From an uncultured Planctomycetota bacterium (lineage in GTDB: Bacteria; Planctomycetota; Planctomycetia; Isosphaerales; Isosphaeraceae): a DNA stretch of 64,000 nucleotides. Under the pieces are notes generated by a model. The model worked only from the letters and a program-made list of their open reading frames with translations, had not been told where the DNA came from and searched no databases. The position numbers and the translations under genes were made by a program. Below are positions 1-64,000 of the stretch, in pieces (the first letter of the stretch is position 1; every line of letters begins with the position of its first letter). The stretch covers positions 1,504,001 through 1,568,000 of the forward strand of contig CAWGMQ010000008.1 of assembly GCA_963823665.1 (NCBI GenBank). Reading direction: 5' to 3'.

Positions 1-235
1 CCACATAGTCAGGGTTGGCAGCCCGTTCGACATTCAGGAGCGTCATGAAGCGAATCAGTCTCGCTGGATTCCTGCTTTCGTCGTGTACGCGCGCGAGTTC
101 CTTCATGTCGTCGTTCGCCTCCCAGACGCGGAGAGCGTGTGAGTATTCCCGTGCAAGGAATGTGCACTCGTCGTCGGCCTGATTCCATGTATGAAGTTCG
201 ACGAGAATGAGGACCGATACGGTAACGGTAAGCAT
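1..235 (-). CDS. 5' part of a probable exported protein running off the window edge
   Basis: My own translation: ATG at 235 gives MLTVTVSVLILVELHTWNQADDECTFLAREY..., open to position 1 with a hydrophobic N-terminus. Not in the ORF track because it has no stop in the window. Confidence 0.3.
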   Translation of the reverse strand, partial: MLTVTVSVLILVELHTWNQADDECTFLAREYSHALRVWEANDDMKELARVHDESRNPARLIRFMTLLNVERAANPDYV

Positions 236-493
236 GTTTGCGCTCCAAATCGAGCGAACGGCACAGGCCGTGGAAGCTATGGTACACGTTGTGAGCGCTA
301 TCGGCACTCCTGTCGCCTTTCCGGGCATTGCCGAGCTGTCGGGACGACGGACGGGCCTTAGGGATCGTTCGGGACGCGGATCGCGGCGTTGATTGCAAAA
401 GCCGGTTCCTACCGATTGGGTGATGTGTCGGCATTTTACCAAATGTCGCCGGGATGGTGCGGACAACAAAGGATACCTGCCTTCGAGCCGATG

Positions 494-1330
494 TCATGCC
501 GGTGCTTCGCGAATCCTCATCGATACCCGTCGGAGGCACCAAGAAAGGAACAACGCTCCTACCCCGAGGCTGAGCAACCAGTATACCATCCCTTCCGCCC
601 TCCGTTTGCCACCGGTTCGATCGATCTCGGGAAGGCCGTATGCCCCGAGCTTGAAGTCCGCCTCGGAGAGGTTTGCCGATTCTAGCATGGCGAGCTCGAA
701 GACGCTGACATACGTGTTCTTCGGATGCGTGACGGTAACTCGCCGTGCAACGTCGATTCCATCCGGCGTTCGCTCGTACTCTACCACGCGGTGGAATGGG
801 CGATCCTTTCGCCCCGGCCGATAACACTCGGACTCGACAGTGCGCCATCCGTCAGTTGGCGAGACGACCACCCAGCCGGAGTCGAAAAACACTCGGGTAG
901 ACGGTTTAAGCTTGAATTCCAATTTTAGCAGGCGCTGCGCACCTCGATCAACCGGCGAAACGCTCGTTATTTCGAAGCCATCGCTACTAACAACATCGCG
1001 AGCAAGGTACTCATCGATGCATTCCGGGGCAAACACGAACTGACCGACACGCTGCACGAATGACTGATCACGCTCGGTTTCGGTAGCATCATTGACCCCT
1101 GCGAGCGACCAAACGCGGTCGCGCGTCAATCTACGGAGACTAAACGCGTAGCTCGCGGTCGTCGAATGAACTTCCTCAACGTGAAGAGTGGAGTTCTCAC
1201 GTTGGTCGTCGACGCAAAGCTCAACCTTGTGCAAATCCTTTCCGATGCTAAATCGATAGGAGTGGAAGAGTGCCCTCTTCTCCTGTCCTTTCGAGGCGGG
1301 AAATCGCGTTGTCCGGGTCGCCTTCCCCAC
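494..1330 (-). CDS. Hypothetical protein with C-terminal membrane anchor, probably N-terminally truncated
   Basis: 278-aa ORF ending in F-x-L-x-x-Y-G-L-P-E followed by a TM helix (YWLLSLGVGALFLSWCLRR). No signal peptide at the visible start. Confidence 0.55.
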   Translation of the reverse strand: MGKATRTTRFPASKGQEKRALFHSYRFSIGKDLHKVELCVDDQRENSTLHVEEVHSTTASYAFSLRRLTRDRVWSLAGVNDATETERDQSFVQRVGQFVFAPECIDEYLARDVVSSDGFEITSVSPVDRGAQRLLKLEFKLKPSTRVFFDSGWVVVSPTDGWRTVESECYRPGRKDRPFHRVVEYERTPDGIDVARRVTVTHPKNTYVSVFELAMLESANLSEADFKLGAYGLPEIDRTGGKRRAEGMVYWLLSLGVGALFLSWCLRRVSMRIREAPA

Positions 1331-1409
1331 TAGGTTTTCATCGTCGAGCCGGCCGTCTTGGCGACGCGCTTTCGCAGCCGGCGTGGCATTCGGGCCTTAC
1401 CGGGCATCG

Positions 1410-1821
1410 CTAGAAACCCTCGGGCTCCGGCAGCGGATGCCCTCGGTATTTCAACAACAGAATGACATATGAGCGTTTGATCACGAGACGGTCGCCCTCG
1501 GCGCGAAGCTCAGCAAGCACCTGGCGCTCCCGGTTCGTCAACGTACCGCGCTGGCTCTTCTCGAGAAGGCGCTCCATTCGGCGCTGTTTAGCCGGCCCCA
1601 GACTGCTTGCCGCGATTTTCAGCAGCGCGGCATCCACTAAATCCTCCATCGCATCGAGTTCCGCACGGTGCTCGACTGGTACTTTCTCTAGCGAAGGCGT
1701 CGCGGCCCGGACGATATCCACCAGGGCCTTTTTCCATCGGTCGGTTCATCCCTTTGGCAGCGCGGCGGAGGCGCTCGTAAACATCTGCAGGAAGCTCAAG
1801 CCTAAGCACAGGCTGCCTCAT
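1410..1821 (-). CDS. Small antitoxin-like / ribbon-helix-helix-like protein (one frameshift near 1730)
   Basis: MRQPVLRLELPADVYERLRRAAK (ORF 1588..1953 frame) joins DIVRAATP...LLLKYRGHPLP (ORF 1410..1721) across a T-run at about 1729-1733. Confidence 0.55.
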
Positions 1822-1906
1822 GAATCCGGCCTTTCCGCTACCTGTGGATGCAATTCGTCCCGCACCCATTGTACGGCTCGCGATGAGCCAATGGGAGCGC
1901 CACCGC

Positions 1907-3399
1907 TCACATATTGAAAAACGGCACGGGCAGCAGGAAGGCGTGCTGCTCATACAGGCTACTCGCGCCTCCCCACGACGTGTACTGGGCGAAAAAGACC
2001 ACCAGTGTGTAAAACACCGCGGTGACCACGATCGCTACTCGGCCCAGCACGCGGAAGATCCAGTGCCGCGGGATCGTATGGCCGACAATCGATGAGATCG
2101 TCTTGATCGTGCGACGCTTTTCGCGCCGCGTCAGCTTGCGCTCCGGCGAAGAGTCGTCGAGTTGCTTTCGCAAGCCTTCAATTTTTCCGTCGTGAGCGGT
2201 CAGCGGCGCGCCGGCGGTGTCCACGACAACGCGGCCGCGGCGGTCGAATACGCGGAAATAGAGCGACCCGTTCACGGCAGCGACGACGATCATCCGCTTG
2301 CCTTCCGCCGGAACATCACCAACATCCTCGACACCGGAAAGGAACCGCAGGCTGCACCCCCGCGGAAGCTCGCCGCGCCCGGATTGAGCGTACGCCCAAC
2401 CGGTCAACAGCCGCGCAGGCGCGAGGAAGATGACGAACACCAGGCTGGGCAGCCAGGCCGCCTCGCGGGGAATCATCTCGATCTTCAGCAGGTACAGCGG
2501 TATCGCGGCGAGCAACAGCACAAAGAGCGAGAACGCGAATGCCCAGGGCGCACAGCGGAATCGCTGCCGGATGGCACGCCGCGAAAACAGAGCCGAGAGC
2601 TTTCCCTCGAGCGCGTACCGCACCTGCAAGAACGGCAGGAACGGCACTATAATCGCCAGCAGCAACATGCCAAACGGAGCCAGCAAGGGTGCCACACCGG
2701 TGAGCGCGATCAAGCCGCCCGGTATCGCCAGCCAGACCAGCGTGCCCAGAAAACCCACCAGGCCCAGCCGAAAATAATACGGCAGGCGCAAGCTAGCGGC
2801 AAATGCCCAAAGCCCGTCGCGGGCCTCGGTGTAAAGCCCACCGCGCCCAGTCTGCGCCAGAGCCAGAACGGATGTCCGAAAGGCCACAGAAAACAACGGA
2901 TTCGCCCGCCGCGCAGGCATGAGACGCCGATATGCAACATCGCCAGGAGCGTCACCGCCACAAAGACACCGCGCCATAGGATAGCGGTGCGGCCGCCAGG
3001 GTTGATCAGCTCGGCCGACCGCGCGTAAGCCCCGGCAAACCACGTCGGCACGAGCGAGAGCCAGATGCCCGCCGCGACTCCCCCGACACGGGCCGCCTTG
3101 CGCACGCCCACGAACCCATCGCGGATTCGGCCGGATCGCGCCACTCGCGCTGACGATTCCAGGAAATAACCGAGAGTGAGGACGTTGACGATCGGAATCG
3201 CCGCCAGGAACGAAAGGCCGAGCACAAGTGAGATTGCGCCGAAGATCCACTCGAGAAACGACGCGATGCCGCGCTGGAGCGCTCGCAAGCCGGCCCAAAG
3301 CCTCGTTCGCAGCCTCCTCGGCCGCGCAGGCGCGACCTCCGGCTCGTCGAACTCCGCAATGAATTCCCGTTCATCATCGACCAGCAGCACGTCTTCCAT
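1907..3399 (-). CDS. Multi-pass membrane protein (DUF4013-like), frameshift near 2830, carrying a 98-aa soluble insertion
   Basis: ORF 2710..3399 (TM helices, LGYFLESSARVARSGR) continues in the frame of ORF 1907..3298 (TM helices, LYEQHAFLLPVPF). Confidence 0.65.
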
Positions 3400-3464
3400 G
3401 CAGGGTACTACCCGGTGCGCCAGACGCGGGTTTCGCGCGATGCAGAACAGGATGGCTCAATCCG

Positions 3465-4782
3465 TCACCGAGAGGCCGCATGGGCGATCGGCCAGAAGTC
3501 GCCGCGGCGGGTAGCCGTGCGCTGAAGTGCGCGTTCGCGCTCGAGCCGCGTTTGCTCGTAAAGCGCGCGGTAGAGCTGCTCATCCGCCTCGCTGAAGGCT
3601 TTCCCCCGCCGGCCGACCACCGTTCTGGCGGTCTCGAACATCTTGTCGAGGGGGAAGCCCGGCGCCACGCGGCCATACGAGACGGCCGTGAACGACGGCA
3701 CGTGCTTCGGCAGCAGGATCCCGGCGGGCAGAACGTTGCACATCACGCCGATCGACGTCCCGGTGTTCAACATGCTCCCCATCCCCGTGCGCGTGTGATC
3801 GCCGATGAAACACCCGACCTTCGCCTGTCCGGTCGGGATCGGGTCGCCCTGAAGCGGAACCGAAACCTCGCCATAGTCGTTCCGCAGGTCGCTGTTCGAC
3901 GTGATCGCCCCCAGATTCACCCACTCCCCAACGTACGCGTGCCCCAGAAATCCTTCGTGGTATTTGTTCGAGAAACCATGCACGATCGATGCCTCGACCT
4001 CGCCGCCGATCCGGCAGTTCGGCCCGATCGTCACGGCGCCCCGCAGGTTGGCGCGGAAAAGCTGTGAATCGGCCCCGATCGAACACGGTCCTTCGATACG
4101 CGTGAACGGCTGTACCCAGACGTTCGGTCCCAGCGTGATCGGGCCGTTTACCGTATCGAACACAGTGTACGGATCAATCCGCGCGGTTCTCGTGAATCCA
4201 CAGTCGATCAACCGGCCCCACGAGCGCAAGTTTTGCCAGGTGCCGGTTACTGACGCCGGACTTGCCGGCCGAGGTGAAATCGCGTTGCAGATGATCGGCG
4301 TTCTTCGAGACAAGGTCCCACGGGCGCTCGATCCATTCGCCGCCCACCTCCAGACCCCCGTGCGCAGAGGCCATCCGCTCAAACCACGCGTCAACCCCTT
4401 GCGGCTCGAGCGAGACCGCGTCCTCCGGCCCCACCCAAGCGAGCGCCGGCATCCCGTTGCAAAGCCCAACCCACGAACCGAAACATTCGGGCATTGCAAG
4501 CCCCACCGGTGGTACCCACCGGCTGTTCGCAACGATCACCGGCCCTCTCGCCAGCCAGTCTCGGTCGTTGACCACCATGTGCGGTACGCGCTCTCGCTCG
4601 ACTTCAACGAGGTGCGACCGAATCACACAACTCCGTCGCTGAGGTCCCGGACCAATTCCTAGCGTGCGAGATATCTTGCACTCAATTGTTGATGCTCCGA
4701 GCATCAACTCGTGCGCGGGTCGCGTCAGAACGAGGGGTTCGAGCCGGCAGACTCCGTGATCTTCGGCGAGGCAGAGACGCAT
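3465..4782 (-). CDS. GlmU-like putative sugar nucleotidyltransferase / hexapeptide-repeat acyltransferase (frameshift near 4185)
   Basis: N-terminal LEPLVLTRPAHELMLG motif; C-terminal left-handed beta-helix repeats with IGGEVEASI, NKYHEGFLGHAYVGEWVNLGA and KVGCFIGDH. Confidence 0.8.
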
Positions 4783-5300
4783 AATCCCTCCGTGCATCGT
4801 GACTTCCGTCTGGGAGTCCGATCGAAAGAATGTTGATTCTCCAAAGAGCGCTGGCCAGGATACGGGAGACAGGTGATGCCGGCTCTTGATGTGGAATGGG
4901 TGCAATCCATTCTATGCCGATTCCGCTATCGCTGCTAGATCGGCCGGCGCAGAACCCGCATTTTTGGATGGTTGAGCTCAGGCAACGGCCGAGGCCTGGA
5001 TGACGATTATTCCGGCTCCAACCGCAGTCTGACGGCTGGCCGGTGGCTGTTCCGGGCGGTACACTAGTTATGTGAGCTGATGGAGTCGCCCTGCGCAATG
5101 CGGAAGCCGGCTCAGCCGGATTTGCGCGGGGTGAGTCTTTCGGCTCGGGCGTTCGGCCGGGTTGGTCGAACGCGCGACTGGTCGCGAACGACGGCCCGTC
5201 GCGGGAAGTGTGCCTGATCATCGAGATCGGCCCGACCGGTCTCCAGCACGATCGGGTATGACTTCCCTGGCTTTTCCCGCGTCGCGCGGGGAGGTGTCTC

Positions 5301-5564
5301 GTGTCCGTCTTGATCAAACCAGAGAAGATGAATTCGTCCGTTCTTGACGGCGTTTCGCCCAATCGTGTCGCGGGCGCCGAAGAAGCGAGGTTGTCGCACA
5401 GCATGCGGCCGCTTCGCCGCGAGTACGAGCCGCTCGAAGAGGCCTTCGAAGACAGCGAGGCACCCGAGCGTGGCATCCTAGTGCGTGTGGAAGCGCCCGA
5501 CGCGGGCGAACCGCAATTCCCTCATGATGATCGGGAGTTCAGGCATGGCAGAAGTAGGGGCTGA
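5301..5564 (+). CDS. Small hypothetical protein
   Basis: 87-aa ORF with a strong Shine-Dalgarno (GGAGGT) just before the GTG start. No recognisable domain. Confidence 0.4.
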   Translation: MSVLIKPEKMNSSVLDGVSPNRVAGAEEARLSHSMRPLRREYEPLEEAFEDSEAPERGILVRVEAPDAGEPQFPHDDREFRHGRSRG

Positions 5565-5776
5565 GCGGTCGGGCCAGGAGCCTGTGACGGACCTCGTGGT
5601 CCCACCGCACGGCTCTGTTGGCCCGCTCTTTCCGTGACCCTTTTGCGAGGGCGAGATGCCGGCAGCGCACAAGTCGCTGTGTTCAGGTTCTTGCCCTCGT
5701 TTGCGTCTCCTCCCAGCCGACAAGTGTGACGGCGCCAGGAGTCGGGAAATTGCGCGATCACCGGCGATCGCAGCGC

Positions 5777-7492
5777 TTACGGTGTGCCGCCTCCAACCAC
5801 CGCACCGGGCGCAACGTGCGCGTAGATCCAAACGATCACACCCACGATGAGCGCAAGCGCGATGCTGTGCCAGAAGACCGTGCGCAGCAGCTCTCCCTCC
5901 CGCCCGCCTTCCCCCGTCGCCGCCGCGGCAACGACGATCGATTGAGCGTCGATCATCTTCCCCATCACCCCACCCGTCGAATTGGCCGATGCCATCAAGA
6001 TCGGATTCAGACCCAATTTCACCGCCGTGATCTTCTGAAGATCGCCGAAAAGGACGTTGCTCGACGTGTCCGAGCCGGTGAGTGCGACCCCGAGCCAGCC
6101 GAGCAGCGTCCCGAAGATGGGGTAGATAAGCGGACCCGTCCTGGTGAAAGCCAACCCGAGCACCGCATCCATTCCGGAATACTTGGTCACAAAACCCAGC
6201 GAAAGCATGCAAAGGATTGCTGCCAGGGCCGGTGCCATTCTCCGCACCACTCGCCAAAGGAGACGCATCATCTCGCGGGGCGAGACCCCCAGGAACAGCC
6301 CGCTGAGCACGGCCGCGACGAACACGGCCGTGCCGGTGCACGAAACGGGAACGATATCGAGCACGGCCTTTTCCACGTCCTGCGGCTGCGGCGTCAGATG
6401 GCCGGTAACGGCCGACCCCTTCGCAACCAGAAGGTGGAGACTCGGCATCGCCGGTTTCCACGAAGTTTTGGCGTCAAGCCATTCCTTGACGGCGGGAGTT
6501 CCCAGCGATTTGATCGATGGCAGGCCCCACATGAGCACGGTCACGATCAGCAGGCCGTAAGGCAGCCACGCCCGAGCGACGGCTTGGGCAGAGAGCTTTG
6601 GACCTGCGGTCGAGTCTGGGCTCCCCGTCGTGAGGACACCGCTCGTTTCCGGCGCGGCCTCTCGATCGAACCGCCACGTATCCCGGGGCTTCCAGAGGTG
6701 AATCACCGTGACTCCGGCGGCCGCGCTCGAAACGGCCGCAACGATGTCGACAAGCTCGAACCCGACGAAGTTGGACCATAGGAACTGCACGGCGCCAAAG
6801 GTGCCGCCGATGGCGGCCAGGGGGAGCCAGACCGCAAATGTCGCGCGCCAGCTCGACATCACACGGACGAGCCAGAACGGAATCAGCACCGACAGAAACG
6901 GCAGGATCCGCCCGGAGGTTGCACTCAGCGACTCGACATCGAGCCCGGTGACCTTGCTCAGGGTCAGGATCGGGGTGCCGATGCTTCCCCAGGCCACGGG
7001 AGCGGTGTTGGCGATCAGGCACAAAAGCGCCGCCATGAATGGCTCGAAGCCGAGCCCCACCAGGAACGCCGCCGAGATGGCGACCGGAGCGCCGAACCCG
7101 GCGGCGCCTTCAACGAACGCTCCGAAGCAGAAGGCCACCAGGACCGCTTGAAGCCGCCGGTCGGCCGAAAGGCTGGCGACCGAGGCTTTCATGATCTCGA
7201 ACTGGCCGGTGACCACGGTGATCTCGTAGAGAAACACCGCGGCGACAATCAGCCAGACAATGCGAAAAAGTGCGAACACAAGACCGACGGCCACGCTCGA
7301 GACGACCATCCCCGCCGGCATGTAGAACGGCCGCCAGGCAACGAGGCAAGCGGCCAGGAGCGCCGCCAGAGCGGCCTTCCACGCGCTGTGCCGGCCCAGG
7401 GCAAGGAGGAAGAGCAGCAAGAGCACCGGCACGGCTGCGAGAGCAGTCGAAAGCCGCCAATCCTCAAGCGGATCATAACGTTGAATCCACAC
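5777..7492 (-). CDS. lctP: L-lactate permease
   Basis: WIQRYDPL start, EGAAGFGAPVAI, ANTAPVAWGSIGTP, LTGSDTSSNVLFG and GGVMGKMIDAQSI motifs; many TM helices. GTG start chosen at 7492. Confidence 0.92.
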   Translation of the reverse strand: MWIQRYDPLEDWRLSTALAAVPVLLLLFLLALGRHSAWKAALAALLAACLVAWRPFYMPAGMVVSSVAVGLVFALFRIVWLIVAAVFLYEITVVTGQFEIMKASVASLSADRRLQAVLVAFCFGAFVEGAAGFGAPVAISAAFLVGLGFEPFMAALLCLIANTAPVAWGSIGTPILTLSKVTGLDVESLSATSGRILPFLSVLIPFWLVRVMSSWRATFAVWLPLAAIGGTFGAVQFLWSNFVGFELVDIVAAVSSAAAGVTVIHLWKPRDTWRFDREAAPETSGVLTTGSPDSTAGPKLSAQAVARAWLPYGLLIVTVLMWGLPSIKSLGTPAVKEWLDAKTSWKPAMPSLHLLVAKGSAVTGHLTPQPQDVEKAVLDIVPVSCTGTAVFVAAVLSGLFLGVSPREMMRLLWRVVRRMAPALAAILCMLSLGFVTKYSGMDAVLGLAFTRTGPLIYPIFGTLLGWLGVALTGSDTSSNVLFGDLQKITAVKLGLNPILMASANSTGGVMGKMIDAQSIVVAAAATGEGGREGELLRTVFWHSIALALIVGVIVWIYAHVAPGAVVGGGTP

Positions 7493-7743
7493 CGCAAACA
7501 GCTCCCAAACGCCCTGCTCCAAGGCCGACGAATCGTCACACAATACGGTCGAACACGTTCTCGGAATAGAGGCATGCCCCTGGAGATTACCCCCACGGTC
7601 CGGAATGAGAATCGCGTGCTCGAGACAGGCGATCCGGTCCGAAGTGCTGTCTTGACCGGAACAGTCGAATGGGTTTAATTCTAGTAGTCGCCTTCGTGCG
7701 TGAATGACGAGGATGACACGACGACCTACCAAGGAGCTGCCGG

Positions 7744-8124
7744 GTGCAAATTGAGATATCAACGCGTCACGGTGGGCTCGAGGCGGTGCAACATCAGTAC
7801 TTGCATGACAAAGCCGAGAAACTGCTCAAGTACTTCGGTCGGTTGATGTCGATCGAAGTCGCGGTGGACCATGGCAAGCACGGGTGGGAACTGGAAATAC
7901 TGGTATCGGCCGAACACAAGCACGATTTTGTTGCCAAGGAGACTGGTTCGACGCCGGAGGCCGCGATGGATCTGTGTGTTCACAAGATCGAGCACCAGCT
8001 TCGCCGCTACAAGGAACGTGTCCAGCACCACAAAGGCGATCTCACCCATGGCGGTCCATTTCCCAGGTCGTCCGAGCAACTCCAGGGAGGCGAGGCGGCG
8101 GAAACCGATTCCGACGAGGGTTGA
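7744..8124 (+). CDS. hpf: Ribosome hibernation promoting factor (HPF/RaiA)
   Basis: MQIEISTRHG...KAEKLLKYF...KIEHQLRRYKER pattern; adjacent to ptsN. Confidence 0.88.
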   Translation: MQIEISTRHGGLEAVQHQYLHDKAEKLLKYFGRLMSIEVAVDHGKHGWELEILVSAEHKHDFVAKETGSTPEAAMDLCVHKIEHQLRRYKERVQHHKGDLTHGGPFPRSSEQLQGGEAAETDSDEG

Positions 8125-8292
8125 GACCACAGCGATTCTTCCTCGATCACCTCTCGGTCGCAGTCTTTTCTCACAAGGGCCCGCGCACGAATTGCTCGCC
8201 GCTTTCGTGTCGTTGACAGTGCGCACGACCGTCGTAGACTGGACACATAGGAGCGGGCCGGCGGCGGGGCGTCCCGTGTGGGGAGTGGGCGG

Positions 8293-8763
8293 ATGAAGTT
8301 ACTGGACTTTGTTGCTCGTGAGTCGATTGTCGTTGACCTGTGCGCCACCGCGAAAGAGCAAGCGATCCGCGAGATGGTCGGAAGCCTCTCCGCGTGCGGG
8401 CGGCTCGCAACCGACGACGTCGAGAGCATTATCCGCGCGATCCTCGGGCGCGAAGAGCTCGGCTCGACCGGAATCGGCATGGGCGTGGCCGTGCCGCACA
8501 CACGGCATCCTACTCTCCAGCGCCTGGTGGGGACGGTGGCCCTCTCCCGCCGCGGCGTCGATTTCGCCGCACTTGACGGTGAGCCGGTCGATATTTTCTT
8601 TCTGCTCGTCTCGCCCCAGAACCAGCCCGGCGACCATCTTCGCGCACTTGAAAATATCTCCCGGCATCTCAAGGATGAGCGGTTCGTCAGCTCCTTGCGC
8701 CAGGCGCGGTCGCAGGAGAGAATCATCGAGGTCCTGGAAAAGGCCGATCAGGGCACACTTTGA
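8293..8763 (+). CDS. ptsN: PTS IIA (Ntr/fructose-type) component
   Basis: REELGSTGIGMGVAVPH phospho-His motif and DFAALDGEPVDIFFLL. Confidence 0.9.
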   Translation: MKLLDFVARESIVVDLCATAKEQAIREMVGSLSACGRLATDDVESIIRAILGREELGSTGIGMGVAVPHTRHPTLQRLVGTVALSRRGVDFAALDGEPVDIFFLLVSPQNQPGDHLRALENISRHLKDERFVSSLRQARSQERIIEVLEKADQGTL

Positions 8764-8849
8764 AAAAAACAAAACAATGCCGGAACGTCGCATCGGTCTG
8801 AAAGTCCCCTTCTGCCGCTTGTCTCCGGCCCAGGCCGATCGAGCCGCCG

Positions 8850-9149
8850 ATGAGCCATGACACGACCATCAGCCGCCGACAGGTGGAGATCACCAACAAG
8901 CTCGGCCTGCACATGCGGCCGGCCAACAAGTTCGTCGAGCTGGCCTTGCAGTATCAGTCCGAGATCCGCGTCCATTACAACGGAAATGAATACAACGGAA
9001 AAAGCATCCTCGAGCTGACGTCGCTGGCCGCGGAGTGCGGCAGCCAGCTCGAGCTCGAAGCACGAGGGGCCGACGCCTCGGCCGCCATCGAGGCCCTCGC
9101 CGAGCTGGTCAAGGCCCAGTTTCACGAAGAGGAAGAGCTGGAAACGTAG
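8850..9149 (+). CDS. HPr family phosphocarrier
   Basis: GLHMRPA (His15) and NGKSIL (Ser46) motifs. Confidence 0.92.
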   Translation: MSHDTTISRRQVEITNKLGLHMRPANKFVELALQYQSEIRVHYNGNEYNGKSILELTSLAAECGSQLELEARGADASAAIEALAELVKAQFHEEEELET

Positions 9150-9917
9150 CGCGCACCGCACGCCGGAGGAGGTGAAGTTCGTTTCAATCTGTACGAATGG
9201 TTCTTTTCTGGATACGCTTGGTGTTGACCGCACGTAGGAAACCGTCGCCGGAGTCTCTCGCATCGCCCAGCCGCCGCCTTCACGCTGGCGGCAGGGGCGG
9301 CCACGAGCCAGCGGCGGAGTCGAAGCGTGCGGCGGCGATACGATGAGTGGAGAGCGACAATATACGATGCTCCGTTTGAGTCCGGCCCTGAGAGCGGTCA
9401 CCTTACCTTCGCAGCGATCTCCCGCGAATTTGCGGCTCTTCTTCGGCAGCCGGCTCGAAAAGGCTCGAGCCCTGGTTCTGAAGCGCGTTCCTCTCACTAC
9501 GGCTCAAGCGGCAGCGAAACGAATTCCAGATTGCCCTGTGTCAGGTCGTTCCCGAGAGACAAAGTCTGTGCATGCGGGAGTGAGCACCGGCTCGCCCAGC
9601 CGCAGACCCTGCGGCGCTGGCTCGGCGTGCCGCCCGTTGCGGGGCGACCTGCTTGCAAGCAATTCCGATCCGACACCGGCTCACACTCCCGCGCATCGAT
9701 CGCCACAGTGGAGAGTAGCTCAAAGATAACAAGACAACTCGGGGCAGCCTGCTCCGAGCCTCTCTGATCGCAGACGGCAGTCGACCCCTGACGGTCGGAG
9801 AAGGCCAAGGATCGGCATCCCCGGACGGGTTAACGCTCTCAATCTTCGCGAGGCCATCACTTGAAAGCGAGCCTGCGCGGCGATTGAGGTTAGAAGCGGG
9901 CTTCACGCCCGCCGTTT

Positions 9918-10562
9918 ATGACACAAGCTACCAAGGTTCGCCTCCGATTCGCCAAACGCGGTGATTTCCGCCTGGTCAGCCACCGTGACCTCTTGCGCTG
10001 CCTGGAGCGAATGCTCCGTCGCGCGCAGATCCCCGTCACACTCACTCAGGGTTATTGTCCCCGACCCAAGATCACCTTCGCACTGGCGCTTGGTCTGGGG
10101 ATCGAAGGTCTTTGCGAGGTGGTCGACCTCGAGCTGGCAGCACCGCTCGAGCCGACCGAACTGTTGGAACGGTTGAAGGCCGAGTCCCCGCCCGGCTTCG
10201 ACTGGACCGACGCGTGTCCGTTACCAGCGGAAGCCCGGCCTCCCCGACCTGGGGCGGTCGAGTATTGCTTCCACGTGCACGAGGACCGCCGCGCCGCGTG
10301 CCTCGGCACCCTGCAGTCCCTGCTCGAGAGTCAAAGCTGGCCTTTGACCCGCAAGCGCCCCGAGCGGGAGTCGGTTTTCGATCTGCGCCCGCATTTGATC
10401 CGCGCCGATCTGTCCGCCGACGGCCTGCTTCGTTTCTGTTTGAAAGTCGCACCCGATGGCTCCGCCCGCCCCGAAGAGCTGCTCGAGGCCCTTGCCTTGC
10501 GCGACCTCCTCGACCACGGCAGTGTTTTGACCCGGACGGGCCTCGAGCTTTCGGATGCCTAG
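9918..10562 (+). CDS. TIGR03936 family radical SAM-associated protein (DUF2344)
   Basis: VRLRFAKRGD..LVSHRDL..RAQIPV..TQGYCPRPKITFALALGLG; this family commonly lies upstream of RNase E/G. Confidence 0.85.
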   Translation: MTQATKVRLRFAKRGDFRLVSHRDLLRCLERMLRRAQIPVTLTQGYCPRPKITFALALGLGIEGLCEVVDLELAAPLEPTELLERLKAESPPGFDWTDACPLPAEARPPRPGAVEYCFHVHEDRRAACLGTLQSLLESQSWPLTRKRPERESVFDLRPHLIRADLSADGLLRFCLKVAPDGSARPEELLEALALRDLLDHGSVLTRTGLELSDA

Positions 10563-10711
10563 CCCGATCGATCTGTTTTGTCGCTCCCAATGGAAACCCA
10601 CGGCCGCCATGCGGCAAGCATACCCCGTGAGCCTGTACGAGCGATTAACCCACGACACTCACACCGCACCAGAGCGCCCTACACCGGGCGCAAGTACCGG
10701 AAAGAGATCGC

Positions 10712-13700
10712 ATGAAGAAAGAAATGCTGATCAACGTGAAACAGCCCGAAGAATGCCGGATCGCCATCGTCGAAGACGGTGTTCTCGAAGAGCTTTACGT
10801 CGAGCGAACCAGCCACGAGAGCTTCACGGGCAACATCTATAAAGGACGCATCGTCAACCTCGAGCCGGCCATTCAGGCCGCGTTCGTCGATTTCTCGGTC
10901 GGCCGCAACGGCTTCCTCCACGTCTCGGACGTCGAATCTCAGTATTTCGATCGCGGCGCTCCGGCCGCCGGCGATCAGGATCCGGCGCCGCGCGATCGCG
11001 AGCGGCGCCGCGAACCACGACGCGAAGGCGACCGGGGCCGGGGCCGGGAGCCTCGACGCCGGCCACCAGCACCCGAGCCGGTGGACCCCACATTCGGGCC
11101 GCCCGATAGCGACCCACCGCCACCGCGCACGGAGGATCGTTTCCCAGACAGGCCTCGGGACCCGCAGCGAGATCGGGAGCGAAGCCGCGACCGCCCGCGC
11201 GAGCGTGAACGCCCCGATCAGTCCATCAAGGGCCGCAAGGATCGCTCCGAGCGTGGTCCGCGTCGCTTCGGCGAGGGCCTGATCTCGCAGCCCGAGCCCT
11301 GGTCGGAGCCGGAGCCCGTCCTTCCCGTCGAACCGGACGCGTCGCAGGCCGAGTCTCCGTTCGCGCAGGAGGTCTTGGAGCCCCCGGTCGAAAGACACGA
11401 GAGCGTGCTTCCGCCCTGGCCCGAAGCCCTGGAAGATCGGGCCGAGGACCGGATTGAGGAATTGCCCGCTGATGAGTCTTCTACCGGCTGGCCACCGGCG
11501 CAGCCTCGGCGAGCCGGAGCCGCCGCTCGAGGAGCTCGCAGACGCGGATTTGATCGCGCGGCAGTTGCTCGATCCATTTGAAAGGGACCTGCCCCCCAGC
11601 CGCACCCAGCGCAAGTTGCAGCCCGCCCGGCCGGACGACCCTCCCGGTGCGGAATGGGACCACTTCCGCTCCGAAGCCGCCTCGCACCGAGCTTCCCGAT
11701 GATCGCGAGTGGCCCGAGCGCAGAACCAGGGGCCTTGAGGACGAGCCACCGGGGGGCCGCAGGGGCCGCAGAGGCGCACGCCCGCGCGGCCGAGCGCCGG
11801 CTCCACCGCCTCGGTCCCAGGCTGACGATTTTCCGTTCGAGCGTCAAACGCCGCCGGCGGATGATCTCGGAGCGGCTTTCGAGCCCGATCCACGAGACCG
11901 GATTCCCGATCGCGGAGAGACTTCGCCGCTTGAGGGGCCGCCTCCGCGGGAGCACGGCGGCCGCGCTGCGATTCGCGCTCGAGGCGGCAACCTGGACCGG
12001 CCGCGAGATCCTCAAGCGCCCTCCGAACCCGCGCCCCCACGCTACGCGCGGGGCCACGCAGGCCCAGGCGGATCCGATACCGAACGCCGGCCCCACGGAG
12101 CGCCTGATCGTCACGCCGAACCAGAGCGAAGACGCCCGAGCGAACCCCCCCGCGATCGCGACCGAGACCGGGACCGAACGCCCCCGCACGCACGCGCCGG
12201 CGAGCCCGGCTACGTACCGCGTCGCGAGCGGCTGCGTTCTGCCGATTCGGCCTTCGGTTCCGACATCTTTCCTCCAGACTCGGAATGGCCCGAGCGCGCG
12301 GCGGAGGCCGATCTTCCCGGCGATACCCGATCTCGCACGGGCGACACCGCCACGGATGACGCCGACTTCGAGTCCGGCGCGGCCGCGCCCGGCCTTCCCG
12401 GCGATGCCAGGAATGATCCCCGGCGTCGGCGGCGCCGTGGACGTCGGCGTGAGCGTGATCGCGGCCGGCCGCCAGACCGCGCCACCGGCGCCTTCGGCTC
12501 CGGGCGACGATCTGGCCCCCGGCTTCGAAGATTTTCCTGCGGATGTCGACTCACCTTGGTCCTTCGACCGCGAAGAAGCTCCCGCCGCCGATGCTCTGCA
12601 CGATCTCGACGAGCTCGAGCCTGGGGCTGCACCACGGGCCAGGCGCCCGCGGCAGGGCGACGACGAATTCGGACCGCGCGAGCCCGGCCGCGAACGTCCC
12701 TCGCCGGCCGATGACGAGATCGACGCCGAGCTCGAACAGGAAATTCAGCGCGAAATCGACGAGATCGCCGAGCTCGAACGCGAGATGGGGCTCCGCGGCC
12801 CGGCTGAAGCGCGCGGTCGCCGCGAGGACGCGTCCCGCGGAGGAGGCGCTCGGTGCGCGGAAGGGGGCTCGCCAAGCCTCCGATCCAGGAAATCTTCCGT
12901 CGCGGCGACGAAGTGCTGGTCCAGGTCATCAAGGAGAGTATCGGCACCAAGGGTCCCACCCTCTCCACCTACATCAGCATCCCCGGTCGCTATCTCGTGC
13001 TCATGCCCGGCCTGAACCGCGTGGGCGTTTCACGCAAGATCGTCGATGAAGGCCAGCGCCGCAAGCTGCGCGAGATCATGAACGAGCTCAACCCCCCCAA
13101 GGGGCTGGGTTTCATCGTCAGAACCGCCGGTCTCGAACGCACCAAGCGCGAGCTCGCCCGCGATCTGGCCTACTTGCTGAGGCTCTGGAAAGTCATCCTG
13201 CGCCGGATCAAGAAGTCCAAGGCGCCGACGCCGATCTATCAAGAATCGGACATGATCATCCGCACGATCCGCGATATCTTCAATTCCGAGATCGACACCA
13301 TCTGGATCGATGAGCCTGCGGCGTTCGAGCGAGCGCATGACTTCCTCAAGGTCGTCATGCCCCGCTTCGTCAATCGCCTCAAGCTCTACGACGAGAAGGT
13401 GCCGCTCTTCCACAAGTACGGCATCGAGGATGAGATCGCCAAGATCCAGCGCCGGCACGTGCCCCTTCCCGAGGGCGGCTCGATCGTGATCGACCAGACC
13501 GAAGCCCTCGTCGCCATAGACGTCAACTCGGGCAACTTCCGTGTCGAGGACGACGCCGAGCGCACAGCTTACGAGATGAACTTGCGGGCAGCAAAGGAGA
13601 TCGCGCGGCAACTCCGCCTGCGAGACCTGGGCGGTGTCATCGTCAACGATTTCATCGACATGCGTGAGGAACGGCACTGCCGCGGAGTCGAGCGTGCCCT

Positions 13701-14145
13701 TCGAGAGGCCATCAAGCGCGACCGGGCCCGCACCAAAATCCTCCGCATGAGCGCCTTCGGCTTGATCGAGATGACGCGTCAGCGCATCCGCCCCAGTCTC
13801 AAGCGGTCGATTTACGAAGACTGCCCGCACTGTGGCGGCGCCGGCGTGGCCAAGACCGCCGAAAGTATGGCCATCGACGTCACGCGGCTGCTGGCACTCG
13901 CGAGCCACCGCGAAGAAATTCGCAAGATCGTGGTTTCGGTCCATCCCCACGTGGCCACCTACCTCGGCAACCGTAAACGCCAGCAGATCGCCAAGCTGGA
14001 ATCCGACTCCAACCTGACGATCCAAATTGGCTTCGCTGACGACGCGCCCGCCGAATACTTGAAAATCGAGTGCCATGACGCCAATGGGAACGAGATCCGA
14101 CCGTTCCCGACGTCGTCGCCAAGCCACAAACGCGCCCCACATTGA
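10712..14145 (+). CDS. rne: Ribonuclease E/G family, with a long low-complexity insertion in the S1 domain; several frameshifts
   Basis: N-terminal MLINV..EECRIAIVEDG..GNIYKGRIVNLEPAIQAAFVDF; C-terminal VLVQVIKE..GTKGPTLST, IDVNSG, RLRDLGGVIVNDFIDM and CPHC zinc link. The ORF pieces 10712, 11454, 11578, 11654 and 12853 tile the gene. Confidence 0.9.
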
Positions 14146-14268
14146 CGTTACCGATCTGGGCCACCCCCTCCCGCGCGCATTACCCTTTGTGGACCGTGCG
14201 CCGCGGGCGGGCGCGGCTCGCCTCACTCGATCATCAAACACCCGGTCGAACTCCGGGCGGATCGCGCC

Positions 14269-15278
<1,010 letters not shown>

Positions 15279-15300
15279 TCCGGATCAGAGAGGCGGCGAC

Positions 15301-16215
15301 GTGGCCAAACCGTTTGATGCTGTTACGAAAGAGCTCCTCGAGAAGAACCCACGCGCCTGGCTGGAGCTGCTCCTTGGACGCGAGCTCGGCGGCGTCCAGG
15401 TGGTGGATGCGGACCTGTCCACGATCACGACCGAGGCAGACAAGATTCTGCTAGTCGAACAGCCGCAACCGTGGATAGTCCATGTGGAATTTCAAACCTC
15501 GTACGACGCGCAACTGCCGCTTCGAGTCCAACGATATAACATCCTCGCGCGATACCGGCACGGTCTTCCCGTGCAAAGTGTCGTTGTGCTCCTTCGTGAG
15601 AGCGCCGACGGCAGCAGCCTCACTGGCCTGCTGGAGGATCGGCTACCGGACGGGTTTCTTTATCACCAGTTTCGGTACAATATCGTCAAGGTGTGGGAGC
15701 TTCCGATCGAAGACATTCTGGCCGGCGACCTGGCGACCTTGCCGCTGGCGCCTGTAAGCCAATTCCCCGTCGTCGAACTGTCTCGCATCATTCACCGAAT
15801 TGATGAAAGAATCGAGCGGGAAGCCAGCGCCGAAGAGAAGCCAGACCTCTGGACAGCTACGTTTCTTCTCATGGGTCTGATTTACCCCGAGAATCTCGCC
15901 ATTACCCTTCTGCACGGGAAAACTTACATGAGAGAATCTACGACGTACCAATTCATCCTTCGTGAAGGCGAAGCCAAGGGCAAAGCCGAAGGAAAAGCCG
16001 AAGGAAAAGCCGAAGGAAAAGCCGAAGGAAAAGCCGAAGGAAAAACAGAGGAAGCCAAAAACCTCCTTCTCCGTTTGGGCCGCAAAAACCTCGGATCGCC
16101 ACCGGCGGACGTCGAGGTCAAGATCCAGTCGATGGCGGACGTCGACAAGCTCGAGCAATTGGCTGAGCGGCTATACGATGTCGCGAGCTGGGATGAACTT
16201 CTCAACGAACCCTGA
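15301..16215 (+). CDS. Rpn-like PD-(D/E)XK family protein with C-terminal DUF4351-like domain
   Basis: AKPFD start, EADK...HVEFQ nuclease-like motif, MRESTTYQ, EGKA repeats and a C-terminal LLRLGRK..G.P helix bundle. Confidence 0.75.
   Translation: MAKPFDAVTKELLEKNPRAWLELLLGRELGGVQVVDADLSTITTEADKILLVEQPQPWIVHVEFQTSYDAQLPLRVQRYNILARYRHGLPVQSVVVLLRESADGSSLTGLLEDRLPDGFLYHQFRYNIVKVWELPIEDILAGDLATLPLAPVSQFPVVELSRIIHRIDERIEREASAEEKPDLWTATFLLMGLIYPENLAITLLHGKTYMRESTTYQFILREGEAKGKAEGKAEGKAEGKAEGKAEGKTEEAKNLLLRLGRKNLGSPPADVEVKIQSMADVDKLEQLAERLYDVASWDELLNEP
15964..16047 (+). repeat. 12-bp tandem repeat (GAAGGAAAAGCC), 4 perfect and 3 imperfect copies, encoding EGKA
   Basis: Read directly from the sequence. 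Confidence 0.95.
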
Positions 16216-16264
16216 TGAGATCCTGCGTCGCGAGTCTTCCACAATGGACTTGGCACCCACAACA

Positions 16265-17591
16265 ATGGACTCACCCACTCCCGCCCGATCCCGCCCCGAG
16301 CTTCCGGCTTTCGCAAAGCCATGAAGCATTCACCCGGGCCAACCGCGTGATCCCCGGCGGCGTCAACAGCCCTGCGCGGGCGTTCGGTGCCGTCGGCGGC
16401 GAACCGCCATTCATCGCCCGCGCCGCCGGTGCCAGGCTCTACGACATCGACGGTAATTCCTATATCGATTACGTCGGATCATGGGGCCCCATGATCCTGG
16501 GCCACGCTCACCCGGCCGTGCGAGCGGCGGTAGCCGGCGCGCTCGAGCTCGGCTCGAGCTTCGGCGCGCCGACGGTCCGGGAAGTCGAGATCGCCGAGCT
16601 GGTCGCCGGTGCGTTTCCATCGATCGAAAAGGTGCGGTTTGTCTCATCCGGCACCGAGGCATCCATGTCGGCCGTCCGTCTGGCACGTGGCGCCACCGGC
16701 AGGTCGAAGATCATCAAGATGACGGGACACTACCACGGCCACGTCGACGCGCTTCTGGTGCAGGCAGGTTCCGCTGCCACGACCCTCGGCACTCCCAACA
16801 GCCCCGGCGTGACCCCGGGATCGGTTCAAGATACGATCCTCTGCCCGTTCAACGACGTGGCAGCCGTCGCCGAAGCGCTGGCGCGCTTTCCCGGAGAGGT
16901 TGCCGCGGTCATCCTCGAGCCGATTGCCGGCAACATGGGCTTGGTCCCGCCCCGGCCACAATACCTCGAAGCGCTTCGCGAGCTTACAGCCAGGGACGGC
17001 TGCTTGCTGGTCTTCGACGAGGTGATGACCGGTTTCCGGGTCGCCTACGGCGGCGCTCAGGAGCTCTTCGGGATCAAACCTGATCTGACGGTCCTCGGAA
17101 AAATCGTTGGCGGCGGCTTACCGGCGGCGGCCTACGGAGCCTCGGCCGCGCTCATGGATCATGTTTCGCCCGCCGGCGCGATTTACCAGGCGGGCACCTT
17201 GTCGGGCAATCCGCTCGCCATGGCAGCGGGGATCGCCACCCTTCGCTCGTTGCGCGACGATCCTCCTTACGAGCGACTCGAGACGCTCGCGGCGCGACTG
17301 GCCGAAGGCCTCGACCGCGCCGCCGCCGATGCCGGAGTTCCGCACGTCGTACAGCGAGCAGGAAGCATGCTCACCCTCTTCTTCCACGACGGGCTGGTCC
17401 ACGATTACAACGACGCACTCCAGAGCGATACTCGCCTCTTCGCGCGGTTCTTCTGGGAGATGCTCGCCCGCGGCGTTTATCTGCCCTGCAGCCAGTTCGA
17501 GGCGGCTTTCGTCTCGGCCGCACACACCACCGACGAGATCGATCAGACAATCGAGGCCGCGCGCGAGGCCCTTCGGCTGTCCCGAGCTTGA
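16265..17591 (+). CDS. hemL: Glutamate-1-semialdehyde 2,1-aminomutase (probable frameshift near the 5' end)
   Basis: PGGVNSPARAF, YIDYVGSWGPMILGH, SSGTEA, FDEVMTGFR, LGKIVGGGLP and QAGTLSGNP. Confidence 0.95.
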
Positions 17592-17640
17592 AAACGACAA
17601 ATAGTGCCGGCCAGTCCCCGCCCGGCTCTTGGCGTGCCGC

Positions 17641-19249
17641 CTATCGATCGCCGGCGGCGTCGGGTGGCTCCAATCCGTCGAGCAAAGCCCTGAGCCGCGC
17701 GACGGCACGGCGCGGGCTCTTCGAGCGCAGCACGGCTCCGCTGACGGCAACCCGCGAGGCACCCGCTTCCAGAACGCGGTCCACATTCTCTTCGGTTATT
17801 CCGCCGATTGCGAACCAGGGAAGCGAAGTCGTCTCGGCTGCAAGTCGTACGTAACCGAGCCCTGCGAGCTCGGGTTCCGAGAATTCCTTGGTGGCGCTCG
17901 GGAAAACGGGCCCAACCCCCAGGTAGCTCGCGCCTGCCAAGATCGCGGCCTCGAGCTGTGATCGCTCGTGGGTCGAGACGCCGATCAAGGCGGCCGGTCC
18001 CAGGACTCGCCGGGCATCCCGAGGCGTGAGATCCTCCTGGCCAACGTGCACGCCATCGCAGCTTGCAAGCCGGGCGAGGTCAACCCGGTCGTTCATCACC
18101 AACGGCACGCGCGCCTGGGCTGTCAGGATGCGAATCTCCCGTGCGCGGCGAAGCAGCTCGCGGTCTGAAACACCCTTTTCCCGGTACTGGATCACCTGGG
18201 CGCCGCCGGCAATCGCTTCATCCACCATCCAGGTCAGATCACCGATCGTCGGCAGCCCGCCCAAGAGTACCATCAGCCTGGCGCTTCCCAGCCCGCGGTG
18301 GGAGGCAACCGCAGTCATTGTCAGTTTTTCAAGTGTGTAGACGTCGTAGCGCAGCACCTCGAATCGGCCGGCCAGCCAGATATCAATGAGCTTTGAGTAT
18401 TCTTCAAGAGACCTGAGTGCCTCGCCGATCCGCTTGAAGTTCGCCGCCAGCACCGCACGTGGGTTTTCTCGGATCTGCTCGGACGGCGTCATGATGTGGG
18501 TGCCCACGTCCTCGCGAGTGTCACGGGCACCGAGAAGCAGATGAGCGTCAAGACCCCGCTCGGCTTCGGCGAGGCGATGGCGCACTTCCTTGAATCGCTT
18601 GGTGAGACCCGGGATCATCGAGCACGAAGCGCACATAATCTTCCGCGACCCGCAGCCCTTCCCGCGCGCGATTGGCTGAAGCGTCGAGAATCCGCGCCAA
18701 ATCGGTGCCCCCGCCCGGCTCGCCCAGGTCTGGCGGTGTCATTCCTTCCGCGAGCGCCAGTGGTGACGTATCCGTGATCGTGGCTTCCATCATTCGCTCG
18801 CGCAACAACTGGGGCTCGAGCCCTGCGGCCTTGAGCAGCTCGGCAGGTCGCCCGGCCGTTGTGAGCAGCGCCGCCAGAAGGTGCTCCGTGCCAACTTCTC
18901 GTTTGCGGTCGAAGCCGCGAGCATGCGTCGTTGCTTCGCCCAAGACGATTCGCAAGCCGGACGAGTACGGCAGCTCCGGGCGGACTGACTCGTAGGAATA
19001 CTCTTCTTGATCGAGGTCGCCGGCTTCGAACTCCGCCAGCAGGTCGGGCAGATCCGGGTCGAGCTCCGCCCATAGCCGCTCTCGCTCGACGCCGAACTCC
19101 GTCAAGAGCTCCGCAGCGCGGCTCTCCGCCTCCGCGGCCAGTGCGGCCAGCAGATCGATGGGCTCGATCGCGGTCGAGCCTCGCCTTCGCGCCAGCCGAT
19201 CGGCCCGGATCAAGGTGCGTTCCGCACCGGCCGTGTACGACTCGAACAT
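17641..19249 (-). CDS. thiE: Thiamine-phosphate synthase with N-terminal Clp-N and ThiD2-like helical domains (frameshift near 18610)
   Basis: MFESYT...IEPIDLLAAL and VGTEHLLAAL (Clp-N); RILDASANRAREGLRVAED and RDTREDVGT; QYREK, NDRVDLA, GVHVGQED, GPVFPSATK and FAIGGI. Confidence 0.88.
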
Positions 19250-19430
19250 CTCGCTCCTCGTCTCTTGAATTTCCGCGGGCTGCACCACATGATGAACCGT
19301 TGTGCCCGGCGAGCTCTCGCCTGAACCGGGATCGCACCCGCCCCCGCGCGGTGGAATCAACTTCCGTCGCCACCAGGCGAGCCTGGCCATTTATCCTCCC
19401 TGTAGAGCCTCACGCACAAGGACTCGCAAC

Positions 19431-20045
19431 GTGTTCAACCGGCTGTGCCTTTCCGCTTCGCTTGCTGTACTCTCGGCTCTGTTCCTGCTGTCTCTGCCCG
19501 CAGTCGTTTCGGCCGCCGACGGCGCCAAGAAGCCCGACGACGCCAAGAAGAAGACCAGCGTACTCGATTTTCATGTCAAAGACATCGACGGGAAAGATGT
19601 CGATCTCGCCAAGTACAAGGGTAAGGTCCTGCTGGTCGTGAACACGGCCAGCAAGTGCGGACTTACTCCACAATACAAGGACCTCGAGGCCCTTTACGAG
19701 AAGCACAAGGACAAAGGACTCGAGATCCTGGCTTTTCCGGCCAACGAATTCAACAAGCAGGAGCCCGGCTCGAACGAAGACATCAAGGAGTTTTGCTCGT
19801 CCAAATACAATGTCACCTTCCCGCTCTTCTCCAAGATCGTCGTCAAAGGCGAAGGGATCGACCCGCTCTACGACTACTTGACGAGCAAAGAGACGAACCC
19901 CAAGTTCGCGGGTGAAATCAAGTGGAACTTCAACAAGTTCCTGGTCAACAAAAAAGGCGAGGTGATCGCTCGATTCGAGCCCAAGGTGAAACCATCAGAG
20001 AAAGAAGTCGAGACCGCGATCGAAGATGCCTTGGCCGAAAAGTGA
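19431..20045 (+). CDS. Glutathione peroxidase family protein with signal peptide
   Basis: VNTASKCGLT, LAFPANEF..QEPG and KWNFNKFL motifs; hydrophobic N-terminus. Confidence 0.92.
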   Translation: MFNRLCLSASLAVLSALFLLSLPAVVSAADGAKKPDDAKKKTSVLDFHVKDIDGKDVDLAKYKGKVLLVVNTASKCGLTPQYKDLEALYEKHKDKGLEILAFPANEFNKQEPGSNEDIKEFCSSKYNVTFPLFSKIVVKGEGIDPLYDYLTSKETNPKFAGEIKWNFNKFLVNKKGEVIARFEPKVKPSEKEVETAIEDALAEK

Positions 20046-20129
20046 ATGAATAACGCCAGATTGTCGACACGCACACGGTCCAGCCAGTTTGATCGTCGAC
20101 TGTCGCTCCGCACGACGGTGTCTCCTCCG

Positions 20130-20155
20130 CGCTCCCACGCTTCCGCGTGGGAGCG
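20130..20155. repeat. Perfect 11-bp inverted repeat (REP-like hairpin)
   Basis: CGCTCCCACGC-TTCC-GCGTGGGAGCG downstream of the peroxidase gene; no U-tract. Confidence 0.7.
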
Positions 20156-20961
20156 TCGGCGGTTGCGTGTGCTTGAAAGTCGATCCATGGCCCGGGGAGC
20201 CGCGCCGGGATCTCGGCCGGCTTCGCATGGAAGTCGGGGCTTGCCGCGGGGGCCTTTTCTGGCCGAAGTCGTGGCGTCTTGAGTGAAACAGATTGGGAGC
20301 TCCGCCTTCCGACTGCATCACCTCATTGTCGCCCTTCGCTTCGCCAAGGGTCATTTTGTCGCGCTCGTGGACCTCGGGAATGCGAAGCTCCTGCTGAGCC
20401 GTGTTTGTCGGAGGAGACTGCGCCTCCCGACACCGGGTTCTAGCGGCATGGCCGGTCACTGTTTTTTCGTACAGTCCACCGAATTGTCATCACCTGGGGA
20501 AGTTTCAGATCCATTCCCACGAGTCGCTTGACCTGCCCCGCACAAGTCCAAACCCGACGTGGATGTGCGTTCCTGTCTCACCGGGCTGGGATTACGGTGT
20601 GATCGTCCTACGGTCACATTACGCTCGCTTGATCGCCGCAAATGGAATCGTCCCCGTGACCGCAGACCATTGGATGAACACTCCTGAGACATTTGACAGG
20701 TATTTCATGCTTGGGTTGCCCGGCGAAAGGATTGACCCACTGGAAAACGGAGTTTACACCGCCCGACCCGCCATGTTCTCGATCTCGCGGTTAGACCAGA
20801 AAACTCAGTCATTCGGGTACCAGACCGACCCGACGGCGACCACCTCGATGTAGTGGATGTCGTAAAAAGAGTGCACCAGGGTGCAGACGGTTTTCGCGTC
20901 ATCCCGCCAGAGCAGGGAAATAACGGAGCTGTATCAAACTAGACTCATTCGCCGCCAAGCC

Positions 20962-23184
20962 TCATCCCTTCGCGCTCGCACCACCACTTTCATCCTTGGC
21001 TTCCAGGGGAATCTTGGGCTCATCGTAGAGCCGCAGGTAGCGATAGTAGACCTCGAGCGTGAGTGCAGCGAGGGCCGTGCAGTAGATCCGCCCGCCCTTC
21101 GATCCGTACAAGCTCGAGTCAGGCTCCCAGCTTCCGGTCTGGTGGCCCCGGCTGGTTTGCAGTCCGACGATCTTGTCGCGCAGGCGGCTGTTCCACCGCG
21201 TCCACGGCTCGCCCCCGTGCTGATAGAGAGCCAGCGTGGCGTAATACCAGTAGTAGATGTTCGTCGCACCTCGATCCGACTCGTGCTCCAGCAGGAAAGC
21301 GGCTGCTTCGCTGCTGGCTTCACCCGGTCCGCCAACTCCCAGGAACTGGCGGCAAACCCACGCTTCAGCCGTCATCGTGGGCGTTTCCTTCTCGGAGGGC
21401 TGATACCGTGCGAGGCCTTTGGCTTCCCCGGTCGCAACCTTGTCGAGCCAATCCAGCGTGCCCTGGCGCACCGATGTCTCCTCGGGGATCGGAATGCCGA
21501 TTTCTCTGGCCGATTTGAGACCCATCACCACCCACCCCAGAATGCTCGTATCGCCAACCGGTGCGCCGGGAGCGTAGCGCCACGCCATGCGGTCGGCTGC
21601 CCGGCGCTGACCATGAACGCAACCGCGCGCGCCGCCGGATCGCGCAGCCGGGCATCCCCCGAAAGGGCGTATGCCTCACAGAGCGCCAGCGTCGCCATCG
21701 CGTGACAATACATCCCCACAACCCGGCTGCGGCCCCGCAGATCGCCGTCGCGCTTCTGCTCGCTGAGCAGGAAGTCGAGCCCTCTGGACACGTTGTCCGC
21801 GTATCGCCCTTGCACGTGCGTGTAGCCGGCCCCGAGGTACGTGAGCAGGGCTAATCCCGTGAGCGCGGTATCGGCCTCCCAGTAGGCGCATTCCCCAAAA
21901 CAGGTTTCTCCGGGCGGACAGTGCACGGTGAAGTCGTCGTCGCCCGCAAGCGGTGAGCCATCGGCATACCGCGCCGTCCCCGCATCCCAGCGGCCGTCCT
22001 TGTCCTGGTGCCGTGACAACCAATCGATGGCCCGCTCGACGGCCAGCTCGCTCGCCGCGTTTGCTCCAGTCCGCTGCGCCTGGGCGAACCGGTCCGGATC
22101 GAGCCTTGGCTGGTAGATCCGCGGAATCTCGATCGATGGCTGCCGGCGCGCGCTCGCCGAGATCCGCAAGCCCGGCCCCGCCGCTCGAGAGTTCGCGGAG
22201 CGTCGGCGTCGCACGAACGCTCGGGATCGAATCGGCTCTTCCGGCAGCGACGTCCAGACCGGGCTGACCGGCGGAAGATGCAGCGTCTCCGATTCCCGCC
22301 GAGCCCTTCGTGACCGGTTGACCGCCGCTCGTTCGGGGCTCTCTCTGTCGTCCGGCACCCCCGGCCGCCGTCGAATCCGGCGAACCGCCAGTCCTCGCGC
22401 TGCCAGGCTCCGGTCGATTCGGTCGCAAGCGACGATCGAATCGCAGCGCCAGCGATCGGTCGCGCGTGTGGATGACCCGAGTCCTTCGTCAGGAGACCGC
22501 GCATCCGTTGCCTGTGCCGGCCGTCTTCGTCTCGTCGGGTGTTCTGTCGAGCTCCAGTGCCTCCTGAGGAAGCGGATCCGCGGCCGCCGGCGGGTCTGCG
22601 CTCGATTTGGTTTGAGCCAGTGCACGCGGCTCCGGGGCGCGCAGCTCGGTTGCCAGAGGCGAACTCTTCGGTACGGCGGATGCCACGGCGGCCGGGGTTT
22701 TCTCGACCAGATCAGGTTTGAGCAAGCTCGCCATCGCTTCCGCTGCGGCCGGGCGCCCGACTTGAAGATGCGGGTCCGCAAGGTGCAGTGGCAGATCGAC
22801 CAGGTCCAGACGCGCTCCTCGCGCGCTCGTCGGGCCGTCGTCCTTGCGCTTCGTCGTCAGGCTGGAGCCGAGCGATTGCCCGGCGCGATAGGCCGCCGGA
22901 TCGGCCAGCATCGCCACCCGGATCTCGCGGATGTGTGGCCGGTCCGTCCGGTCGCGGCGGTTCGGACTGAGGGCCGAGCGCAGTCCGGGAACGGTGCTGC
23001 CAAAGATCAAGAGCGCCAGATGTGCCGCCAGCGAGACGACCAGGCAGTTTCGCAGCGCACGTCGCGAGCGCCAGCTCGACCAGACCAGAAAGGCCAGAGC
23101 CAGGATCGCAAGCCCCAGCATCAGCCAGACGCCGAGATCGGCACGCAGGAGCAATAAGAACGACTCTAAATCCAGTCCGGTCAT
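20962..23184 (-). CDS. Membrane-anchored prenyltransferase/squalene-oxidase-repeat protein (several frameshifts)
   Basis: Two N-terminal TM helices; AVERAIDWLSRHQDKDGRW, TGLALLTYLGAG, MYCHAMATLAL, NIYYWYY, GSWEP and GGRIYCTALAALTLEVYYRYL. Confidence 0.8.
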
Positions 23185-23370
23185 CGGGAATTGTCTCGGA
23201 TTGACGGACGGGTTCTTCTTTCGATCCGGTCATGTGGCCGGCTCGAGCGCGCTGGCGCTGGCAGACTGCCGGCGAACGCCTCACCATGATAGCCAAGAGT
23301 AAGCTCTGGTGCAGTGCCTCCGAGCCGTTTGACCGGGCCCGAGCTCCCGAGGGGCGATTGTGGAGTTTCG

Positions 23371-24468
23371 TTACTGGTCGTTTGAAAGTTCACCGGATTG
23401 ACGGATCATGCCCGTTCCATCGTCCAGACGAAAGTACGATTGATGAGGAGATCGCGCCGCCGGGCCGGGCCCGGTTCTCCCCGCATCCGGCCGCAAGTGA
23501 GTCGGGCGCGGCTCGCCGTGGGCCAGTAACATGGTCGGTGCCGAGAGAGGCGCCGCCACGGCGATCGCGTCGATCGTTTCGGCCCCCAATCGGTCCAGGC
23601 CGCTCGCCAGTTTCTCGATCCGAATCGAAAGGGCGTCATACGCGATCAGCGATAAGGTGGCGAGTACGACGCCCGCGGTGAGCGGCGTGAAAACAGGCGC
23701 AACTGCCGGACCCCACGCCAGCGATTGCGCGTGCAGTGAACCCAGTGCACGCTCGATCGCAAACAACGTCCCCAAAAGGCCCAGCAGCGGAGCCAGTACG
23801 GCGATCCGGCGCAAGGTTCCCACGTTGCGCCGCAGGCGATCGGTCTCGACCCGATGTGCCAGCGCGACGGCGCGCTCCAGGTCGCCCGCCGGCCGCCCCC
23901 AGCGCCGCACCGCCGCGAGCGCGACGTTCGCCGCCGGGCTCGGGTTCAGCTCGCAAAGGTCAAGCGCCTGACCGCAGTCAAGCTTCCCGCCGTGAAGCCG
24001 GTCCAGGAATCTCGCGATGAACGCCCGAGGCATGATCGCTCGCCGGCGAAGCCTGAGCATCCGCTCCAGGATGACAAGGATGCCGAGCCCGCCGCAGGCA
24101 ATCATGCCGCCCCAGCTCACCCGCTCCGCCGGCGGCGTCCGCCAGTACCAGACCATCAGCCGCCGGGCAATCCCTTCCAATCGATCGGTCAGAGCGCGCG
24201 GCTCGGAAACGCCGCCAGTTTCCGACTGGCCTGCGAGATGGCCAGAGTGATCGCTCACTCGGTGCGCGCCAGTCGAGATAGGGCTTTCGCTCTCTGGTCC
24301 CTGCGCGGTCGCCGGAGGGCCAAGCGCAACCACCAACACGATCGTGCTTGCGATGGTGCGACTCACCACGGTGCGCGCCGTTTTGCCGCAGCGCATGGCT
24401 CTGATCCTTCCCGCAGATTCGGAAATCTCGACCAGATCCGCCGAGATTTCCGGATTGTTTCTGTTCAC
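23371..24468 (-). CDS. MotA/TolQ/ExbB proton channel family protein (start uncertain)
   Basis: IAVLAPLLGLLGT and LTAGVVLA TM motifs; ILERML.LRR..I.P. Confidence 0.82.
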   Translation of the reverse strand: MNRNNPEISADLVEISESAGRIRAMRCGKTARTVVSRTIASTIVLVVALGPPATAQGPESESPISTGAHRVSDHSGHLAGQSETGGVSEPRALTDRLEGIARRLMVWYWRTPPAERVSWGGMIACGGLGILVILERMLRLRRRAIMPRAFIARFLDRLHGGKLDCGQALDLCELNPSPAANVALAAVRRWGRPAGDLERAVALAHRVETDRLRRNVGTLRRIAVLAPLLGLLGTLFAIERALGSLHAQSLAWGPAVAPVFTPLTAGVVLATLSLIAYDALSIRIEKLASGLDRLGAETIDAIAVAAPLSAPTMLLAHGEPRPTHLRPDAGRTGPGPAARSPHQSYFRLDDGTGMIRQSGELSNDQ

Positions 24469-24526
24469 CCGATTGGTCTGGCTGACCGGCGCCTCCGAAT
24501 GCGGTTTCTGGCCACCGACCGAGCGC

Positions 24527-27500
24527 CTACTTTTTTGTCGCCGAAGGATTTAAGGAGGCACGACTGCTGGCAGTTGCCTGCCGTCGGACCGCTTCGGCGG
24601 CCGGCGCCTCGTCGGGAAACCGCGCCACGAGCCTTCCATAGGTTTCGGCGGCATCGGCCCATTGATCGAGTCGCTCATAAACTTTTCCCGCTTCCAGCAG
24701 AGCGGCAGCCTGCCAGCGGGGGGCCTTGAACAGGATATCCACCTTGAGAAAGTCCCGGAGAGCCTCGTGCAGCTTCTCCTGATGGAAATAGGCTTCCCCA
24801 TGCATCAAGAGCGCGTGGGCGCCCAGGTCTCCCTTACCGGCGGCATCGATCACACGCTCAAACGCGGCCCGAGCCTCATCGAATCGTGCCAGCCCGATGA
24901 GCGCTTGCCCAAAGGCGAAATCCAGCTCGACGGGCACCGCGTCCTTCGGTGCCAGGGTTTTCTTCATTGCTAGGGCGCCGTCCAGTGCGTCCTTCCATCG
25001 TTTCAGGGCGATCCACGACTCGATCTGCTTCAACCGAACAGTCGAGTTCCAGCCCTCCTGGTCCGTCGCCACCGGTTTTTCGGTCAGAAGCGCCGAGAAG
25101 CCGGCAAGGGCCGCGGCCGCGTCGCCGCGCTGGAGGGCGCACTCCGCGCGAAGATAGCGCGCTTCCCGGCGGTACGCGCTCTCCGGGAACTCGGTCAGCA
25201 GGCGGTCGAGCGTGACAGCCGCGGGCTCCCAATCCTTGATTTCGACCTGGGTTCGCCCCAATCGATAGAGTACGGCAGGAAGCAAGCGCCGCAAGGAATC
25301 CGGCGAATCACCGGGACCGACCTTCGTTTCCGTCGAGTTTCCTGCCTTCGCGACCGCGTTCTTGCCGTCTCCTGGCTTCTGCGTGGCAAGTGGGGCCAGG
25401 AGCCGGATCACCTCGGCATGGTTGTGCGCGAGGTTGGCTGATTCAGCCAGGTTGAATCGGGCATCCACTGCATAGGGACTATCCGCATGCTCTTTGAGCA
25501 AGCGCGCGAAGACGCGATCGGCTTCGGCCGGCTTTTCCGCATCGATCAAGCTCCATCCCCATTCGGCGAGCAAACTTTCGGGCTTCGCCCCGGCCTCTGC
25601 CAGGTGTTCTCGAGCGTGTTCGTCTCCGATCAGCCGCTCGTATTCTCTTGTTGCCTCGTTATGCCGCCCGGCTTTGCTCAGCAGGCGCGCGCGCCAGACG
25701 GGCCAGCGCGGCTGTGCTCGAGCTCGCATAACGATCCGGAATGCGAGCGTAGGCCTTGAGCGCGGCGTCCGTCTGGTGGCCGTCCTCGAGCACCCGTCCC
25801 TGGGCGAGCGCCACTTCCGGCGCCGTCGGGTCCTCAGGTGCCAGCTCAAGCGCTTCACCGAAGGCGGATGCCGCTTCAGCCGATCTGCCAAGCTCGGCCA
25901 GAGCGCGTCCCAATCCGCGGTAGGCTCGTGCCTGGAGTCCCCGCGCGGTCGCGTCGACCGATTTGAGGGCCGACGACGGATCACCGCCCGGCGCCCGTTT
26001 CGGATTGCCCGCCACGAGCTTGAACTGCTCCACGGCTCGCTCTGCCTGGTGGGCCCTCAGGGCTGCCTCGGCGGCCCGCAGCCGTGTCGGCGGCAGGCTC
26101 TTACTTTGGGGAAAGTCTTGCGCCAGACGAACCAACATCTGCCAGGCGCCGTCGGACTGACCGAGGGCGAGCCGGGCCGTGACCAGGTGTGCCATCGCAA
26201 ATTCGGCGACATCGCCCCGGGGATTGGCGGCGAGATATCCTTCGAGCGGCGCGACGGCTTCCGCGTACCGTCCAGCGTCCAGATGCGACTGGCCAATCAG
26301 GAACTGGGCCGCCGCCGTGATCGGCCCGGCCTGCGATTTCGCCAGGGTGGCAAGGATGGCGTCGGCTTCGGCGCCACGACCCATAGCCCGGTACGCGAGC
26401 GCGAGGTCATATCTGGCGGCTGCGGCCAGCGCCGGCGCCAGGGCAGGGGCCGCTGCCTTCTTCGCGCCGTCGTTTGAGCGGCCCGGCTCGGGCACGCCGC
26501 TGCCTTCCGCGCGGTCCGCCCCGGGGCCGACGAGCGACTCAAGCATGGCGACGGCATCCTTGGGCTGCCCCGATAGCGACGCGGCCCGCGCTTCGAACCA
26601 ATCGCATCTCGCTGCGAAGCGGGCTCTGCTTGAACTTCGCCGCAAACGCCTCTGCGAGCCGCCGAGCTGTTGCAGCGTCACCACGCTCGAGCGCCGACTG
26701 TGCCCCACCAAGCATGGCATCGTCGGCCCAGGCATCGTCTGGAAAGCCTTCCGCCACTTTGAGGAACCGCGCTTCGGCTTCCGCCGGGCGATTCAGCTTC
26801 CGCAGCGCCTCGGCCAGTCGGTACTCGAGCGCCGCCGTGTCGAGGCTCTTCGGATATCGCTTCAGTGCATTCTCCAGAGTGCCGGCTGCCTCCTGGGATT
26901 GCGCGCCCGCGAGCTGGATCGTCGCCAGCTCGAGCGCGGCGCGGGGGCCGATCGATTCGGGCCCATTTTCAGCCAGCCCTCGCAGCAGCTCGAGAGCTTC
27001 GCCCGCCTTGCCCAGCCCGGCAAGGGCCACCGCGCGGTGAATCCGGGCCTCCGGAATGAGCGGACTCTTGGGCGCGACCCGCTCGAGCGTGCTCATCGCC
27101 TCGACCGCCTCGGCGAGGCGACCCGCTGTTTCCCGCATCAAGCCGATCTGAAGCCAGCAGCGGTCAACCCATTCGGGCGACCCTTTCTTCACAAGCTCGT
27201 CGAGCAGGCCCAGTGCCCGGTCACGGTCACCGGAAGCGGCCAGCGTCGCGTGCCAGGCCGTAACGCGCACGATCGCTCGTTCGCCCCTTGGGATACGCGG
27301 CGAGCGACCGCTCGTAGGCCACTTTCGCTCTCGGCAAATCTTCAAGTGCGAAACAGGCGTCGCCCAGATACGTCCAGGCCAGCTCGAGTGACGGGTGACT
27401 CGTCTTCGCACTCGTGAACGCCTCGAGCGCCGTTCGCGCTGCGGGCAAATCGCCGAGGAGATACGAGAGCTCTCCCTGGCGAAACCGGGCTGACAGCGCC

Positions 27501-27904
27501 CGGGGATCATCGGGCGCCCCCTTCAAGAAGTCGTCGAACGCCCCGCGGGCCTCGCGATAACGGCCCATCGAAAGCCAGGCGCTGGCCAGCCCAAACCGGG
27601 CGTCATCCCGCTCCGCCCCGGTCGCGCCCGCCTTCAGTAATCGCTCGTACTCCTGGGCGGCGAGGTCAAACTTCTTTTGTCGAAGCAGCCCGTTCGCAAA
27701 CCGCAAGCTGTCGGAAGTCTGCGACTTGACGGTCGATTCGACCTGCGCGCGTTTCGGAGCGGAATCCTGGCCGAGCGAAGCGGACGCACAGATGAGAGCG
27801 CCGGAAAGAGCGACCCATCCCGCGCACAGATTGGCAAAACGAATCGTCAGGCTAAAGCCTGACCTACGAGCAATCCATCGGCCGGTCCTCAAAATCCTCA
27901 CCAC
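24527..27904 (-). CDS. Large exported tetratricopeptide-repeat protein (frameshifts near 27250, 26600 and 25700)
   Basis: ORFs 27227, 26539, 25659 and 24527 all carry TPR helices (..YP.S.. turns); signal-like N-terminus; GGAGGT before the GTG at 27904. Confidence 0.8.
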
Positions 27905-28184
27905 CGTTGCAACACCTCCTACCGGGATTTTGGTCATTATCGCAACATATTTCGACCCCGGCTGAAACGCCATCCCGACTGAAACTCTTTTTCAAAAAAT
28001 GGGTAAGAGGGGCTGGCTTTTACAAATTGGGGGGTTTATTCTACTAAGAATTCGCAGATTTCCCCAAACTCGCAGTCAGTGTCTTGTATATTAGCAGGGG
28101 AGAGGTCCAAGTTGGCGAAGTTGGCGCGAACTTGGATTCAAGGTCTAGTCGTTCCGTTCACGGTTTCCAGTGGAGAAAGCATCG

Positions 28185-28952
28185 ATGATGTTCAACCGGT
28201 TTGTAGGTACTTCCGCAGCGACGTTGCTGAGCCTTGGCATCGTCGTGCCGGCGTTTGCACAATCGCCGCAAAAGACATTGCCCGCCGCCCAGGGTCCAGT
28301 GACTTCGAGTCAAGCCCCCGCGGCGCCTGGGAAGGTCGTTCCCGCTGGTCAGGCTCCTGCCGCTCCTGGAAAGGCCATGCCTGCTGGTCAGGCTCCCGCC
28401 GCTCCTGGAAAAGCCATGCCTGCTGCTCAGACTCCGGCCGCTCCTGGAAAGGCCATGCCTGCTGCTCAGGCTCCCGCCGCTCCTGGAAAAGCCATGCCTG
28501 CTGGTCAGGCTCCGGCCGCTCCTGGTAAGGCAATGCCTGCCGGTCAGGCTCCCGCCGCTCCTGGTAAGGCAATGCCTGCCGGTCAGGCTCCGGCCGCTCC
28601 TGGTAAGGCAATGCCCGCGGGTCAGGCTCCGGCCGCTCCTGGTAAGGCCATGCCTGCTGGTCAGGCTCCGGCCGCTCCTGGTAAGGTGATGCCTGCAGGT
28701 CAGGCTCCTGCCGCTCCTGGAAAGGCGCTGCCCGCTGGTCAGACTCCTGCCGCTCCTGGCAAGGGAACCCCTGTCGTCTCGGGGCAGGCCCCGGCGACTC
28801 CGTCCAAGACGATCCCGACCGCAGCACCGCAGGCACCGGCCAAGTCGGTTACGCCGACATATCAGTCAACGCCGGCGCCGGCACCCCCAGCCCCCGCGGC
28901 TGGGGAAGCACCGCCTGCTCCTCCTCCGATTTCGACCATCAAGAAGTCATGA
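28185..28952 (+). CDS. Secreted Pro/Ala-rich tandem-repeat protein
   Basis: Signal peptide ending AFA-Q, then 12 copies of QAPAAPGKAMPAG; terminator downstream. Confidence 0.8.
   Translation: MMFNRFVGTSAATLLSLGIVVPAFAQSPQKTLPAAQGPVTSSQAPAAPGKVVPAGQAPAAPGKAMPAGQAPAAPGKAMPAAQTPAAPGKAMPAAQAPAAPGKAMPAGQAPAAPGKAMPAGQAPAAPGKAMPAGQAPAAPGKAMPAGQAPAAPGKAMPAGQAPAAPGKVMPAGQAPAAPGKALPAGQTPAAPGKGTPVVSGQAPATPSKTIPTAAPQAPAKSVTPTYQSTPAPAPPAPAAGEAPPAPPPISTIKKS
28311..28778 (+). repeat. 39-bp coding tandem repeat, 12 copies
   Basis: Units differ mostly at third codon positions and abut with no spacers. Confidence 0.95.
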
Positions 28953-28989
28953 TTCGGCTCCGGTCCGGATTCATCCCAAAGACCAGCTA

Positions 28990-29020
28990 CCCCGGTCCGC
29001 CCCGACCGGGGTTTTCTTTT
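28990..29020 (+). terminator. Rho-independent terminator
   Basis: CCCCGGTC-CGCCCC-GACCGGGG stem-loop followed by TTTTCTTTT. Confidence 0.85.
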
Positions 29021-29101
29021 GCGCCAGGCTGTTCGCCAAAGACGGAAACACTCCAAGTTGGAAGCCAGCAGGATGAAAACGGATCTAACTGCTTCGCTTT
29101 A

Positions 29102-30000
29102 TCATCGTCTACTTAACGTCGCCTTGTCGCTTTCGCAGTACGCGCCGTTTTCCCGGAATGTTGCCGGACTCCGTACAATCCCACACCTGGAGATCGCCGC
29201 GAGATCGTGCGCCATGAACATTTTGTCCAACCAATCCTCGTTGGGATATGGTCGGTAATATCTCAACCATCGCCACTCGTCGATCTTGACGTCCGGTTCT
29301 CGCTCGTTGAACTCCTGGATCGCCAACGACTCGCCAGCATACCGGTGAACACAAGGGATATGGATATCGTCAAAATACATCGGCACGTGATTCAGCATTC
29401 GCTTGTCAGGTGGCGCCAGGATTTTCAATGCCGCCGTGGTGGAGGAGTAGAGGTCGACGTCGACTGCGACGAAACCAAGCGGCGGTGGATCGTACTCCGC
29501 GAAGAACTTCGGCACTGTAGATCGAATGTCGCCGATCACCAGTTTGGTACGAGGGCTCAATTTGGCCTCAAGTGCTCCGACATCCATCGGAAAATCGCCC
29601 GCACGCCAGATATCGGGGCAATCGCGGTAATCGCCGATCAACTCCGGCAGACCGCTGGGTCCCGCGTCGAAGCCGTAGACGTCGATCCGGACGCCGCTTG
29701 TTTCTTCGACGGCGGCCGCAATGCGCTCGAGCGCCAGCAAACCGGCGCCAGTCGCAACACCAAACTCGATCACCGAGATCTTATCGATACTCTCACTTTT
29801 CGCCTGCTCGGCGGCGTATAGCACACCATTCAGGTAGTGAGGTCGCTCCGACTTCTCCCAAATTGCCTGGGTCTGAAGCGAGATTGGCAGCCATTTCATG
29901 GCACACCTGACGAAGAACCGGAATGGCGGTTCGTTCGCCAGCAAGGATAGCTGGTGGAGAACTCGGCTCAACGCGTTAGTCGTGTTAGACGGTTTCTCAC
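29102..30000 (-). CDS. TylF/MycF-like SAM-dependent methyltransferase-fold protein (start uncertain; ORF extends to 30217)
   Basis: VIEFGVATGAG, VYGFD..GLP, FVAVDVDLYSST and YFDD motifs. Confidence 0.65.
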
Positions 30001-30340
30001 ATGCGTGAGCAGGAGACCGTAATGACTTTGAGAGTTTTCGCCGCCCACGCGGAATTGCGACAGTTCCATTGTGGATGAGCAAGTGGTGGCGAAGCTTGAA
30101 TTGTAACCAATCTGACGTCTTCCTGCGAGGTGATTCTGACCAATGTTGGTGCTCGCCGCCCCTGATCATTCCGTTCCGGCTGAGCAACATCCGCCGGACT
30201 CCAGTCGCCAGCGTCATTCTAGTTTCGCCGAACGGGAGGGGCCTCGCAAGCGGCTGGTGGCAGAGATCTTCTTGATCGCGAGATTGGGCGCGAATCTTAC
30301 GTCGCCGACGGAGGCGGCGTGAGCCCGCTTGCGGCCCGCG

Positions 30341-30544
30341 TCACCGGGAAGTCCAGACCAAGTAGATGACGCCGGCGACCGGGATGACCAGAAGCCCAGC
30401 CAGGATGCAGAGGGTCCCAACGACTTTGGCTGAGGTGCCCGTGACAATCCGCGTCTGACCCAAGCCAAGCCCGCTCGCCGTGAACCCGGTCATCCCAATA
30501 ATAATCAGACCCGCGGAGACGAAAGTTAGAGCGGCCCCAACCAT
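30341..30544 (-). CDS. Small two-TM membrane protein
   Basis: 67 aa with two hydrophobic segments; AAAGGT upstream of the ATG. Confidence 0.5.
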   Translation of the reverse strand: MVGAALTFVSAGLIIIGMTGFTASGLGLGQTRIVTGTSAKVVGTLCILAGLLVIPVAGVIYLVWTSR

Positions 30545-30955
30545 GTCGCACCTTTCAAATCCGCCCCCCGAAGGGCGCCCTGTAGTCCCCGCCGACGCTC
30601 ATGACCTGGCGAAATGCGCGAGCACGGCAACCAGGCCCAGCACTCTACGATCCGCGTCGCTCCGCGGGCCGGACGGATTCTAGCTTCGCTGAGCGCAACG
30701 GCCATCGCAAGCCGCTGGCTGGCTCGCCACGCTGCGAACGGGGTAATGGAGGGGCCGGAACGCGGGAGGGCGGCGCTCGAGCGTCAGGGTCAGAGCCGAC
30801 GGCGATGGCTTGTTCGCACATCCGCCACGCTTCACCGCGGGCCACTCAGAGAACCTGAATCAGCTCAGCAGTGCGCTACCCGACTTTGAACCAGATGGAA
30901 AATCACGGAATCCGCCAACCTGACTGATGAGGCGCGCCAAGGCCAGCACGGCGAC

Positions 30956-31246
30956 TTGGCGATGGCGACATGCCCGTCGATTTGGCTCAGTTCCCAGCGG
31001 TTCTGCCAAATGCGCACACGCGCCGACCGGCCTGAGGACAACCCGTGGCTCCAGCGACGCGAGACGACTGCGCTCCATCCGGCGCAGGCGGCGGAGCTCG
31101 AGGCACTCAAGATGGAGCACGAGCTTGAACGTCGGATGACCAGGGACCTGGAGACTCAGGCTGATCCGTGGAATCCGCGGTGGCGGGGTGACGATGACGA
31201 TTGGTCGAGCGTAGAACCAGAATTCGCTCGAAAGGAATACCAATGA
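30956..31246 (+). CDS. Hypothetical protein (start uncertain)
   Basis: Charged helical C-terminal half; its stop overlaps the next ATG (ATGA). Confidence 0.35.
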   Translation: MAMATCPSIWLSSQRFCQMRTRADRPEDNPWLQRRETTALHPAQAAELEALKMEHELERRMTRDLETQADPWNPRWRGDDDDWSSVEPEFARKEYQ

Positions 31247-31487
31247 ATTGCCCAAGATGTGGAAACCCTGCTGCCCGGTCAACGAAGATGTCCGGGCACA
31301 AGTGGTTTACAGATGCAAGGATTGCGATAGGTGGACAATCTCCGACTGCGATGTATGGATAACGCGCGGCCCGGGGATGGTTGATCAACTCCGGCAACTG
31401 GCGGTGAACCGGGATGACCAAGATCGACGGTGGAAACACATGATGGAATCCGATATTTCGGACACTATCTGGACACAGCTCTCCTGA
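31243..31487 (+). CDS. Small zinc-ribbon-like protein (frameshift near 31268)
   Basis: ATG at 31243 gives MNCPRCGNP; the adjacent frame continues ...YRCKDCDRW, making two CxxC pairs. Confidence 0.45.
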
Positions 31488-31575
31488 GGGCGAGCAGATT
31501 GGGCCCGACTTCCGGCCGGAGTGCGCGGGCTTGGACCGCCTGTTCGACGGACCTTAATGGCGCGCGTGAGCGGTT

Positions 31576-32436
31576 TCAAGCCGGGGGACTCTCAGCCGCG
31601 GTATCGGGGCGGTCGCGGTCGACCTTAGCCGTCCGCTTGGGGGCCGCCTCAGAAATCTCGCTGAACGTAGCGAGGCAGCGATCGGTGATGTAGAGCAAGG
31701 TGAGGTTGCCGCCGGCGGGGGCGTCGGGGCTGGCGTAGCCGCCTTTCCCCTCCAACATCTTGAGGGCCGCCTCATATAACCTTCTGCCCTTAGGGGCGCG
31801 GCCAGTCCGTAGGTCGGCGCGAGCGGGGTCACGGGGGAAGACGATCAGTTCGGGGCTGGCGTAGCCGCCTTTCCCCTCCAACATCTTGAGGGCCGCCTCA
31901 CGTATGTTGCTGCCCCATGCGGCGCTGGGAGCGGACACTAAGTCCCGGAGGATGTCGTCGCCGCCGGCGGGAAGTTTGGGACCGCCTTTCGCCGCCATTT
32001 GCTTGAGCATCGCGTTCTGTATTTCGTCCGCGAAGAGCGCATGTAACTTCGAGGCCTCAGCGGCGCTGGGAGCGTAGATGTAACCTGAGGCAGGGTCGTT
32101 GTCGCCGGCGGGGCTGTCGGGGCTGACTTTCCCCCTTAACAACCACTTGACGGCCAAATTAACTAGCTTCCTGATCACACCGGCGCGGCCGGCCGTGGCG
32201 GCCCCGGAGGGGTCCCGCTCTTCGTCCGCGCTCGTGGTCGCGGCCACAAGTTCCTTGATCTGCGCGATTAGGGCTGGCCGCGCGCTTTCGCGCACGCTCA
32301 ACAGGTCTAGGTAGAGGAATCGGCCTCCCCCTTCGGCCGTGCGAATGTGACCGACACGCGGTCCGGCCGACACCGGCATCCCGCCCTCTGCTTCCGCGGC
32401 GAGTCGAAATCGTTCTTCGCGGGTGAGTTGCGTCAT
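31576..32436 (-). CDS. Hypothetical protein translationally coupled to the GNAT gene, with internal repeats
   Basis: Its ATG overlaps the GNAT stop (32433-32436); EAALKMLEGKGGYASP occurs twice. Confidence 0.55.
   Translation of the reverse strand: MTQLTREERFRLAAEAEGGMPVSAGPRVGHIRTAEGGGRFLYLDLLSVRESARPALIAQIKELVAATTSADEERDPSGAATAGRAGVIRKLVNLAVKWLLRGKVSPDSPAGDNDPASGYIYAPSAAEASKLHALFADEIQNAMLKQMAAKGGPKLPAGGDDILRDLVSAPSAAWGSNIREAALKMLEGKGGYASPELIVFPRDPARADLRTGRAPKGRRLYEAALKMLEGKGGYASPDAPAGGNLTLLYITDRCLATFSEISEAAPKRTAKVDRDRPDTAAESPPA
31724..31900. repeat. 51-bp exact direct repeat (31724-31774 and 31850-31900)
   Basis: Read directly from the sequence; copies are 126 bp apart and in frame. Confidence 0.9.
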
Positions 32437-33084
32437 TGGGAAGCTCCGATTCTCACCAGAAACTCGGCCGCCTGTTGGCTCGAGAACTCAAAATAGGTTA
32501 AGTGCTCGCATCCGGCGTCCGGTCCGAAATCCGTCATTCGGCACTTGTCTCGATAGAATGGCTCGGCCTGTCTTAGCGAGTGTAGCCCGATCCTTCCTTC
32601 GAGTCCCAAGTCGTGGCCGAGTGCAATAGCTTCCCCTATTAGTATTGTACCAACGCCAAGGTACCGAGGCTCGTTTCCGCCGATCCTGAGATTCCAGGGA
32701 GCTGATTCCAAATAGTCGACATAAACTATATGCTGCCTCGAGAATTCGGAATACTGTGGAGACCTGAGTACGGACATGAGCCCTTGCACGTCGTTCTGAC
32801 ACTGAATCACGATCAGCGTATTCCGGCCCGTTTCTATTACTATCAAGTTTATTCCCCCAATCCCAATCAGCGTGTTCGGGCGGTCCGCCTCCCATTTCCA
32901 ACGAGCGGGACACCAGCGAACTTCGCGCAAGGTTCCATTTTGATTGAATTTCGTGAAACTCAGCCGGAGAAAAATGGGCGCCGCGTGTGACGGTAGCTTG
33001 GACGATTGCGGGGCGGCCCGGCGGCAGGTTGCTTAGTATTGCATGGTCGTGGCAGATCGGTTCGCGATGTATTGGGGTGCTCAT
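32433..33084 (-). CDS. GNAT family N-acetyltransferase (frameshift near 32828)
   Basis: PEHADWDWGNK, then VQGLM, VYVDYLESAPWN, RYLGVGTIL (acetyl-CoA motif A) and GLHSL.QAE.FY. Confidence 0.75.
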
Positions 33085-33360
33085 CGTGCCGTCCCTAGGG
33101 CCGCAATCTTGGCCGAGATGCGAGCCGGCGCGAGGCCATAGCGTCGCAAGCGATTAACTAGGTCATCACGAAAGCGTCTACGACGACATGTGGGAGAAAT
33201 CGATAAGCCGCCTACGTGTGATCGCCAAGCGCCGGCGCGAAGGTGTTCCTACTATCGATGGTCGGATTGAGCCCCCGACGTGCCCCAATGATAATCGACC
33301 ATTCAACGGAAAACACTCACCCAGAAACCTCAGGATGATCATGCCACGCCGCACTCCCCT

Positions 33361-33404
33361 CCGTTCATGACTCGTCGCCGCCGTTCATGACTCGTCGCCG
33401 CCGT
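33361..33404. repeat. 20-bp tandem duplication (CCGTTCATGACTCGTCGCCG, two copies plus a partial)
   Basis: Read directly from the sequence. Confidence 0.9.
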
Positions 33405-33495
33405 CGCTCTCCTCGTCACCGTTCAAACTTGGACGCCCGCTTGGCGATGGGGCCGGCTTGGCCATCGCGTCATCCCGCGGCTCGCCAAGAAGCAC

Positions 33496-33761
33496 ATGAC
33501 CGAAAAGGCCCGCGATGCGTTGGCGGAATTGCTCGATCAGCGCGAGACGATCGCGAGATCAAAGGCGACAAGGAGGAGCAGGCCCGAATCCGACAAGAAG
33601 CCTCCAGCCAACAGATGGGACTACTTTTTCTCTCCCAGATTATCCAGAACCCAGAAAACCTCGAGAAGCTCATGCCTGGGATCGAGAAAATGGCCGAGTT
33701 TGGCGCGGCGCAACGACGAAGTGACGAGCAAGCGGCGAAGCGCGGCCGCAAGAAAAGCTGA
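33496..33761 (+). CDS. Small helical hypothetical protein (probable frameshift near 33550)
   Basis: MTEKARDALAELLDQRE joins EIKGDKEEQARIRQE...KRGRKKS in the adjacent frame. Confidence 0.4.
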
Positions 33762-34205
33762 CAGCGGTAGAATCCTTCTTAGCCATCCACGCTAACGCCC
33801 TGGGTTTGTGGACCCGCAGCGCATGAAAACGCCGCTGATCGAGCTCGTCGAGACAGGTGGCTACTCACTGATGGCCACGGATCCGGTTCGAGCGCGACCG
33901 ACCCATTCCCCGTTTGATCCCGACACCCCAGCAGCGCGAAATTTAACGACTGGCAGTGGATTGGCTCAAATGTTGATTACGGATGCATGCGAGCGATGCT
34001 GCTTAACGCGGCTTTTTCCGCGCGACCGACCTGCCCAGCCTGTGGAAAACGAGCGACCGACTCCCCGGTCCCGTGCAAAAAAAGCGACCGATCAATCTGA
34101 CCGCCTCGGAAGTGAGACGGATCAAGACGATCGGTCGCGAGTACTCCGCGGCGCTGCCGACCATACTTCAGGTCGCAGCCACCACGATGTGTCGTAACGC
34201 CAACC

Positions 34206-35885
34206 TCAACTCTTGGCCGGAGCCTGTGGCGACGCTGCGGGAAGAGTCGCCGGGGCCGGCACCAGCACCCGCCTACACACCGCAACCTGCCGCGGGACCT
34301 GCCGTGTTTGAGTCGTCATCACCGTGACAGGCACCTGTACCGGAACGCACACCGGGATCTGGCGAGTCACGGTTTCCGTGACCTGGCGGGCCTGAGTCTT
34401 GCACACCGTGATCGGAACCCGGGTCGTCACCGTAAAGGGCACTTGCTCGGTCACTGTCTCAGTGACCTGACGGGGCTGGTACTTGATCACCGTGACCGGC
34501 ACCTGGACGGGCACGCTCAACGGGTATTGCTGCGTGACGCTTTCGGTGACCTGGCGCGACCGGGAGGTCATCACGGTCACCGGCACCTGGAACGGCACGC
34601 TGACCGGATACTGCTCGGTGACATTTTCGGTCACCTGGCGATATCGCGTCGTGGCAACCTTCTCGGTCCTCTGCTCAGGCACGCTGATCGTGGTTGTGAC
34701 CGGCACGGTTTCGGCCACCTGCTTCGCCACCATCACCGTCACGGGTACGGTATACTCCTCGACCTTCTGCTCCGGAACCGACACATTGACCGTCACCGGC
34801 ACCATCTCGATCCGGGTTTCGGGCACCTCGACCGTTTTTTGGACCGGCACGACCCGCGTTCGCGTTTGCTGCACGTAACACGTCTGGGGCACTTGCCGCA
34901 CCACCGGTTTCGAGACGAAGACTTGTTTGGTGGAATACGTGGTGAGCGTGGTCGTGCATCGCCCACAAGACGAGTGGCCTCCGCGGCACGACTTCGCGCC
35001 GCACCCATGGTTGCAAGCGACGGGCACGACGCAAACAGAGGGTACGCAGACGTTCTGGTAGCATCCCTGCTCCTCGACGACCCGGCTATAGGTAGTGACC
35101 GGCACCGGCTCGGTGTACGACTCGGGGACGAGCGTCGTCTCGACCCGCGACGTCGTGAACGACACCGTCTTCGGCTGATACTCCGTTTGACGCACCGTTT
35201 TCATGACAGTGGTGTAGCGATACTGCTTCTCGGTTTTCGCCACCGGCTCGAGGACCGTCTTCCAGATCTGCTGATTGATGATCTTCTGTTGCGGCACGTA
35301 GACCGTGTACGTGCGCGGCACGTTCACGACCTCGGGGATAGAACGGCTGACGGGCACCGTCCGGCTCTTGTACTCCGTCCGATACCGCGTCTGCATCTGC
35401 GTCGTCGGAACCTGATCGACGACGGTGCGCGTGACGGGCACGTTCCGCGTCTTGTATTCCGTCTTGAATTGGGTCTTCATCTCGGTCGACGGAATCTGAT
35501 CCATGACGGTGCGCGTGATCGGTACGCTTCGCGTCTTGTAATCCGTGCGATACTGGGTTTGCATCTCTGTCGAGGAAACCTGGTCGAACACGGTGCGGGT
35601 GACCGGCACGGTCTCGGTCTTGTACTCCGTTCTGTATTCGGTTTGCAGCTTGGTCTGCGGCACGAGAGTGCACTCCGTGTCGTAGACCGTCTCATAGAAG
35701 ACCTGGTCCTGCCACACCATCGGTGCCGTCGCCGCGGCAGATTGCGCCGATGGTGCCGCACTGCTTCCCGATTGGCCCGAAGCCGTCGCGGGCGTCTGCG
35801 AAAGTGCCATCGCGCCCGCGGCGTGACCAATACACAATCCCGCCGCGACTACCGCAGCGGTTCTCAATCGCATCCTCGATTTCAT
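34206..35885 (-). CDS. Secreted Val/Thr/Pro-rich repeat protein (YTV-like)
   Basis: Signal peptide; repeated YRTEYKT.TVPVTRTV and VPVQVPVTV units; central Cys/Gly-rich segment. Confidence 0.75.
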   Translation of the reverse strand: MKSRMRLRTAAVVAAGLCIGHAAGAMALSQTPATASGQSGSSAAPSAQSAAATAPMVWQDQVFYETVYDTECTLVPQTKLQTEYRTEYKTETVPVTRTVFDQVSSTEMQTQYRTDYKTRSVPITRTVMDQIPSTEMKTQFKTEYKTRNVPVTRTVVDQVPTTQMQTRYRTEYKSRTVPVSRSIPEVVNVPRTYTVYVPQQKIINQQIWKTVLEPVAKTEKQYRYTTVMKTVRQTEYQPKTVSFTTSRVETTLVPESYTEPVPVTTYSRVVEEQGCYQNVCVPSVCVVPVACNHGCGAKSCRGGHSSCGRCTTTLTTYSTKQVFVSKPVVRQVPQTCYVQQTRTRVVPVQKTVEVPETRIEMVPVTVNVSVPEQKVEEYTVPVTVMVAKQVAETVPVTTTISVPEQRTEKVATTRYRQVTENVTEQYPVSVPFQVPVTVMTSRSRQVTESVTQQYPLSVPVQVPVTVIKYQPRQVTETVTEQVPFTVTTRVPITVCKTQARQVTETVTRQIPVCVPVQVPVTVMTTQTRQVPRQVAVCRRVLVPAPATLPAASPQAPAKS

Positions 35886-35951
35886 CGTCGCTACTCTCCA
35901 CGCTGTTCGATTGCTTGAGACCGCTCCTTCACCGAATACGCGCATCCCTGA

Positions 35952-37106
35952 TCAAAGACCGCCTTGCGGCCTCGCACCCGACTGTGATGAAGCAGGAGCG
36001 CTCTGGGCAGAAGCCGGCCCGGCGACGGGCCGAACCTGAGTGGTCATGACCGTGACGGGCACCTGGTAAGGCACGCACACAGATCTCTGCTGCGTGACCG
36101 TCTCCGTGACCGGCCGGCACTTCACCACCGGAACGGTCACCGTCGAATAGTTCGGAATCATCTTCGTCTCACAGACCGTCACCGTTTCCGTGACCGGTTT
36201 CGTTATCACCTTGGTCACGGTGACGTCGTACGACTGCATTTGATACTCGGTCACACACTGATTGACCGTCCCACATGGCACGCGGTTGACTTTAGTCACC
36301 GGTACCGTGACCGTTTGCTGCACGGGGTTGAATTTCGTCCGCGTTCGCTGCACATAGCAAGTTTCCGGTACGAATTTCACCGCCGGGCGGGTGACAGGCA
36401 CTTGCTGGTAGGTGCAAGTTGTCACCGGGCGGTAGCCCACACAGGCCGTCGCACCGCCACACGCACCGCAGCCTCCGCCGCCACAGCGGTGCCCGCACGT
36501 GTGAGCACACGTGACAACCGGAACGTACGAGGTCGACGGAATGCGCTGCGTCACATAACAGACTTGCGGCTCGACAACCTTGCGCATCTTCGTGACCGGC
36601 ACGGTCTCGGTCACGCACTCGGGTATCATGCGCGTGATGACCTTATTGACCATCTCGGTCGTGCAATACGTCTGATAAATCGTCCGCTGCACCGTCTTGG
36701 TCACCGGCACCGGGCGCCAGCACTTCTGCACCACCGTCGTCGGCTCGCACACGATTCGCGTCACCGGTTTGTTCACCATCTGCTGCTGCGGTGTGTAGCG
36801 TGTGACGGTGCGCGTCTCGTTAACAACCTCGCGCACCATGCGTGTCACCGGGACGTTCTCCGTCCGGCATTCAGTTCGATAGAGCGTCTGGGTGTACGTC
36901 ACGGGCACTTGCACGTATTCATACGCCTGCGCCGAACCCGTTTGACCGGCCGGAACCACCGGTGTTCCAGCTTGCGCGGAGCCGGCCGCCGGCTCCTGCT
37001 TCGATGCCGTCTGGATGGCCGCCGCCGCCCAACTGGCCGACATGACCAGACCGGCAATCATCACCCCAACACGCGCGAGCACTCGCTGACGAATCAATCG
37101 CTGCAT
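35952..37106 (-). CDS. Secreted Val/Thr/Cys-rich repeat protein (YTV-like), paralog of the downstream gene
   Basis: Signal peptide; VPVT repeats; central CGHRCGGGGCGACGG; shares the C-terminal VPVTVMTTQ with its neighbour. Confidence 0.75.
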   Translation of the reverse strand: MQRLIRQRVLARVGVMIAGLVMSASWAAAAIQTASKQEPAAGSAQAGTPVVPAGQTGSAQAYEYVQVPVTYTQTLYRTECRTENVPVTRMVREVVNETRTVTRYTPQQQMVNKPVTRIVCEPTTVVQKCWRPVPVTKTVQRTIYQTYCTTEMVNKVITRMIPECVTETVPVTKMRKVVEPQVCYVTQRIPSTSYVPVVTCAHTCGHRCGGGGCGACGGATACVGYRPVTTCTYQQVPVTRPAVKFVPETCYVQRTRTKFNPVQQTVTVPVTKVNRVPCGTVNQCVTEYQMQSYDVTVTKVITKPVTETVTVCETKMIPNYSTVTVPVVKCRPVTETVTQQRSVCVPYQVPVTVMTTQVRPVAGPASAQSAPASSQSGARPQGGL

Positions 37107-37621
37107 CACCTGGCCTCCACCTTGCGGAACGCGAATCACCTCGACGTCAGAAATGGCGGACCACGCAAATCGAGAACATGCAGCGTAGCCCGAAAAATTG
37201 CTGTAGAGACCCAATACTACCTAGAATATACACTCTGTGCAAGCTTCTCAATCTGTTGCACGAAATACTCTTCACAGGGCAACGCCTTCGGCACGTGCGC
37301 AGAAATATGGACAAACGTACCGATCCGCGCCGTGGCTCGAGCTCATTGGCCCACGATGTCATCAGCTTGGTGTCAGTTGGTCGCGAGCATTGATTCTTCT
37401 CATGCAGCTCGAGCGCGCATTCGGTTCCTGGCACCTTTTCTGGCACCGTTTCGCAGGGGTCGCGGGACGGACGAGTTTTGCGTATGCTTTAGAGAGCCGG
37501 CGGGAGTGTTACGATTTGAATCCACCGAGAGCCATCTGACGGATTGCCCGCCGGAACCGTCCTCGACGCCGGAAAAAGCTCCATTTCGCTGTCCCGAATG
37601 AATCGGTTCCACGTTACCTCC

Positions 37622-38530
37622 ATGACCAAGATCGAGCGCGAACGCAATCTGGCCGTATTCATTGATCTGGAAAACCTGGCGATGGGCTTCCAGAATCAGC
37701 GCAAGATCCGATTCGAGGTGCAGAAGGTGCTCGAGCGTCTGGTCGAGAAGGGAAAGCTCGTGGTCAAGAAGGCGTATGCCGACTGGAGCCGGTTCCCGAG
37801 CTATACGGCTCCATTCCATGAGGCCGCCATCGAATTGATCGAGATTCCCAAGCGCTCGCAGACGGGCAAGAATTCGGCGGATATCCGGCTGGTCGTCGAC
37901 GCCATGGATCTGGCCTGGAGCAAAACGCATCTCGACACGTTCGTGATCGTCTCGGGTGACTCTGACTTTTCGCCATTGGTCTCCAAGCTCAAGGAGAATG
38001 GCAAACACGTCATCGGTCTGGGGATGAAAGGGTCGACTTCAGACCTGCTCCGGGATAACTGCGACGAATTCATTTACTATGAAGATCTGGAGCGGCAGGA
38101 ACAAAACGAGCAGCAGCTCGTCACCGATTTGAACACTTACTTGCCCCCGAACTTGCCCGAGCGCCAGCGTGAGCTCTACAGCCTCCTGATCGAGGCCTGT
38201 CACGCGCTGCGGCGTGAAAATCACGAGGTGATCTACGCCTCGATGATCAAGGACACGATGAAACGAAAGAAGCCGTCGTTTGACGAGAGCTACTACGGAT
38301 ATCGCAGCTTCACCCACTTGCTCGAGGACGCCGATAACCTGGCGCTGGTGGATATCGAGCGGAACCCCAAGAGCGGTACGTACGTCGTGACCGGCTTCAG
38401 CGGCGAGCGCGATCGAAAAGCGCATCGCGGCCAACCGGGCGCCAACAACACTGCGGCGCCGCCGGTTGTGGATCCGGCCGCGAAACTCGGCGCGCGGCCA
38501 AGCCGCGGCCTGCCTCGCCGCCGGCGCTGA
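37622..38530 (+). CDS. NYN domain (PIN-like) protein with C-terminal OST-HTH/LOTUS domain
   Basis: AVFIDLEN, KAYADW, GKNSADIRLVVDAMD, IVSGDSDFSPL and PSFDESYYGYRSF..LLE. Confidence 0.9.
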   Translation: MTKIERERNLAVFIDLENLAMGFQNQRKIRFEVQKVLERLVEKGKLVVKKAYADWSRFPSYTAPFHEAAIELIEIPKRSQTGKNSADIRLVVDAMDLAWSKTHLDTFVIVSGDSDFSPLVSKLKENGKHVIGLGMKGSTSDLLRDNCDEFIYYEDLERQEQNEQQLVTDLNTYLPPNLPERQRELYSLLIEACHALRRENHEVIYASMIKDTMKRKKPSFDESYYGYRSFTHLLEDADNLALVDIERNPKSGTYVVTGFSGERDRKAHRGQPGANNTAAPPVVDPAAKLGARPSRGLPRRRR

Positions 38531-38608
38531 GAACACCCTTCCCATGGGAGATCGTCACACGAGTTTCTCGCAAGCCTCACCGAGCTTATTCCGGCAGGAG
38601 AGACCGCA

Positions 38609-39508
38609 ATGTTCCTTGCTCAAAAACTCCATCGTTCCGGCCCAGACCTCGACCGCGGGCGGGCAGACCGCCATTCTCTCCGCCCACGCGGACGAGCGAT
38701 CACCCTCGCCCTGCTGGCAGTTTGCGTGATCGGCGTGCCGGGAAGAGCCGCCGATGAGCCGCAGAATGAAACGCTCGCACAGCACAAGCTCAAGGCAATG
38801 GGCTCTCTCCAGGTCCTCGAGGACGAAGGCGAATTCAAGACCAAGCTCACGGAAGCGCGGCGGCTCCTGCGGCAGTTGAACTACTCGATCTTGCAGCAGA
38901 AGGGAACCATGAGCCCGCAGCAGTATCAAAAAAACCTTGAGGGAATGAAAGAAGAATTGAACCAGATGAGGTCGCAGATCAACCAGGCCAACCAGCAGAT
39001 GAACTCGCTTCCACGTTTCCGCGGCCGGCTCTCAAGCAGCTACGCACAAGAGGCGTACAACGAGCTCATGGTTTATCGAAATCAGCTCCAGGTGCAGGTC
39101 AACCAGGAATCGGCCTGGCTGAATCAGCTTCAGAGCCAGAAGGCCGACCCCAAAGCCAAGGACAAGATCGACGCCGAGGTGAACGACCGGCGCGACGCCT
39201 ATCACCAGGCGCTTCAAGACTTGCGCACACTGGCTGACTCGGTCACCAAGAAATACGCCGATCTGGAAAAAGACTCCGAGGTGAAGGATGCCATTGCCGC
39301 GCTCGGCAAAGGCAAGCGAGAAAAGCCGAAACTCGGCCCGTCTCATGATTTTTTGAACAACGTGAAACTTCTCGAGAAGCTTGAGAAGGCTGAATCCTCC
39401 GGCGATGCATTCCAGGAGAAGCCCGCGCGGCGTTCGCGCACCAAGAGTCGGTCCAAGACGAAAGATGCGGTCTCCACCACGCCCGCGAAGGGTAAACCCG
39501 GCGAGTGA
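38609..39508 (+). CDS. Exported coiled-coil hypothetical protein
   Basis: Hydrophobic segment (LALLAVCVIGV) then Gln/Glu/Lys-rich heptads; its stop overlaps the serpin start. Confidence 0.65.
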   Translation: MFLAQKLHRSGPDLDRGRADRHSLRPRGRAITLALLAVCVIGVPGRAADEPQNETLAQHKLKAMGSLQVLEDEGEFKTKLTEARRLLRQLNYSILQQKGTMSPQQYQKNLEGMKEELNQMRSQINQANQQMNSLPRFRGRLSSSYAQEAYNELMVYRNQLQVQVNQESAWLNQLQSQKADPKAKDKIDAEVNDRRDAYHQALQDLRTLADSVTKKYADLEKDSEVKDAIAALGKGKREKPKLGPSHDFLNNVKLLEKLEKAESSGDAFQEKPARRSRTKSRSKTKDAVSTTPAKGKPGE

Positions 39509-40755
39509 AGCTCGACATGACACGGTTTCTGCCGACGGTCGTTTGTCTGGCCTTGTATGGAGGGTTTTGCGGGCAGTGCGCCGCCGGCGAGGGTTCGACC
39601 ATGGATGCCAGCACCGAGGTCGTCCGTGACAACAACGCGTTTGCGGTGGACCTCTACGGACGGGTCGCGCGGGGCGACGGCAACCGATTCCTGTCGCCCT
39701 TCTCGATCTCATGCGCCCTCGCCATGACCTATGGGGGCGCACGGGGCGATACCGCCGTCCAGATCGCCAAGGCCCTGCATTTCAAGCTGCCGGCCGAGCA
39801 GCTTCACTCCGCGTTTCATCGCTTGATTGCCGATTTGAACCATCAAAACGACTCCGGGACCGACCCCAATACCCCCCGCGCCGTTGAGCTGCTCACTGCG
39901 AACGCGCTCTGGACACAGTCGGGTGAGCGGATCCTCCCTGAATTCCAGAAGCTGATCGAGAAGAGCTACGGAGGCGGGCTCATTCCGGTCGACTTCCGCG
40001 ACGCGCCAGCCGCGGCGTGCGAGTACATCAATCACTGGGTCGAGGAACAGACCAGAGGAAGAATCAAGGACCTGATCAAGCCGAACCACATCGACTCGCG
40101 CACCGTGCTCATTCTCACCAACGCGATCTACTTCAAGGCGCTCTGGGCCAGCCCGTTTCCCGCGACACTCACCCGGCCTGGTGATTTCCAGGCATCGTCT
40201 GGGGAAAAGGTTCCAGCGAAGCTGATGCACCTCACCGGGAAATTCGCTTACGCAGAAGACACCACGGCGCAGGCACTGGAGCTGCCTTATCAGGGCGCGA
40301 ATCTCTCGATGGTCATCGTCTTGCCCAAGGCTTCAGACGGGCTCAGCTCGCTCGAATCCTCGCTTTCGCTTACAAAGCTTGATGGCTGGGTCAGTTCGCT
40401 GCTCCAGCGCCGCATCGAGGTGATTCTGCCCCGGTTCAAGCTCACCGCGGAATTCGAGCTCAAAGACACCCTTTCTTCGCTGGGAATGCCGGCGGCATTC
40501 GCCGGAGGCGACGCCGACTTTTCCGGAATGAACGGTTCCCGCGATCTCGTGATCTCGGCCGTCGTGCACAAGGCATTCGTTGAGGTCGAGGAAAAGGGAA
40601 CCGAAGCCGCGGCGGCCACCGGGGTCGTGATGGCCCGAGCTTCCCTCGCGATGGGGCCGCCGGTTGTCTTCCGCGCCGATCATCCTTTCCTCTTCCTGAT
40701 CCGCGACAAATCGACCGGCAGCATCCTCTTCATCGGGCGCCTGGCGCGGCCGTAA
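39505..40755 (+). CDS. Serpin family protease inhibitor, secreted
   Basis: NNAFAVDLY, FLSPFSIS, INHWVEEQTRGRIKDL, NAIYFKA.W, hinge EKGTEAAAAT and FRADHPFLF. Confidence 0.95.
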   Translation: MKLDMTRFLPTVVCLALYGGFCGQCAAGEGSTMDASTEVVRDNNAFAVDLYGRVARGDGNRFLSPFSISCALAMTYGGARGDTAVQIAKALHFKLPAEQLHSAFHRLIADLNHQNDSGTDPNTPRAVELLTANALWTQSGERILPEFQKLIEKSYGGGLIPVDFRDAPAAACEYINHWVEEQTRGRIKDLIKPNHIDSRTVLILTNAIYFKALWASPFPATLTRPGDFQASSGEKVPAKLMHLTGKFAYAEDTTAQALELPYQGANLSMVIVLPKASDGLSSLESSLSLTKLDGWVSSLLQRRIEVILPRFKLTAEFELKDTLSSLGMPAAFAGGDADFSGMNGSRDLVISAVVHKAFVEVEEKGTEAAAATGVVMARASLAMGPPVVFRADHPFLFLIRDKSTGSILFIGRLARP

Positions 40756-40853
40756 GTCCCACCAACCGGTGGAAACCCGCCGGCGCCTCCGCTAGGATAG
40801 TGCCGTCTGTCGCACATTAATCCCGTCGGCCGTCACGTCAGGCGAGAGCAACC

Positions 40854-41612
40854 ATGATCCTCGGCAAACTCTGGAAAGCCATCGCAGCACAGTTCAACAA
40901 GCTGGCCAACGCGATCCGCGGGGTCGACCCGATCGCCGAGATGCAATATGAATACGACCGCTCGGTCGAGCAGATCAAAGAGGGCCGGGAGGGCCTGGCC
41001 CAGTACCGCGCCTTGGTCGAGCGGGTTTCGCGCCAGGTGGAGAATGCTCGCAAGCAGGTTGCCATGCTCGAAGCCAAGGTCAAGGCCTACTTGAATGCCG
41101 GCGACCGCGACAACGCGGGCCGGATTGCCCTCGAGCTCAAGCGTGCCAGGGACGACCAGGCCGAAAACGAAAAGCAACTCGCGCTCCACGAGCAGGCTTA
41201 CCAGAACAACCTTCTGAAAATTCAGCGCGCGGTCAAGAAGCTCGACGACGTGAGGCACAAGATCTCCACATACGATGCCGAGCTGAAGATGAGCCGTGCC
41301 GAGGCCGAGATGGCCGCCCTCGCGAACCAGTTCCATTTCGACGTCACAACCGACTTCGGCCAGGCCGAGCAGATGCTTCAGGACCAGATCGACAAGAATC
41401 GCGCCAAGGTCCGCGTAGCGGCTGACCTCTCCGGCGAGGGTGTCGAAGAGATCCAGCGCGAAGTGAACGTTGAAAAAGCCATGGCCGATAACGCCTTGCG
41501 GGAATTTGAAATCTCCCAGGGCATGGTCACCCCCGAAACGAGCAAAATACCCCAGGCGACCAAAGAGCTGGGCCCGGCAGCCAAAACGCTCGCGCCGCTC
41601 CCCGAGATCTGA
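40854..41612 (+). CDS. PspA/IM30 (Vipp1/ESCRT-III superfamily) protein
   Basis: Amphipathic N-terminal helix ending DP, long coiled coil with AYLNAGDRDNA..IALEL, LKMSRAEAEM and KNRAKVRVAADLS. Confidence 0.85.
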   Translation: MILGKLWKAIAAQFNKLANAIRGVDPIAEMQYEYDRSVEQIKEGREGLAQYRALVERVSRQVENARKQVAMLEAKVKAYLNAGDRDNAGRIALELKRARDDQAENEKQLALHEQAYQNNLLKIQRAVKKLDDVRHKISTYDAELKMSRAEAEMAALANQFHFDVTTDFGQAEQMLQDQIDKNRAKVRVAADLSGEGVEEIQREVNVEKAMADNALREFEISQGMVTPETSKIPQATKELGPAAKTLAPLPEI

Positions 41613-41663
41613 GCCGAGCCGCACCCGAGTAAAGGTCGATCGATCGATCGAGGGACGCAGACC

Positions 41664-43475
41664 GTGGAGACCCGGCCGCAATCCTCCCCCGCTGAGTCCA
41701 CCACGCTCCGGCCCCCGTCGGGCGATGGAGCCGGTGACGCCGTACCCTGGCTGCCACGCTGGGCGCGTGAATTCTCCGACCAGTTCTTTGCCGGCACAAC
41801 CTGCGTCTTTCTGCTCCACGGCAACGTGCATGACCTCACCCGGCAGGAACATGACGGCAGCCCCGCGTACGGCGGCGTCACCGAGTTCCTGGCAACCCAG
41901 CTCTTTGGCAAGTGGGACGTCGTCCTCCAGCACGACTTGAGCCTGGGACTGAAGGCCGCATCCGGCGGCGACGCCGACCGCCTGCGCCGCATGCTCGCCA
42001 TCCTCTCCGAGCGCATCGGCGAGCCCAAATCGTGGCCGCGCGATCCGGACATGATCCTCTCGCTCCTCGACAAGCTCATCCAGAGCATTCTGATGGAGGT
42101 CGATCCGGCCAAACGGATCAGCCTGGGAATCATCCTCGACTACGCCCAGTACTTGATCCCTTCCGCCGAGCTTTCGCAGATGGCCGCCGCGCAGGGAGCG
42201 CGGCTGGTGCGGCTGTTGTCCTGGGCACAGAACCCGTACATCAAGCGGCACAATATTGCTGTGTGCTTGCTTTGCGACCGTCTGGCCGAGATCAACGAGC
42301 GGTTGATCGGCAGCCCGCATCTCGCGACGCTCGAAGTCGCCATGCCCGACGCCGCTGCGCGGGAAGAGTTCGCCACCTGGTACGACAACCGCGACGCCAG
42401 GCTGGGAAACCTGACCGACTTCACTCCCAAGCAACTGGCGGAGCTGACCGCAGGGCTGAACCTGGTGAACATCGAGCGGCTGCTCGCCGGCGCCGGGCAG
42501 TCCGGCCAAAAGCTGGATTCCCAGGCCCTCAAGCGTTTGAAAAAAGGCCTGATCGAGCGCCAGGCCCGGGGCCTTGTTGAATTCGTCGAGCCGCCCCAGA
42601 CACTCGACGACTTCGTCGGCAACGACGCGATCAAGCACCGTCTCGTCGACGACGCGGCCCTCTTGACCAAGGGCCGACTCGACGCCGCGCCGATGGGGTA
42701 CTTGATCTGCGGCCCAGTGGGCACCGGCAAGACCTACCTCGCCGAGTGCTTCGCCGGCTCGGTCGGCCTGCCGTGCGTCAAGCTCCGCAATTTCCGGTCC
42801 AAGTACGTGGGCGAGACTGAGGGGAACCTCGAGCAGATCTTGAACGTGCTCCGCGCGATGGGGCCGGTCGTCGTGGTCATCGACGAAGCCGACGCGGCGC
42901 TGGGGAATCGCGAGGCCGGGGGCGACTCGGGCACCTCGAGCCGGGTCTTCTCCATGATCGCCGCGCAGATGGGAGACACGCGCTATCGCGGCAAGCTGCT
43001 CTGGATGCTCCTCACCAGCCGCCCCGATTTGCTGCCGATCGATCTGAAGCGGCAAGGACGCGCCGAAGTGCACCTGCCCCTGTTTGCGCCGGCCGATGAT
43101 GCCGAGATCGGCGTCATGATCAAGGTGCTGGCGCGCAAGAACAAGACCAGCCTGGCCGAGGAAGCCTTGCCGAAGGGCCTCTCCGGCCACGGGTTCAGCG
43201 GCGCCGACATCGAGAGCATCGTGCTTTCGGCGAAGAGAACCGCGCTGACGCAATCTCGCGAAGTGATCACCCGCGACGATCTCGACAGTACCATCAAGGA
43301 TTTCATCCCCTCGGCGCAGGGCCTGGAAAAAGAGAAACAAGAGCTGGCCGCCGTGCTCGAATGCACGTCGATGTCGTTTCTGCCCGCGGCCTGGCGGGCG
43401 CGCGTCGCCTCCGCCGACGGCCGCACCAAGCTCCAGGAACGAATGGCCGCCATCCGGCAACTGATAGAAGAGTGA
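41664..43475 (+). CDS. AAA+ ATPase with a degenerate N-terminal P-loop-like domain and an intact C-terminal classical AAA module
   Basis: Walker A GPVGTGKT, pore loop SKYVGETE, Walker B VVVIDE, SRH TSRPDLLPIDLKRQGR and FSGADIE; N-terminal FLLHGNVHD. Confidence 0.9.
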   Translation: METRPQSSPAESTTLRPPSGDGAGDAVPWLPRWAREFSDQFFAGTTCVFLLHGNVHDLTRQEHDGSPAYGGVTEFLATQLFGKWDVVLQHDLSLGLKAASGGDADRLRRMLAILSERIGEPKSWPRDPDMILSLLDKLIQSILMEVDPAKRISLGIILDYAQYLIPSAELSQMAAAQGARLVRLLSWAQNPYIKRHNIAVCLLCDRLAEINERLIGSPHLATLEVAMPDAAAREEFATWYDNRDARLGNLTDFTPKQLAELTAGLNLVNIERLLAGAGQSGQKLDSQALKRLKKGLIERQARGLVEFVEPPQTLDDFVGNDAIKHRLVDDAALLTKGRLDAAPMGYLICGPVGTGKTYLAECFAGSVGLPCVKLRNFRSKYVGETEGNLEQILNVLRAMGPVVVVIDEADAALGNREAGGDSGTSSRVFSMIAAQMGDTRYRGKLLWMLLTSRPDLLPIDLKRQGRAEVHLPLFAPADDAEIGVMIKVLARKNKTSLAEEALPKGLSGHGFSGADIESIVLSAKRTALTQSREVITRDDLDSTIKDFIPSAQGLEKEKQELAAVLECTSMSFLPAAWRARVASADGRTKLQERMAAIRQLIEE

Positions 43476-43517
43476 ACCAACACGAGTTAACCGAAGATTT
43501 CACCCGAGGCCCAACTC

Positions 43518-43820
43518 ATGAGCGCAAAGACGAATCGCACTCACTGGCTCGATGAAAAGACGGACGCACCGCTGATCGATGACTACGTCCAGCGCCTGAG
43601 CACGTTCATGGACGCCATGGCCGACGGCAAGATCGACGCGAGCGAGCTGAAATCGCAGGAGGCGCGGGTGACGGCGCTCATGAAAACCGTCGAGCCGGCC
43701 CTCGACGACAAGTTACATGAACAGGTCACGCACCTCCTTTGCGAGCTTTCCGCCTACAACATCATGAACACTCTGCACCAGATCATGGAAAGCAAGCCAA
43801 AGACGAAATTTCGGGGATGA
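43518..43820 (+). CDS. Small helical protein with a DGxID motif (TerB/EF-hand-like)
   Basis: DAMADGKIDASE; GAGG upstream of the ATG; co-oriented with the AAA gene. Confidence 0.7.
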   Translation: MSAKTNRTHWLDEKTDAPLIDDYVQRLSTFMDAMADGKIDASELKSQEARVTALMKTVEPALDDKLHEQVTHLLCELSAYNIMNTLHQIMESKPKTKFRG

Positions 43821-45083
43821 GTGGGGCGTCGGAATGAACGCGACGTGCCCAGGTGGGGAGCAAAGGAGTCGATCCGGTCTGCCACCGAAGCGGCTCGGCG
43901 CGTTCTCCTTGCACAACACCGTGAGTCGGATGAGCGTTGCGTGGCGTGGGATTCGCTGAAAAAATGGCTCCGGTCCGGTCCCGGCAAGGACGCAGGCCGC
44001 GGCGCGGTTCCGCCCGCGGTCCGCTGGCTTGGCCCGGACGAGAATCCCTGGGGCGTGCCGGTGCTTGACGTCCGGCCGGTCACGCTCGGCATGATTTCCA
44101 CAACTCAGCATGAGCAATGCGCCCTCAATGCGATGTCATTCGCGCAAGATGATGGGACAGGTTTCATAGGCGCGGAACCCAAAGTGCCGCGACGGAGTGC
44201 GGTCGGGCTAAGATTCCGTATCGACCGCTTTCTCGCCGATGGCGCGCTCTTCTTGCCAACTGAAATGGAACACAAGTGGGCGCTTTATTTTCGTGGCGGG
44301 AAGATCATCTGCATCCGAAGCTGGAAGCGAGAGGTTGTGGCCGTCGCGGATTCTCGGATCGCGGGCGACCTCCTGGAAATCACCACGATTCGCGGAGCGC
44401 TCGTCTCCGAAGACGACGAACCTGCGTTCGCCGTCCGCGTGCTGGATTTCCTGCTCTGCAGCCATGCCCTTGACATGATCTATCCAGCGCCGCTGCCTTC
44501 GGGCATGGAATCCGATCCATCACTAGCCGCCTTCTGGTGCATGTCGTGCTTCGGCAACCGTGCCCATTTCGCCACGCCGTATCCGCTTCCGGAAAACCTG
44601 CCGGAAAAGCCATTGCGGACTCACTCTTTGCTGCACATCGCGGTGGCGCGTGGAGATTCAGCCGCGGTCAGGCGGCTGCTCGATTCCGGCCTGCCGGTCG
44701 ACCTTCTCGCCCGTGATGGCCTCGCGCCTCTGCACTGGGCGATCGCGCGCGAAGACACCTCCATGCTCAGCCTGTTACTTGAGCGCGGCTCTCCGGTTGA
44801 CGTGCGCTCGATTGAAGGCGCGACACCCCTGATGAACGCAGCTCAGGGACGGAGCTTGCAGAAAGTCGCTTACTTTCTCGACCACGGGGCTGACCCGAAC
44901 GCCACGGACGGACGGGGATTCACGACACTCCATCGCGCGGCCGAGATGGGCGAGATGGAAATCGTTCGCATGCTGCTTGATAGGGGAGCTTCGCGCCATG
45001 CGGAAGCGCAGGGACAGACCCCACGGAGCCTTGCTGCGTCGCGTGGTGAATCGGCAATCATTGAGCTGCTGGATGGCCCGTAA
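43821..45083 (+). CDS. Ankyrin-repeat protein with an uncharacterised N-terminal domain (start uncertain)
   Basis: LLHIAV, GLAPLHWA, GATPLMNA and GFTTLHRAA ankyrin repeats; N-terminal MEHKWALYF motif. Confidence 0.85.
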   Translation: MGRRNERDVPRWGAKESIRSATEAARRVLLAQHRESDERCVAWDSLKKWLRSGPGKDAGRGAVPPAVRWLGPDENPWGVPVLDVRPVTLGMISTTQHEQCALNAMSFAQDDGTGFIGAEPKVPRRSAVGLRFRIDRFLADGALFLPTEMEHKWALYFRGGKIICIRSWKREVVAVADSRIAGDLLEITTIRGALVSEDDEPAFAVRVLDFLLCSHALDMIYPAPLPSGMESDPSLAAFWCMSCFGNRAHFATPYPLPENLPEKPLRTHSLLHIAVARGDSAAVRRLLDSGLPVDLLARDGLAPLHWAIAREDTSMLSLLLERGSPVDVRSIEGATPLMNAAQGRSLQKVAYFLDHGADPNATDGRGFTTLHRAAEMGEMEIVRMLLDRGASRHAEAQGQTPRSLAASRGESAIIELLDGP

Positions 45084-45119
45084 AACATCGTTCGCGTAAA
45101 CAGCCCCGGAGAGAGAACG

Positions 45120-46466
45120 TTGCCAGCTTTGCAAGCCTTGGCCCGCGAAGTAGGCCGCTATAGCTTTCGTTTCCTGCTCTTCTACTGGATTTGCTTTGCA
45201 TTTCCGTTTCCTCTGGATCTCGTCGGCCTCCCGCTTCAACTTGTTGATCCGCAGAATCAGCCAGCTTGGATGACGGCCGCCGGCGGGAAGTACGGCGAGG
45301 CCTATTCGTGGCTTAGCCGGGTTCAGAACGAAACCTGCACATGGGTTGGTGGTCGAATTCTGCACGTCGAGGTGATTATTCAGCCGACAGGCAGCGGCGA
45401 CACGATGCGGGCGTATGTCGGCTGCCTTTGCGCGGTCGTCATCGCCGCCGTTGCGGCCGCGTTGTGGACTGGTGTCGTGCTGCTCGTGCAGCGGTGGAAA
45501 CCTGACTGGGGGCCGGACCGGCGCCTGCACGCGCTCATCCGGGTGCACGTCCGCTTCTTCCTGTGCGTGATGCTTCTCGGCTACGGATTTGCCAAGGTAT
45601 TCCCGCTCCAGTTTCCCGAGCCGAGCTCCTTTCGACTCGGTCAGCAACTGGGAGACATGTCGCCCATGGGCTTGCTCTGGACCTTCATGGGCTTCTCACC
45701 ACGATATCAGATCTTTACCGGAGCGGTCGAAGCACTGGCCGGGCTCTTGCTCACAACGCGGCGAACGACACTGCTGGGCGCGCTCGTCACGCTGGTGGGG
45801 ATGACGCACATCTTCGCGCTGAATATGTGCTTCGATGTGCCTGTAAAACTTTATTCGTTCAACTATCTCATGATGGCTGTTTTTTTGGTCGCTCCGGAAC
45901 TCCCTCGGTTCATCCGTGTGTTGGTGCTGGGCAAGGCCGCTCCCGAGGAACCGTTCACGCCGTTGCTCGGCAATGTCAAGCTCGATCGACTCGCCGTCGT
46001 GCTGCGGACGCTCCTCGTGGTCGCGTTGCTCTATGGCCAAATCCAGAGAGGCTATAAGCGCTGGAGTGACATAAATGGTGGCCCCCCGGCTCCCGTGGTT
46101 GGCCGTTGGGAACTCGTCACGATGCAGGTCGACAAGACGGAACCGGGCAATGACGACCCCCTGAACTGGAGCTGGCTCGACTTCAGCAACAGGAAGACCA
46201 TGAGGCTCGCCGGGCCGAAGCCGCCGACCGTGGCTTACTTAATCACCTGGGATACCCCAGGAAAGAAGCTCACCCTGGCCAAGGTCAGGGATCCCAAGTG
46301 GTCGGCGACGTTCAAGTACGACCTACCAGAGCCGGAAAAGCTGGAGCTCGAGGGTTCAATGGATGGCAAGGCGATAACCGCGACGCTGAAACGCGCGCCG
46401 GAGAAACGCCACGAGCTCATGAACCGCGACTTTCACTGGATTTCTGAGCTCCCGTACAATCGCTGA
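45120..46466 (+). CDS. DoxX-like membrane protein
   Basis: GSGDT, YGFAKVFPLQFP, LGDMSPMGLLWTFMGFS, NMCFDVPVK and C-terminal LMNRDFHWISE.PYNR. Confidence 0.78.
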   Translation: MPALQALAREVGRYSFRFLLFYWICFAFPFPLDLVGLPLQLVDPQNQPAWMTAAGGKYGEAYSWLSRVQNETCTWVGGRILHVEVIIQPTGSGDTMRAYVGCLCAVVIAAVAAALWTGVVLLVQRWKPDWGPDRRLHALIRVHVRFFLCVMLLGYGFAKVFPLQFPEPSSFRLGQQLGDMSPMGLLWTFMGFSPRYQIFTGAVEALAGLLLTTRRTTLLGALVTLVGMTHIFALNMCFDVPVKLYSFNYLMMAVFLVAPELPRFIRVLVLGKAAPEEPFTPLLGNVKLDRLAVVLRTLLVVALLYGQIQRGYKRWSDINGGPPAPVVGRWELVTMQVDKTEPGNDDPLNWSWLDFSNRKTMRLAGPKPPTVAYLITWDTPGKKLTLAKVRDPKWSATFKYDLPEPEKLELEGSMDGKAITATLKRAPEKRHELMNRDFHWISELPYNR

Positions 46467-46494
46467 CCCGCGACTCCATGCTGCGCTCAATCTG

Positions 46495-47184
46495 TCACTT
46501 GATGAAATTGTTGACCTGGCCATTGTAGTAGACTTCGAGTGGGTCGCGATCGACGGCACCTGGGCCAAGGTCGGTATCGGGATTCGGGCCGAGGTTGGCT
46601 GTGAGAATCTGCTCGTCGCCGGATAAGGCTCGCTGAAGCGGCCCAGTCACCCTGGCCGTCCGGGCGACGACGTGCACCTGAGCGATCGTCTGACTGATGA
46701 GCGGAGCCGAGCCCGGCACGTCAGCCAGGTATTGTTCGAGCGTGCTCTCGTCGTTGGACCAGGTTTCGGGCCGATCCAGAGTCGGGTGGAACGCCTCGTC
46801 GACCGCGTCTTGCACGCGGTTCTTGTCGCTCGCAGTGGCATCGGAATCGAGTCCCGCGGACTGGACCAGATCGTCGAGAGCGGCTTCGTCCGTGGCGAGC
46901 ATGCCGGCCTGGTTCTGGCTGACGTGCGAATGGCCCTCGGCACGAGCCAGCGCGGACTGGAAACGCGCGAAAATCTTTGGGTCGAGGGACTGGAGAATCG
47001 CGGCCGCATTCGACACGGCCGTCGCCGCCGGCACAGGGAGGACAGCCGCTGCGCCTGAGAGAAGCTGGCGGCAGTCAAGCGCCTCGCAGCCGATTACCGC
47101 CTTGCTGCGCGATACGCGGCGCATTTCTCGTTTGACGCCGGCTTGACGGAACAAACGCAACCAACCCCATGACGAGCGATCCAT
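46495..47184 (-). CDS. Hypothetical exported protein with planctomycete LEPRxLL-type motif
   Basis: CEALDCRQLLS after a basic N-terminus; GGAGGT upstream of the ATG at 47184. Confidence 0.65.
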   Translation of the reverse strand: MDRSSWGWLRLFRQAGVKREMRRVSRSKAVIGCEALDCRQLLSGAAAVLPVPAATAVSNAAAILQSLDPKIFARFQSALARAEGHSHVSQNQAGMLATDEAALDDLVQSAGLDSDATASDKNRVQDAVDEAFHPTLDRPETWSNDESTLEQYLADVPGSAPLISQTIAQVHVVARTARVTGPLQRALSGDEQILTANLGPNPDTDLGPGAVDRDPLEVYYNGQVNNFIK

Positions 47185-47489
47185 CGCGATACCTCCGTGT
47201 ACAAGCGCCAACAGGTGGCGTTTCTGAATGACGGCCGCCATGCGAGCCAAAATATACAATTTCCTGATTTCGGGAAGCGAAAGTCCCGTTTCTTGGCTTG
47301 CCGAGAGCCGGGGCGCCTTCCCGACGCATGGACGCTACGCCGTCGTGACGGCCAGGGTTCGAATCGGGGTTTGGTGTAGTCAGCAAATTGGTGACGGCGG
47401 CCGTCGCAGCCCGAATCTTTGATTCCACCGGCTGCCAGCAGCTTGAGTTGGCCCGCCGTCGCAAGTAGAATCCCTGGCAGAGCAACGGC

Positions 47490-47655
47490 GAGAGCTGGTT
47501 GCGAACAGAACCACAAGAACCTGCTTGGCGAACGGGAACCCGGTGCGAATCCGGGGCAGACGTGCTGCTGTAACGGCCGAAAGTACCTCGACAAATGTGC
47601 CACTGCGAGAGCGGGAAGGCGTCGGGGCGGCCGAAGCCAGAAGACCGGCCGGGCG
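47490..47655 (+). promoter_or_regulatory. Cobalamin (B12) riboswitch
   Basis: GGGAA-CCCGGTGCGAATCCGGGG, CTGTAA, GCCACTG..GGGAAGGC and the B12 box AAGCCAGAAGACCGGCC; upstream of B12-related genes. 5' boundary approximate. Confidence 0.9.
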
Positions 47656-47793
47656 GGGGCATCGTCGTCCTCACGATCTGGGAACCGATGCAACTGGGCC
47701 CGCCGCGATGAGCCGGCTCCCGGTTGTGTCCTTTTCCTGAAGGACATGTCCGGGAGCCGGTTGCTTTTGATGAGCGAGCGGGGAGATGGGCGG

Positions 47794-48534
47794 ATGAGCA
47801 CAGATCATGGCAAGCCGACGCCGGTGGTCATGTCGTGGAGCGGCGGCAAAGACAGCGCGCTGGCTTTGCACGAGCTTCGGAGCGACCCGCGTTACGAGGT
47901 CGTCGCCCTGATGACGTCCGTATCCGAGGAGTTTCGCCGTATCAGCCATCATGGCGTGCGCGAGGAGCTGCTCGAAGCACAGGCCGAGGCCATCGGGCTG
48001 CCGCTCACCAAGATTTACCTTCCCTCGGGCAACACCACGCCGTGCACGAATGAGGTTTACGAGGAGATCATGGCGAAGGTCATGGACAACTTCCGGTCGC
48101 GCGGCGTCTACACCGTGGGCTTCGGCGACCTCTTTCTCGAAGACCTGCGGGCCTGGCGGGAGGCAAACCTGGCGAAAGCCGGCATGACCGGACTTTTTCC
48201 GATCTGGAAACGCGACACGCACCAATTGCCGCGGCAGATCATCGCAATGGGTTTCAAAGCCATCCTTTCGTGCGTCGAAGGAAAGGTCGGAACGGGGTTC
48301 GCCGGGCGAGCGTATGACGACGACCTGCTCAACGATCTACCGGAGGGCATCGATCCCTGCGGCGAATATGGTGAGTTTCATTCGTTCGTGTACGACGGGC
48401 CGTGTTTTGGCCGGCGGCTCGCGGTGAACGTCGGCGACATCGTGACGCGGGACGGCCGGGAGTATGCGGACTTGCTCCTGGCCGAGACCCTTGTGCAGGC
48501 GTCGTGCGCCGCGAGTGAGATCCCGCCGGTTTGA
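47794..48534 (+). CDS. Dph6/MJ0570-related PP-loop ATP pyrophosphatase (adenine nucleotide alpha-hydrolase)
   Basis: SWSGGKDS, HGVR..LL..QA, FGDLFLED and DPCGEYGEFHSFVYDGP. Confidence 0.88.
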   Translation: MSTDHGKPTPVVMSWSGGKDSALALHELRSDPRYEVVALMTSVSEEFRRISHHGVREELLEAQAEAIGLPLTKIYLPSGNTTPCTNEVYEEIMAKVMDNFRSRGVYTVGFGDLFLEDLRAWREANLAKAGMTGLFPIWKRDTHQLPRQIIAMGFKAILSCVEGKVGTGFAGRAYDDDLLNDLPEGIDPCGEYGEFHSFVYDGPCFGRRLAVNVGDIVTRDGREYADLLLAETLVQASCAASEIPPV

Positions 48535-48571
48535 TGAAAGACATGAGCTTTCGGAGATTGGAGGCTTTGAC

Positions 48572-49138
48572 ATGAACAAGAGATTGATTGTGCTCGTGGG
48601 GATTACCTTGGCGGCTGCGCTTGCCAGGCTGCTGCCGCATGAGCCGAACGTCACGCCGATCGCGGCGATGGCTCTCTTCGGTGGAGCGTGTTTCCGGAAT
48701 CGAAGGATGGCCTACTTGCTTCCGCTCGCCGCCATGCTGCTGAGCGACCTGGTTCTGGGGCTCACGCGATACGATCTGATGCGTCTGCTTGCGATTCAGC
48801 CGGTTGTCTATGCATGCTTCCTCATGACGACGGCCTTCGGGCGCCTCGTCACGGACCGGAGGTCGATTTTGCAGGTCGGTGGGGCCATGCTGGCCGGTTC
48901 GATCTTATTCTACGTGGTGACGAATTTCGCCGTGTGGGCCGGGGGCGAGATGAGCAACCTGTACCCGCTGACGGCGTCTGGCCTGGCGGATTGCTACGTC
49001 GCGGCGATTCCCTATTTCCGCAACAGCCTCGCGGGTGATTTCGGCTACGCCGTGATTCTGTTCGGCGGCTTGGCGGTGCTGGAGAGTCGAGTGGCCTGGA
49101 TGCGCGAGGGTGTCGCAAAGGCGACGGCAAGCGCGTAG
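48572..49138 (+). CDS. DUF6580-like putative transporter membrane component
   Basis: RLLPH.PN.TPIAAMALFGG, SILFYVVTNFAVW and YP.T..GL..CY.AAIPYFRN. Confidence 0.8.
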   Translation: MNKRLIVLVGITLAAALARLLPHEPNVTPIAAMALFGGACFRNRRMAYLLPLAAMLLSDLVLGLTRYDLMRLLAIQPVVYACFLMTTAFGRLVTDRRSILQVGGAMLAGSILFYVVTNFAVWAGGEMSNLYPLTASGLADCYVAAIPYFRNSLAGDFGYAVILFGGLAVLESRVAWMREGVAKATASA

Positions 49139-49151
49139 AGCGGGGGGCTGC

Positions 49152-50291
49152 ATGCGCGTCATTTCCTTGCTGGCCAGCGGTACCGAGATCGTCTGTGGCT
49201 TGGGCGCCGGCGAGTGGTTAGTCGGCCGGTCGCACGAATGCGACAACCCGGCCTGGGTGTCCGAGCTTCCGGCGTGCACAAAACCCACGTTCGACATTTC
49301 GATGTCGAGCCGTCAGATCGACGAGGAAGTGCGGCGCCGGTTGAAGGCACGCGAGCCGCTTTATCACATCGACACGGAGCTGATCAATTCGCTGGACCCG
49401 GATCTGCTGATCACGCAGGAGCACTGCGAGGTGTGCGCCGTGACGCCGGCTGACGTCAAGCGGGCTGGGTGTGTTTCCGCCAAAGAGGTGCTGGCGTTAC
49501 AAGCCGGTAGCGTGCAGGGGATTTTCGATGGCATTTTTTCGATTGGCCGTGCCTTGGGCCGCGAAGAGAAGGCGAGCAACCTCGTGCGGACAATGAGAAA
49601 CCGCATTGATGGAGTTCATGCTGCGGTCAAGGACCGGCGGGCGCCAAGCGTCGTGGCGCTGGAATGGACCGAACCGATCTTCGCGATGGGCAACTGGGGG
49701 CCGGAGCTGGTCGAAGCGGCCAATGGCCGGCTGTTGCTGGGCGAGAAAGGTGCCTATTCGACGGCGATCGACTGGCAGCGGGTGTGCGACGCCGACCCGG
49801 AGTTCCTGATCATCGCGCCATGCGGATTCGATCTGGATCGCACCCTCAGCGAGCTGCCGATGCTTGAAGCACAGCCGGGCTGGTTTGACCTGCGGGCAGT
49901 GCGCGAAGGGAAAGTCGCTTTCGCCGACGGCAACAAGTACTTCAACCGATCCGGCACGACGATCGTGGAGACGGTGGAGATCGTCGCGGAGATTCTCCAC
50001 GGCTATGCAGCCGGCCACCGGGGCAGGGCGTGGGTAAGCTACGCCTGCCTCGGGCAGACACGATTGATTCGCGAAGCGCATGCGCGGGCATGCGCAAAGA
50101 ACTCGCCAACCTATGTCGATCCGGTGACGGGATACGACGTTTTCACGGCTGATTTCTTGAGGCGACGTAGCGAGTGCTGTGAGAGCCGGTGCCGGCACTG
50201 CCCTTACTCGGCGGGGCACGTTGATGAATCAAGCGCACGCAAGAACTGCCAGACTCACACGAAAGATGGCAAAGAGTCGGTGGCGTTTTGA
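49152..50291 (+). CDS. BtuF-like cobalamin-binding protein fused to a C-terminal DUF5522-like Cys motif
   Basis: RVISLLASGTEIVCGLG..LVGRSHECD, PDLLITQ..CEVCAV, EWTEP and YFNRSG; tail YVDPVTGY.VFT..FL.RR..CC...CRHCPY. Confidence 0.82.
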   Translation: MRVISLLASGTEIVCGLGAGEWLVGRSHECDNPAWVSELPACTKPTFDISMSSRQIDEEVRRRLKAREPLYHIDTELINSLDPDLLITQEHCEVCAVTPADVKRAGCVSAKEVLALQAGSVQGIFDGIFSIGRALGREEKASNLVRTMRNRIDGVHAAVKDRRAPSVVALEWTEPIFAMGNWGPELVEAANGRLLLGEKGAYSTAIDWQRVCDADPEFLIIAPCGFDLDRTLSELPMLEAQPGWFDLRAVREGKVAFADGNKYFNRSGTTIVETVEIVAEILHGYAAGHRGRAWVSYACLGQTRLIREAHARACAKNSPTYVDPVTGYDVFTADFLRRRSECCESRCRHCPYSAGHVDESSARKNCQTHTKDGKESVAF

Positions 50292-50446
50292 CCTGTCGCT
50301 GAGAACCGCCACGCGCACCGTCTGCGGGACCTTTTGCGCGGTCGGCCGTCGTTTCCAATCTCAAGCGCCGGCGCCATCCCTGGCCGTGCCCCCGGCGGCG
50401 AATTAGCGATCTCGCCGCTGGAAAATGGGAATGTGCTAGGGTATAA

Positions 50447-50644
50447 GTGAAAACTGGAGATCTGAGGGACAGAATCCCGATAATCGAAGGTCCTTATCGC
50501 GGGGTTTCCGCAAGAGCCGCCCACTTCCGAGACGTCGCCGAGTATGTCCGTTGCGAATGGGATCGGCCCGGAGTTCGAGTTAGATGGCCAGGGAAATCTG
50601 CTTCTCAGATCGAAACGTCGTCCATGATTATTTTGGTACATTGA
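50447..50644 (+). CDS. Short ORF, possibly a frameshifted N-terminal extension of the HPRT
   Basis: 65-aa ORF overlapping the HPRT ORF in another frame; no motif recognised. Confidence 0.3.
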   Translation: MKTGDLRDRIPIIEGPYRGVSARAAHFRDVAEYVRCEWDRPGVRVRWPGKSASQIETSSMIILVH

Positions 50645-51174
50645 TCTGTGAGCTCATTTCTACGGAGGAGATCTCGGAGAGAGTCAAGGAGATGGCGGCG
50701 GAGATAGGAACGGACTACGCCAACAAGACCCCTCTGGTCGTCGGCATGTTGAAGGGCGCCTGGATCTTCATGGCGGACCTTGTGCGTGCAATCCCTATCC
50801 CGGTGGAGTGTGATTTCTTGAAGGTGTCCACGTATGGACTAGCGACGTCTTTCTCGGGTCACGTCGACCTGCAGCTTGACCTCCGACGGGACATCCGGAA
50901 CGAGCACGTGCTGATCGTCGAGGACGTGATCGACACGGGGGAGGGCACGACCTGGCAGCTCAACCGCCTTCGCGAGAAGGGCCCAGCGAGTTTGCGTGTC
51001 TGTGCTCTAATGAGCAAACCTTCACGACGAAAGGTTCCAGTCGAGATCAACTATTTGGGGTTCACGATCCCTGACTGTTTCGTGGTTGGCTATGGCATTG
51101 ATAAGGGCGAGCGATTCCGCGAGCTCGATTACGTTGGGTATTGCGCCGCGGTCGATGTAGTAGTGGCCGACTGA
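50584..51174 (+). CDS. hpt: Hypoxanthine phosphoribosyltransferase-like protein
   Basis: VGMLKGAWIFMADL, DFLKVSTYG, PRPP loop VLIVEDVIDTG and FVVGYGID..ERFREL. Confidence 0.88.
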   Translation: MAREICFSDRNVVHDYFGTLICELISTEEISERVKEMAAEIGTDYANKTPLVVGMLKGAWIFMADLVRAIPIPVECDFLKVSTYGLATSFSGHVDLQLDLRRDIRNEHVLIVEDVIDTGEGTTWQLNRLREKGPASLRVCALMSKPSRRKVPVEINYLGFTIPDCFVVGYGIDKGERFRELDYVGYCAAVDVVVAD

Positions 51175-51274
51175 CAGCGCTCAATGCACCCGACCAAGGC
51201 AGGGCGCTTCTTGCTGTCTCGTGGATGAGAATCATCAGCCGGACCGCGCGAGTTTCCCACGCAGGTGGTGAAGG

Positions 51275-51928
51275 ATGAATACCGCACACGGGATCCCAGC
51301 ATGCCCCTTTTGCCTGTACATCATTAAGGGGCCCGTGACGGTGTTGTCGGAAGACAGCACCTGTGTCGTCCAACGAGGGTCGCACTTCGCCCTGATACCC
51401 GACGACGCGCCCGTCGTTCCCTTTCACCTCTTGGTGGTTAGTTGTAAACACTCGTGCAGGAGCATAATGGCGAAGCAAGACCAAGGGGGCGAACTCGCGG
51501 ATATGAAGGAGGCCGTCAGGCTTTTTAATCGCCGGACGACCGGGTTCGAGACAATGTTCTTTGAGCATGGCAGTTGCGTGGAAGAGAGCGGCTCTTCGTG
51601 TCTGGTTCATGGGCACCTCCACGCGGTGCCGCTCTCACAAGAACATCGCACAGCAGTCTTCCGCGAAGTATTGCGCCTCTTGGGCTGCCCTGACGCCGCG
51701 CAGATAGAGTCCTCGGCTTACCTTTACGCTGAATTCGTTGAAGGTCAAGGTCTGTACTGGTCAGACGTATTGAAAAGGCGACAGTTTTTCCGACTCCTTA
51801 TTGCGCAAGCGACGGGCAATGCAGATCGCGCCAGATGGCAGACTTGTTTGTCCAACGAGAGGCTGTCTGAAGCGGGCGCACGATGGAAGAATGAGTGTGT
51901 AAAGGCTTGGAGAGACGGCGCGAGCTAG
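51275..51928 (+). CDS. HIT-like (Cwf19/CwfJ-type) nucleotide hydrolase
   Basis: CPFC, P..P.HLLVV..KH, FFEHG and HGHLHAVP histidine triad. Confidence 0.75.
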   Translation: MNTAHGIPACPFCLYIIKGPVTVLSEDSTCVVQRGSHFALIPDDAPVVPFHLLVVSCKHSCRSIMAKQDQGGELADMKEAVRLFNRRTTGFETMFFEHGSCVEESGSSCLVHGHLHAVPLSQEHRTAVFREVLRLLGCPDAAQIESSAYLYAEFVEGQGLYWSDVLKRRQFFRLLIAQATGNADRARWQTCLSNERLSEAGARWKNECVKAWRDGAS

Positions 51929-52080
51929 GGCAGATCTCGACTCGGCGCTCGACGAGCGCTGCGAACGATCAGGGGCGTCGCAATCCGCACGGGTCGCGCT
52001 ATAGAACTTGGCCCTCGTTAGTCACTCGTGAGTTGTGCCTGCGATGCACTCTGCCTGATTAACCCCGGTGTTCTCAGAAC

Positions 52081-53349
52081 ATGACGTTTCCAACGGGGTT
52101 CGCGGTTGATTATGACGGGAATGGGATCCCACGGAAACTTCCGTTGATCGAGTTTCTGGCGCGATCCCTCGGCACGACGGTCAGCCGACCACTCCGTGAC
52201 TTCCTCTTCCTCGGAGTGCAACACCTCACCGGCTCCGCCGTGCCACTCTTCCACGCACTCGCCGATGCCGGCATCCCGTACCATCGAATGTTCCTCGTCG
52301 GTAAAGCATACTCTTCCCACCCGAAAGTAATATCGTGTTTGACCGGGCTCGGTTGTCGGCTATCGAACGACGCTACGATGCTCTCGCCCTCAAACCCGTA
52401 CGAGGACGAGATCGAGTCCGAGATCGAACGGCAATTGACAAAAGTGTCGGGACTCTTGGACCGGTCGGCCGATATTTCCGCTCTGGTATTCGACGAGGGG
52501 GGCAAGGCGGTACGCGCCATTCATCAGACGTTCCGCGGCCAGGCACGACGGTTTCACTGCGTTGAACAGACGACGCGGGGCCTGCGTGAATTTACGGGCG
52601 GGTCATTGCTTTGCCCGGTCATCAACGTGGCTCGTAGCAACGCGAAGATGGAAATCGAAGCGCCGATCATCGCCAGGTCGATGGTCGCGGCGTTGGAGGA
52701 GGCCCGTTCTGAATGGCGGCCGATTTACGACGCTCCACTCAACGACGCCCTGGTGATCGGTTACGGAGTCGTTGGGCGAAACCTCGTGAAAGAACTCCTT
52801 TCGCGCGGCTACCGGGTGCGAGTATTCGAGAAAGCGGAATATGTTCTCGACTCTCTCCCTTCGGGGGAAAAGGCGTCCCGGGTGGAGAAACTCGAAAGTG
52901 AGCTTTCCGAAGTACCAATCGTAATGGGATGCACGGGTGGCCTATGCTTATCAGACGCCGCCTTTTGCGCATTACGTGACGGCGCGCTTCTTGTTAACTG
53001 CGCTTCCTCCGACCTTGAGTTCGCGGCGTGGAGGTTCCGGACGATCGGTAGGGTGATCCACACGCGTTCGACTTCCGGAGATCACGAGTTGCAACCTTGG
53101 AAGAATCTGTACTCTGTGCAGAGCGGCCTGCGGACGTTTTACCTCGCCAACGGTGGATTTCCTATCAATTTCTCGGGTAAGCTCGACCCAATTGCTCCAG
53201 AGGAAATCCAGTTAACGCGGGCATTGATGTATTCGGCGGGCCTTCAGGCCGTCGCAACGCAAGAGGCCGGACTGTTGCCGCTTTCAGAAGGAGCCCAGGT
53301 TATGATCAGTGAATGGATCCGCGGCCGGGAAGCGCACGAACACCACTAA
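52081..53349 (+). CDS. Divergent S-adenosylhomocysteine hydrolase-like NAD-binding protein
   Basis: QHL, DEGG (cf. DDGG), EQTTRG (cf. EETTTG), PVINVARS..K, Rossmann IGYGVVG, GCTG, LVNCASSDLE and G.PINF. Confidence 0.72.
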   Translation: MTFPTGFAVDYDGNGIPRKLPLIEFLARSLGTTVSRPLRDFLFLGVQHLTGSAVPLFHALADAGIPYHRMFLVGKAYSSHPKVISCLTGLGCRLSNDATMLSPSNPYEDEIESEIERQLTKVSGLLDRSADISALVFDEGGKAVRAIHQTFRGQARRFHCVEQTTRGLREFTGGSLLCPVINVARSNAKMEIEAPIIARSMVAALEEARSEWRPIYDAPLNDALVIGYGVVGRNLVKELLSRGYRVRVFEKAEYVLDSLPSGEKASRVEKLESELSEVPIVMGCTGGLCLSDAAFCALRDGALLVNCASSDLEFAAWRFRTIGRVIHTRSTSGDHELQPWKNLYSVQSGLRTFYLANGGFPINFSGKLDPIAPEEIQLTRALMYSAGLQAVATQEAGLLPLSEGAQVMISEWIRGREAHEHH

Positions 53350-53400
53350 TGCTCTCGGGGAGGTTTTGCCCGGAAACTCACTCCCGCGGAGAACCGAGCG

Positions 53401-56400
53401 TTGCAGCGTGTTACGATACTCTTCCTGGCAGCGAACCCGTCGGACGAGGCGCGCCTGCAGTTCGACAAGGAGCGACGCGCGATCGAGGATGAGATCCGAA
53501 AGAGCGTTTACCGTGACTGGTTCAAGCTCCCACTGTCTTACGAGCCAAACATCAATTCCGACCGCCTTATTGAGGCGTTCAGGCAGCACAAGCCTCAAAT
53601 CGTTCATTTCGCTGGCCATGGCACGAGTTCGAGCGAGATTATCCTTCAGAACGCCGCTGGGACGTCCCGGCGTGTCCAGTCCGACCAGTTGGAGGAACTA
53701 TTCCGCCTCCACGGACAAGGTGTCAAGCTCGTCGTGCTTAACGCCTGCTATTCCAGTTCCCAAGCTAAGGCCATCACACGCCACGTCCCCTGCGCAGTCG
53801 GGATGCAGCGTGCCATCCCTGACGCGACGGCCGTCGCCGTAGCCGTGACCATGTACCAAGGTTTGGCAAACGGCGAATCAGTCCAAAATGTTTTCGATAC
53901 CGCTCAACTCCAGTTGAAGCTTCAAGATCCTGATTCGGATGGCGCAAATCGCGACCTCATTCGGCTGGGTGGAAGGGCTGTTGAGTCCGAGAAGCTCCTG
54001 GTACTTCATGTCAGAGCCGGGACCGATGCGCACCGCATGTTTGTTGTCAAGTCGGTCGTTGCCGTGGTGGACGGAAAACGCGAACCTCGCCGTGAGGATG
54101 GCGGATCGGTAAGCGAAGACGCACGTGATGCAGCGATGGGCGCTGCGGAAACTTCTTCCAGCCCCGCAGCCAGGGCAGGAGAATCTTGCCAACTCGCGGG
54201 GGTGTCAACCGGCAAAAACCGGTTCGAAGCCGACAGGCGGACGACACCCCGGGAGGACTGTGACGAGATCGTCGACGTCTCGATCTTCTTCGGCCGGACG
54301 CGCGAGCTGAAGGAACTTTGCCGGGCTGTGCGCAAGCGGCGAGTTCGAGTGATCGCGATTCTAGGGTTCGGAGGGATCGGAAAGACCGCGCTTTCAGAAA
54401 AGTTGGTGGAGCGTGTAAAGCCGGGATTCCAGTTCCTCTTCAGGAGGAGCCTGAAAGACGCTCCACCAATCGAGCAATTGCTGGCGGATTGCATTCGGTT
54501 CGTGTCGGGCGAGCCTGACATCGCGGTTCCGAGAGACGTGAACGGGTTAATCGGCATGCTGATCAAGTACTTGGGCCAGCATTCCTGCCTGATCGTCTTG
54601 GACAACGCTGAATCGATCCTCCAGACGGGCCGTCGTGTGGGAACATACAGGGACGGCTACGAAGGCTACGGGGTTTTGATGCGCAAGGTTGGAGAAACGG
54701 TCCATCGGAGCTGTTTACTGATCACTAGCCGAGAGAAACCCGAGGAAATCGCCACGCTTGAGGGCGTCGGATCCTCGGTCTTTTCACTGAATCTGGACGG
54801 TCTCGGAATGCGGGATGCGATCACGCTCCTGAAGCGGAAGGGACTCTCCGCCCCACGGGGTGAGTTGGAGACCGTGGTCGGCCGGTACAAGGGGAACGCG
54901 CTTGCGCTCATGATCGCCGCGAGCTACATCCAGGATACCCCGGGGGGGAGTGTCGCATCGTTCCTACGAGAAAACGTCTCCGTCGTCGGGGACATCCGCG
55001 AATTGGTGTGCCAGCAGATTGAGCGGGTTGCGCCACTCGAGCGCACGGTTGTGTTCTGGCTGGCGATCAACCGCGAACCCACATCCCTCGATGAGCTTCG
55101 GTCCGACCTTAACGATGTTCTGAGGTCGGGGGCACTGGTCGACGCTCTACACTCGCTCAATCGACGTTCATTGATCATGCCGACCGCTTCCAAATTCACC
55201 CTGCAACCGGCCGTCATGGAGTTTGTCATCGAGATGCTTATTGAGCGGGTCTGCGAGGAGGTGACCGGAGGCGCTGGCGATCTCCTCGAGACGCACGCTT
55301 TGATGAAAGCTCAAGCAAGCGACTATATCCGAGAGAGCCAGGTGCGTCTGATAGTGAGGCCCCTGGAACAATGCCTGTCATCCAAAGGAAGATCCCGGAT
55401 TCCAGCACTGGTCAAGACACGGCTTCAAGTCCTACGCGAAACCCAGCGGGACGGCTTCGGCGCCGGAAATCTCCTGAACCTGCTCGTACAGGTGAATGCC
55501 GACCTCACGGGTTTTGACTTCTCGCACCTTACAATCAAACAGGCCTTCCTCCAGGGAGTCTCCCTCAACGACACAAACTTCGCGCACGCACGCTTTGAAA
55601 AATCCGTCTTCACCGACACCTTCGGGAGCGTTACATGCGTGCGATTCAGCCCGGACGGGAGCGTAGTCGCGACGGCCTGCGGTGATGGTACGATCCGCTT
55701 CTGGGGCGACGACGGCACCCACCTCCGCGTCATACTGGCCCATAGCGACTGGGTGCGCTCGGTCGCCTTCCACCCGGAGGGCGCCATCCTGGCAAGCGCG
55801 AGTGACGATAGGACCATCAGGTTGTGCCGGGTTGATACCGGGGAGTTGATAAGAGAGTTGCGCGGGCACAGCGACCGCGTCTTCGCGGTAGCCTATTCGC
55901 CGGATGGCGACCTGCTCGCGTCTGGAGGAGGGGACGGTGTCGTCCGAATTTGGCGGTCGGTGTCCGGAGAGTCGCTTGCGGCCCTGCAAGGGCATGTCAG
56001 AGCGGTGCGTGCCGTGGACTTCAGCAGGGTTAGCGACAAGCTGGTAAGCGCCGGCGAAGACGGAGTAGTTATCGTGTGGGAGCTGACCACTCACAGCAAA
56101 TTGGCGACATACAAACAACATTCCGGTCAAGTGAGCGCGGTCGCCTTCAGTCACGACGGGCGGTTTATCGCAAGCGGCGGCCAGGATCGAGTCGTGAGGA
56201 TTTGGAACTCGGAAAGCGGGGAAACCGTGGCGGAATTGCGCGGACACACCGACGCCATCCTGAGCCTTGCCTTCCGCGGAGATACCCTGGAACTCGCCAG
56301 TGCGGGCATCGACCGCCTCGTCAGGATCTGGGACGGCGCCGAGCGGAGCGCCCCCAAGAGCCAGGGAATTCTGAGGAAAGCCTTGGAGGGCCACATGAAT

Positions 56401-57504
56401 TGGGTGAATACTGTCACATACAACCGGACGGCAGACGCGCTCGCCAGCGGCGGCGCCGACCAAACAGTGCGGATATGGAACGCAGATTCGGGCAACCGCC
56501 TGAGGACGCTGCAGGGGTACGGGAGCCCGGTGTGGTCTCTCGCCCTGAACAGCAGCGACGCAGTGCTTGCGAGCGGCCACGGTGATAACACCATAAGGCT
56601 CTGGCAGTTCGACTCTCGCACGTGCTGCCGGATTCTCCGGGGACATTCCAACTGGGTCTGGGCCGTCACATTTTGCGACGACCAACTGCTGGCGAGCGCG
56701 AGTGGTGACGGGACTGTACGCTTGTGGGATATCGGGACTGGTAGGTGCATCCGGCAGCTGCTCGGACATTTCTCCGGCGTACGCGGCCTCGCTGTTTCGC
56801 CAGACGGCGCCCGCCTCGCGAGCTGCAGCCACGACCAGACAATCCGCATTTGGGATCTTCGGACGGCCGCGTGCGTGCGCGTGCTCGAAGGGCACACGAA
56901 CCTAGTCGAATCGGTGGCGTTCCACCGAGACGGCAGCACGCTCGCTAGCGGCGGGGCCGATCAATCCGTCGTTCTCTGGAACGCCGATACCGGCGAGCGG
57001 AAATGCGTCCTTGGGCGAGACCTCGGCAGGATTCGGCTCACGAAATTCAGTCCTGACGGCGTGGGAGTGGCTGCTTGTAGCGACGACACAACGGTTCGTA
57101 TCTGGGATATTCGAACGAACGAGTGTGTTGCACTCTTGCGGGGTCATAGCGATCGCGTCACTTCCCTCGACTACAGCCCAGACGGCAAATTCTTGGTCAC
57201 GTGTGGTGTCGACTGTACTGTGCGGCTCTGGAGGACCGCCACCAGCGAATGCGTCGCTATCCTTTACAGCCATCTGGCCCACGTCCGGACGGTCATCTTC
57301 GACCATGCCGGTCGGTCGGTCGCCAGCGGGGGGCTCGACGAGTCGATCAAAATCGTCAAGATTCTAACATCAGAATTACCAGTCACGATAAGAATAGAAA
57401 AACCATATCATAATATGAATATTACTAATGTTCGTGGCTTAACAGAGGCACAGACGATGGCCCTGAAATCGCTCGGCGCGATCGACGATCGCTCGCCCGC
57501 CTAG
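53401..57504 (+). CDS. CHAT (caspase-like) - NB-ARC/STAND NTPase - pentapeptide - 14x WD40 protein
   Basis: ILFLAANP, HFAGHG and VLNACYS (CHAT His/Cys); FFGR..EL, GFGGIGKT, LIVLDNAE and LITSRE (STAND); 14 GH..WD-type repeats; C-terminal PY..MNIT.V.GLTEAQ. Confidence 0.92.
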   Translation: MQRVTILFLAANPSDEARLQFDKERRAIEDEIRKSVYRDWFKLPLSYEPNINSDRLIEAFRQHKPQIVHFAGHGTSSSEIILQNAAGTSRRVQSDQLEELFRLHGQGVKLVVLNACYSSSQAKAITRHVPCAVGMQRAIPDATAVAVAVTMYQGLANGESVQNVFDTAQLQLKLQDPDSDGANRDLIRLGGRAVESEKLLVLHVRAGTDAHRMFVVKSVVAVVDGKREPRREDGGSVSEDARDAAMGAAETSSSPAARAGESCQLAGVSTGKNRFEADRRTTPREDCDEIVDVSIFFGRTRELKELCRAVRKRRVRVIAILGFGGIGKTALSEKLVERVKPGFQFLFRRSLKDAPPIEQLLADCIRFVSGEPDIAVPRDVNGLIGMLIKYLGQHSCLIVLDNAESILQTGRRVGTYRDGYEGYGVLMRKVGETVHRSCLLITSREKPEEIATLEGVGSSVFSLNLDGLGMRDAITLLKRKGLSAPRGELETVVGRYKGNALALMIAASYIQDTPGGSVASFLRENVSVVGDIRELVCQQIERVAPLERTVVFWLAINREPTSLDELRSDLNDVLRSGALVDALHSLNRRSLIMPTASKFTLQPAVMEFVIEMLIERVCEEVTGGAGDLLETHALMKAQASDYIRESQVRLIVRPLEQCLSSKGRSRIPALVKTRLQVLRETQRDGFGAGNLLNLLVQVNADLTGFDFSHLTIKQAFLQGVSLNDTNFAHARFEKSVFTDTFGSVTCVRFSPDGSVVATACGDGTIRFWGDDGTHLRVILAHSDWVRSVAFHPEGAILASASDDRTIRLCRVDTGELIRELRGHSDRVFAVAYSPDGDLLASGGGDGVVRIWRSVSGESLAALQGHVRAVRAVDFSRVSDKLVSAGEDGVVIVWELTTHSKLATYKQHSGQVSAVAFSHDGRFIASGGQDRVVRIWNSESGETVAELRGHTDAILSLAFRGDTLELASAGIDRLVRIWDGAERSAPKSQGILRKALEGHMNWVNTVTYNRTADALASGGADQTVRIWNADSGNRLRTLQGYGSPVWSLALNSSDAVLASGHGDNTIRLWQFDSRTCCRILRGHSNWVWAVTFCDDQLLASASGDGTVRLWDIGTGRCIRQLLGHFSGVRGLAVSPDGARLASCSHDQTIRIWDLRTAACVRVLEGHTNLVESVAFHRDGSTLASGGADQSVVLWNADTGERKCVLGRDLGRIRLTKFSPDGVGVAACSDDTTVRIWDIRTNECVALLRGHSDRVTSLDYSPDGKFLVTCGVDCTVRLWRTATSECVAILYSHLAHVRTVIFDHAGRSVASGGLDESIKIVKILTSELPVTIRIEKPYHNMNITNVRGLTEAQTMALKSLGAIDDRSPA

Positions 57505-57526
57505 GCACGAGAACCGAGGTAACACC

Positions 57527-58234
57527 GTGAAAAGAGTTGGTCCGCGAGCACGCATCGAATGTGTTGTCGTCGATCTCGACGGTACGATTTTGGACCGCCC
57601 GGCCTCTCTTCCGGGCGAGGCCAATTCCGCGGCGTTGAGCTCTCTCTTATCGAAGGACGAGTGCCTTCACGACCTGAGCGAGCTCATGCGAAAAGTATCG
57701 ACAGCCGTGACAGTGGGAAAGGGAATTCTGGCTTCCAAGACCTGCCAATTCGAGACGCTCCTCGACCATCTAGGTCGGAACGACCGCGGTCTGGCAGACC
57801 GCCTGTTCAATCAGTATATGCAAGTTTACCTCTCGCGCTGCCAACTGTACCCCGAGGTCAAATCGGTACTCGAAGCGCTCGACGCGCGCGGCGTTCGCGT
57901 CGGACTCATCACGAATAGCCCCGACGACATCGTCACCGAACTCTTGCGGCACTTTCATGTCGATCGACATTTTGATTTCATCGTCGCTGCGTCCCTAATT
58001 CGGCATCCCAAGCCGTCACAGGCGTTCACTCGCGCCCTAGGTGAACTGGCCGGTGTGCCCCCGAACGTTCTCGTCCTTGCTGGCGATGGCGACGAAGATG
58101 AGGCCACAGCCGCGGCGATGGGAGCGATCTTTTATCGCGTGGTTAGGGGCCGTAACCAGCCATCATCAGCCGCTCCTTTTCAAGTGGCCGACCTCGCGCA
58201 GCTGTTCGACACGTGCTTCCCGAACGGTGTCTGA
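57527..58234 (+). CDS. HAD family hydrolase/phosphatase
   Basis: Motif I DLDGT, motif II ITN, motif III KP and motif IV GDGDED. Confidence 0.88.
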   Translation: MKRVGPRARIECVVVDLDGTILDRPASLPGEANSAALSSLLSKDECLHDLSELMRKVSTAVTVGKGILASKTCQFETLLDHLGRNDRGLADRLFNQYMQVYLSRCQLYPEVKSVLEALDARGVRVGLITNSPDDIVTELLRHFHVDRHFDFIVAASLIRHPKPSQAFTRALGELAGVPPNVLVLAGDGDEDEATAAAMGAIFYRVVRGRNQPSSAAPFQVADLAQLFDTCFPNGV

Positions 58235-58357
58235 CCCCCACAGAGGCCGCACCCCGAGTCCCTGAGCCGCTCTTCGCTCGACGTAGCGCACCCAAGACCG
58301 ACGCCGCAAAAAAACCTCGCATCTCGTGCTAGGTTTCTGGCCGCGCTCGGCTACTCA

Positions 58358-59442
58358 TTGGTGACCGAACGAGAAGCTGAATCATTCACCCGTTACGACG
58401 GGAGACGATCACATGAATCCGCGGAAAGCGCGCCATTCGCACCGGAACCCTCTCCTGCACCTCTGGCAGATCGCACCTTATCGTGCCGGATATCGCGAGC
58501 GCCGCTCGGCGTCCTGCAAATCAAGGCGAACGTACCCGCGACAGTTTCGGGCGTCACGATAAGCGGTGGCAAGGCGGAAATCGGCGCAGGGGTGCTGAAC
58601 AGCGGCAACGTCAACCTGTCGGGCGTGGCGGTCAGCGGCAACGTCGCCGGGATCGACGGTGGCGGTGTGTTTAATAGCGACGGCGAACTCACGATGAACC
58701 ACTGCACTATCTCTGGAAACTCGGCGCAACACGGCGGAAGTGTGTACGTCGGCAGAAGTACCGCGCTCACGGATCTCGACAACAGCACGGTCAGCGGCAA
58801 CTCTGCGTATGATGGCGGTGGCTTGTATAGCGGCGTCGGCGCTCCCCTCGCGATTTCCGATTGCACGATCAGTAGCAACACCGCCCAGAACGTGGGTGGC
58901 GCCCTCGACAACGGATGGGGGGGACCGCCTCGCTGACTGACCGCACGATCAGCGGCAACGTCGCCGACTCGGAGGGCGGCGGCTTCTACAACGGTCGTTA
59001 TACAACTCTCAGCGAGACCAACTGCACGATGAGCGGCAACTCCGCCTCCGCCAACGGAGGCGGCGCTTTGAATAACTTCTACCACGGCAAGGTGTTCCTC
59101 ACGAACACCATCGTGGCGGGTAACACCGGGCCAGGAAATGCACCGAGCGATATTACTTTTAGCCTTTTCTTAGGCAGAAGGACGCCCATCCGCGGCCAAT
59201 ACAACTTCATAGGACCGGGCGGGTCGGGCGGAATCCATGGCGGCGGCGGAAACATCATCATGACGAATCTCGCCAAACTGGACCTGGGTCCGCTGGCCAA
59301 CAATGGCGGGCCTACCCAGACAATGGCCCTGTTGCCCGGAAGTGCGGCGATCCACGCCGGCATCACGGTCACTGGTCACACCACCGACCAGCGTTTTTCA
59401 CCAATCGACTCGCCCCCCGACATTGGCGCGTATCAGACTTAG
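58358..59442 (+). pseudogene. Fragment of a right-handed beta-helix / polymorphic-membrane-repeat protein with choice-of-anchor-Q-like end
   Basis: Repeated TISGN.A..GGG.YN; LGPLANNGGPTQTMALLPGS and TDQR..DIGAYQ. No signal peptide; frame break near 58930. Confidence 0.7.
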
Positions 59443-59734
59443 TTCGCAAGCGACGCTCAAACCCATGTCACCGCCGAGGACGGAACGACTTCCGTGGCCG
59501 ATCCAGATGGTCGTGATGGACCTCGACGGCGGCCACCGATCGAAGATCCACATGCCCGACGCGAGAATAACCGACATGCCGGACTCGCGATGATGCCGGA
59601 CCTTGGTCGATCGCACTCTCGCGTCGAGAGGCCTGACTGAAGAATGCGGAGCAGTCGCACTCTGGCTGCATCGACCAAAATGCCCCTGGTCCGATCTCTC
59701 GAACCAGGGGCACAGTCGCAATTCGCGTCTGCGG

Positions 59735-60386
59735 TCACAGAAGGTTGACGACCTTTTCGGCGAGGCCCTTGTCGCCAAGGACAATGTTGAGCTTGCCGCC
59801 GGCGGCTACCTTCTCCAAGACTTCCAGCTCACGCAGCCGCATGAGGGTTGGGCTCTCCGCCAGCAACTTGGCCGTGTTGGCCTGGCTGCGAATAGCCGCC
59901 GTCTCCTCTCGACGCGCGATCAGGTTGCTCTCGGCTGCCTTCCTGGCTTCCGTCACCTTGTTCATCAGGTCCTTGATCTCCCCGGGCAGAATCACGTCAC
60001 GAATGCCGACCGTGGCGATCGCGAGACCGAGCTCGCCGGCCCGACGCCGGAGGGTCTCCTCGATCTCGCGGGCAACGGCGTCCTTGTCCGTCAGGAGAAC
60101 GTCGAGCTCCCGTGCCCCGACCGCGGCCCGCAGAACGAGCTGTGTGTCGCGATATAGCGCCTGCCGTACGTCGTCGGTCTGGCTGATCGCCTTGCGAGCG
60201 TCGACGATCTTGTAAGTCGCCACAGCGTTCAACCGCAGTGTGACCTTGTCGGCCGTCATGATCTCCTGACCGCCGACGTCGACCATCGTCTCCCGCAAGT
60301 CGACCTCGACCACCCTGGCGTCCGCCGGGCCCTTCCAGAACGCGTATTCACCCGGCTCGAGCGTGCCAGAGTAGCGGCCGTCGATC
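59735..60386 (-). pseudogene. 5'-truncated slipin / SPFH (band 7) protein
   Basis: IDGRY..LEPGEYAFW, GQEIMTADKVTLRLN, IRDVILPGE and RREETAA.RSQANTAKL...PTLMRLRELE. Resemblance stops abruptly near 60387. Confidence 0.8.
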
Positions 60387-60702
60387 GCAGAAGGTGAAGC
60401 GTTCGCGGCTCACACGAGAAAGCACGGAGAAGCGCTTGAGCCGTGGTCTCCCCCGGATCCGAAGCGCGAGAAGCATGGCCTTCGTCCCAAAGCGAGCCTT
60501 GAGATCCATCAGCCAGCCGCTTTGCGCTGCTTTGCCGAGCGAGCGCCGCGGCGGAACCTGCGTTCTGCAAGGTGCCTGCGCGTGCTGCCAGTAACCCCGG
60601 CGAACCAGAGTTGTGGCCGAACCAACGAACGTTCACCTCCTTTGGGCTTCGTGGTCGAACAGGTCTTGCGACCGTTTCGTAGAGAGTCGATTCAGCGCCG
60701 AC

Positions 60703-60773
60703 GTGTGGTACGGGAGTCGAACCCGTGACAGCCAGATTATCGGTCTGGTGCTCTACCCCTGAGCTAACCGTGC
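60703..60773 (-). ncRNA. tRNA-like RNA (Ile GAT anticodon) with a degenerate acceptor stem
   Basis: Minus strand folds as D-arm GCTC-AGGGGTA-GAGC, anticodon arm CCAGA-CCGATAA-TCTGG and T-arm ACGGG-TTCGACT-CCCGT. Acceptor GCACGGT/ACCACAC has 3 mismatches, position 33 is C not U, and no CCA is encoded. Confidence 0.8.
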
Positions 60774-60955
60774 TGATGACCTCCGTTCAGAACCCATGTA
60801 CGGTACAGGCGGAGCCAAACCCTCTCGGGTGACTCGCCTGCCGCTGGTCGGATGCCATCACTTCATTTCAGATCCGCGGCGGCCTCGAAATGTTCGCGGA
60901 ACAGAAAATAAGACTCACCCTCGAAGCGGATGAGGGTGTGCACCGCGCCGAACAT

Positions 60956-63900
60956 TCAAGGGGACTTCTTCGGCCGGGCAAGAGATGTCTCGTCTAACTC
61001 TTCGAGCAGTTTCTTGAAATCCTCCCGCGTGCGAAACGCCTCGAGTGCCGCCTCGGTGCGGAAGGCGCTCGCGTTCCGGAAGCCGACTGTCGACGGCCTT
61101 TCTCAGCAGAGCCATCGCCTGGGCCGCTTCGGCCTTGCCGTCGTCGGCCGACACGCCGGCTCCGTCCTTCCCGGCCAGGCCGGCGAGCGCCGCGCGGCAG
61201 CACGCTGTCTCGAACCGCTCTTCGCCCGACCGCGAGGTGAGCCCGTCATACAGCCCCAGTGCGCCGGCGGGTATCGGCCGACCCACCCGTGAGGTCGCTC
61301 AGTCGCGCAGGGCCAATCCGCGCCGTCGCAACGAGTGGGCCAGGAGGCTGCGGTACCACGGATTGGGGTTTTCCTTGACCAGCTTTTCGTGGATGGCGAT
61401 GGCCCGTTCGTAATCTTCGCGCGCCTCCGCGAGCCGGCCGAGCGCACGAATCACGTCGCCGAGGTAGTAAAGAGCGCCGGCGAGGCCAACCTTGTGGCCT
61501 GGGGCATTGGGGTTGTCGTCGCTCAGCTTCTGGTAAAGCGCGATGGCGTTGCGCTCCTCGGCCTCAGCCTCCGCCGCCCGGCCCGTCTGCGACAGCAGGA
61601 TACCGAGATCGAGGTGATTATTCGCGAGCTCGGCGCGAATGCGCGGTGACGGAGGGATCAAGGTCGGCCAGCTTTTGATAGATCGCCATCGACTTGCGGT
61701 ATTCCGCTTCCGCCTCAGGCAGCTTGCCCGACTCGCCGAGCAGATAGCCCAGATTGTGGCGGCTGCGTGCCAGATCACTCTGGAGCTTGGTGACGGTGGG
61801 GTTGTCGTCGGCAAGCTTTTGTCTGATCGCCATCGCCTTCTGGAACTCAGCCTGAGATTCCGCGGGCCGGCCCGTTTGATGCAGCAGGATCGCGAGCGAA
61901 GAATGGCTGTCCGCCAGGTTGCCGCGGTAATCGGCGACGGTGGGATTCTCTTCGGCCAGCTTCTGATAGATCGCCATCGACTTTCGGTGCTCGACTTCCG
62001 ACTCCGAGGCGCGGCCGGTCTGGCTCAGCACTTCCCCGAGGTTTCTGTGGCTCAGCGCCAGGTCGTTCCGGAATTCGATGACGGCGGGATTATCGTCGGC
62101 GAGCTTTTGCTTGATCGCCATCGCCTCGCGGAACGCGGCTTCCGAGTCTTTGGATCGGCCCGCGATCGTTAGCAGCAGGCTGCCGCGGTTGTTGGAGATG
62201 ATCCCCAGGCGACGCCGGATTTCGGAATTAGCTGGGTTTTCCTGGGCCAGCTTCTGATAGATCGCTAGCGCCTTGCTGTATTCGACGTCGGCCTCCGACG
62301 GCCGACCCGTTCTTCCAAGCAGATTGCCGATGCGGTTGATGGTGTTCGCCAGCTCGCGCCGGGCCTCCATCGTTGCGTCGGGCGCCTCGGTCAGCACTTC
62401 CTGGTCAGACCGAGCCTGGCGAAGGACCTCTAGCCCGTCGGCGGCGTGGCCTGTGCTGTAGAGCAGGTAGCCAAGCCGAGACCGGCAGTCGGCCAGGGCG
62501 GCCCGTACCGGGGCGGTCGCCGAGGCGCTCGCAGCCGGGGCTTCGAGCAAAGCCTCGGCCTCCCGATACGTTGCCACGGCGTCGTCGGTCTTGCCGACTC
62601 CCTCGAGAAGGGTCGCGACGGCCGTCAGGCTGCGACCGACATCGGCGCTGGTCTCGGCGTCGGCGTTCGGGCTCGGCCGCCAGCGCCTTCCTTGCGGCCA
62701 GCACCGCGCGGTGCGCCGCCAGGGCCTCCTCCTTGCGTCCGACCTTGTCGGTCAGGTCGGCCAGCTCGAAGTTCGAGCGCCGTCAGCGCCCGCCGTGAGG
62801 CCAGGTCGGTCTCGTTGCCGAGCAGGGCCGACAGCTTGCCGTAGAAGTCGGCAGCCGATTTCAACAGCCGGTCGCGCAGCTCCTTGAACTGGTTCTGCTT
62901 GAGCAGGAAGTCCTCGCTGACACCCGTGTGGAACGTCTTGATGGCGTCGACGGCGAGATTGTAACGCGCCTGAACCTTGATGTTGGCGGTGGTCAGGTCG
63001 GCATTGGCCGCGGCCAGCGCCGTGTTGGCCCGTGCCGCACGGATCAGACCCCAGGTGGTGCCCACCATCCCCAGCACGAGCGACAGCATGACCAGGCCCG
63101 CCGCCACAACCTGGCCCTTGTGCCGGCTGGCGAACTTGCGGAGCCGATAGCCTGCACTTGGCGGCCGCGCCTCCACCACCTCGTTGGCCAGGTAGCGCTG
63201 GATGTCGCGGGCCAGGCCGCTGGCCGTTTCGTACCGTCGGTCGCGCTCCTTTTCCAGGCACTTCATCACGACCCAGTCCAGGTCGCCCTCGCAGCATCGT
63301 CATCAGCTTGCGCGGCTCGGTCTGCCGCAGCGCCGCCTGCGACGGCAGCGAAGCGTCCGATCGACAGCCGCGTCGAGGGCTTCGAAGGCTCTTCCTCGCG
63401 AATGATCCGGATCATTTCCGAGAACGCTGCCTTCTTGAGCCGTGCCGCGTCGGTCGGGCGTAGGCCCGTCAGCAGCTCGTACAGGATCACGCCCAGCGAG
63501 TAGATGTCGGACCTCGTGTCGACGTCTTCTCCCGAGAATCCCGCCTGCTCGGGCGACATGTAATCAAGCGTGCCGACCACCGCGCCGAACTGCGTGGCCA
63601 GCGTTTCATCGGTCAGCTTGCCGGCGGTCGCCTTCGCCACTCCGAAGTCGATGACCTTGGGCACCGGCTTGCCGTCAATCAGCGTGACCAGGATGTTGGC
63701 GGGCTTGAGGTCACGATGGACAATTCCCTTCTGATGCGCGTGCTGCACCGCCTGGCAGATCGGTACGAAGAGCTCGAGACGCTCCGTCGGCGTGAGCTTC
63801 GCGTCGTCGCAGAATTTCGAGAGCGGTAGGCCGTTGACCAGCTCCATGACGAAAAAGGGCTGTCCGTTCGGCGTCAGACCGCCGTCGAGCACCTTGGCGA

Positions 63901-64000
63901 TGTTGGGGTGGTCCATGAGCGCGAGCGCCTGGCGTTCCTGCTCGAACCGCTGCAGCACAGCCCGGGAATCCATCCCCGGCTTGATCAGCTTGAGCGCGAC
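60956..64000 (-). CDS. Serine/threonine protein kinase with TM segment and TPR repeats (5' end outside window; several frameshifts)
   Basis: [32 protein letters not shown] and [28 protein letters not shown] units LA..NP....R..LA.SH. Confidence 0.9.

Follow-up and report, generated by a model that had tools for sequence, protein, structure and literature searches.

A PspA gene paired with a tandem AAA ATPase, and a candidate PspA tail motif whose presence tracks the ATPase

A PspA gene, a tandem AAA protein and a small helical protein

The window, by which we mean the whole 64,000-nucleotide stretch of planctomycete DNA that was analysed, carries a trio of genes on the + strand, encoding a PspA/IM30-family protein, a protein with two AAA modules and a 100-aa helical protein (Table 1). 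ORF calls gave gaps of 51 bp between PspA and the ATPase and 42 bp between the ATPase and the small gene, bearing out the layout and the spacing of about 50 and 40 bp reported in a first-pass annotation of this DNA. Its statement that PspB, PspC and PspF are not adjacent also held: none was present among the five flanking ORFs scanned, which encode an NYN protein, a coiled-coil ORF, a serpin, an ankyrin protein and a membrane protein. Promoter and terminator scans at the trio returned signals no better than those of shuffled sequences, and one soil RNA run (share 0.09) contained short, scattered contigs, none of which bridged two of the three genes.

Table 1. Coordinates, in the window, of the three genes and their features
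Feature	Position	Strand	Remarks
PspA/IM30-family (bacterial ESCRT-III) gene	40854..41612	+	252 aa; helices 0-5 and a ~30-residue tail; Pfam PF04012 above cut-off
Tail motif KELGP of PspA, candidate ATPase-recognition tag	41562..41576	+	residues 237-241; instance of [KR]-x-[LIM]-(G or chain end)
Second tail element LAPLPEI of PspA	41589..41609	+	residues 246-252; in PspAs of the host family; putative role
Tandem classical AAA+ protein	41664..43475	+	603 aa; GTG start
Dead AAA module, candidate substrate-docking ring	41742..42578	+	residues ~27-305; profile-profile match and motifs
Active AAA module and C-terminal helical extension	42579..43475	+	AAA PF00004 match; conserved motifs
Walker A of the active module	42711..42734	+	residues 350-357
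Pore loop KYVGE of the active module	42801..42815	+	residues 380-384
Walker B of the active module	42879..42893	+	residues 406-410
SRH of the active module	43014..43067	+	with R463 and R466
100-aa soluble helical protein, clade-specific accessory	43518..43820	+	unnamed family; alignment of 65 homologues

The first product passed the Pfam PspA_IM30 cut-off narrowly (35.6 bits versus 33.9). A profile built from 17 related PspAs matched solved Vipp1/PspA chains over positions 1-245 (E 9e-23); a narrow PspA profile had no match in the PDB. No transmembrane segment was predicted, and the N-terminal helix is amphipathic, yet it is not the most amphipathic stretch of the protein. By these profile matches, the window PspA belongs to the PspA/Vipp1 family, and with it to the ESCRT-III superfamily.

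The Pfam AAA domain of the second product (PF00004) spans residues 347-471. Its Walker motifs, and the KYVGE pore loop and SRH arginine fingers that had been noted from the sequence at first pass, are invariant or nearly so in 67 homologues. The initial description as a classical AAA+ ATPase was right for this active module but overlooked a second AAA module, a dead one, at the N-terminus. In a 60-sequence alignment, residues ~27-305 matched classical AAA references by profile-profile comparison (96%, E 2.4e-9). The same region matched the ATPase's own second module at 87%, against 0.1% for a reversed-alignment control; this match between the two halves appeared only with a wide alignment, a narrow one giving none (probability 0.1%). 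A weak match of the lid to p97 and others was also obtained. Across 60 family members, the P-loop of the first module has become G-N-x-x-D, its Walker B reads DY without the glutamate, and the arginine fingers are absent. The second module keeps Walker A, Walker B and K-R-x-G-R, with the aromatic pore residue in nearly all members. The protein thus consists of a dead classical AAA module followed by an active one. Ycf46 likewise combines a dead with an active AAA module, and some sources call relatives of this ATPase the 'SpoVK/Ycf46/Vps4 family'.

No standard family accounts for the tandem protein. Its NCBIfam scores (CDC48 71.2, PAN 68.9, FtsH 57.5 and CdvC 39.6 bits) are all well under cut-off. 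A Pfam scan matched neither Vps4_C nor, in agreement with the first-pass annotation, an MIT domain; the N-terminal region is occupied by the dead module. In a tree whose references were bacterial CDC48, FtsH and CdvC-best sequences, with no archaeal or eukaryotic Vps4 and no Ycf46 among them, the ATPase family formed one long-branch clade, with 21-28% identity to every reference. The clade stood apart from the CdvC-best sequences and was placed beside CDC48 D1; because the branch is long and identity is equal to all references, we claim no origin for the family.

Three identities were considered and rejected. Against Vps4/CdvC stand the lack of MIT and Vps4_C matches, the two AAA modules and a CdvC score below those for CDC48, PAN and FtsH; by this anatomy the ATPase would be a Vps4 analogue, not a Vps4 orthologue. 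With Cdc48/p97/VAT type II unfoldases it shares tandem classical AAA modules, its best NCBIfam and PDB matches and an R-x-G-R type SRH, but it lacks the CDC48 N domain that the reference CDC48s do show, its first module is dead, and at 24-28% identity it is no closer to them than to FtsH. The IetA/IteA anti-phage ATPases gave 52 bits versus a cut-off of 510, with only the active module matching. No protease gene beside the ATPase was conserved in most of the loci examined (best 80 of 258).

Conservation of the neighbourhood and co-occurrence of the two genes

Neighbourhood conservation, a check proposed at first pass, was assessed in the best 80 of 258 ATPase relatives from a contig search, a set biased towards close kin. 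PspA was present at 70 of these 80 loci: at 64 it lay no more than 1 kb from the ATPase, and at the other 6 it was found 4-5 kb upstream. Among the 10 loci without PspA, 3 had the full 6 kb of upstream sequence and 7 had less. The 100-aa gene was found at 72 of the 80. The linkage is thus kept, in contrast to that of the serpin, NYN and ankyrin genes, whose counterparts occurred at only 2, 2 and 1 of the 80 loci and which we rejected as parts of the system. Many relatives in the same set (best 80 of 258) have a longer operon, with genes for PBPB-OmpA (35/80), a permease (34/80), a membrane coiled-coil protein (27/80) and a vWA protein (13/80). In the host genome, the transporter/'Snf7' block of this long operon lies on contig C4, apart from the trio.

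By domain layout and gene content, we assign the trio to a system catalogued by Ravi et al. in 2024. The available text of that article (PMC11237479) describes PspA with an 'inactive-classical-AAA + classical-AAA' dyad (examples AEY64321.1 and OGG56892.1) and treats a long form with PBPB-OmpA, permease, ABC ATPase and TM-'Snf7' as optional. The window locus is like it in having PspA beside a two-module AAA protein with a dead first module, and in having relatives that carry the same long-form genes; it is unlike it in being the reduced trio. Ravi et al. propose ATP-dependent membrane remodelling, likened to Snf7/VPS4, in the same text (PMC11237479). The first-pass caution that novelty was partial was therefore justified, since the PspA-AAA pairing and the ESCRT-III/Vps4 analogy were already published. 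The accessible portions of the article (PMC11237479) name no tail motif, 100-aa family, unlinked co-occurrence or planctomycete example of the dyad. What is new here is the tail motif, its loss together with the ATPase, and the ranking of partners.

Co-occurrence was counted in whole genomes. Of 61 genomes from the host family, 26 had the ATPase and 27 had this PspA clade, including all 26. The small gene was present in 24 of the 26; the membrane coiled-coil 'Snf7' gene, with one protein as query, was found in 7 of the 61, all 7 with the ATPase. In a sample of 151 Planctomycetota genomes, the trio's own clade occurred in 4 and the wider ATPase family in 29 (two weak matches excluded), and 28 of these 29 had a matching PspA-like gene. 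A different phylum, that of genome G211 (locus titled Nannocystaceae), had the ATPase in 27 of 101 genomes, and the 27 best PspA-profile matches there fell in exactly these 27, 5 of which had contributed to the profile. Among the 26 ATPase loci fetched from this phylum, PspA was nearby in 7 and not in 19; 17 were lone ATPase genes, 9 of them adjoining rplU/rpmA/obg. With PspA near only 7 of 26 ATPase genes and 17 of these genes alone, the PspA-ATPase match is therefore independent of linkage.

These frequencies do not support the link to planctomycete membranes that had been hinted at in the first pass: with 4 of 151 for the trio clade and 29 of 151 for the ATPase family, versus 27 of 101 elsewhere, the ATPase family is as common in G211's phylum, and a tie to the planctomycete cell plan was rejected. 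The PspA and ATPase trees agreed, with rho 0.65 over 53 genomes and no higher value in 999 permutations, a result that weighs little by itself because kin share genes. Both trees place G211 and G262 among planctomycete sequences, which points to joint transfer.

A motif in the PspA tail

ESCRT-III tails bind Vps4 via short motifs, according to the text available for two studies (PMC8281802, PMC7240154). In its accessible sections, Liu et al. 2021 (PMC8281802), who assigned PspA/Vipp1 to the ESCRT-III family, left open both an ATPase in that role and the reading of the tails as MIMs, and observed that rapid evolution beyond helix 5 defeats a comparison of the tails with MIMs. The tail of the window PspA consists of a variable linker after helix 5, followed by KELGP. 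K237, L239 and G240 were invariant or equivalent in 62/62 close homologues. The LAPLPEI-type pattern occurred in 20 of the 62 and resembles the [LI]PE ending found in partners of the deepest ATPase clade. MIM1 and MIM2, searched as consensus patterns, were rejected as descriptions of these tails, with 0 and 4 instances, respectively, among the 62.

We defined the motif as [KR]-x-[LIM]-(G or chain end), a short and degenerate pattern derived from the same data. We widened the pattern to the chain end once 8 of the 27 tails in G211's phylum had been inspected; the other 19 all fit. In the last 25 residues, 27/27 linked PspAs of that phylum had the motif versus 2/42 others (shuffles, 1.6 and 1.0), the 42 being what remained of 43 fetched from 51 other matches once an open-ended ORF was dropped. 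In the last 30 residues, Planctomycetota had it in 21/25 ATPase-linked PspAs versus 2/20 canonical ones (shuffles, 1.0 and 1.2). Of the 21 matches, that in G028 is spurious and falls where helix 5 ends; of the 4 misses, one does carry the motif, farther from the chain end. The phylum of G212 (locus titled Acidobacteriota) had it in 19 of the 30 best PspA matches. Tail variants track ATPase clades, with KxLG, KxL at the chain end, and terminal [LI]PE, the last in 6/6 PspA-like partners of the deepest ATPase clade. A prediction fixed beforehand was borne out: the ATPase was present in 5/5 motif-bearing genomes (E at most 1.2e-83) and in 0/5 motif-less genomes; the latter, all from one clade of eight, had general AAA matches only, mostly FtsH-like (best 1.6e-15).

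Motif and ATPase are both absent in four nested lineages. The first is a clade of eight in G212's phylum, which is nested among motif-bearing PspAs and still stands beside the coiled-coil gene; G280/G305 form the second, and a ten-member clade of G211's phylum the third. In the fourth, G165 (single contig, 93% complete), the PspA gene is directly next to the small gene and its product stops short of the motif. Because gene content is shared among kin, these counts amount to some four independent losses. Exceptions were of three kinds: G193 has the motif with the ATPase not found in its fragmented assembly (520 contigs); G157, G186, G002, G352 and G164 have the ATPase and variant tails outside the pattern; and in G094 the ATPase is present and PspA was not found. 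As a general point, a motif that binds an ATPase need not be a substrate tag.

What the ATPase might do to PspA

We propose that the PspA tail is a MIM-like handle by which a hexamer of the tandem ATPase would grip and remodel PspA polymers, and we put the probability of this reading at about 0.6. As a member of its family, PspA would polymerise on the stressed inner membrane, and the tail beyond helix 5 would stay exposed, bearing the short basic-x-hydrophobic tag. The tandem AAA protein, to judge from its class, would form a two-tier hexamer. Its dead first ring may bind the tag, in place of the MIT domain of Vps4, or else the pore may do so; the active second ring would then thread a PspA subunit by its aromatic pore loop, pulling it from the polymer to be recycled or reshaped. 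The Vps4-analogous module envisaged at first pass gains indirect support from the linkage, the matching presence and absence of unlinked genes, the congruent trees and the loss of the motif with the ATPase, while its motor is no Vps4 orthologue and disassembly is a presumed activity.

Compared with ESCRT-III/Vps4 (CdvB/CdvC), the window system has in common an ESCRT-III-fold polymer whose flexible tail, beyond helix 5, bears a short motif, and a classical AAA protein with an aromatic pore loop. Unlike it, the window ATPase has two AAA modules, no MIT domain, a low CdvC score and a separate long-branch clade, and the tail motif resembles neither MIM1 nor MIM2. The system would resemble the working of ESCRT-III/Vps4 by analogy at best. 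A fuller scheme, which we offer tentatively and at slightly less than even odds, is an independent bacterial ESCRT-III/Vps4-like cycle: a widespread tandem AAA protein whose dead ring would be the receptor for a MIM-analogous tag, with tag variants co-evolving with ATPase clades and subunits unfolded from the polymer.

The genomic data fit the substrate-tag reading and one other alike. In this chief rival, which we consider unlikely, PspA is a regulator or recruiter: its tail would hold the ATPase inactive, much as PspA restrains PspF, or bring it to damaged membrane, where the proteins extracted would be others than PspA, for instance the linked ABC transporter or membrane proteins that have misfolded. 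The same co-occurrence, co-loss and motif would be expected, and the long operon with PBPB-OmpA, permease and ABC ATPase, seen at 35 of the best 80 of 258 loci, recurs in distant clades. The transporter block is nevertheless separable, lying on another contig here, and 19 of the 26 family genomes with the ATPase yielded no match to its coiled-coil marker. Threading substrates usually carry their tag at the loose end of a flexible tail, the anatomy seen in PspA; PspF binds the PspA hairpin. PspA-PspF is at the same time the known bacterial contact between PspA and an AAA protein, in the available text of a 2025 review (PMC7619361), and so lends the regulator reading a precedent. The window system would share with pspFABC a PspA bound to an AAA+ protein; it differs in that PspF is an NtrC-type activator with an HTH, the window ATPase is of the classical clade with no HTH, and neither PspB nor PspC lies near the trio.

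It is improbable, in our judgement, that the motif serves some other partner, be it a protease, the small protein, the membrane coiled-coil protein or a polymer contact of PspA itself, and matches the ATPase through shared operon inheritance. The small number of independent losses, the short and degenerate pattern and the variant tails beside intact ATPases would all suit such an account. It is harder to square with the G165 PspA, which adjoins the small gene yet has neither ATPase nor motif, with the motif-less clade of 8 that retains its coiled-coil neighbour, and with the match between motif and ATPase in the 17 genomes with a lone ATPase gene, 9 of these genes beside rplU/rpmA/obg. That the main client is instead the membrane-anchored coiled-coil ('TM-Snf7') protein or the transporter, with PspA a passenger, is very improbable: the coiled-coil gene abuts the ATPase in several phyla with PspA 4-5 kb off, and all 7 host-family genomes that have it have the ATPase, but it was not found in 19 of 26 family ATPase genomes (one query), is kept in a clade without the ATPase, and encodes a C-terminus without such a motif (27 tails).

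The preferred reading, in which the tail is a handle for the ATPase, bears on the question of a bacterial Vps4 equivalent. A Vps4-like ATPase appears to be absent in bacteria, according to the available text of the 2025 review (PMC7619361), and the 2024 catalogue of the operon offered no molecular handle. A tag of three residues whose presence and loss follow those of the ATPase points to the partner and to residues to mutate, predicts clade-matched specificity, and would give that question a precise handle. With three soluble proteins and cultured relatives, the question is therefore answerable in the test tube. Our literature search, in which subscription journals were thinly covered, returned no experimental study of the PspA/tandem-AAA system or of the tail motif. 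Synechocystis PspA is reported, in the accessible part of one study (PMC11746142), to need no partner ATPase for remodelling membranes with ATP, an observation that counts against a motor reading.

The 100-aa protein has a more restricted distribution. Its invariant residues in an alignment of 65 are W10, F30, D36-G37, E43, E59, H67 and T71, and the family comprises 407 representatives at E<=0.001. None of the 65 members matched a Pfam family above cut-off, searches of the PDB and PADLOC gave no usable match, its nearest ESM Atlas clusters are unnamed, and its two weak genome matches are ribosome recycling factor. An EF-hand reading of its DGKID motif was under cut-off and was rejected. PspAA was rejected as well, PF22743 being without a match in the host genome, with a control genome positive, and absent in the 65 members. 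We also rejected an obligatory adaptor: the gene was not seen near distant ATPase family members, and distant homologues adjoin double-zinc-ribbon genes; the 11 loci scored contained neither a PspA nor an ATPase match. In G164 and G165 the small gene follows PspA without the ATPase. The protein may perhaps be a cofactor, optional and confined to one clade, and could contact PspA.

Neighbours of the trio

Linkage of the trio, comprising PspA, the tandem AAA ATPase and the 100-aa helical protein, to the serpin and the NYN + OST-HTH protein encoded beside it in the window was not conserved. Two long open reading frames in the same region have signal-like starts and encode repetitive V/T/P/Q-rich sequence with clustered cysteines. 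A membrane protein of ~990 aa, combining a TPM domain with a coiled coil, was encoded near the trio in 23 of the 80 loci examined (those of the best 80 of 258 ATPase relatives), mostly directly upstream of PspA in Isosphaeraceae-type loci. This protein may substitute for the transporter block in the host family.

Features near the trio and at related loci (G000, genome of the window; C, contig; L, locus)
Feature	Position	Remark
Bacterial serpin	window 39505-40755	upstream, same direction as trio; PF00079, 398 bits
NYN + OST-HTH protein	window 37544-38530	upstream, same direction as trio
Two long ORFs	window 34206-35945 and 35952-37214	minus strand
TPM-domain coiled-coil protein, example	L002:2087-5053	one of 23 loci
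TPM-domain coiled-coil protein, window's genome	G000:C5:63691-66676	contig other than trio's
Fragmented canonical PspA and coiled-coil gene	G000:C4:2085763-2086414 and C4:1264532-1265367	
Second PspA copies of G158 and G187	L209:6881-7720 and L210:10095-10961	
Operon of distant 100-aa-protein homologue, example	L103:6953-10479	
217-aa helical protein of G117	L150:7667-8317	

Unlinked ATPases and second PspA copies

Lone ATPases of the window's family formed one clade of 17 members (loci L267-L281, L283 and L284); in nine of these loci, rplU/rpmA/obg-like genes lay directly downstream, and the genomes encode a PspA bearing the tail motif elsewhere. Genomes G158 and G187 carry a second PspA of the window's clade, degenerate in its tail, that has kept its place by the transporter block; in both, the closer match to the window PspA was the copy adjoining the ATPase, not the transporter-block copy. 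The second, canonical PspA of the window's own genome and its coiled-coil gene are fragmented in the assembly, reflecting either sequencing error or decay.

Distant homologues and CdvC-like proteins

At loci L101-L111, distant homologues of the 100-aa protein are followed by double-zinc-ribbon genes, either one or two, together with a gene for a ~660-aa membrane protein, an operon that is undescribed; no PspA or tandem ATPase was matched near these homologues. Three proteins (P0115, P0121 and P0126) fuse such a homologue with a related domain. In genome G117, a helical protein with no match in Pfam is encoded between ATPase and PspA and replaces the 100-aa gene.

Various Planctomycetota (loci L236-L250 and L261) encode paired single-module AAA proteins whose best model match was CdvC. 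No MIT domain was matched among the five scanned, and two of the paired proteins matched Vps4_C weakly. They probably correspond to the Vps4-like proteins that Ravi et al. (PMC11237479) describe in bacteria.

Follow-up and report, generated by a model that had tools for sequence, protein, structure and literature searches.

A candidate conflict locus with HIT and SAH-hydrolase-like enzymes beside an NLR-like CHAT-STAND-WD40 protein in a soil bacterium

The question raised by this locus is why a soil bacterium encodes an NLR-like protein within a run of nucleotide-type enzymes. In the window, i.e. the whole 64,000-nucleotide stretch of DNA that was analysed, five genes follow one another on the plus strand: HPRT, HIT, the S-adenosylhomocysteine (SAH)-hydrolase-like SAHHL, a CHAT-STAND-pentapeptide-WD40 gene and HAD (Table 1). 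Their description in an earlier note as co-oriented and closely spaced was borne out, the gaps being 100, 152, 51 and 22 bp; the block start given there, 50447, belongs to a 65-aa ORF in a different frame, the ATG of HPRT being at 50584. All five proteins retain their catalytic motifs. The GC content of the block genes is 0.557-0.597 and their GC3 0.647-0.702, to be compared with a mean GC3 of 0.714 (sd 0.070) for the window's 41 remaining long ORFs; the lower GC bias noticed previously is thus weakly true, the dip being less than one sd from that mean. The scan of the block for promoters and terminators gave no signal above chance, and the operon is therefore putative.

Table 1. Features of the block and of the segment that holds it (window coordinates).
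Feature	Coordinates	Strand	Evidence or remark
Genome-specific variable segment holding the block	50060..60956	.	10.9-kb DNA synteny break vs same-genus genome G001
HPRT, second, divergent hypoxanthine phosphoribosyltransferase, 196 aa	50584..51174	+	TIGR01203 178.9 bits (cut-off 150)
HIT-superfamily nucleotide hydrolase/transferase, 217 aa	51275..51928	+	HxHxH motif; profile and structure matches
SAHHL, divergent SAH-hydrolase-like NAD enzyme, 422 aa	52081..53349	+	Profile and AF2/Foldseek; marks the wider family of loci
NLR-like protein, 1367 aa: CHAT protease, STAND NTPase, pentapeptide repeats, WD40 propellers	53401..57504	+	Domain searches
CHAT (caspase-like) effector domain	53401..53928	+	Pfam CHAT E 7.1e-15 (residues 19-176); PADLOC 'chat' PDLC02988 E 3.9e-10
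STAND NTPase module, residues 285-720	54253..55560	+	49-50% identity to L004/L047 modules
WD40 beta-propeller sensor region	55621..57411	+	Pfam WD40/beta-propeller families, E down to 4e-196
HAD-IA type phosphatase, 235 aa	57527..58234	+	PF00702, PF13419; under every NCBIfam equivalog cut-off
tRNA-Ile(GAT), near right edge of variable segment	60702..60773	-	Rfam 51.1 bits and ARAGORN

The B12 operon announced as one flank is present as a cobalamin riboswitch (47509-47667) followed by a DUF6580/BtuF-like gene set, and the decayed fragments said to lie on the other side are plausible: a Band_7 ORF is truncated, and a TPR gene is split into two ORFs, the counterpart of which is a single 624-aa ORF in a same-genus genome. 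Synteny with the same-genus genome G001 ends at about 50060 and picks up again at 60956, the syntenic site of G001 holding 3.8 kb that encodes a BlaR1-M56/HlyD protein. The tRNA search of this G001 locus found none, and no att-like direct repeat was found at the variable segment. SAHHL was found in none of 40 relatives, same-genus genome included, and the block is absent from all of them. The block is accessory, and these comparisons lead us to interpret it as horizontally acquired.

An ordinary purine or SAH salvage operon, interrupted by a chance insertion of the NLR-like gene, would convert SAH or S-inosylhomocysteine into nucleoside, base and then, by HPRT, nucleotide. The HPRT score above its equivalog cut-off is in agreement with this, as are the archaeal S-inosylhomocysteine hydrolase chains among the SAH hydrolase (SAHH) structures matched by SAHHL and the fusion of some SAHHL homologues to SAM methyltransferases or AIR-synthase-like domains, which would fit plain SAH or nucleoside metabolism. 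However, the genome already possesses, elsewhere, a canonical ahcY (618 bits) and a housekeeping HPRT (at G000:C4). The latter is 95% identical between two same-genus genomes, whereas the window HPRT shares 36-38% identity with these copies and would be a xenolog-like second copy. The SAHHL family is rare: two samples of 401 genomes, one from the window's phylum and one from Acidobacteriota, each yielded 3 genomes with a member, the query's own genome included in both counts. Together with the absence of the block from the relatives, these data make salvage highly improbable, and the enzymes are not the ordinary salvage genes of close relatives that the earlier note had considered as a possible refutation.

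SAHHL shares with AhcY a two-domain fold (AF2 model pLDDT 91.9; Foldseek TM ~0.72 to SAHH; SAHH chains found by profile search at E 1.9e-27 with both domains covered), the GxGxxG NAD loop and the His/Asp/Glu-Thr/Lys/acidic catalytic positions, with H48, D138, E162, T164, K189, E193 and the loop invariant. In contrast, it is 16-20% identical to SAHH, scores 28.1 bits against TIGR00936 (cut-off 497.6), and has an invariant Ser309 in place of the second catalytic His, essential in SAHH and AgmF. The HIT protein carries a C-terminal extension of about 100 aa of the CwfJ/CWF19L1 type, and its H112-x-H114-x-H116, C10 and FEHG96-99 are unchanged across 11 sequences; its profile search matched Hint, Fhit and CWF19L1, and the best Foldseek hits of its AF2 model (pLDDT 77) are CWF19L1/Cwf19, Ap4A phosphorylase and Fhit. 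HAD displays the DLDGT (DxDGT), TNS, K and GDGDED motifs. The NLR-like protein shows a His motif (HFAGHG), a Cys motif (LNACYS) and a P-loop (GFGGIGKT); its residues 292-476 weakly match NACHT, NB-ARC and nSTAND1, the pentapeptide repeats cover residues 700-739 and WD40 repeats occur in 13 stretches. No other protein of the genome belongs to its NTPase clade, and the paralogs that come next share 26% identity with it.

Part of the gene set does co-occur elsewhere. Locus L004 has the order cyclase-HIT-SAHHL-STAND-HAD and L047 the order HIT-SAHHL-STAND, with the contig end directly after. Identities to the window proteins in L004 and L047 are 44 and 42% for HIT, 53 and 51% for SAHHL, 49 and 50% for the NTPase, and 49% for HAD in L004. 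The three SAHHLs form one clade (SH-aLRT 100), as do the three NTPase modules against 50 sampled homologues (SH-aLRT 99); the trees come from quick searches, with SH-aLRT as the sole measure of support, and the window row sits on a long branch (0.87). L004 and L047 are close to one another, and the three loci may share one inherited island, so they do not count as three independent observations. The four-enzyme unit proposed before did not stand: HPRT is missing from all 79 related loci, its position being held in L004 by a CBASS-type cyclase, and the conserved core is therefore HIT plus SAHHL. HPRT itself is best regarded as a lineage-specific member of the block. CHAT-STAND was found beside SAHHL in 0 and HAD in 1 of the 79 loci, and HPRT, CHAT and HAD in none outside clade 1.

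These comparisons also bear on whether the STAND gene belongs with the enzymes at all. A self-contained, Avs-like CHAT-STAND-WD40 gene and an unrelated nucleoside-metabolism cassette could be independent neighbours in a variable hotspot, sharing only the island. The segment is genome-specific, with gene fragments and a tRNA, and the promoter and terminator scan at chance level is compatible with this view. CHAT is replaced by DUF4062 in the STAND orthologues of L004 and L047, and this swap of effector between loci argues against a specific or direct coupling of the enzymes to the protease. The NTPase module is 45-49% identical to hundreds of cyanobacterial HTH-NB-ARC-WD40 proteins, the same similarity as to its L004 and L047 partners, and the search for its homologues gave more than 2000 matches, the best being cyanobacterial and of about 1171 aa. 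Given the rarity of SAHHL, most of them must lack SAHHL and HIT partners, and the STAND family thus works without these enzymes. On the other hand, STAND lies between SAHHL and HAD in both the window and L004, with gaps of 12-96 bp or overlaps, despite about 50% protein identity; gene order is seldom kept across such divergence without coupling. Moreover, other SAHHL clades adjoin other, unrelated STAND types. We consider the hotspot explanation unlikely, though it deserves to be kept in mind.

The wider context of SAHHL was assessed in 19 annotated loci of its close subfamily, window included. HIT adjoins SAHHL in 10 of them, and a STAND or related NTPase lies within 5 kb in 9, with four types represented (WD40, NACHT-HEAT, PNP-NB-ARC-TPR and ATPase_2). 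TPR-CHAT is found nearby in two loci and NUDIX in three, both of the two run through PADLOC matching the candidate PDC-S07; in the wider family, the neighbours include HIT, NUDIX or HD hydrolases. The L004 cyclase matches the CBASS Cyclase model (PDLC00822, E 2.8e-129), L052 has a Pycsar-like cyclase (PycC PDLC00734, E 1.3e-71), L112 a SIR2-cNMP-binding gene in an overlapping operon with SAHHL-HIT, and L058 a BrxHI (BREX) helicase alongside. Four of the 19 loci (L006, L028, L060 and L068) showed no immune-type neighbour. Sensors and effectors of immune type, as well as components of second-messenger signalling, thus recur beside the HIT and SAHHL pair, a context that fits a nucleotide-linked immune role. 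The earlier proposal of an immune or conflict module joining purine enzymes to a STAND protein is accordingly kept in part, through the context in relatives, and loses its four-enzyme unit; its further idea, a purine-derived molecule gating the STAND protease or gated by it, is not supported in that form.

We therefore favour, with moderate confidence, a conflict or defence locus, probably anti-phage, in which nucleoside- or nucleotide-converting enzymes act with an NLR-like sensor and whose chemistry we infer. The conserved unit would be HIT, SAHHL, NLR-like STAND and HAD, with HPRT as a fifth gene. The WD40 propellers could bind an invader-derived ligand, upon which the STAND NTPase would oligomerise and turn on its N-terminal effector, the CHAT protease here and the TIR-like DUF4062 in relatives. 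The enzymes could form a short pipeline on a small molecule derived from an adenine or purine nucleotide: (i) HIT would cut a 5'-nucleotidyl-X bond to give an NMP; (ii) HAD would take off the phosphate, NUDIX or HD playing this part in other clades; (iii) SAHHL would employ bound NAD for oxidation of the 3'-OH and so promote elimination or addition across the nucleoside C4'-C5'; and (iv) HPRT would return or remove the purine base. In the role that we prefer, the pipeline would convert or clear an immune small molecule, setting the threshold or resetting the response; as a second choice, it may make a toxic or depleting nucleoside product. The recurrence of HIT and SAHHL beside immune genes would point to a small-molecule branch of bacterial immunity that has yet to be described.

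A biosynthetic role has a precedent in AgmF, compared here by description only. In the angustmycin study (PMC8599513), this SAH-hydrolase homologue, for which SAH is not a substrate, acts as a nucleoside dehydratase that binds its NAD tightly, in a pathway that also uses the PRTase-domain enzyme AgmE and the phosphatase AgmB. By analogy, the block could be a small nucleoside-analogue cassette in which a nucleotide made by the PRTase loses its phosphate to HAD before SAHHL dehydrates the sugar or gives it a new functional group, much as angustmycin synthesis ends, giving an antimetabolite for competition or antiviral use. SAHHL retains the equivalents of H56, D129, K184 and D188 of AgmF; however, the essential H299 corresponds to the invariant Ser, the block lacks an epimerase or other sugar-building enzyme, a pyrophosphokinase, a LOG-like enzyme, a transporter and a regulator, HPRT is not conserved beside SAHHL, and the neighbours of SAHHL elsewhere are immune-type and not those of a natural-product cluster. 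The cassette is accordingly quite improbable.

Returning to the conflict locus, no already described system corresponds to it among the PADLOC models, none of which covers the four enzymes, or in the literature searched, where no system with this gene set was described. Like Avs/AVAST and bacterial NLR-like STANDs, the window protein has an N-terminal effector (CHAT) followed by a STAND P-loop NTPase and, at the C-terminus, a repeat sensor (WD40), with an accessory, patchy distribution. It differs in being embedded between enzyme genes in conserved order; none of the PADLOC Avs and bNACHT models matched it, only 'chat' and one WD40-matching model. As for CBASS and Pycsar, HIT-SAHHL stands directly after a CD-NTase in L004, or a PycC-like cyclase in L052, and after the SIR2-cNMP-binding protein in L112. 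The position after the cyclase is the usual place of effectors or accessory genes. In contrast, the window block lacks both a cyclase and any sensor of the cNMP, SAVED or CARF type, and HPRT occupies the cyclase position. With Thoeris, the likeness is a HIT enzyme alongside a NAD/nucleotide-signalling immune system: in the PADLOC 2021 paper (PMC8565338), 2.4% of Thoeris systems, a variant named 'type II', come with the HIT protein ThsC, proposed as an enzyme that turns the signal on or off by making or destroying it. A weak match to the ThsC model (E 2.3e-5) was obtained for the L058 HIT, and DUF4062 is co-annotated with TIR in one Atlas cluster (score 0.88, a lead only). The window HIT gave no match to ThsC at E <= 0.01, the window has neither ThsA nor ThsB, and an SAH-hydrolase-like partner is foreign to Thoeris. 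Finally, term searches of the main texts of Kaur et al. (2020, 2021, eLife) returned no SAH-hydrolase-like, HIT-family or PRTase enzyme; the NTP-dependent conflict systems of multicellular bacteria described in those texts resemble the locus in their STAND/CHAT/TPR/WD40 proteins with swapped effectors, their nucleotide-processing co-effectors (PNP, TIR, NUDIX, cyclases) and their very large genomes.

The five genes of the block lie on the + strand between positions 50584 and 58234 of the window, separated by gaps of 100, 152, 51 and 22 bp. The impression, given in the earlier note, that they are less GC-biased than the core genes holds only weakly, with GC3 values of 0.647-0.702 in the block against 0.714 ± 0.070 in the window's 41 remaining long ORFs. 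A scan of 49800-58800 gave 2 promoter-like signals for 2.5 expected and 11 terminator-like signals for 8.2 expected, with no usable signal among them. A search of sequencing runs yielded soil metagenome DNA runs, each with a small share, and no RNA run among the matches listed.

The first gene encodes a true hypoxanthine phosphoribosyltransferase (HPRT), which scores 178.9 bits with TIGR01203, above the equivalog cut-off of 150, and in which VLIVEDVIDTG, which we take to be the PRPP-binding motif, is readable. The second encodes a HIT-superfamily protein of 217 aa. Pfam alone yields just a sub-threshold CwfJ_C_1 match, a profile of the family matched Hint, Fhit and CWF19L1 among PDB chains (best E 6.4e-9), and the AF2 model (pLDDT 77, with residues 1-27 poor) is closest by Foldseek to CWF19L1/Cwf19, Ap4A phosphorylase and Fhit. 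H112-x-H114-x-H116, C10 and FEHG are invariant in the alignment of all 11 HIT orthologues, and the protein presents the His-x-His-x-His-x-x motif on a HIT fold that characterizes the superfamily. The fifth gene encodes a HAD-IA phosphatase (PF00702 at 5.5e-19) that reaches no NCBIfam equivalog cut-off and carries all four motifs I-IV of the family, DxDxT, T/S, K and GDxxxD.

The third gene encodes the divergent S-adenosylhomocysteine-hydrolase-like NAD enzyme (SAHHL, 422 aa), which scores 28.1 bits with the AhcY equivalog TIGR00936 against a cut-off of 497.6. Its family profile covers both domains of SAHH chains (E 1.9e-27) and its AF2 model (pLDDT 91.9) aligns with many SAHH structures at TM 0.70-0.74 (approximately 0.72) and 16-20% identity, so that a two-domain SAHH fold with the NAD loop is predicted. 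Residues H48, D138, E162/T164, K189, E193 and the NAD loop are kept, and H48, D138, K189 and E193 align with H56, D129, K184 and D188 of AgmF. The catalytic set of AhcY is nevertheless incomplete, an invariant Ser309 occupying the position of the second His, whose AgmF equivalent, H299, is described as essential to that enzyme in excerpts of PMC8599513. Since SAHHL keeps the AgmF-type residues and the NAD loop but has Ser for His, we would expect from these residues an NAD-dependent 3'-oxidation of a nucleoside, with a chemistry or leaving group at C5' different from the usual one.

In the 1367-aa protein encoded by the fourth gene, four regions are recognized: a compact CHAT domain (E 7.1e-15, His and Cys motifs readable), a STAND P-loop module, pentapeptide repeats and 13 WD40 stretches. 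Residues 292-476 give weak matches to NACHT, NB-ARC, nSTAND1 and AAA_16, and the Walker A (GFGGIGKT) and Walker B (LIVLDNAE) motifs of a STAND core are readable. With an N-terminal effector (CHAT) and a C-terminal repeat sensor (WD40) the protein has an Avs-like build; PADLOC matched 'chat' and HEAT-ARM_XIII (on the WD40 part) alone and no Avs or bNACHT model. The NTPase module belongs to a family of more than 2000 homologues with NB-ARC/NACHT annotation, led by cyanobacterial HTH-NB-ARC-pentapeptide-WD40 proteins at 45-49% identity, a level equal to that of its partners in L004 and L047, the two loci closest to the block. It has no close paralog in its own genome, the next best protein being 26% identical. 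In a quick ML tree of the 3 block rows and 50 of 118 usable homologues, in which the branch of the window row is long (0.87), the three block-linked modules form one clade (SH-aLRT 99). We file the protein as a further member of the bacterial NLR-like STAND proteins.

The block is accessory. No SAHHL was found in the 40 relatives of this 16.46-Mb genome that were searched, including a same-genus genome (16.1 Mb, 84% complete); fragments of 19-22 bits in three of them were treated as spurious. In samples of 401 genomes each from the window's phylum and from Acidobacteriota, 3 genomes per sample carry the family at E ≤ 1e-30, the query's own genome being counted in each case. DNA synteny with the same-genus genome breaks at approximately 50060 and is restored at 60956; in place of these 10.9 kb the other genome has 3.8 kb with the gene of a BlaR1-M56/HlyD protein. 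The window's own genome has, at other sites, a canonical ahcY (618 bits) and a housekeeping HPRT; the latter shares 95% identity with the same-genus HPRT, and the window copy shares 36-38% with that group. A search for att-like direct repeats near the tRNA and the variable segment found none, and no integrase was seen at the variable segment or its right flank.

The features of both flanks are collected in the table together with those of the related loci. Upstream of the block, genes for eukaryote-like domain proteins occupy 37544-45083. Downstream, the stretch 59723-60926 looks, from its DNA matches, like a relocated or duplicated segment.

Features flanking the block in the window and gene neighbourhoods of related SAHHL loci
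Sequence	Feature	Coordinates	Strand	Observation
Window	NYN+LOTUS protein	37544-38530		
Window	Serpin, full-length	39505-40755		E 6e-119
Window	Ankyrin-repeat protein	43821-45083		
Window	Long ORF	47419-48534		True start probably downstream of the riboswitch
Window	Cobalamin riboswitch	47509-47667	+	72.4 bits; within 5' part of the long ORF; Diphthami_syn_2-like domain downstream, DUF6580 and BtuF-like+DUF5522 genes next
Window	ORF fragments	58358-59442	+	Weak Chlam_PMP repeat match; many scattered 65-80% DNA matches to the region in the same-genus genome
Window	Repeats	58629-59063		37-nt unit, five copies, spacing ~80 nt
Window	Matched stretch	59723-60926		88-90% to another same-genus contig (G001:C5:5850114-5851858)
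Window	Truncated Band_7 ORF	59735-60313	-	Inside the matched stretch
Window	tRNA-Ile(GAT)	60702-60773	-	Right edge of genome-specific segment; no tRNA found in the same-genus syntenic locus (L041)
Window	Split TPR gene	61299-62577	-	Two overlapping ORFs (171, 319 aa) vs a single 624-aa ORF in the same-genus genome, which holds many diverged copies of the family (65-73% DNA matches)
L004 (clade 1, with the window)	SMODS cyclase - HIT - SAHHL - STAND (WD40) - HAD			Acidobacteriota MAG
L004	TIR_2-nSTAND1-WD40 protein	16764-21173	-	1469 aa; directly after the conserved block
L047 (clade 1)	HIT - SAHHL - STAND (WD40)			6.5-kb metagenome contig ending inside the STAND gene
L005, L058, L059, L061 (clade 2)	PPDK_N/PEP-utiliser-like protein, HD, HIT, NACHT-HEAT STAND			PPDK_N/PEP-utiliser-like protein ~827 aa
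L006 (clade 2)	PPDK-like protein and HIT only			
L063 (clade 2)	PNP-NB-ARC-TPR STAND			N-terminus matches CBASS 'PN-superfamily effector', E 1.5e-57
L051, L053, L062 (clade 3)	~275-aa protein and NUDIX			
L053	~275-aa protein	682-1524		No annotation; immediately upstream of SAHHL; 44% identical to that of L062
L062	~275-aa protein	4742-5560		No annotation; immediately upstream of SAHHL
L052 (clade 4)	cNMP-binding cyclase, then SAHHL-HIT			Pycsar PycC match, E 1.3e-71
L112 (clade 5)	SIR2_2-cNMP-binding protein (437 aa), SAHHL, HIT	6617-9777		IMG/VR contig; compact three-gene operon with overlapping stops/starts
L060, L066, L068 (basal)	Acyltransferases			
L056, L066 (basal)	TPR-CHAT proteins			

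SAHHL loci were gathered from three collections (25 genome, 53 metagenome and 1 viral-contig loci) and compared with the window proteins by tblastn. The window HIT has a counterpart beside SAHHL in 12 of the 79 loci, the STAND module in 2 and the HAD in 1; the window HPRT and CHAT have none in any of them. In L004 and L047, respectively, identities to the window are 44 and 42% for HIT, 53 and 51% for SAHHL and 49 and 50% for the NTPase module, and the HAD of L004 is 49% identical. In both STAND proteins DUF4062 replaces CHAT; as a lead only, DUF4062 is co-annotated with TIR in one Atlas cluster (score 0.88). The three SAHHLs form a clade (SH-aLRT 100) in a quick tree in which the row of L028 was disregarded (wrong ORF, branch length approximately 10). 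The shared HIT-SAHHL-STAND-HAD order at approximately 50% identity indicates that the order was kept since divergence, with a change of effector domain and upstream gene, and the three blocks may be one inherited island. The L004 cyclase matches the CBASS Cyclase model PDLC00822 (E 2.8e-129), and the locus resembles a defence island. An HPRT gene on G041:C1 was rejected as a flank of L004, being on a different contig (178 kb vs 720 kb). A relative (G015) has a second HPRT-like copy on a 3-kb contig, 3' of a 551-aa ORF, and our guess is a tilS-hpt arrangement.

A search of 1.84 billion representatives with the SAHHL-family profile gave 1765 clusters at E ≤ 1e-30, a threshold outside which canonical SAHH stays, because 398 of the 401 sampled genomes of each phylum were without a match. 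In the close subfamily (at least 32% identity), 18 loci were annotated and 9 more, on contigs of at most 3.7 kb, were left out; gene calling used a greedy rule favouring the longest ORF and erred in at least two cases (L028, L059). Each SAHHL clade of this subfamily has its own neighbour set. The four clade-2 loci with NACHT-HEAT and HD neighbours were counted as one lineage, since these neighbours are 88-99% identical; a BrxHI-type helicase adjoins one of them (L058). Two of the three clade-3 NUDIX proteins match the PADLOC candidate PDC-S07, and L053 additionally has an ATPase_2-type NTPase. The viral contig of clade 5 has a GC content of 43%, its SAHHL and HIT being 32% and 39% identical. 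With the window counted, a STAND or related NTPase lies within 5 kb of SAHHL in 9 of 19 loci, and an immune-type neighbour is absent in 4 of 19 (L006, L028, L060, L068).

Fused SAHHL homologues carry a C-terminal SAM methyltransferase (P0223, P0226) or an N-terminal AIRS/AIRS_C, AIR-synthase-like part (P0209), and these fusions count against a purely immune reading. Two others (P0008, P0009) have an N-terminal domain of approximately 260 aa, for which Pfam gives no more than a sub-threshold 2H-phosphoesterase hint; a HIT-like identity was rejected, BLASTP against the window HIT giving E ≥ 1.9. Many further homologues have an N-terminal extension of approximately 150 aa, and an Atlas search with that of P0183 returned no usable match. 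For the distant group (24-31% identity: Legionella, other Pseudomonadota, CPR and archaeal), Pfam annotation covers six ORFs of L007-L009. Distant homologues (23-25% identity) of several Legionella species (L020, L022, L025, L026, L027) are each adjoined by a divergently oriented ORF of approximately 705-740 aa.

Enzymes of the HIT family act on 5'-nucleotidyl groups by cleavage or transfer, phosphate is removed by HAD, NUDIX and HD enzymes, and HPRT forms or splits the bond between purine and ribose with PRPP/PPi. Acting in series, the block enzymes could convert a nucleotide conjugate into a modified nucleoside and a base. The earlier note proposed that the STAND protein and these enzymes form a nucleotide-signalling immune or conflict module; within such a module we favour a role of the series in the conversion or clearance of a signal molecule, because HIT and SAHHL stand elsewhere beside signal synthases or signal-binding effectors and because a HIT protein is proposed, in excerpts of PMC8565338, as the signal switch of Thoeris. 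As our second choice, the enzymes would yield a toxic or depleting product. The L052 and L112 operons bear on the SAHHL-HIT role and cut both ways, the first having a cyclase without an evident effector and the second an effector without an evident synthase. Given the swap of CHAT for DUF4062, it is unlikely that the protease activates the enzymes directly. What the data show is intact catalytic motifs and a conserved linkage; from there we infer the rest of the mechanism.

A broader proposal, which we hold to be rather improbable, is that HIT and SAHHL constitute a new immunity enzyme module making or remodelling a novel nucleoside-type messenger, into which various readers and effectors plug. 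Derivatives of SAH, ADP-ribose or an adenine nucleotide, whether 3'-oxidised, 4',5'-modified or thioethers, are examples of what the messenger could be, and the readers and effectors could be NLR-like STANDs, SIR2-cNMP-binding proteins, CD-NTase/Pycsar-type cyclases and PNP-STANDs. In the window, HIT and SAHHL would be joined by an NLR with a CHAT protease and by a captured HPRT that supplies or removes the purine. The immune nucleotide enzymes described so far are cyclases, TIR, SIR2, PNP and ring nucleases; if the immune role of the block enzymes is real, the ribose redox chemistry of the SAH-hydrolase type would join them, and the HIT-SAHHL pair would be a genomic marker by which to find defence loci so far overlooked in the large genomes of soil bacteria, which current defence catalogues cover poorly. 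The block also offers a tractable test of whether bacterial NLR-like sensors work with dedicated small-molecule enzymes. Plant TIR-NLR immunity relies on nucleotide-derived messengers, and a bacterial association of sensor and small-molecule enzymes would echo it.

In the PADLOC run that the earlier note called for, the models gave nothing for the four window enzymes. SAH-hydrolase-like, HIT-family and PRTase components are not mentioned in the main texts of Kaur et al. 2020/2021, as covered by a term search, nor in the term-searched text of the 2026 STAND survey, the 2025 TIR-systems preprint and the 2026 domain-centric discovery paper. No paper combined SAH-hydrolase and defence terms among the top-ranked literature matches, a non-exhaustive ranking, and an earlier description of such a block elsewhere in the literature is possible. 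Among known systems, CBASS differs by its CD-NTase (SMODS) cyclase, missing from the five window proteins and present in the related L004. Pycsar differs by PycC and its cNMP-binding effector, both missing from the window block, a PycC-like protein being found in L052 and a SIR2-cNMP-binding one in L112. As to Thoeris with ThsC, a system that includes the TIR protein ThsB and the effector ThsA, the window block has no TIR, SIR2 or SLOG, and its HIT gives no PADLOC match to the ThsC model at E ≤ 0.01. Angustmycin biosynthesis, given in excerpts of PMC8599513 as a PRTase, a phosphatase, an SAHH-like dehydratase, an epimerase, a pyrophosphokinase and a LOG-like enzyme, shares with the block the PRTase, the phosphatase and the SAHH-like enzyme, whereas the epimerase, pyrophosphokinase and LOG-like enzymes are absent from it. 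We file the enzyme-linked block as a novel form of the nucleotide-centred, STAND-based conflict systems.
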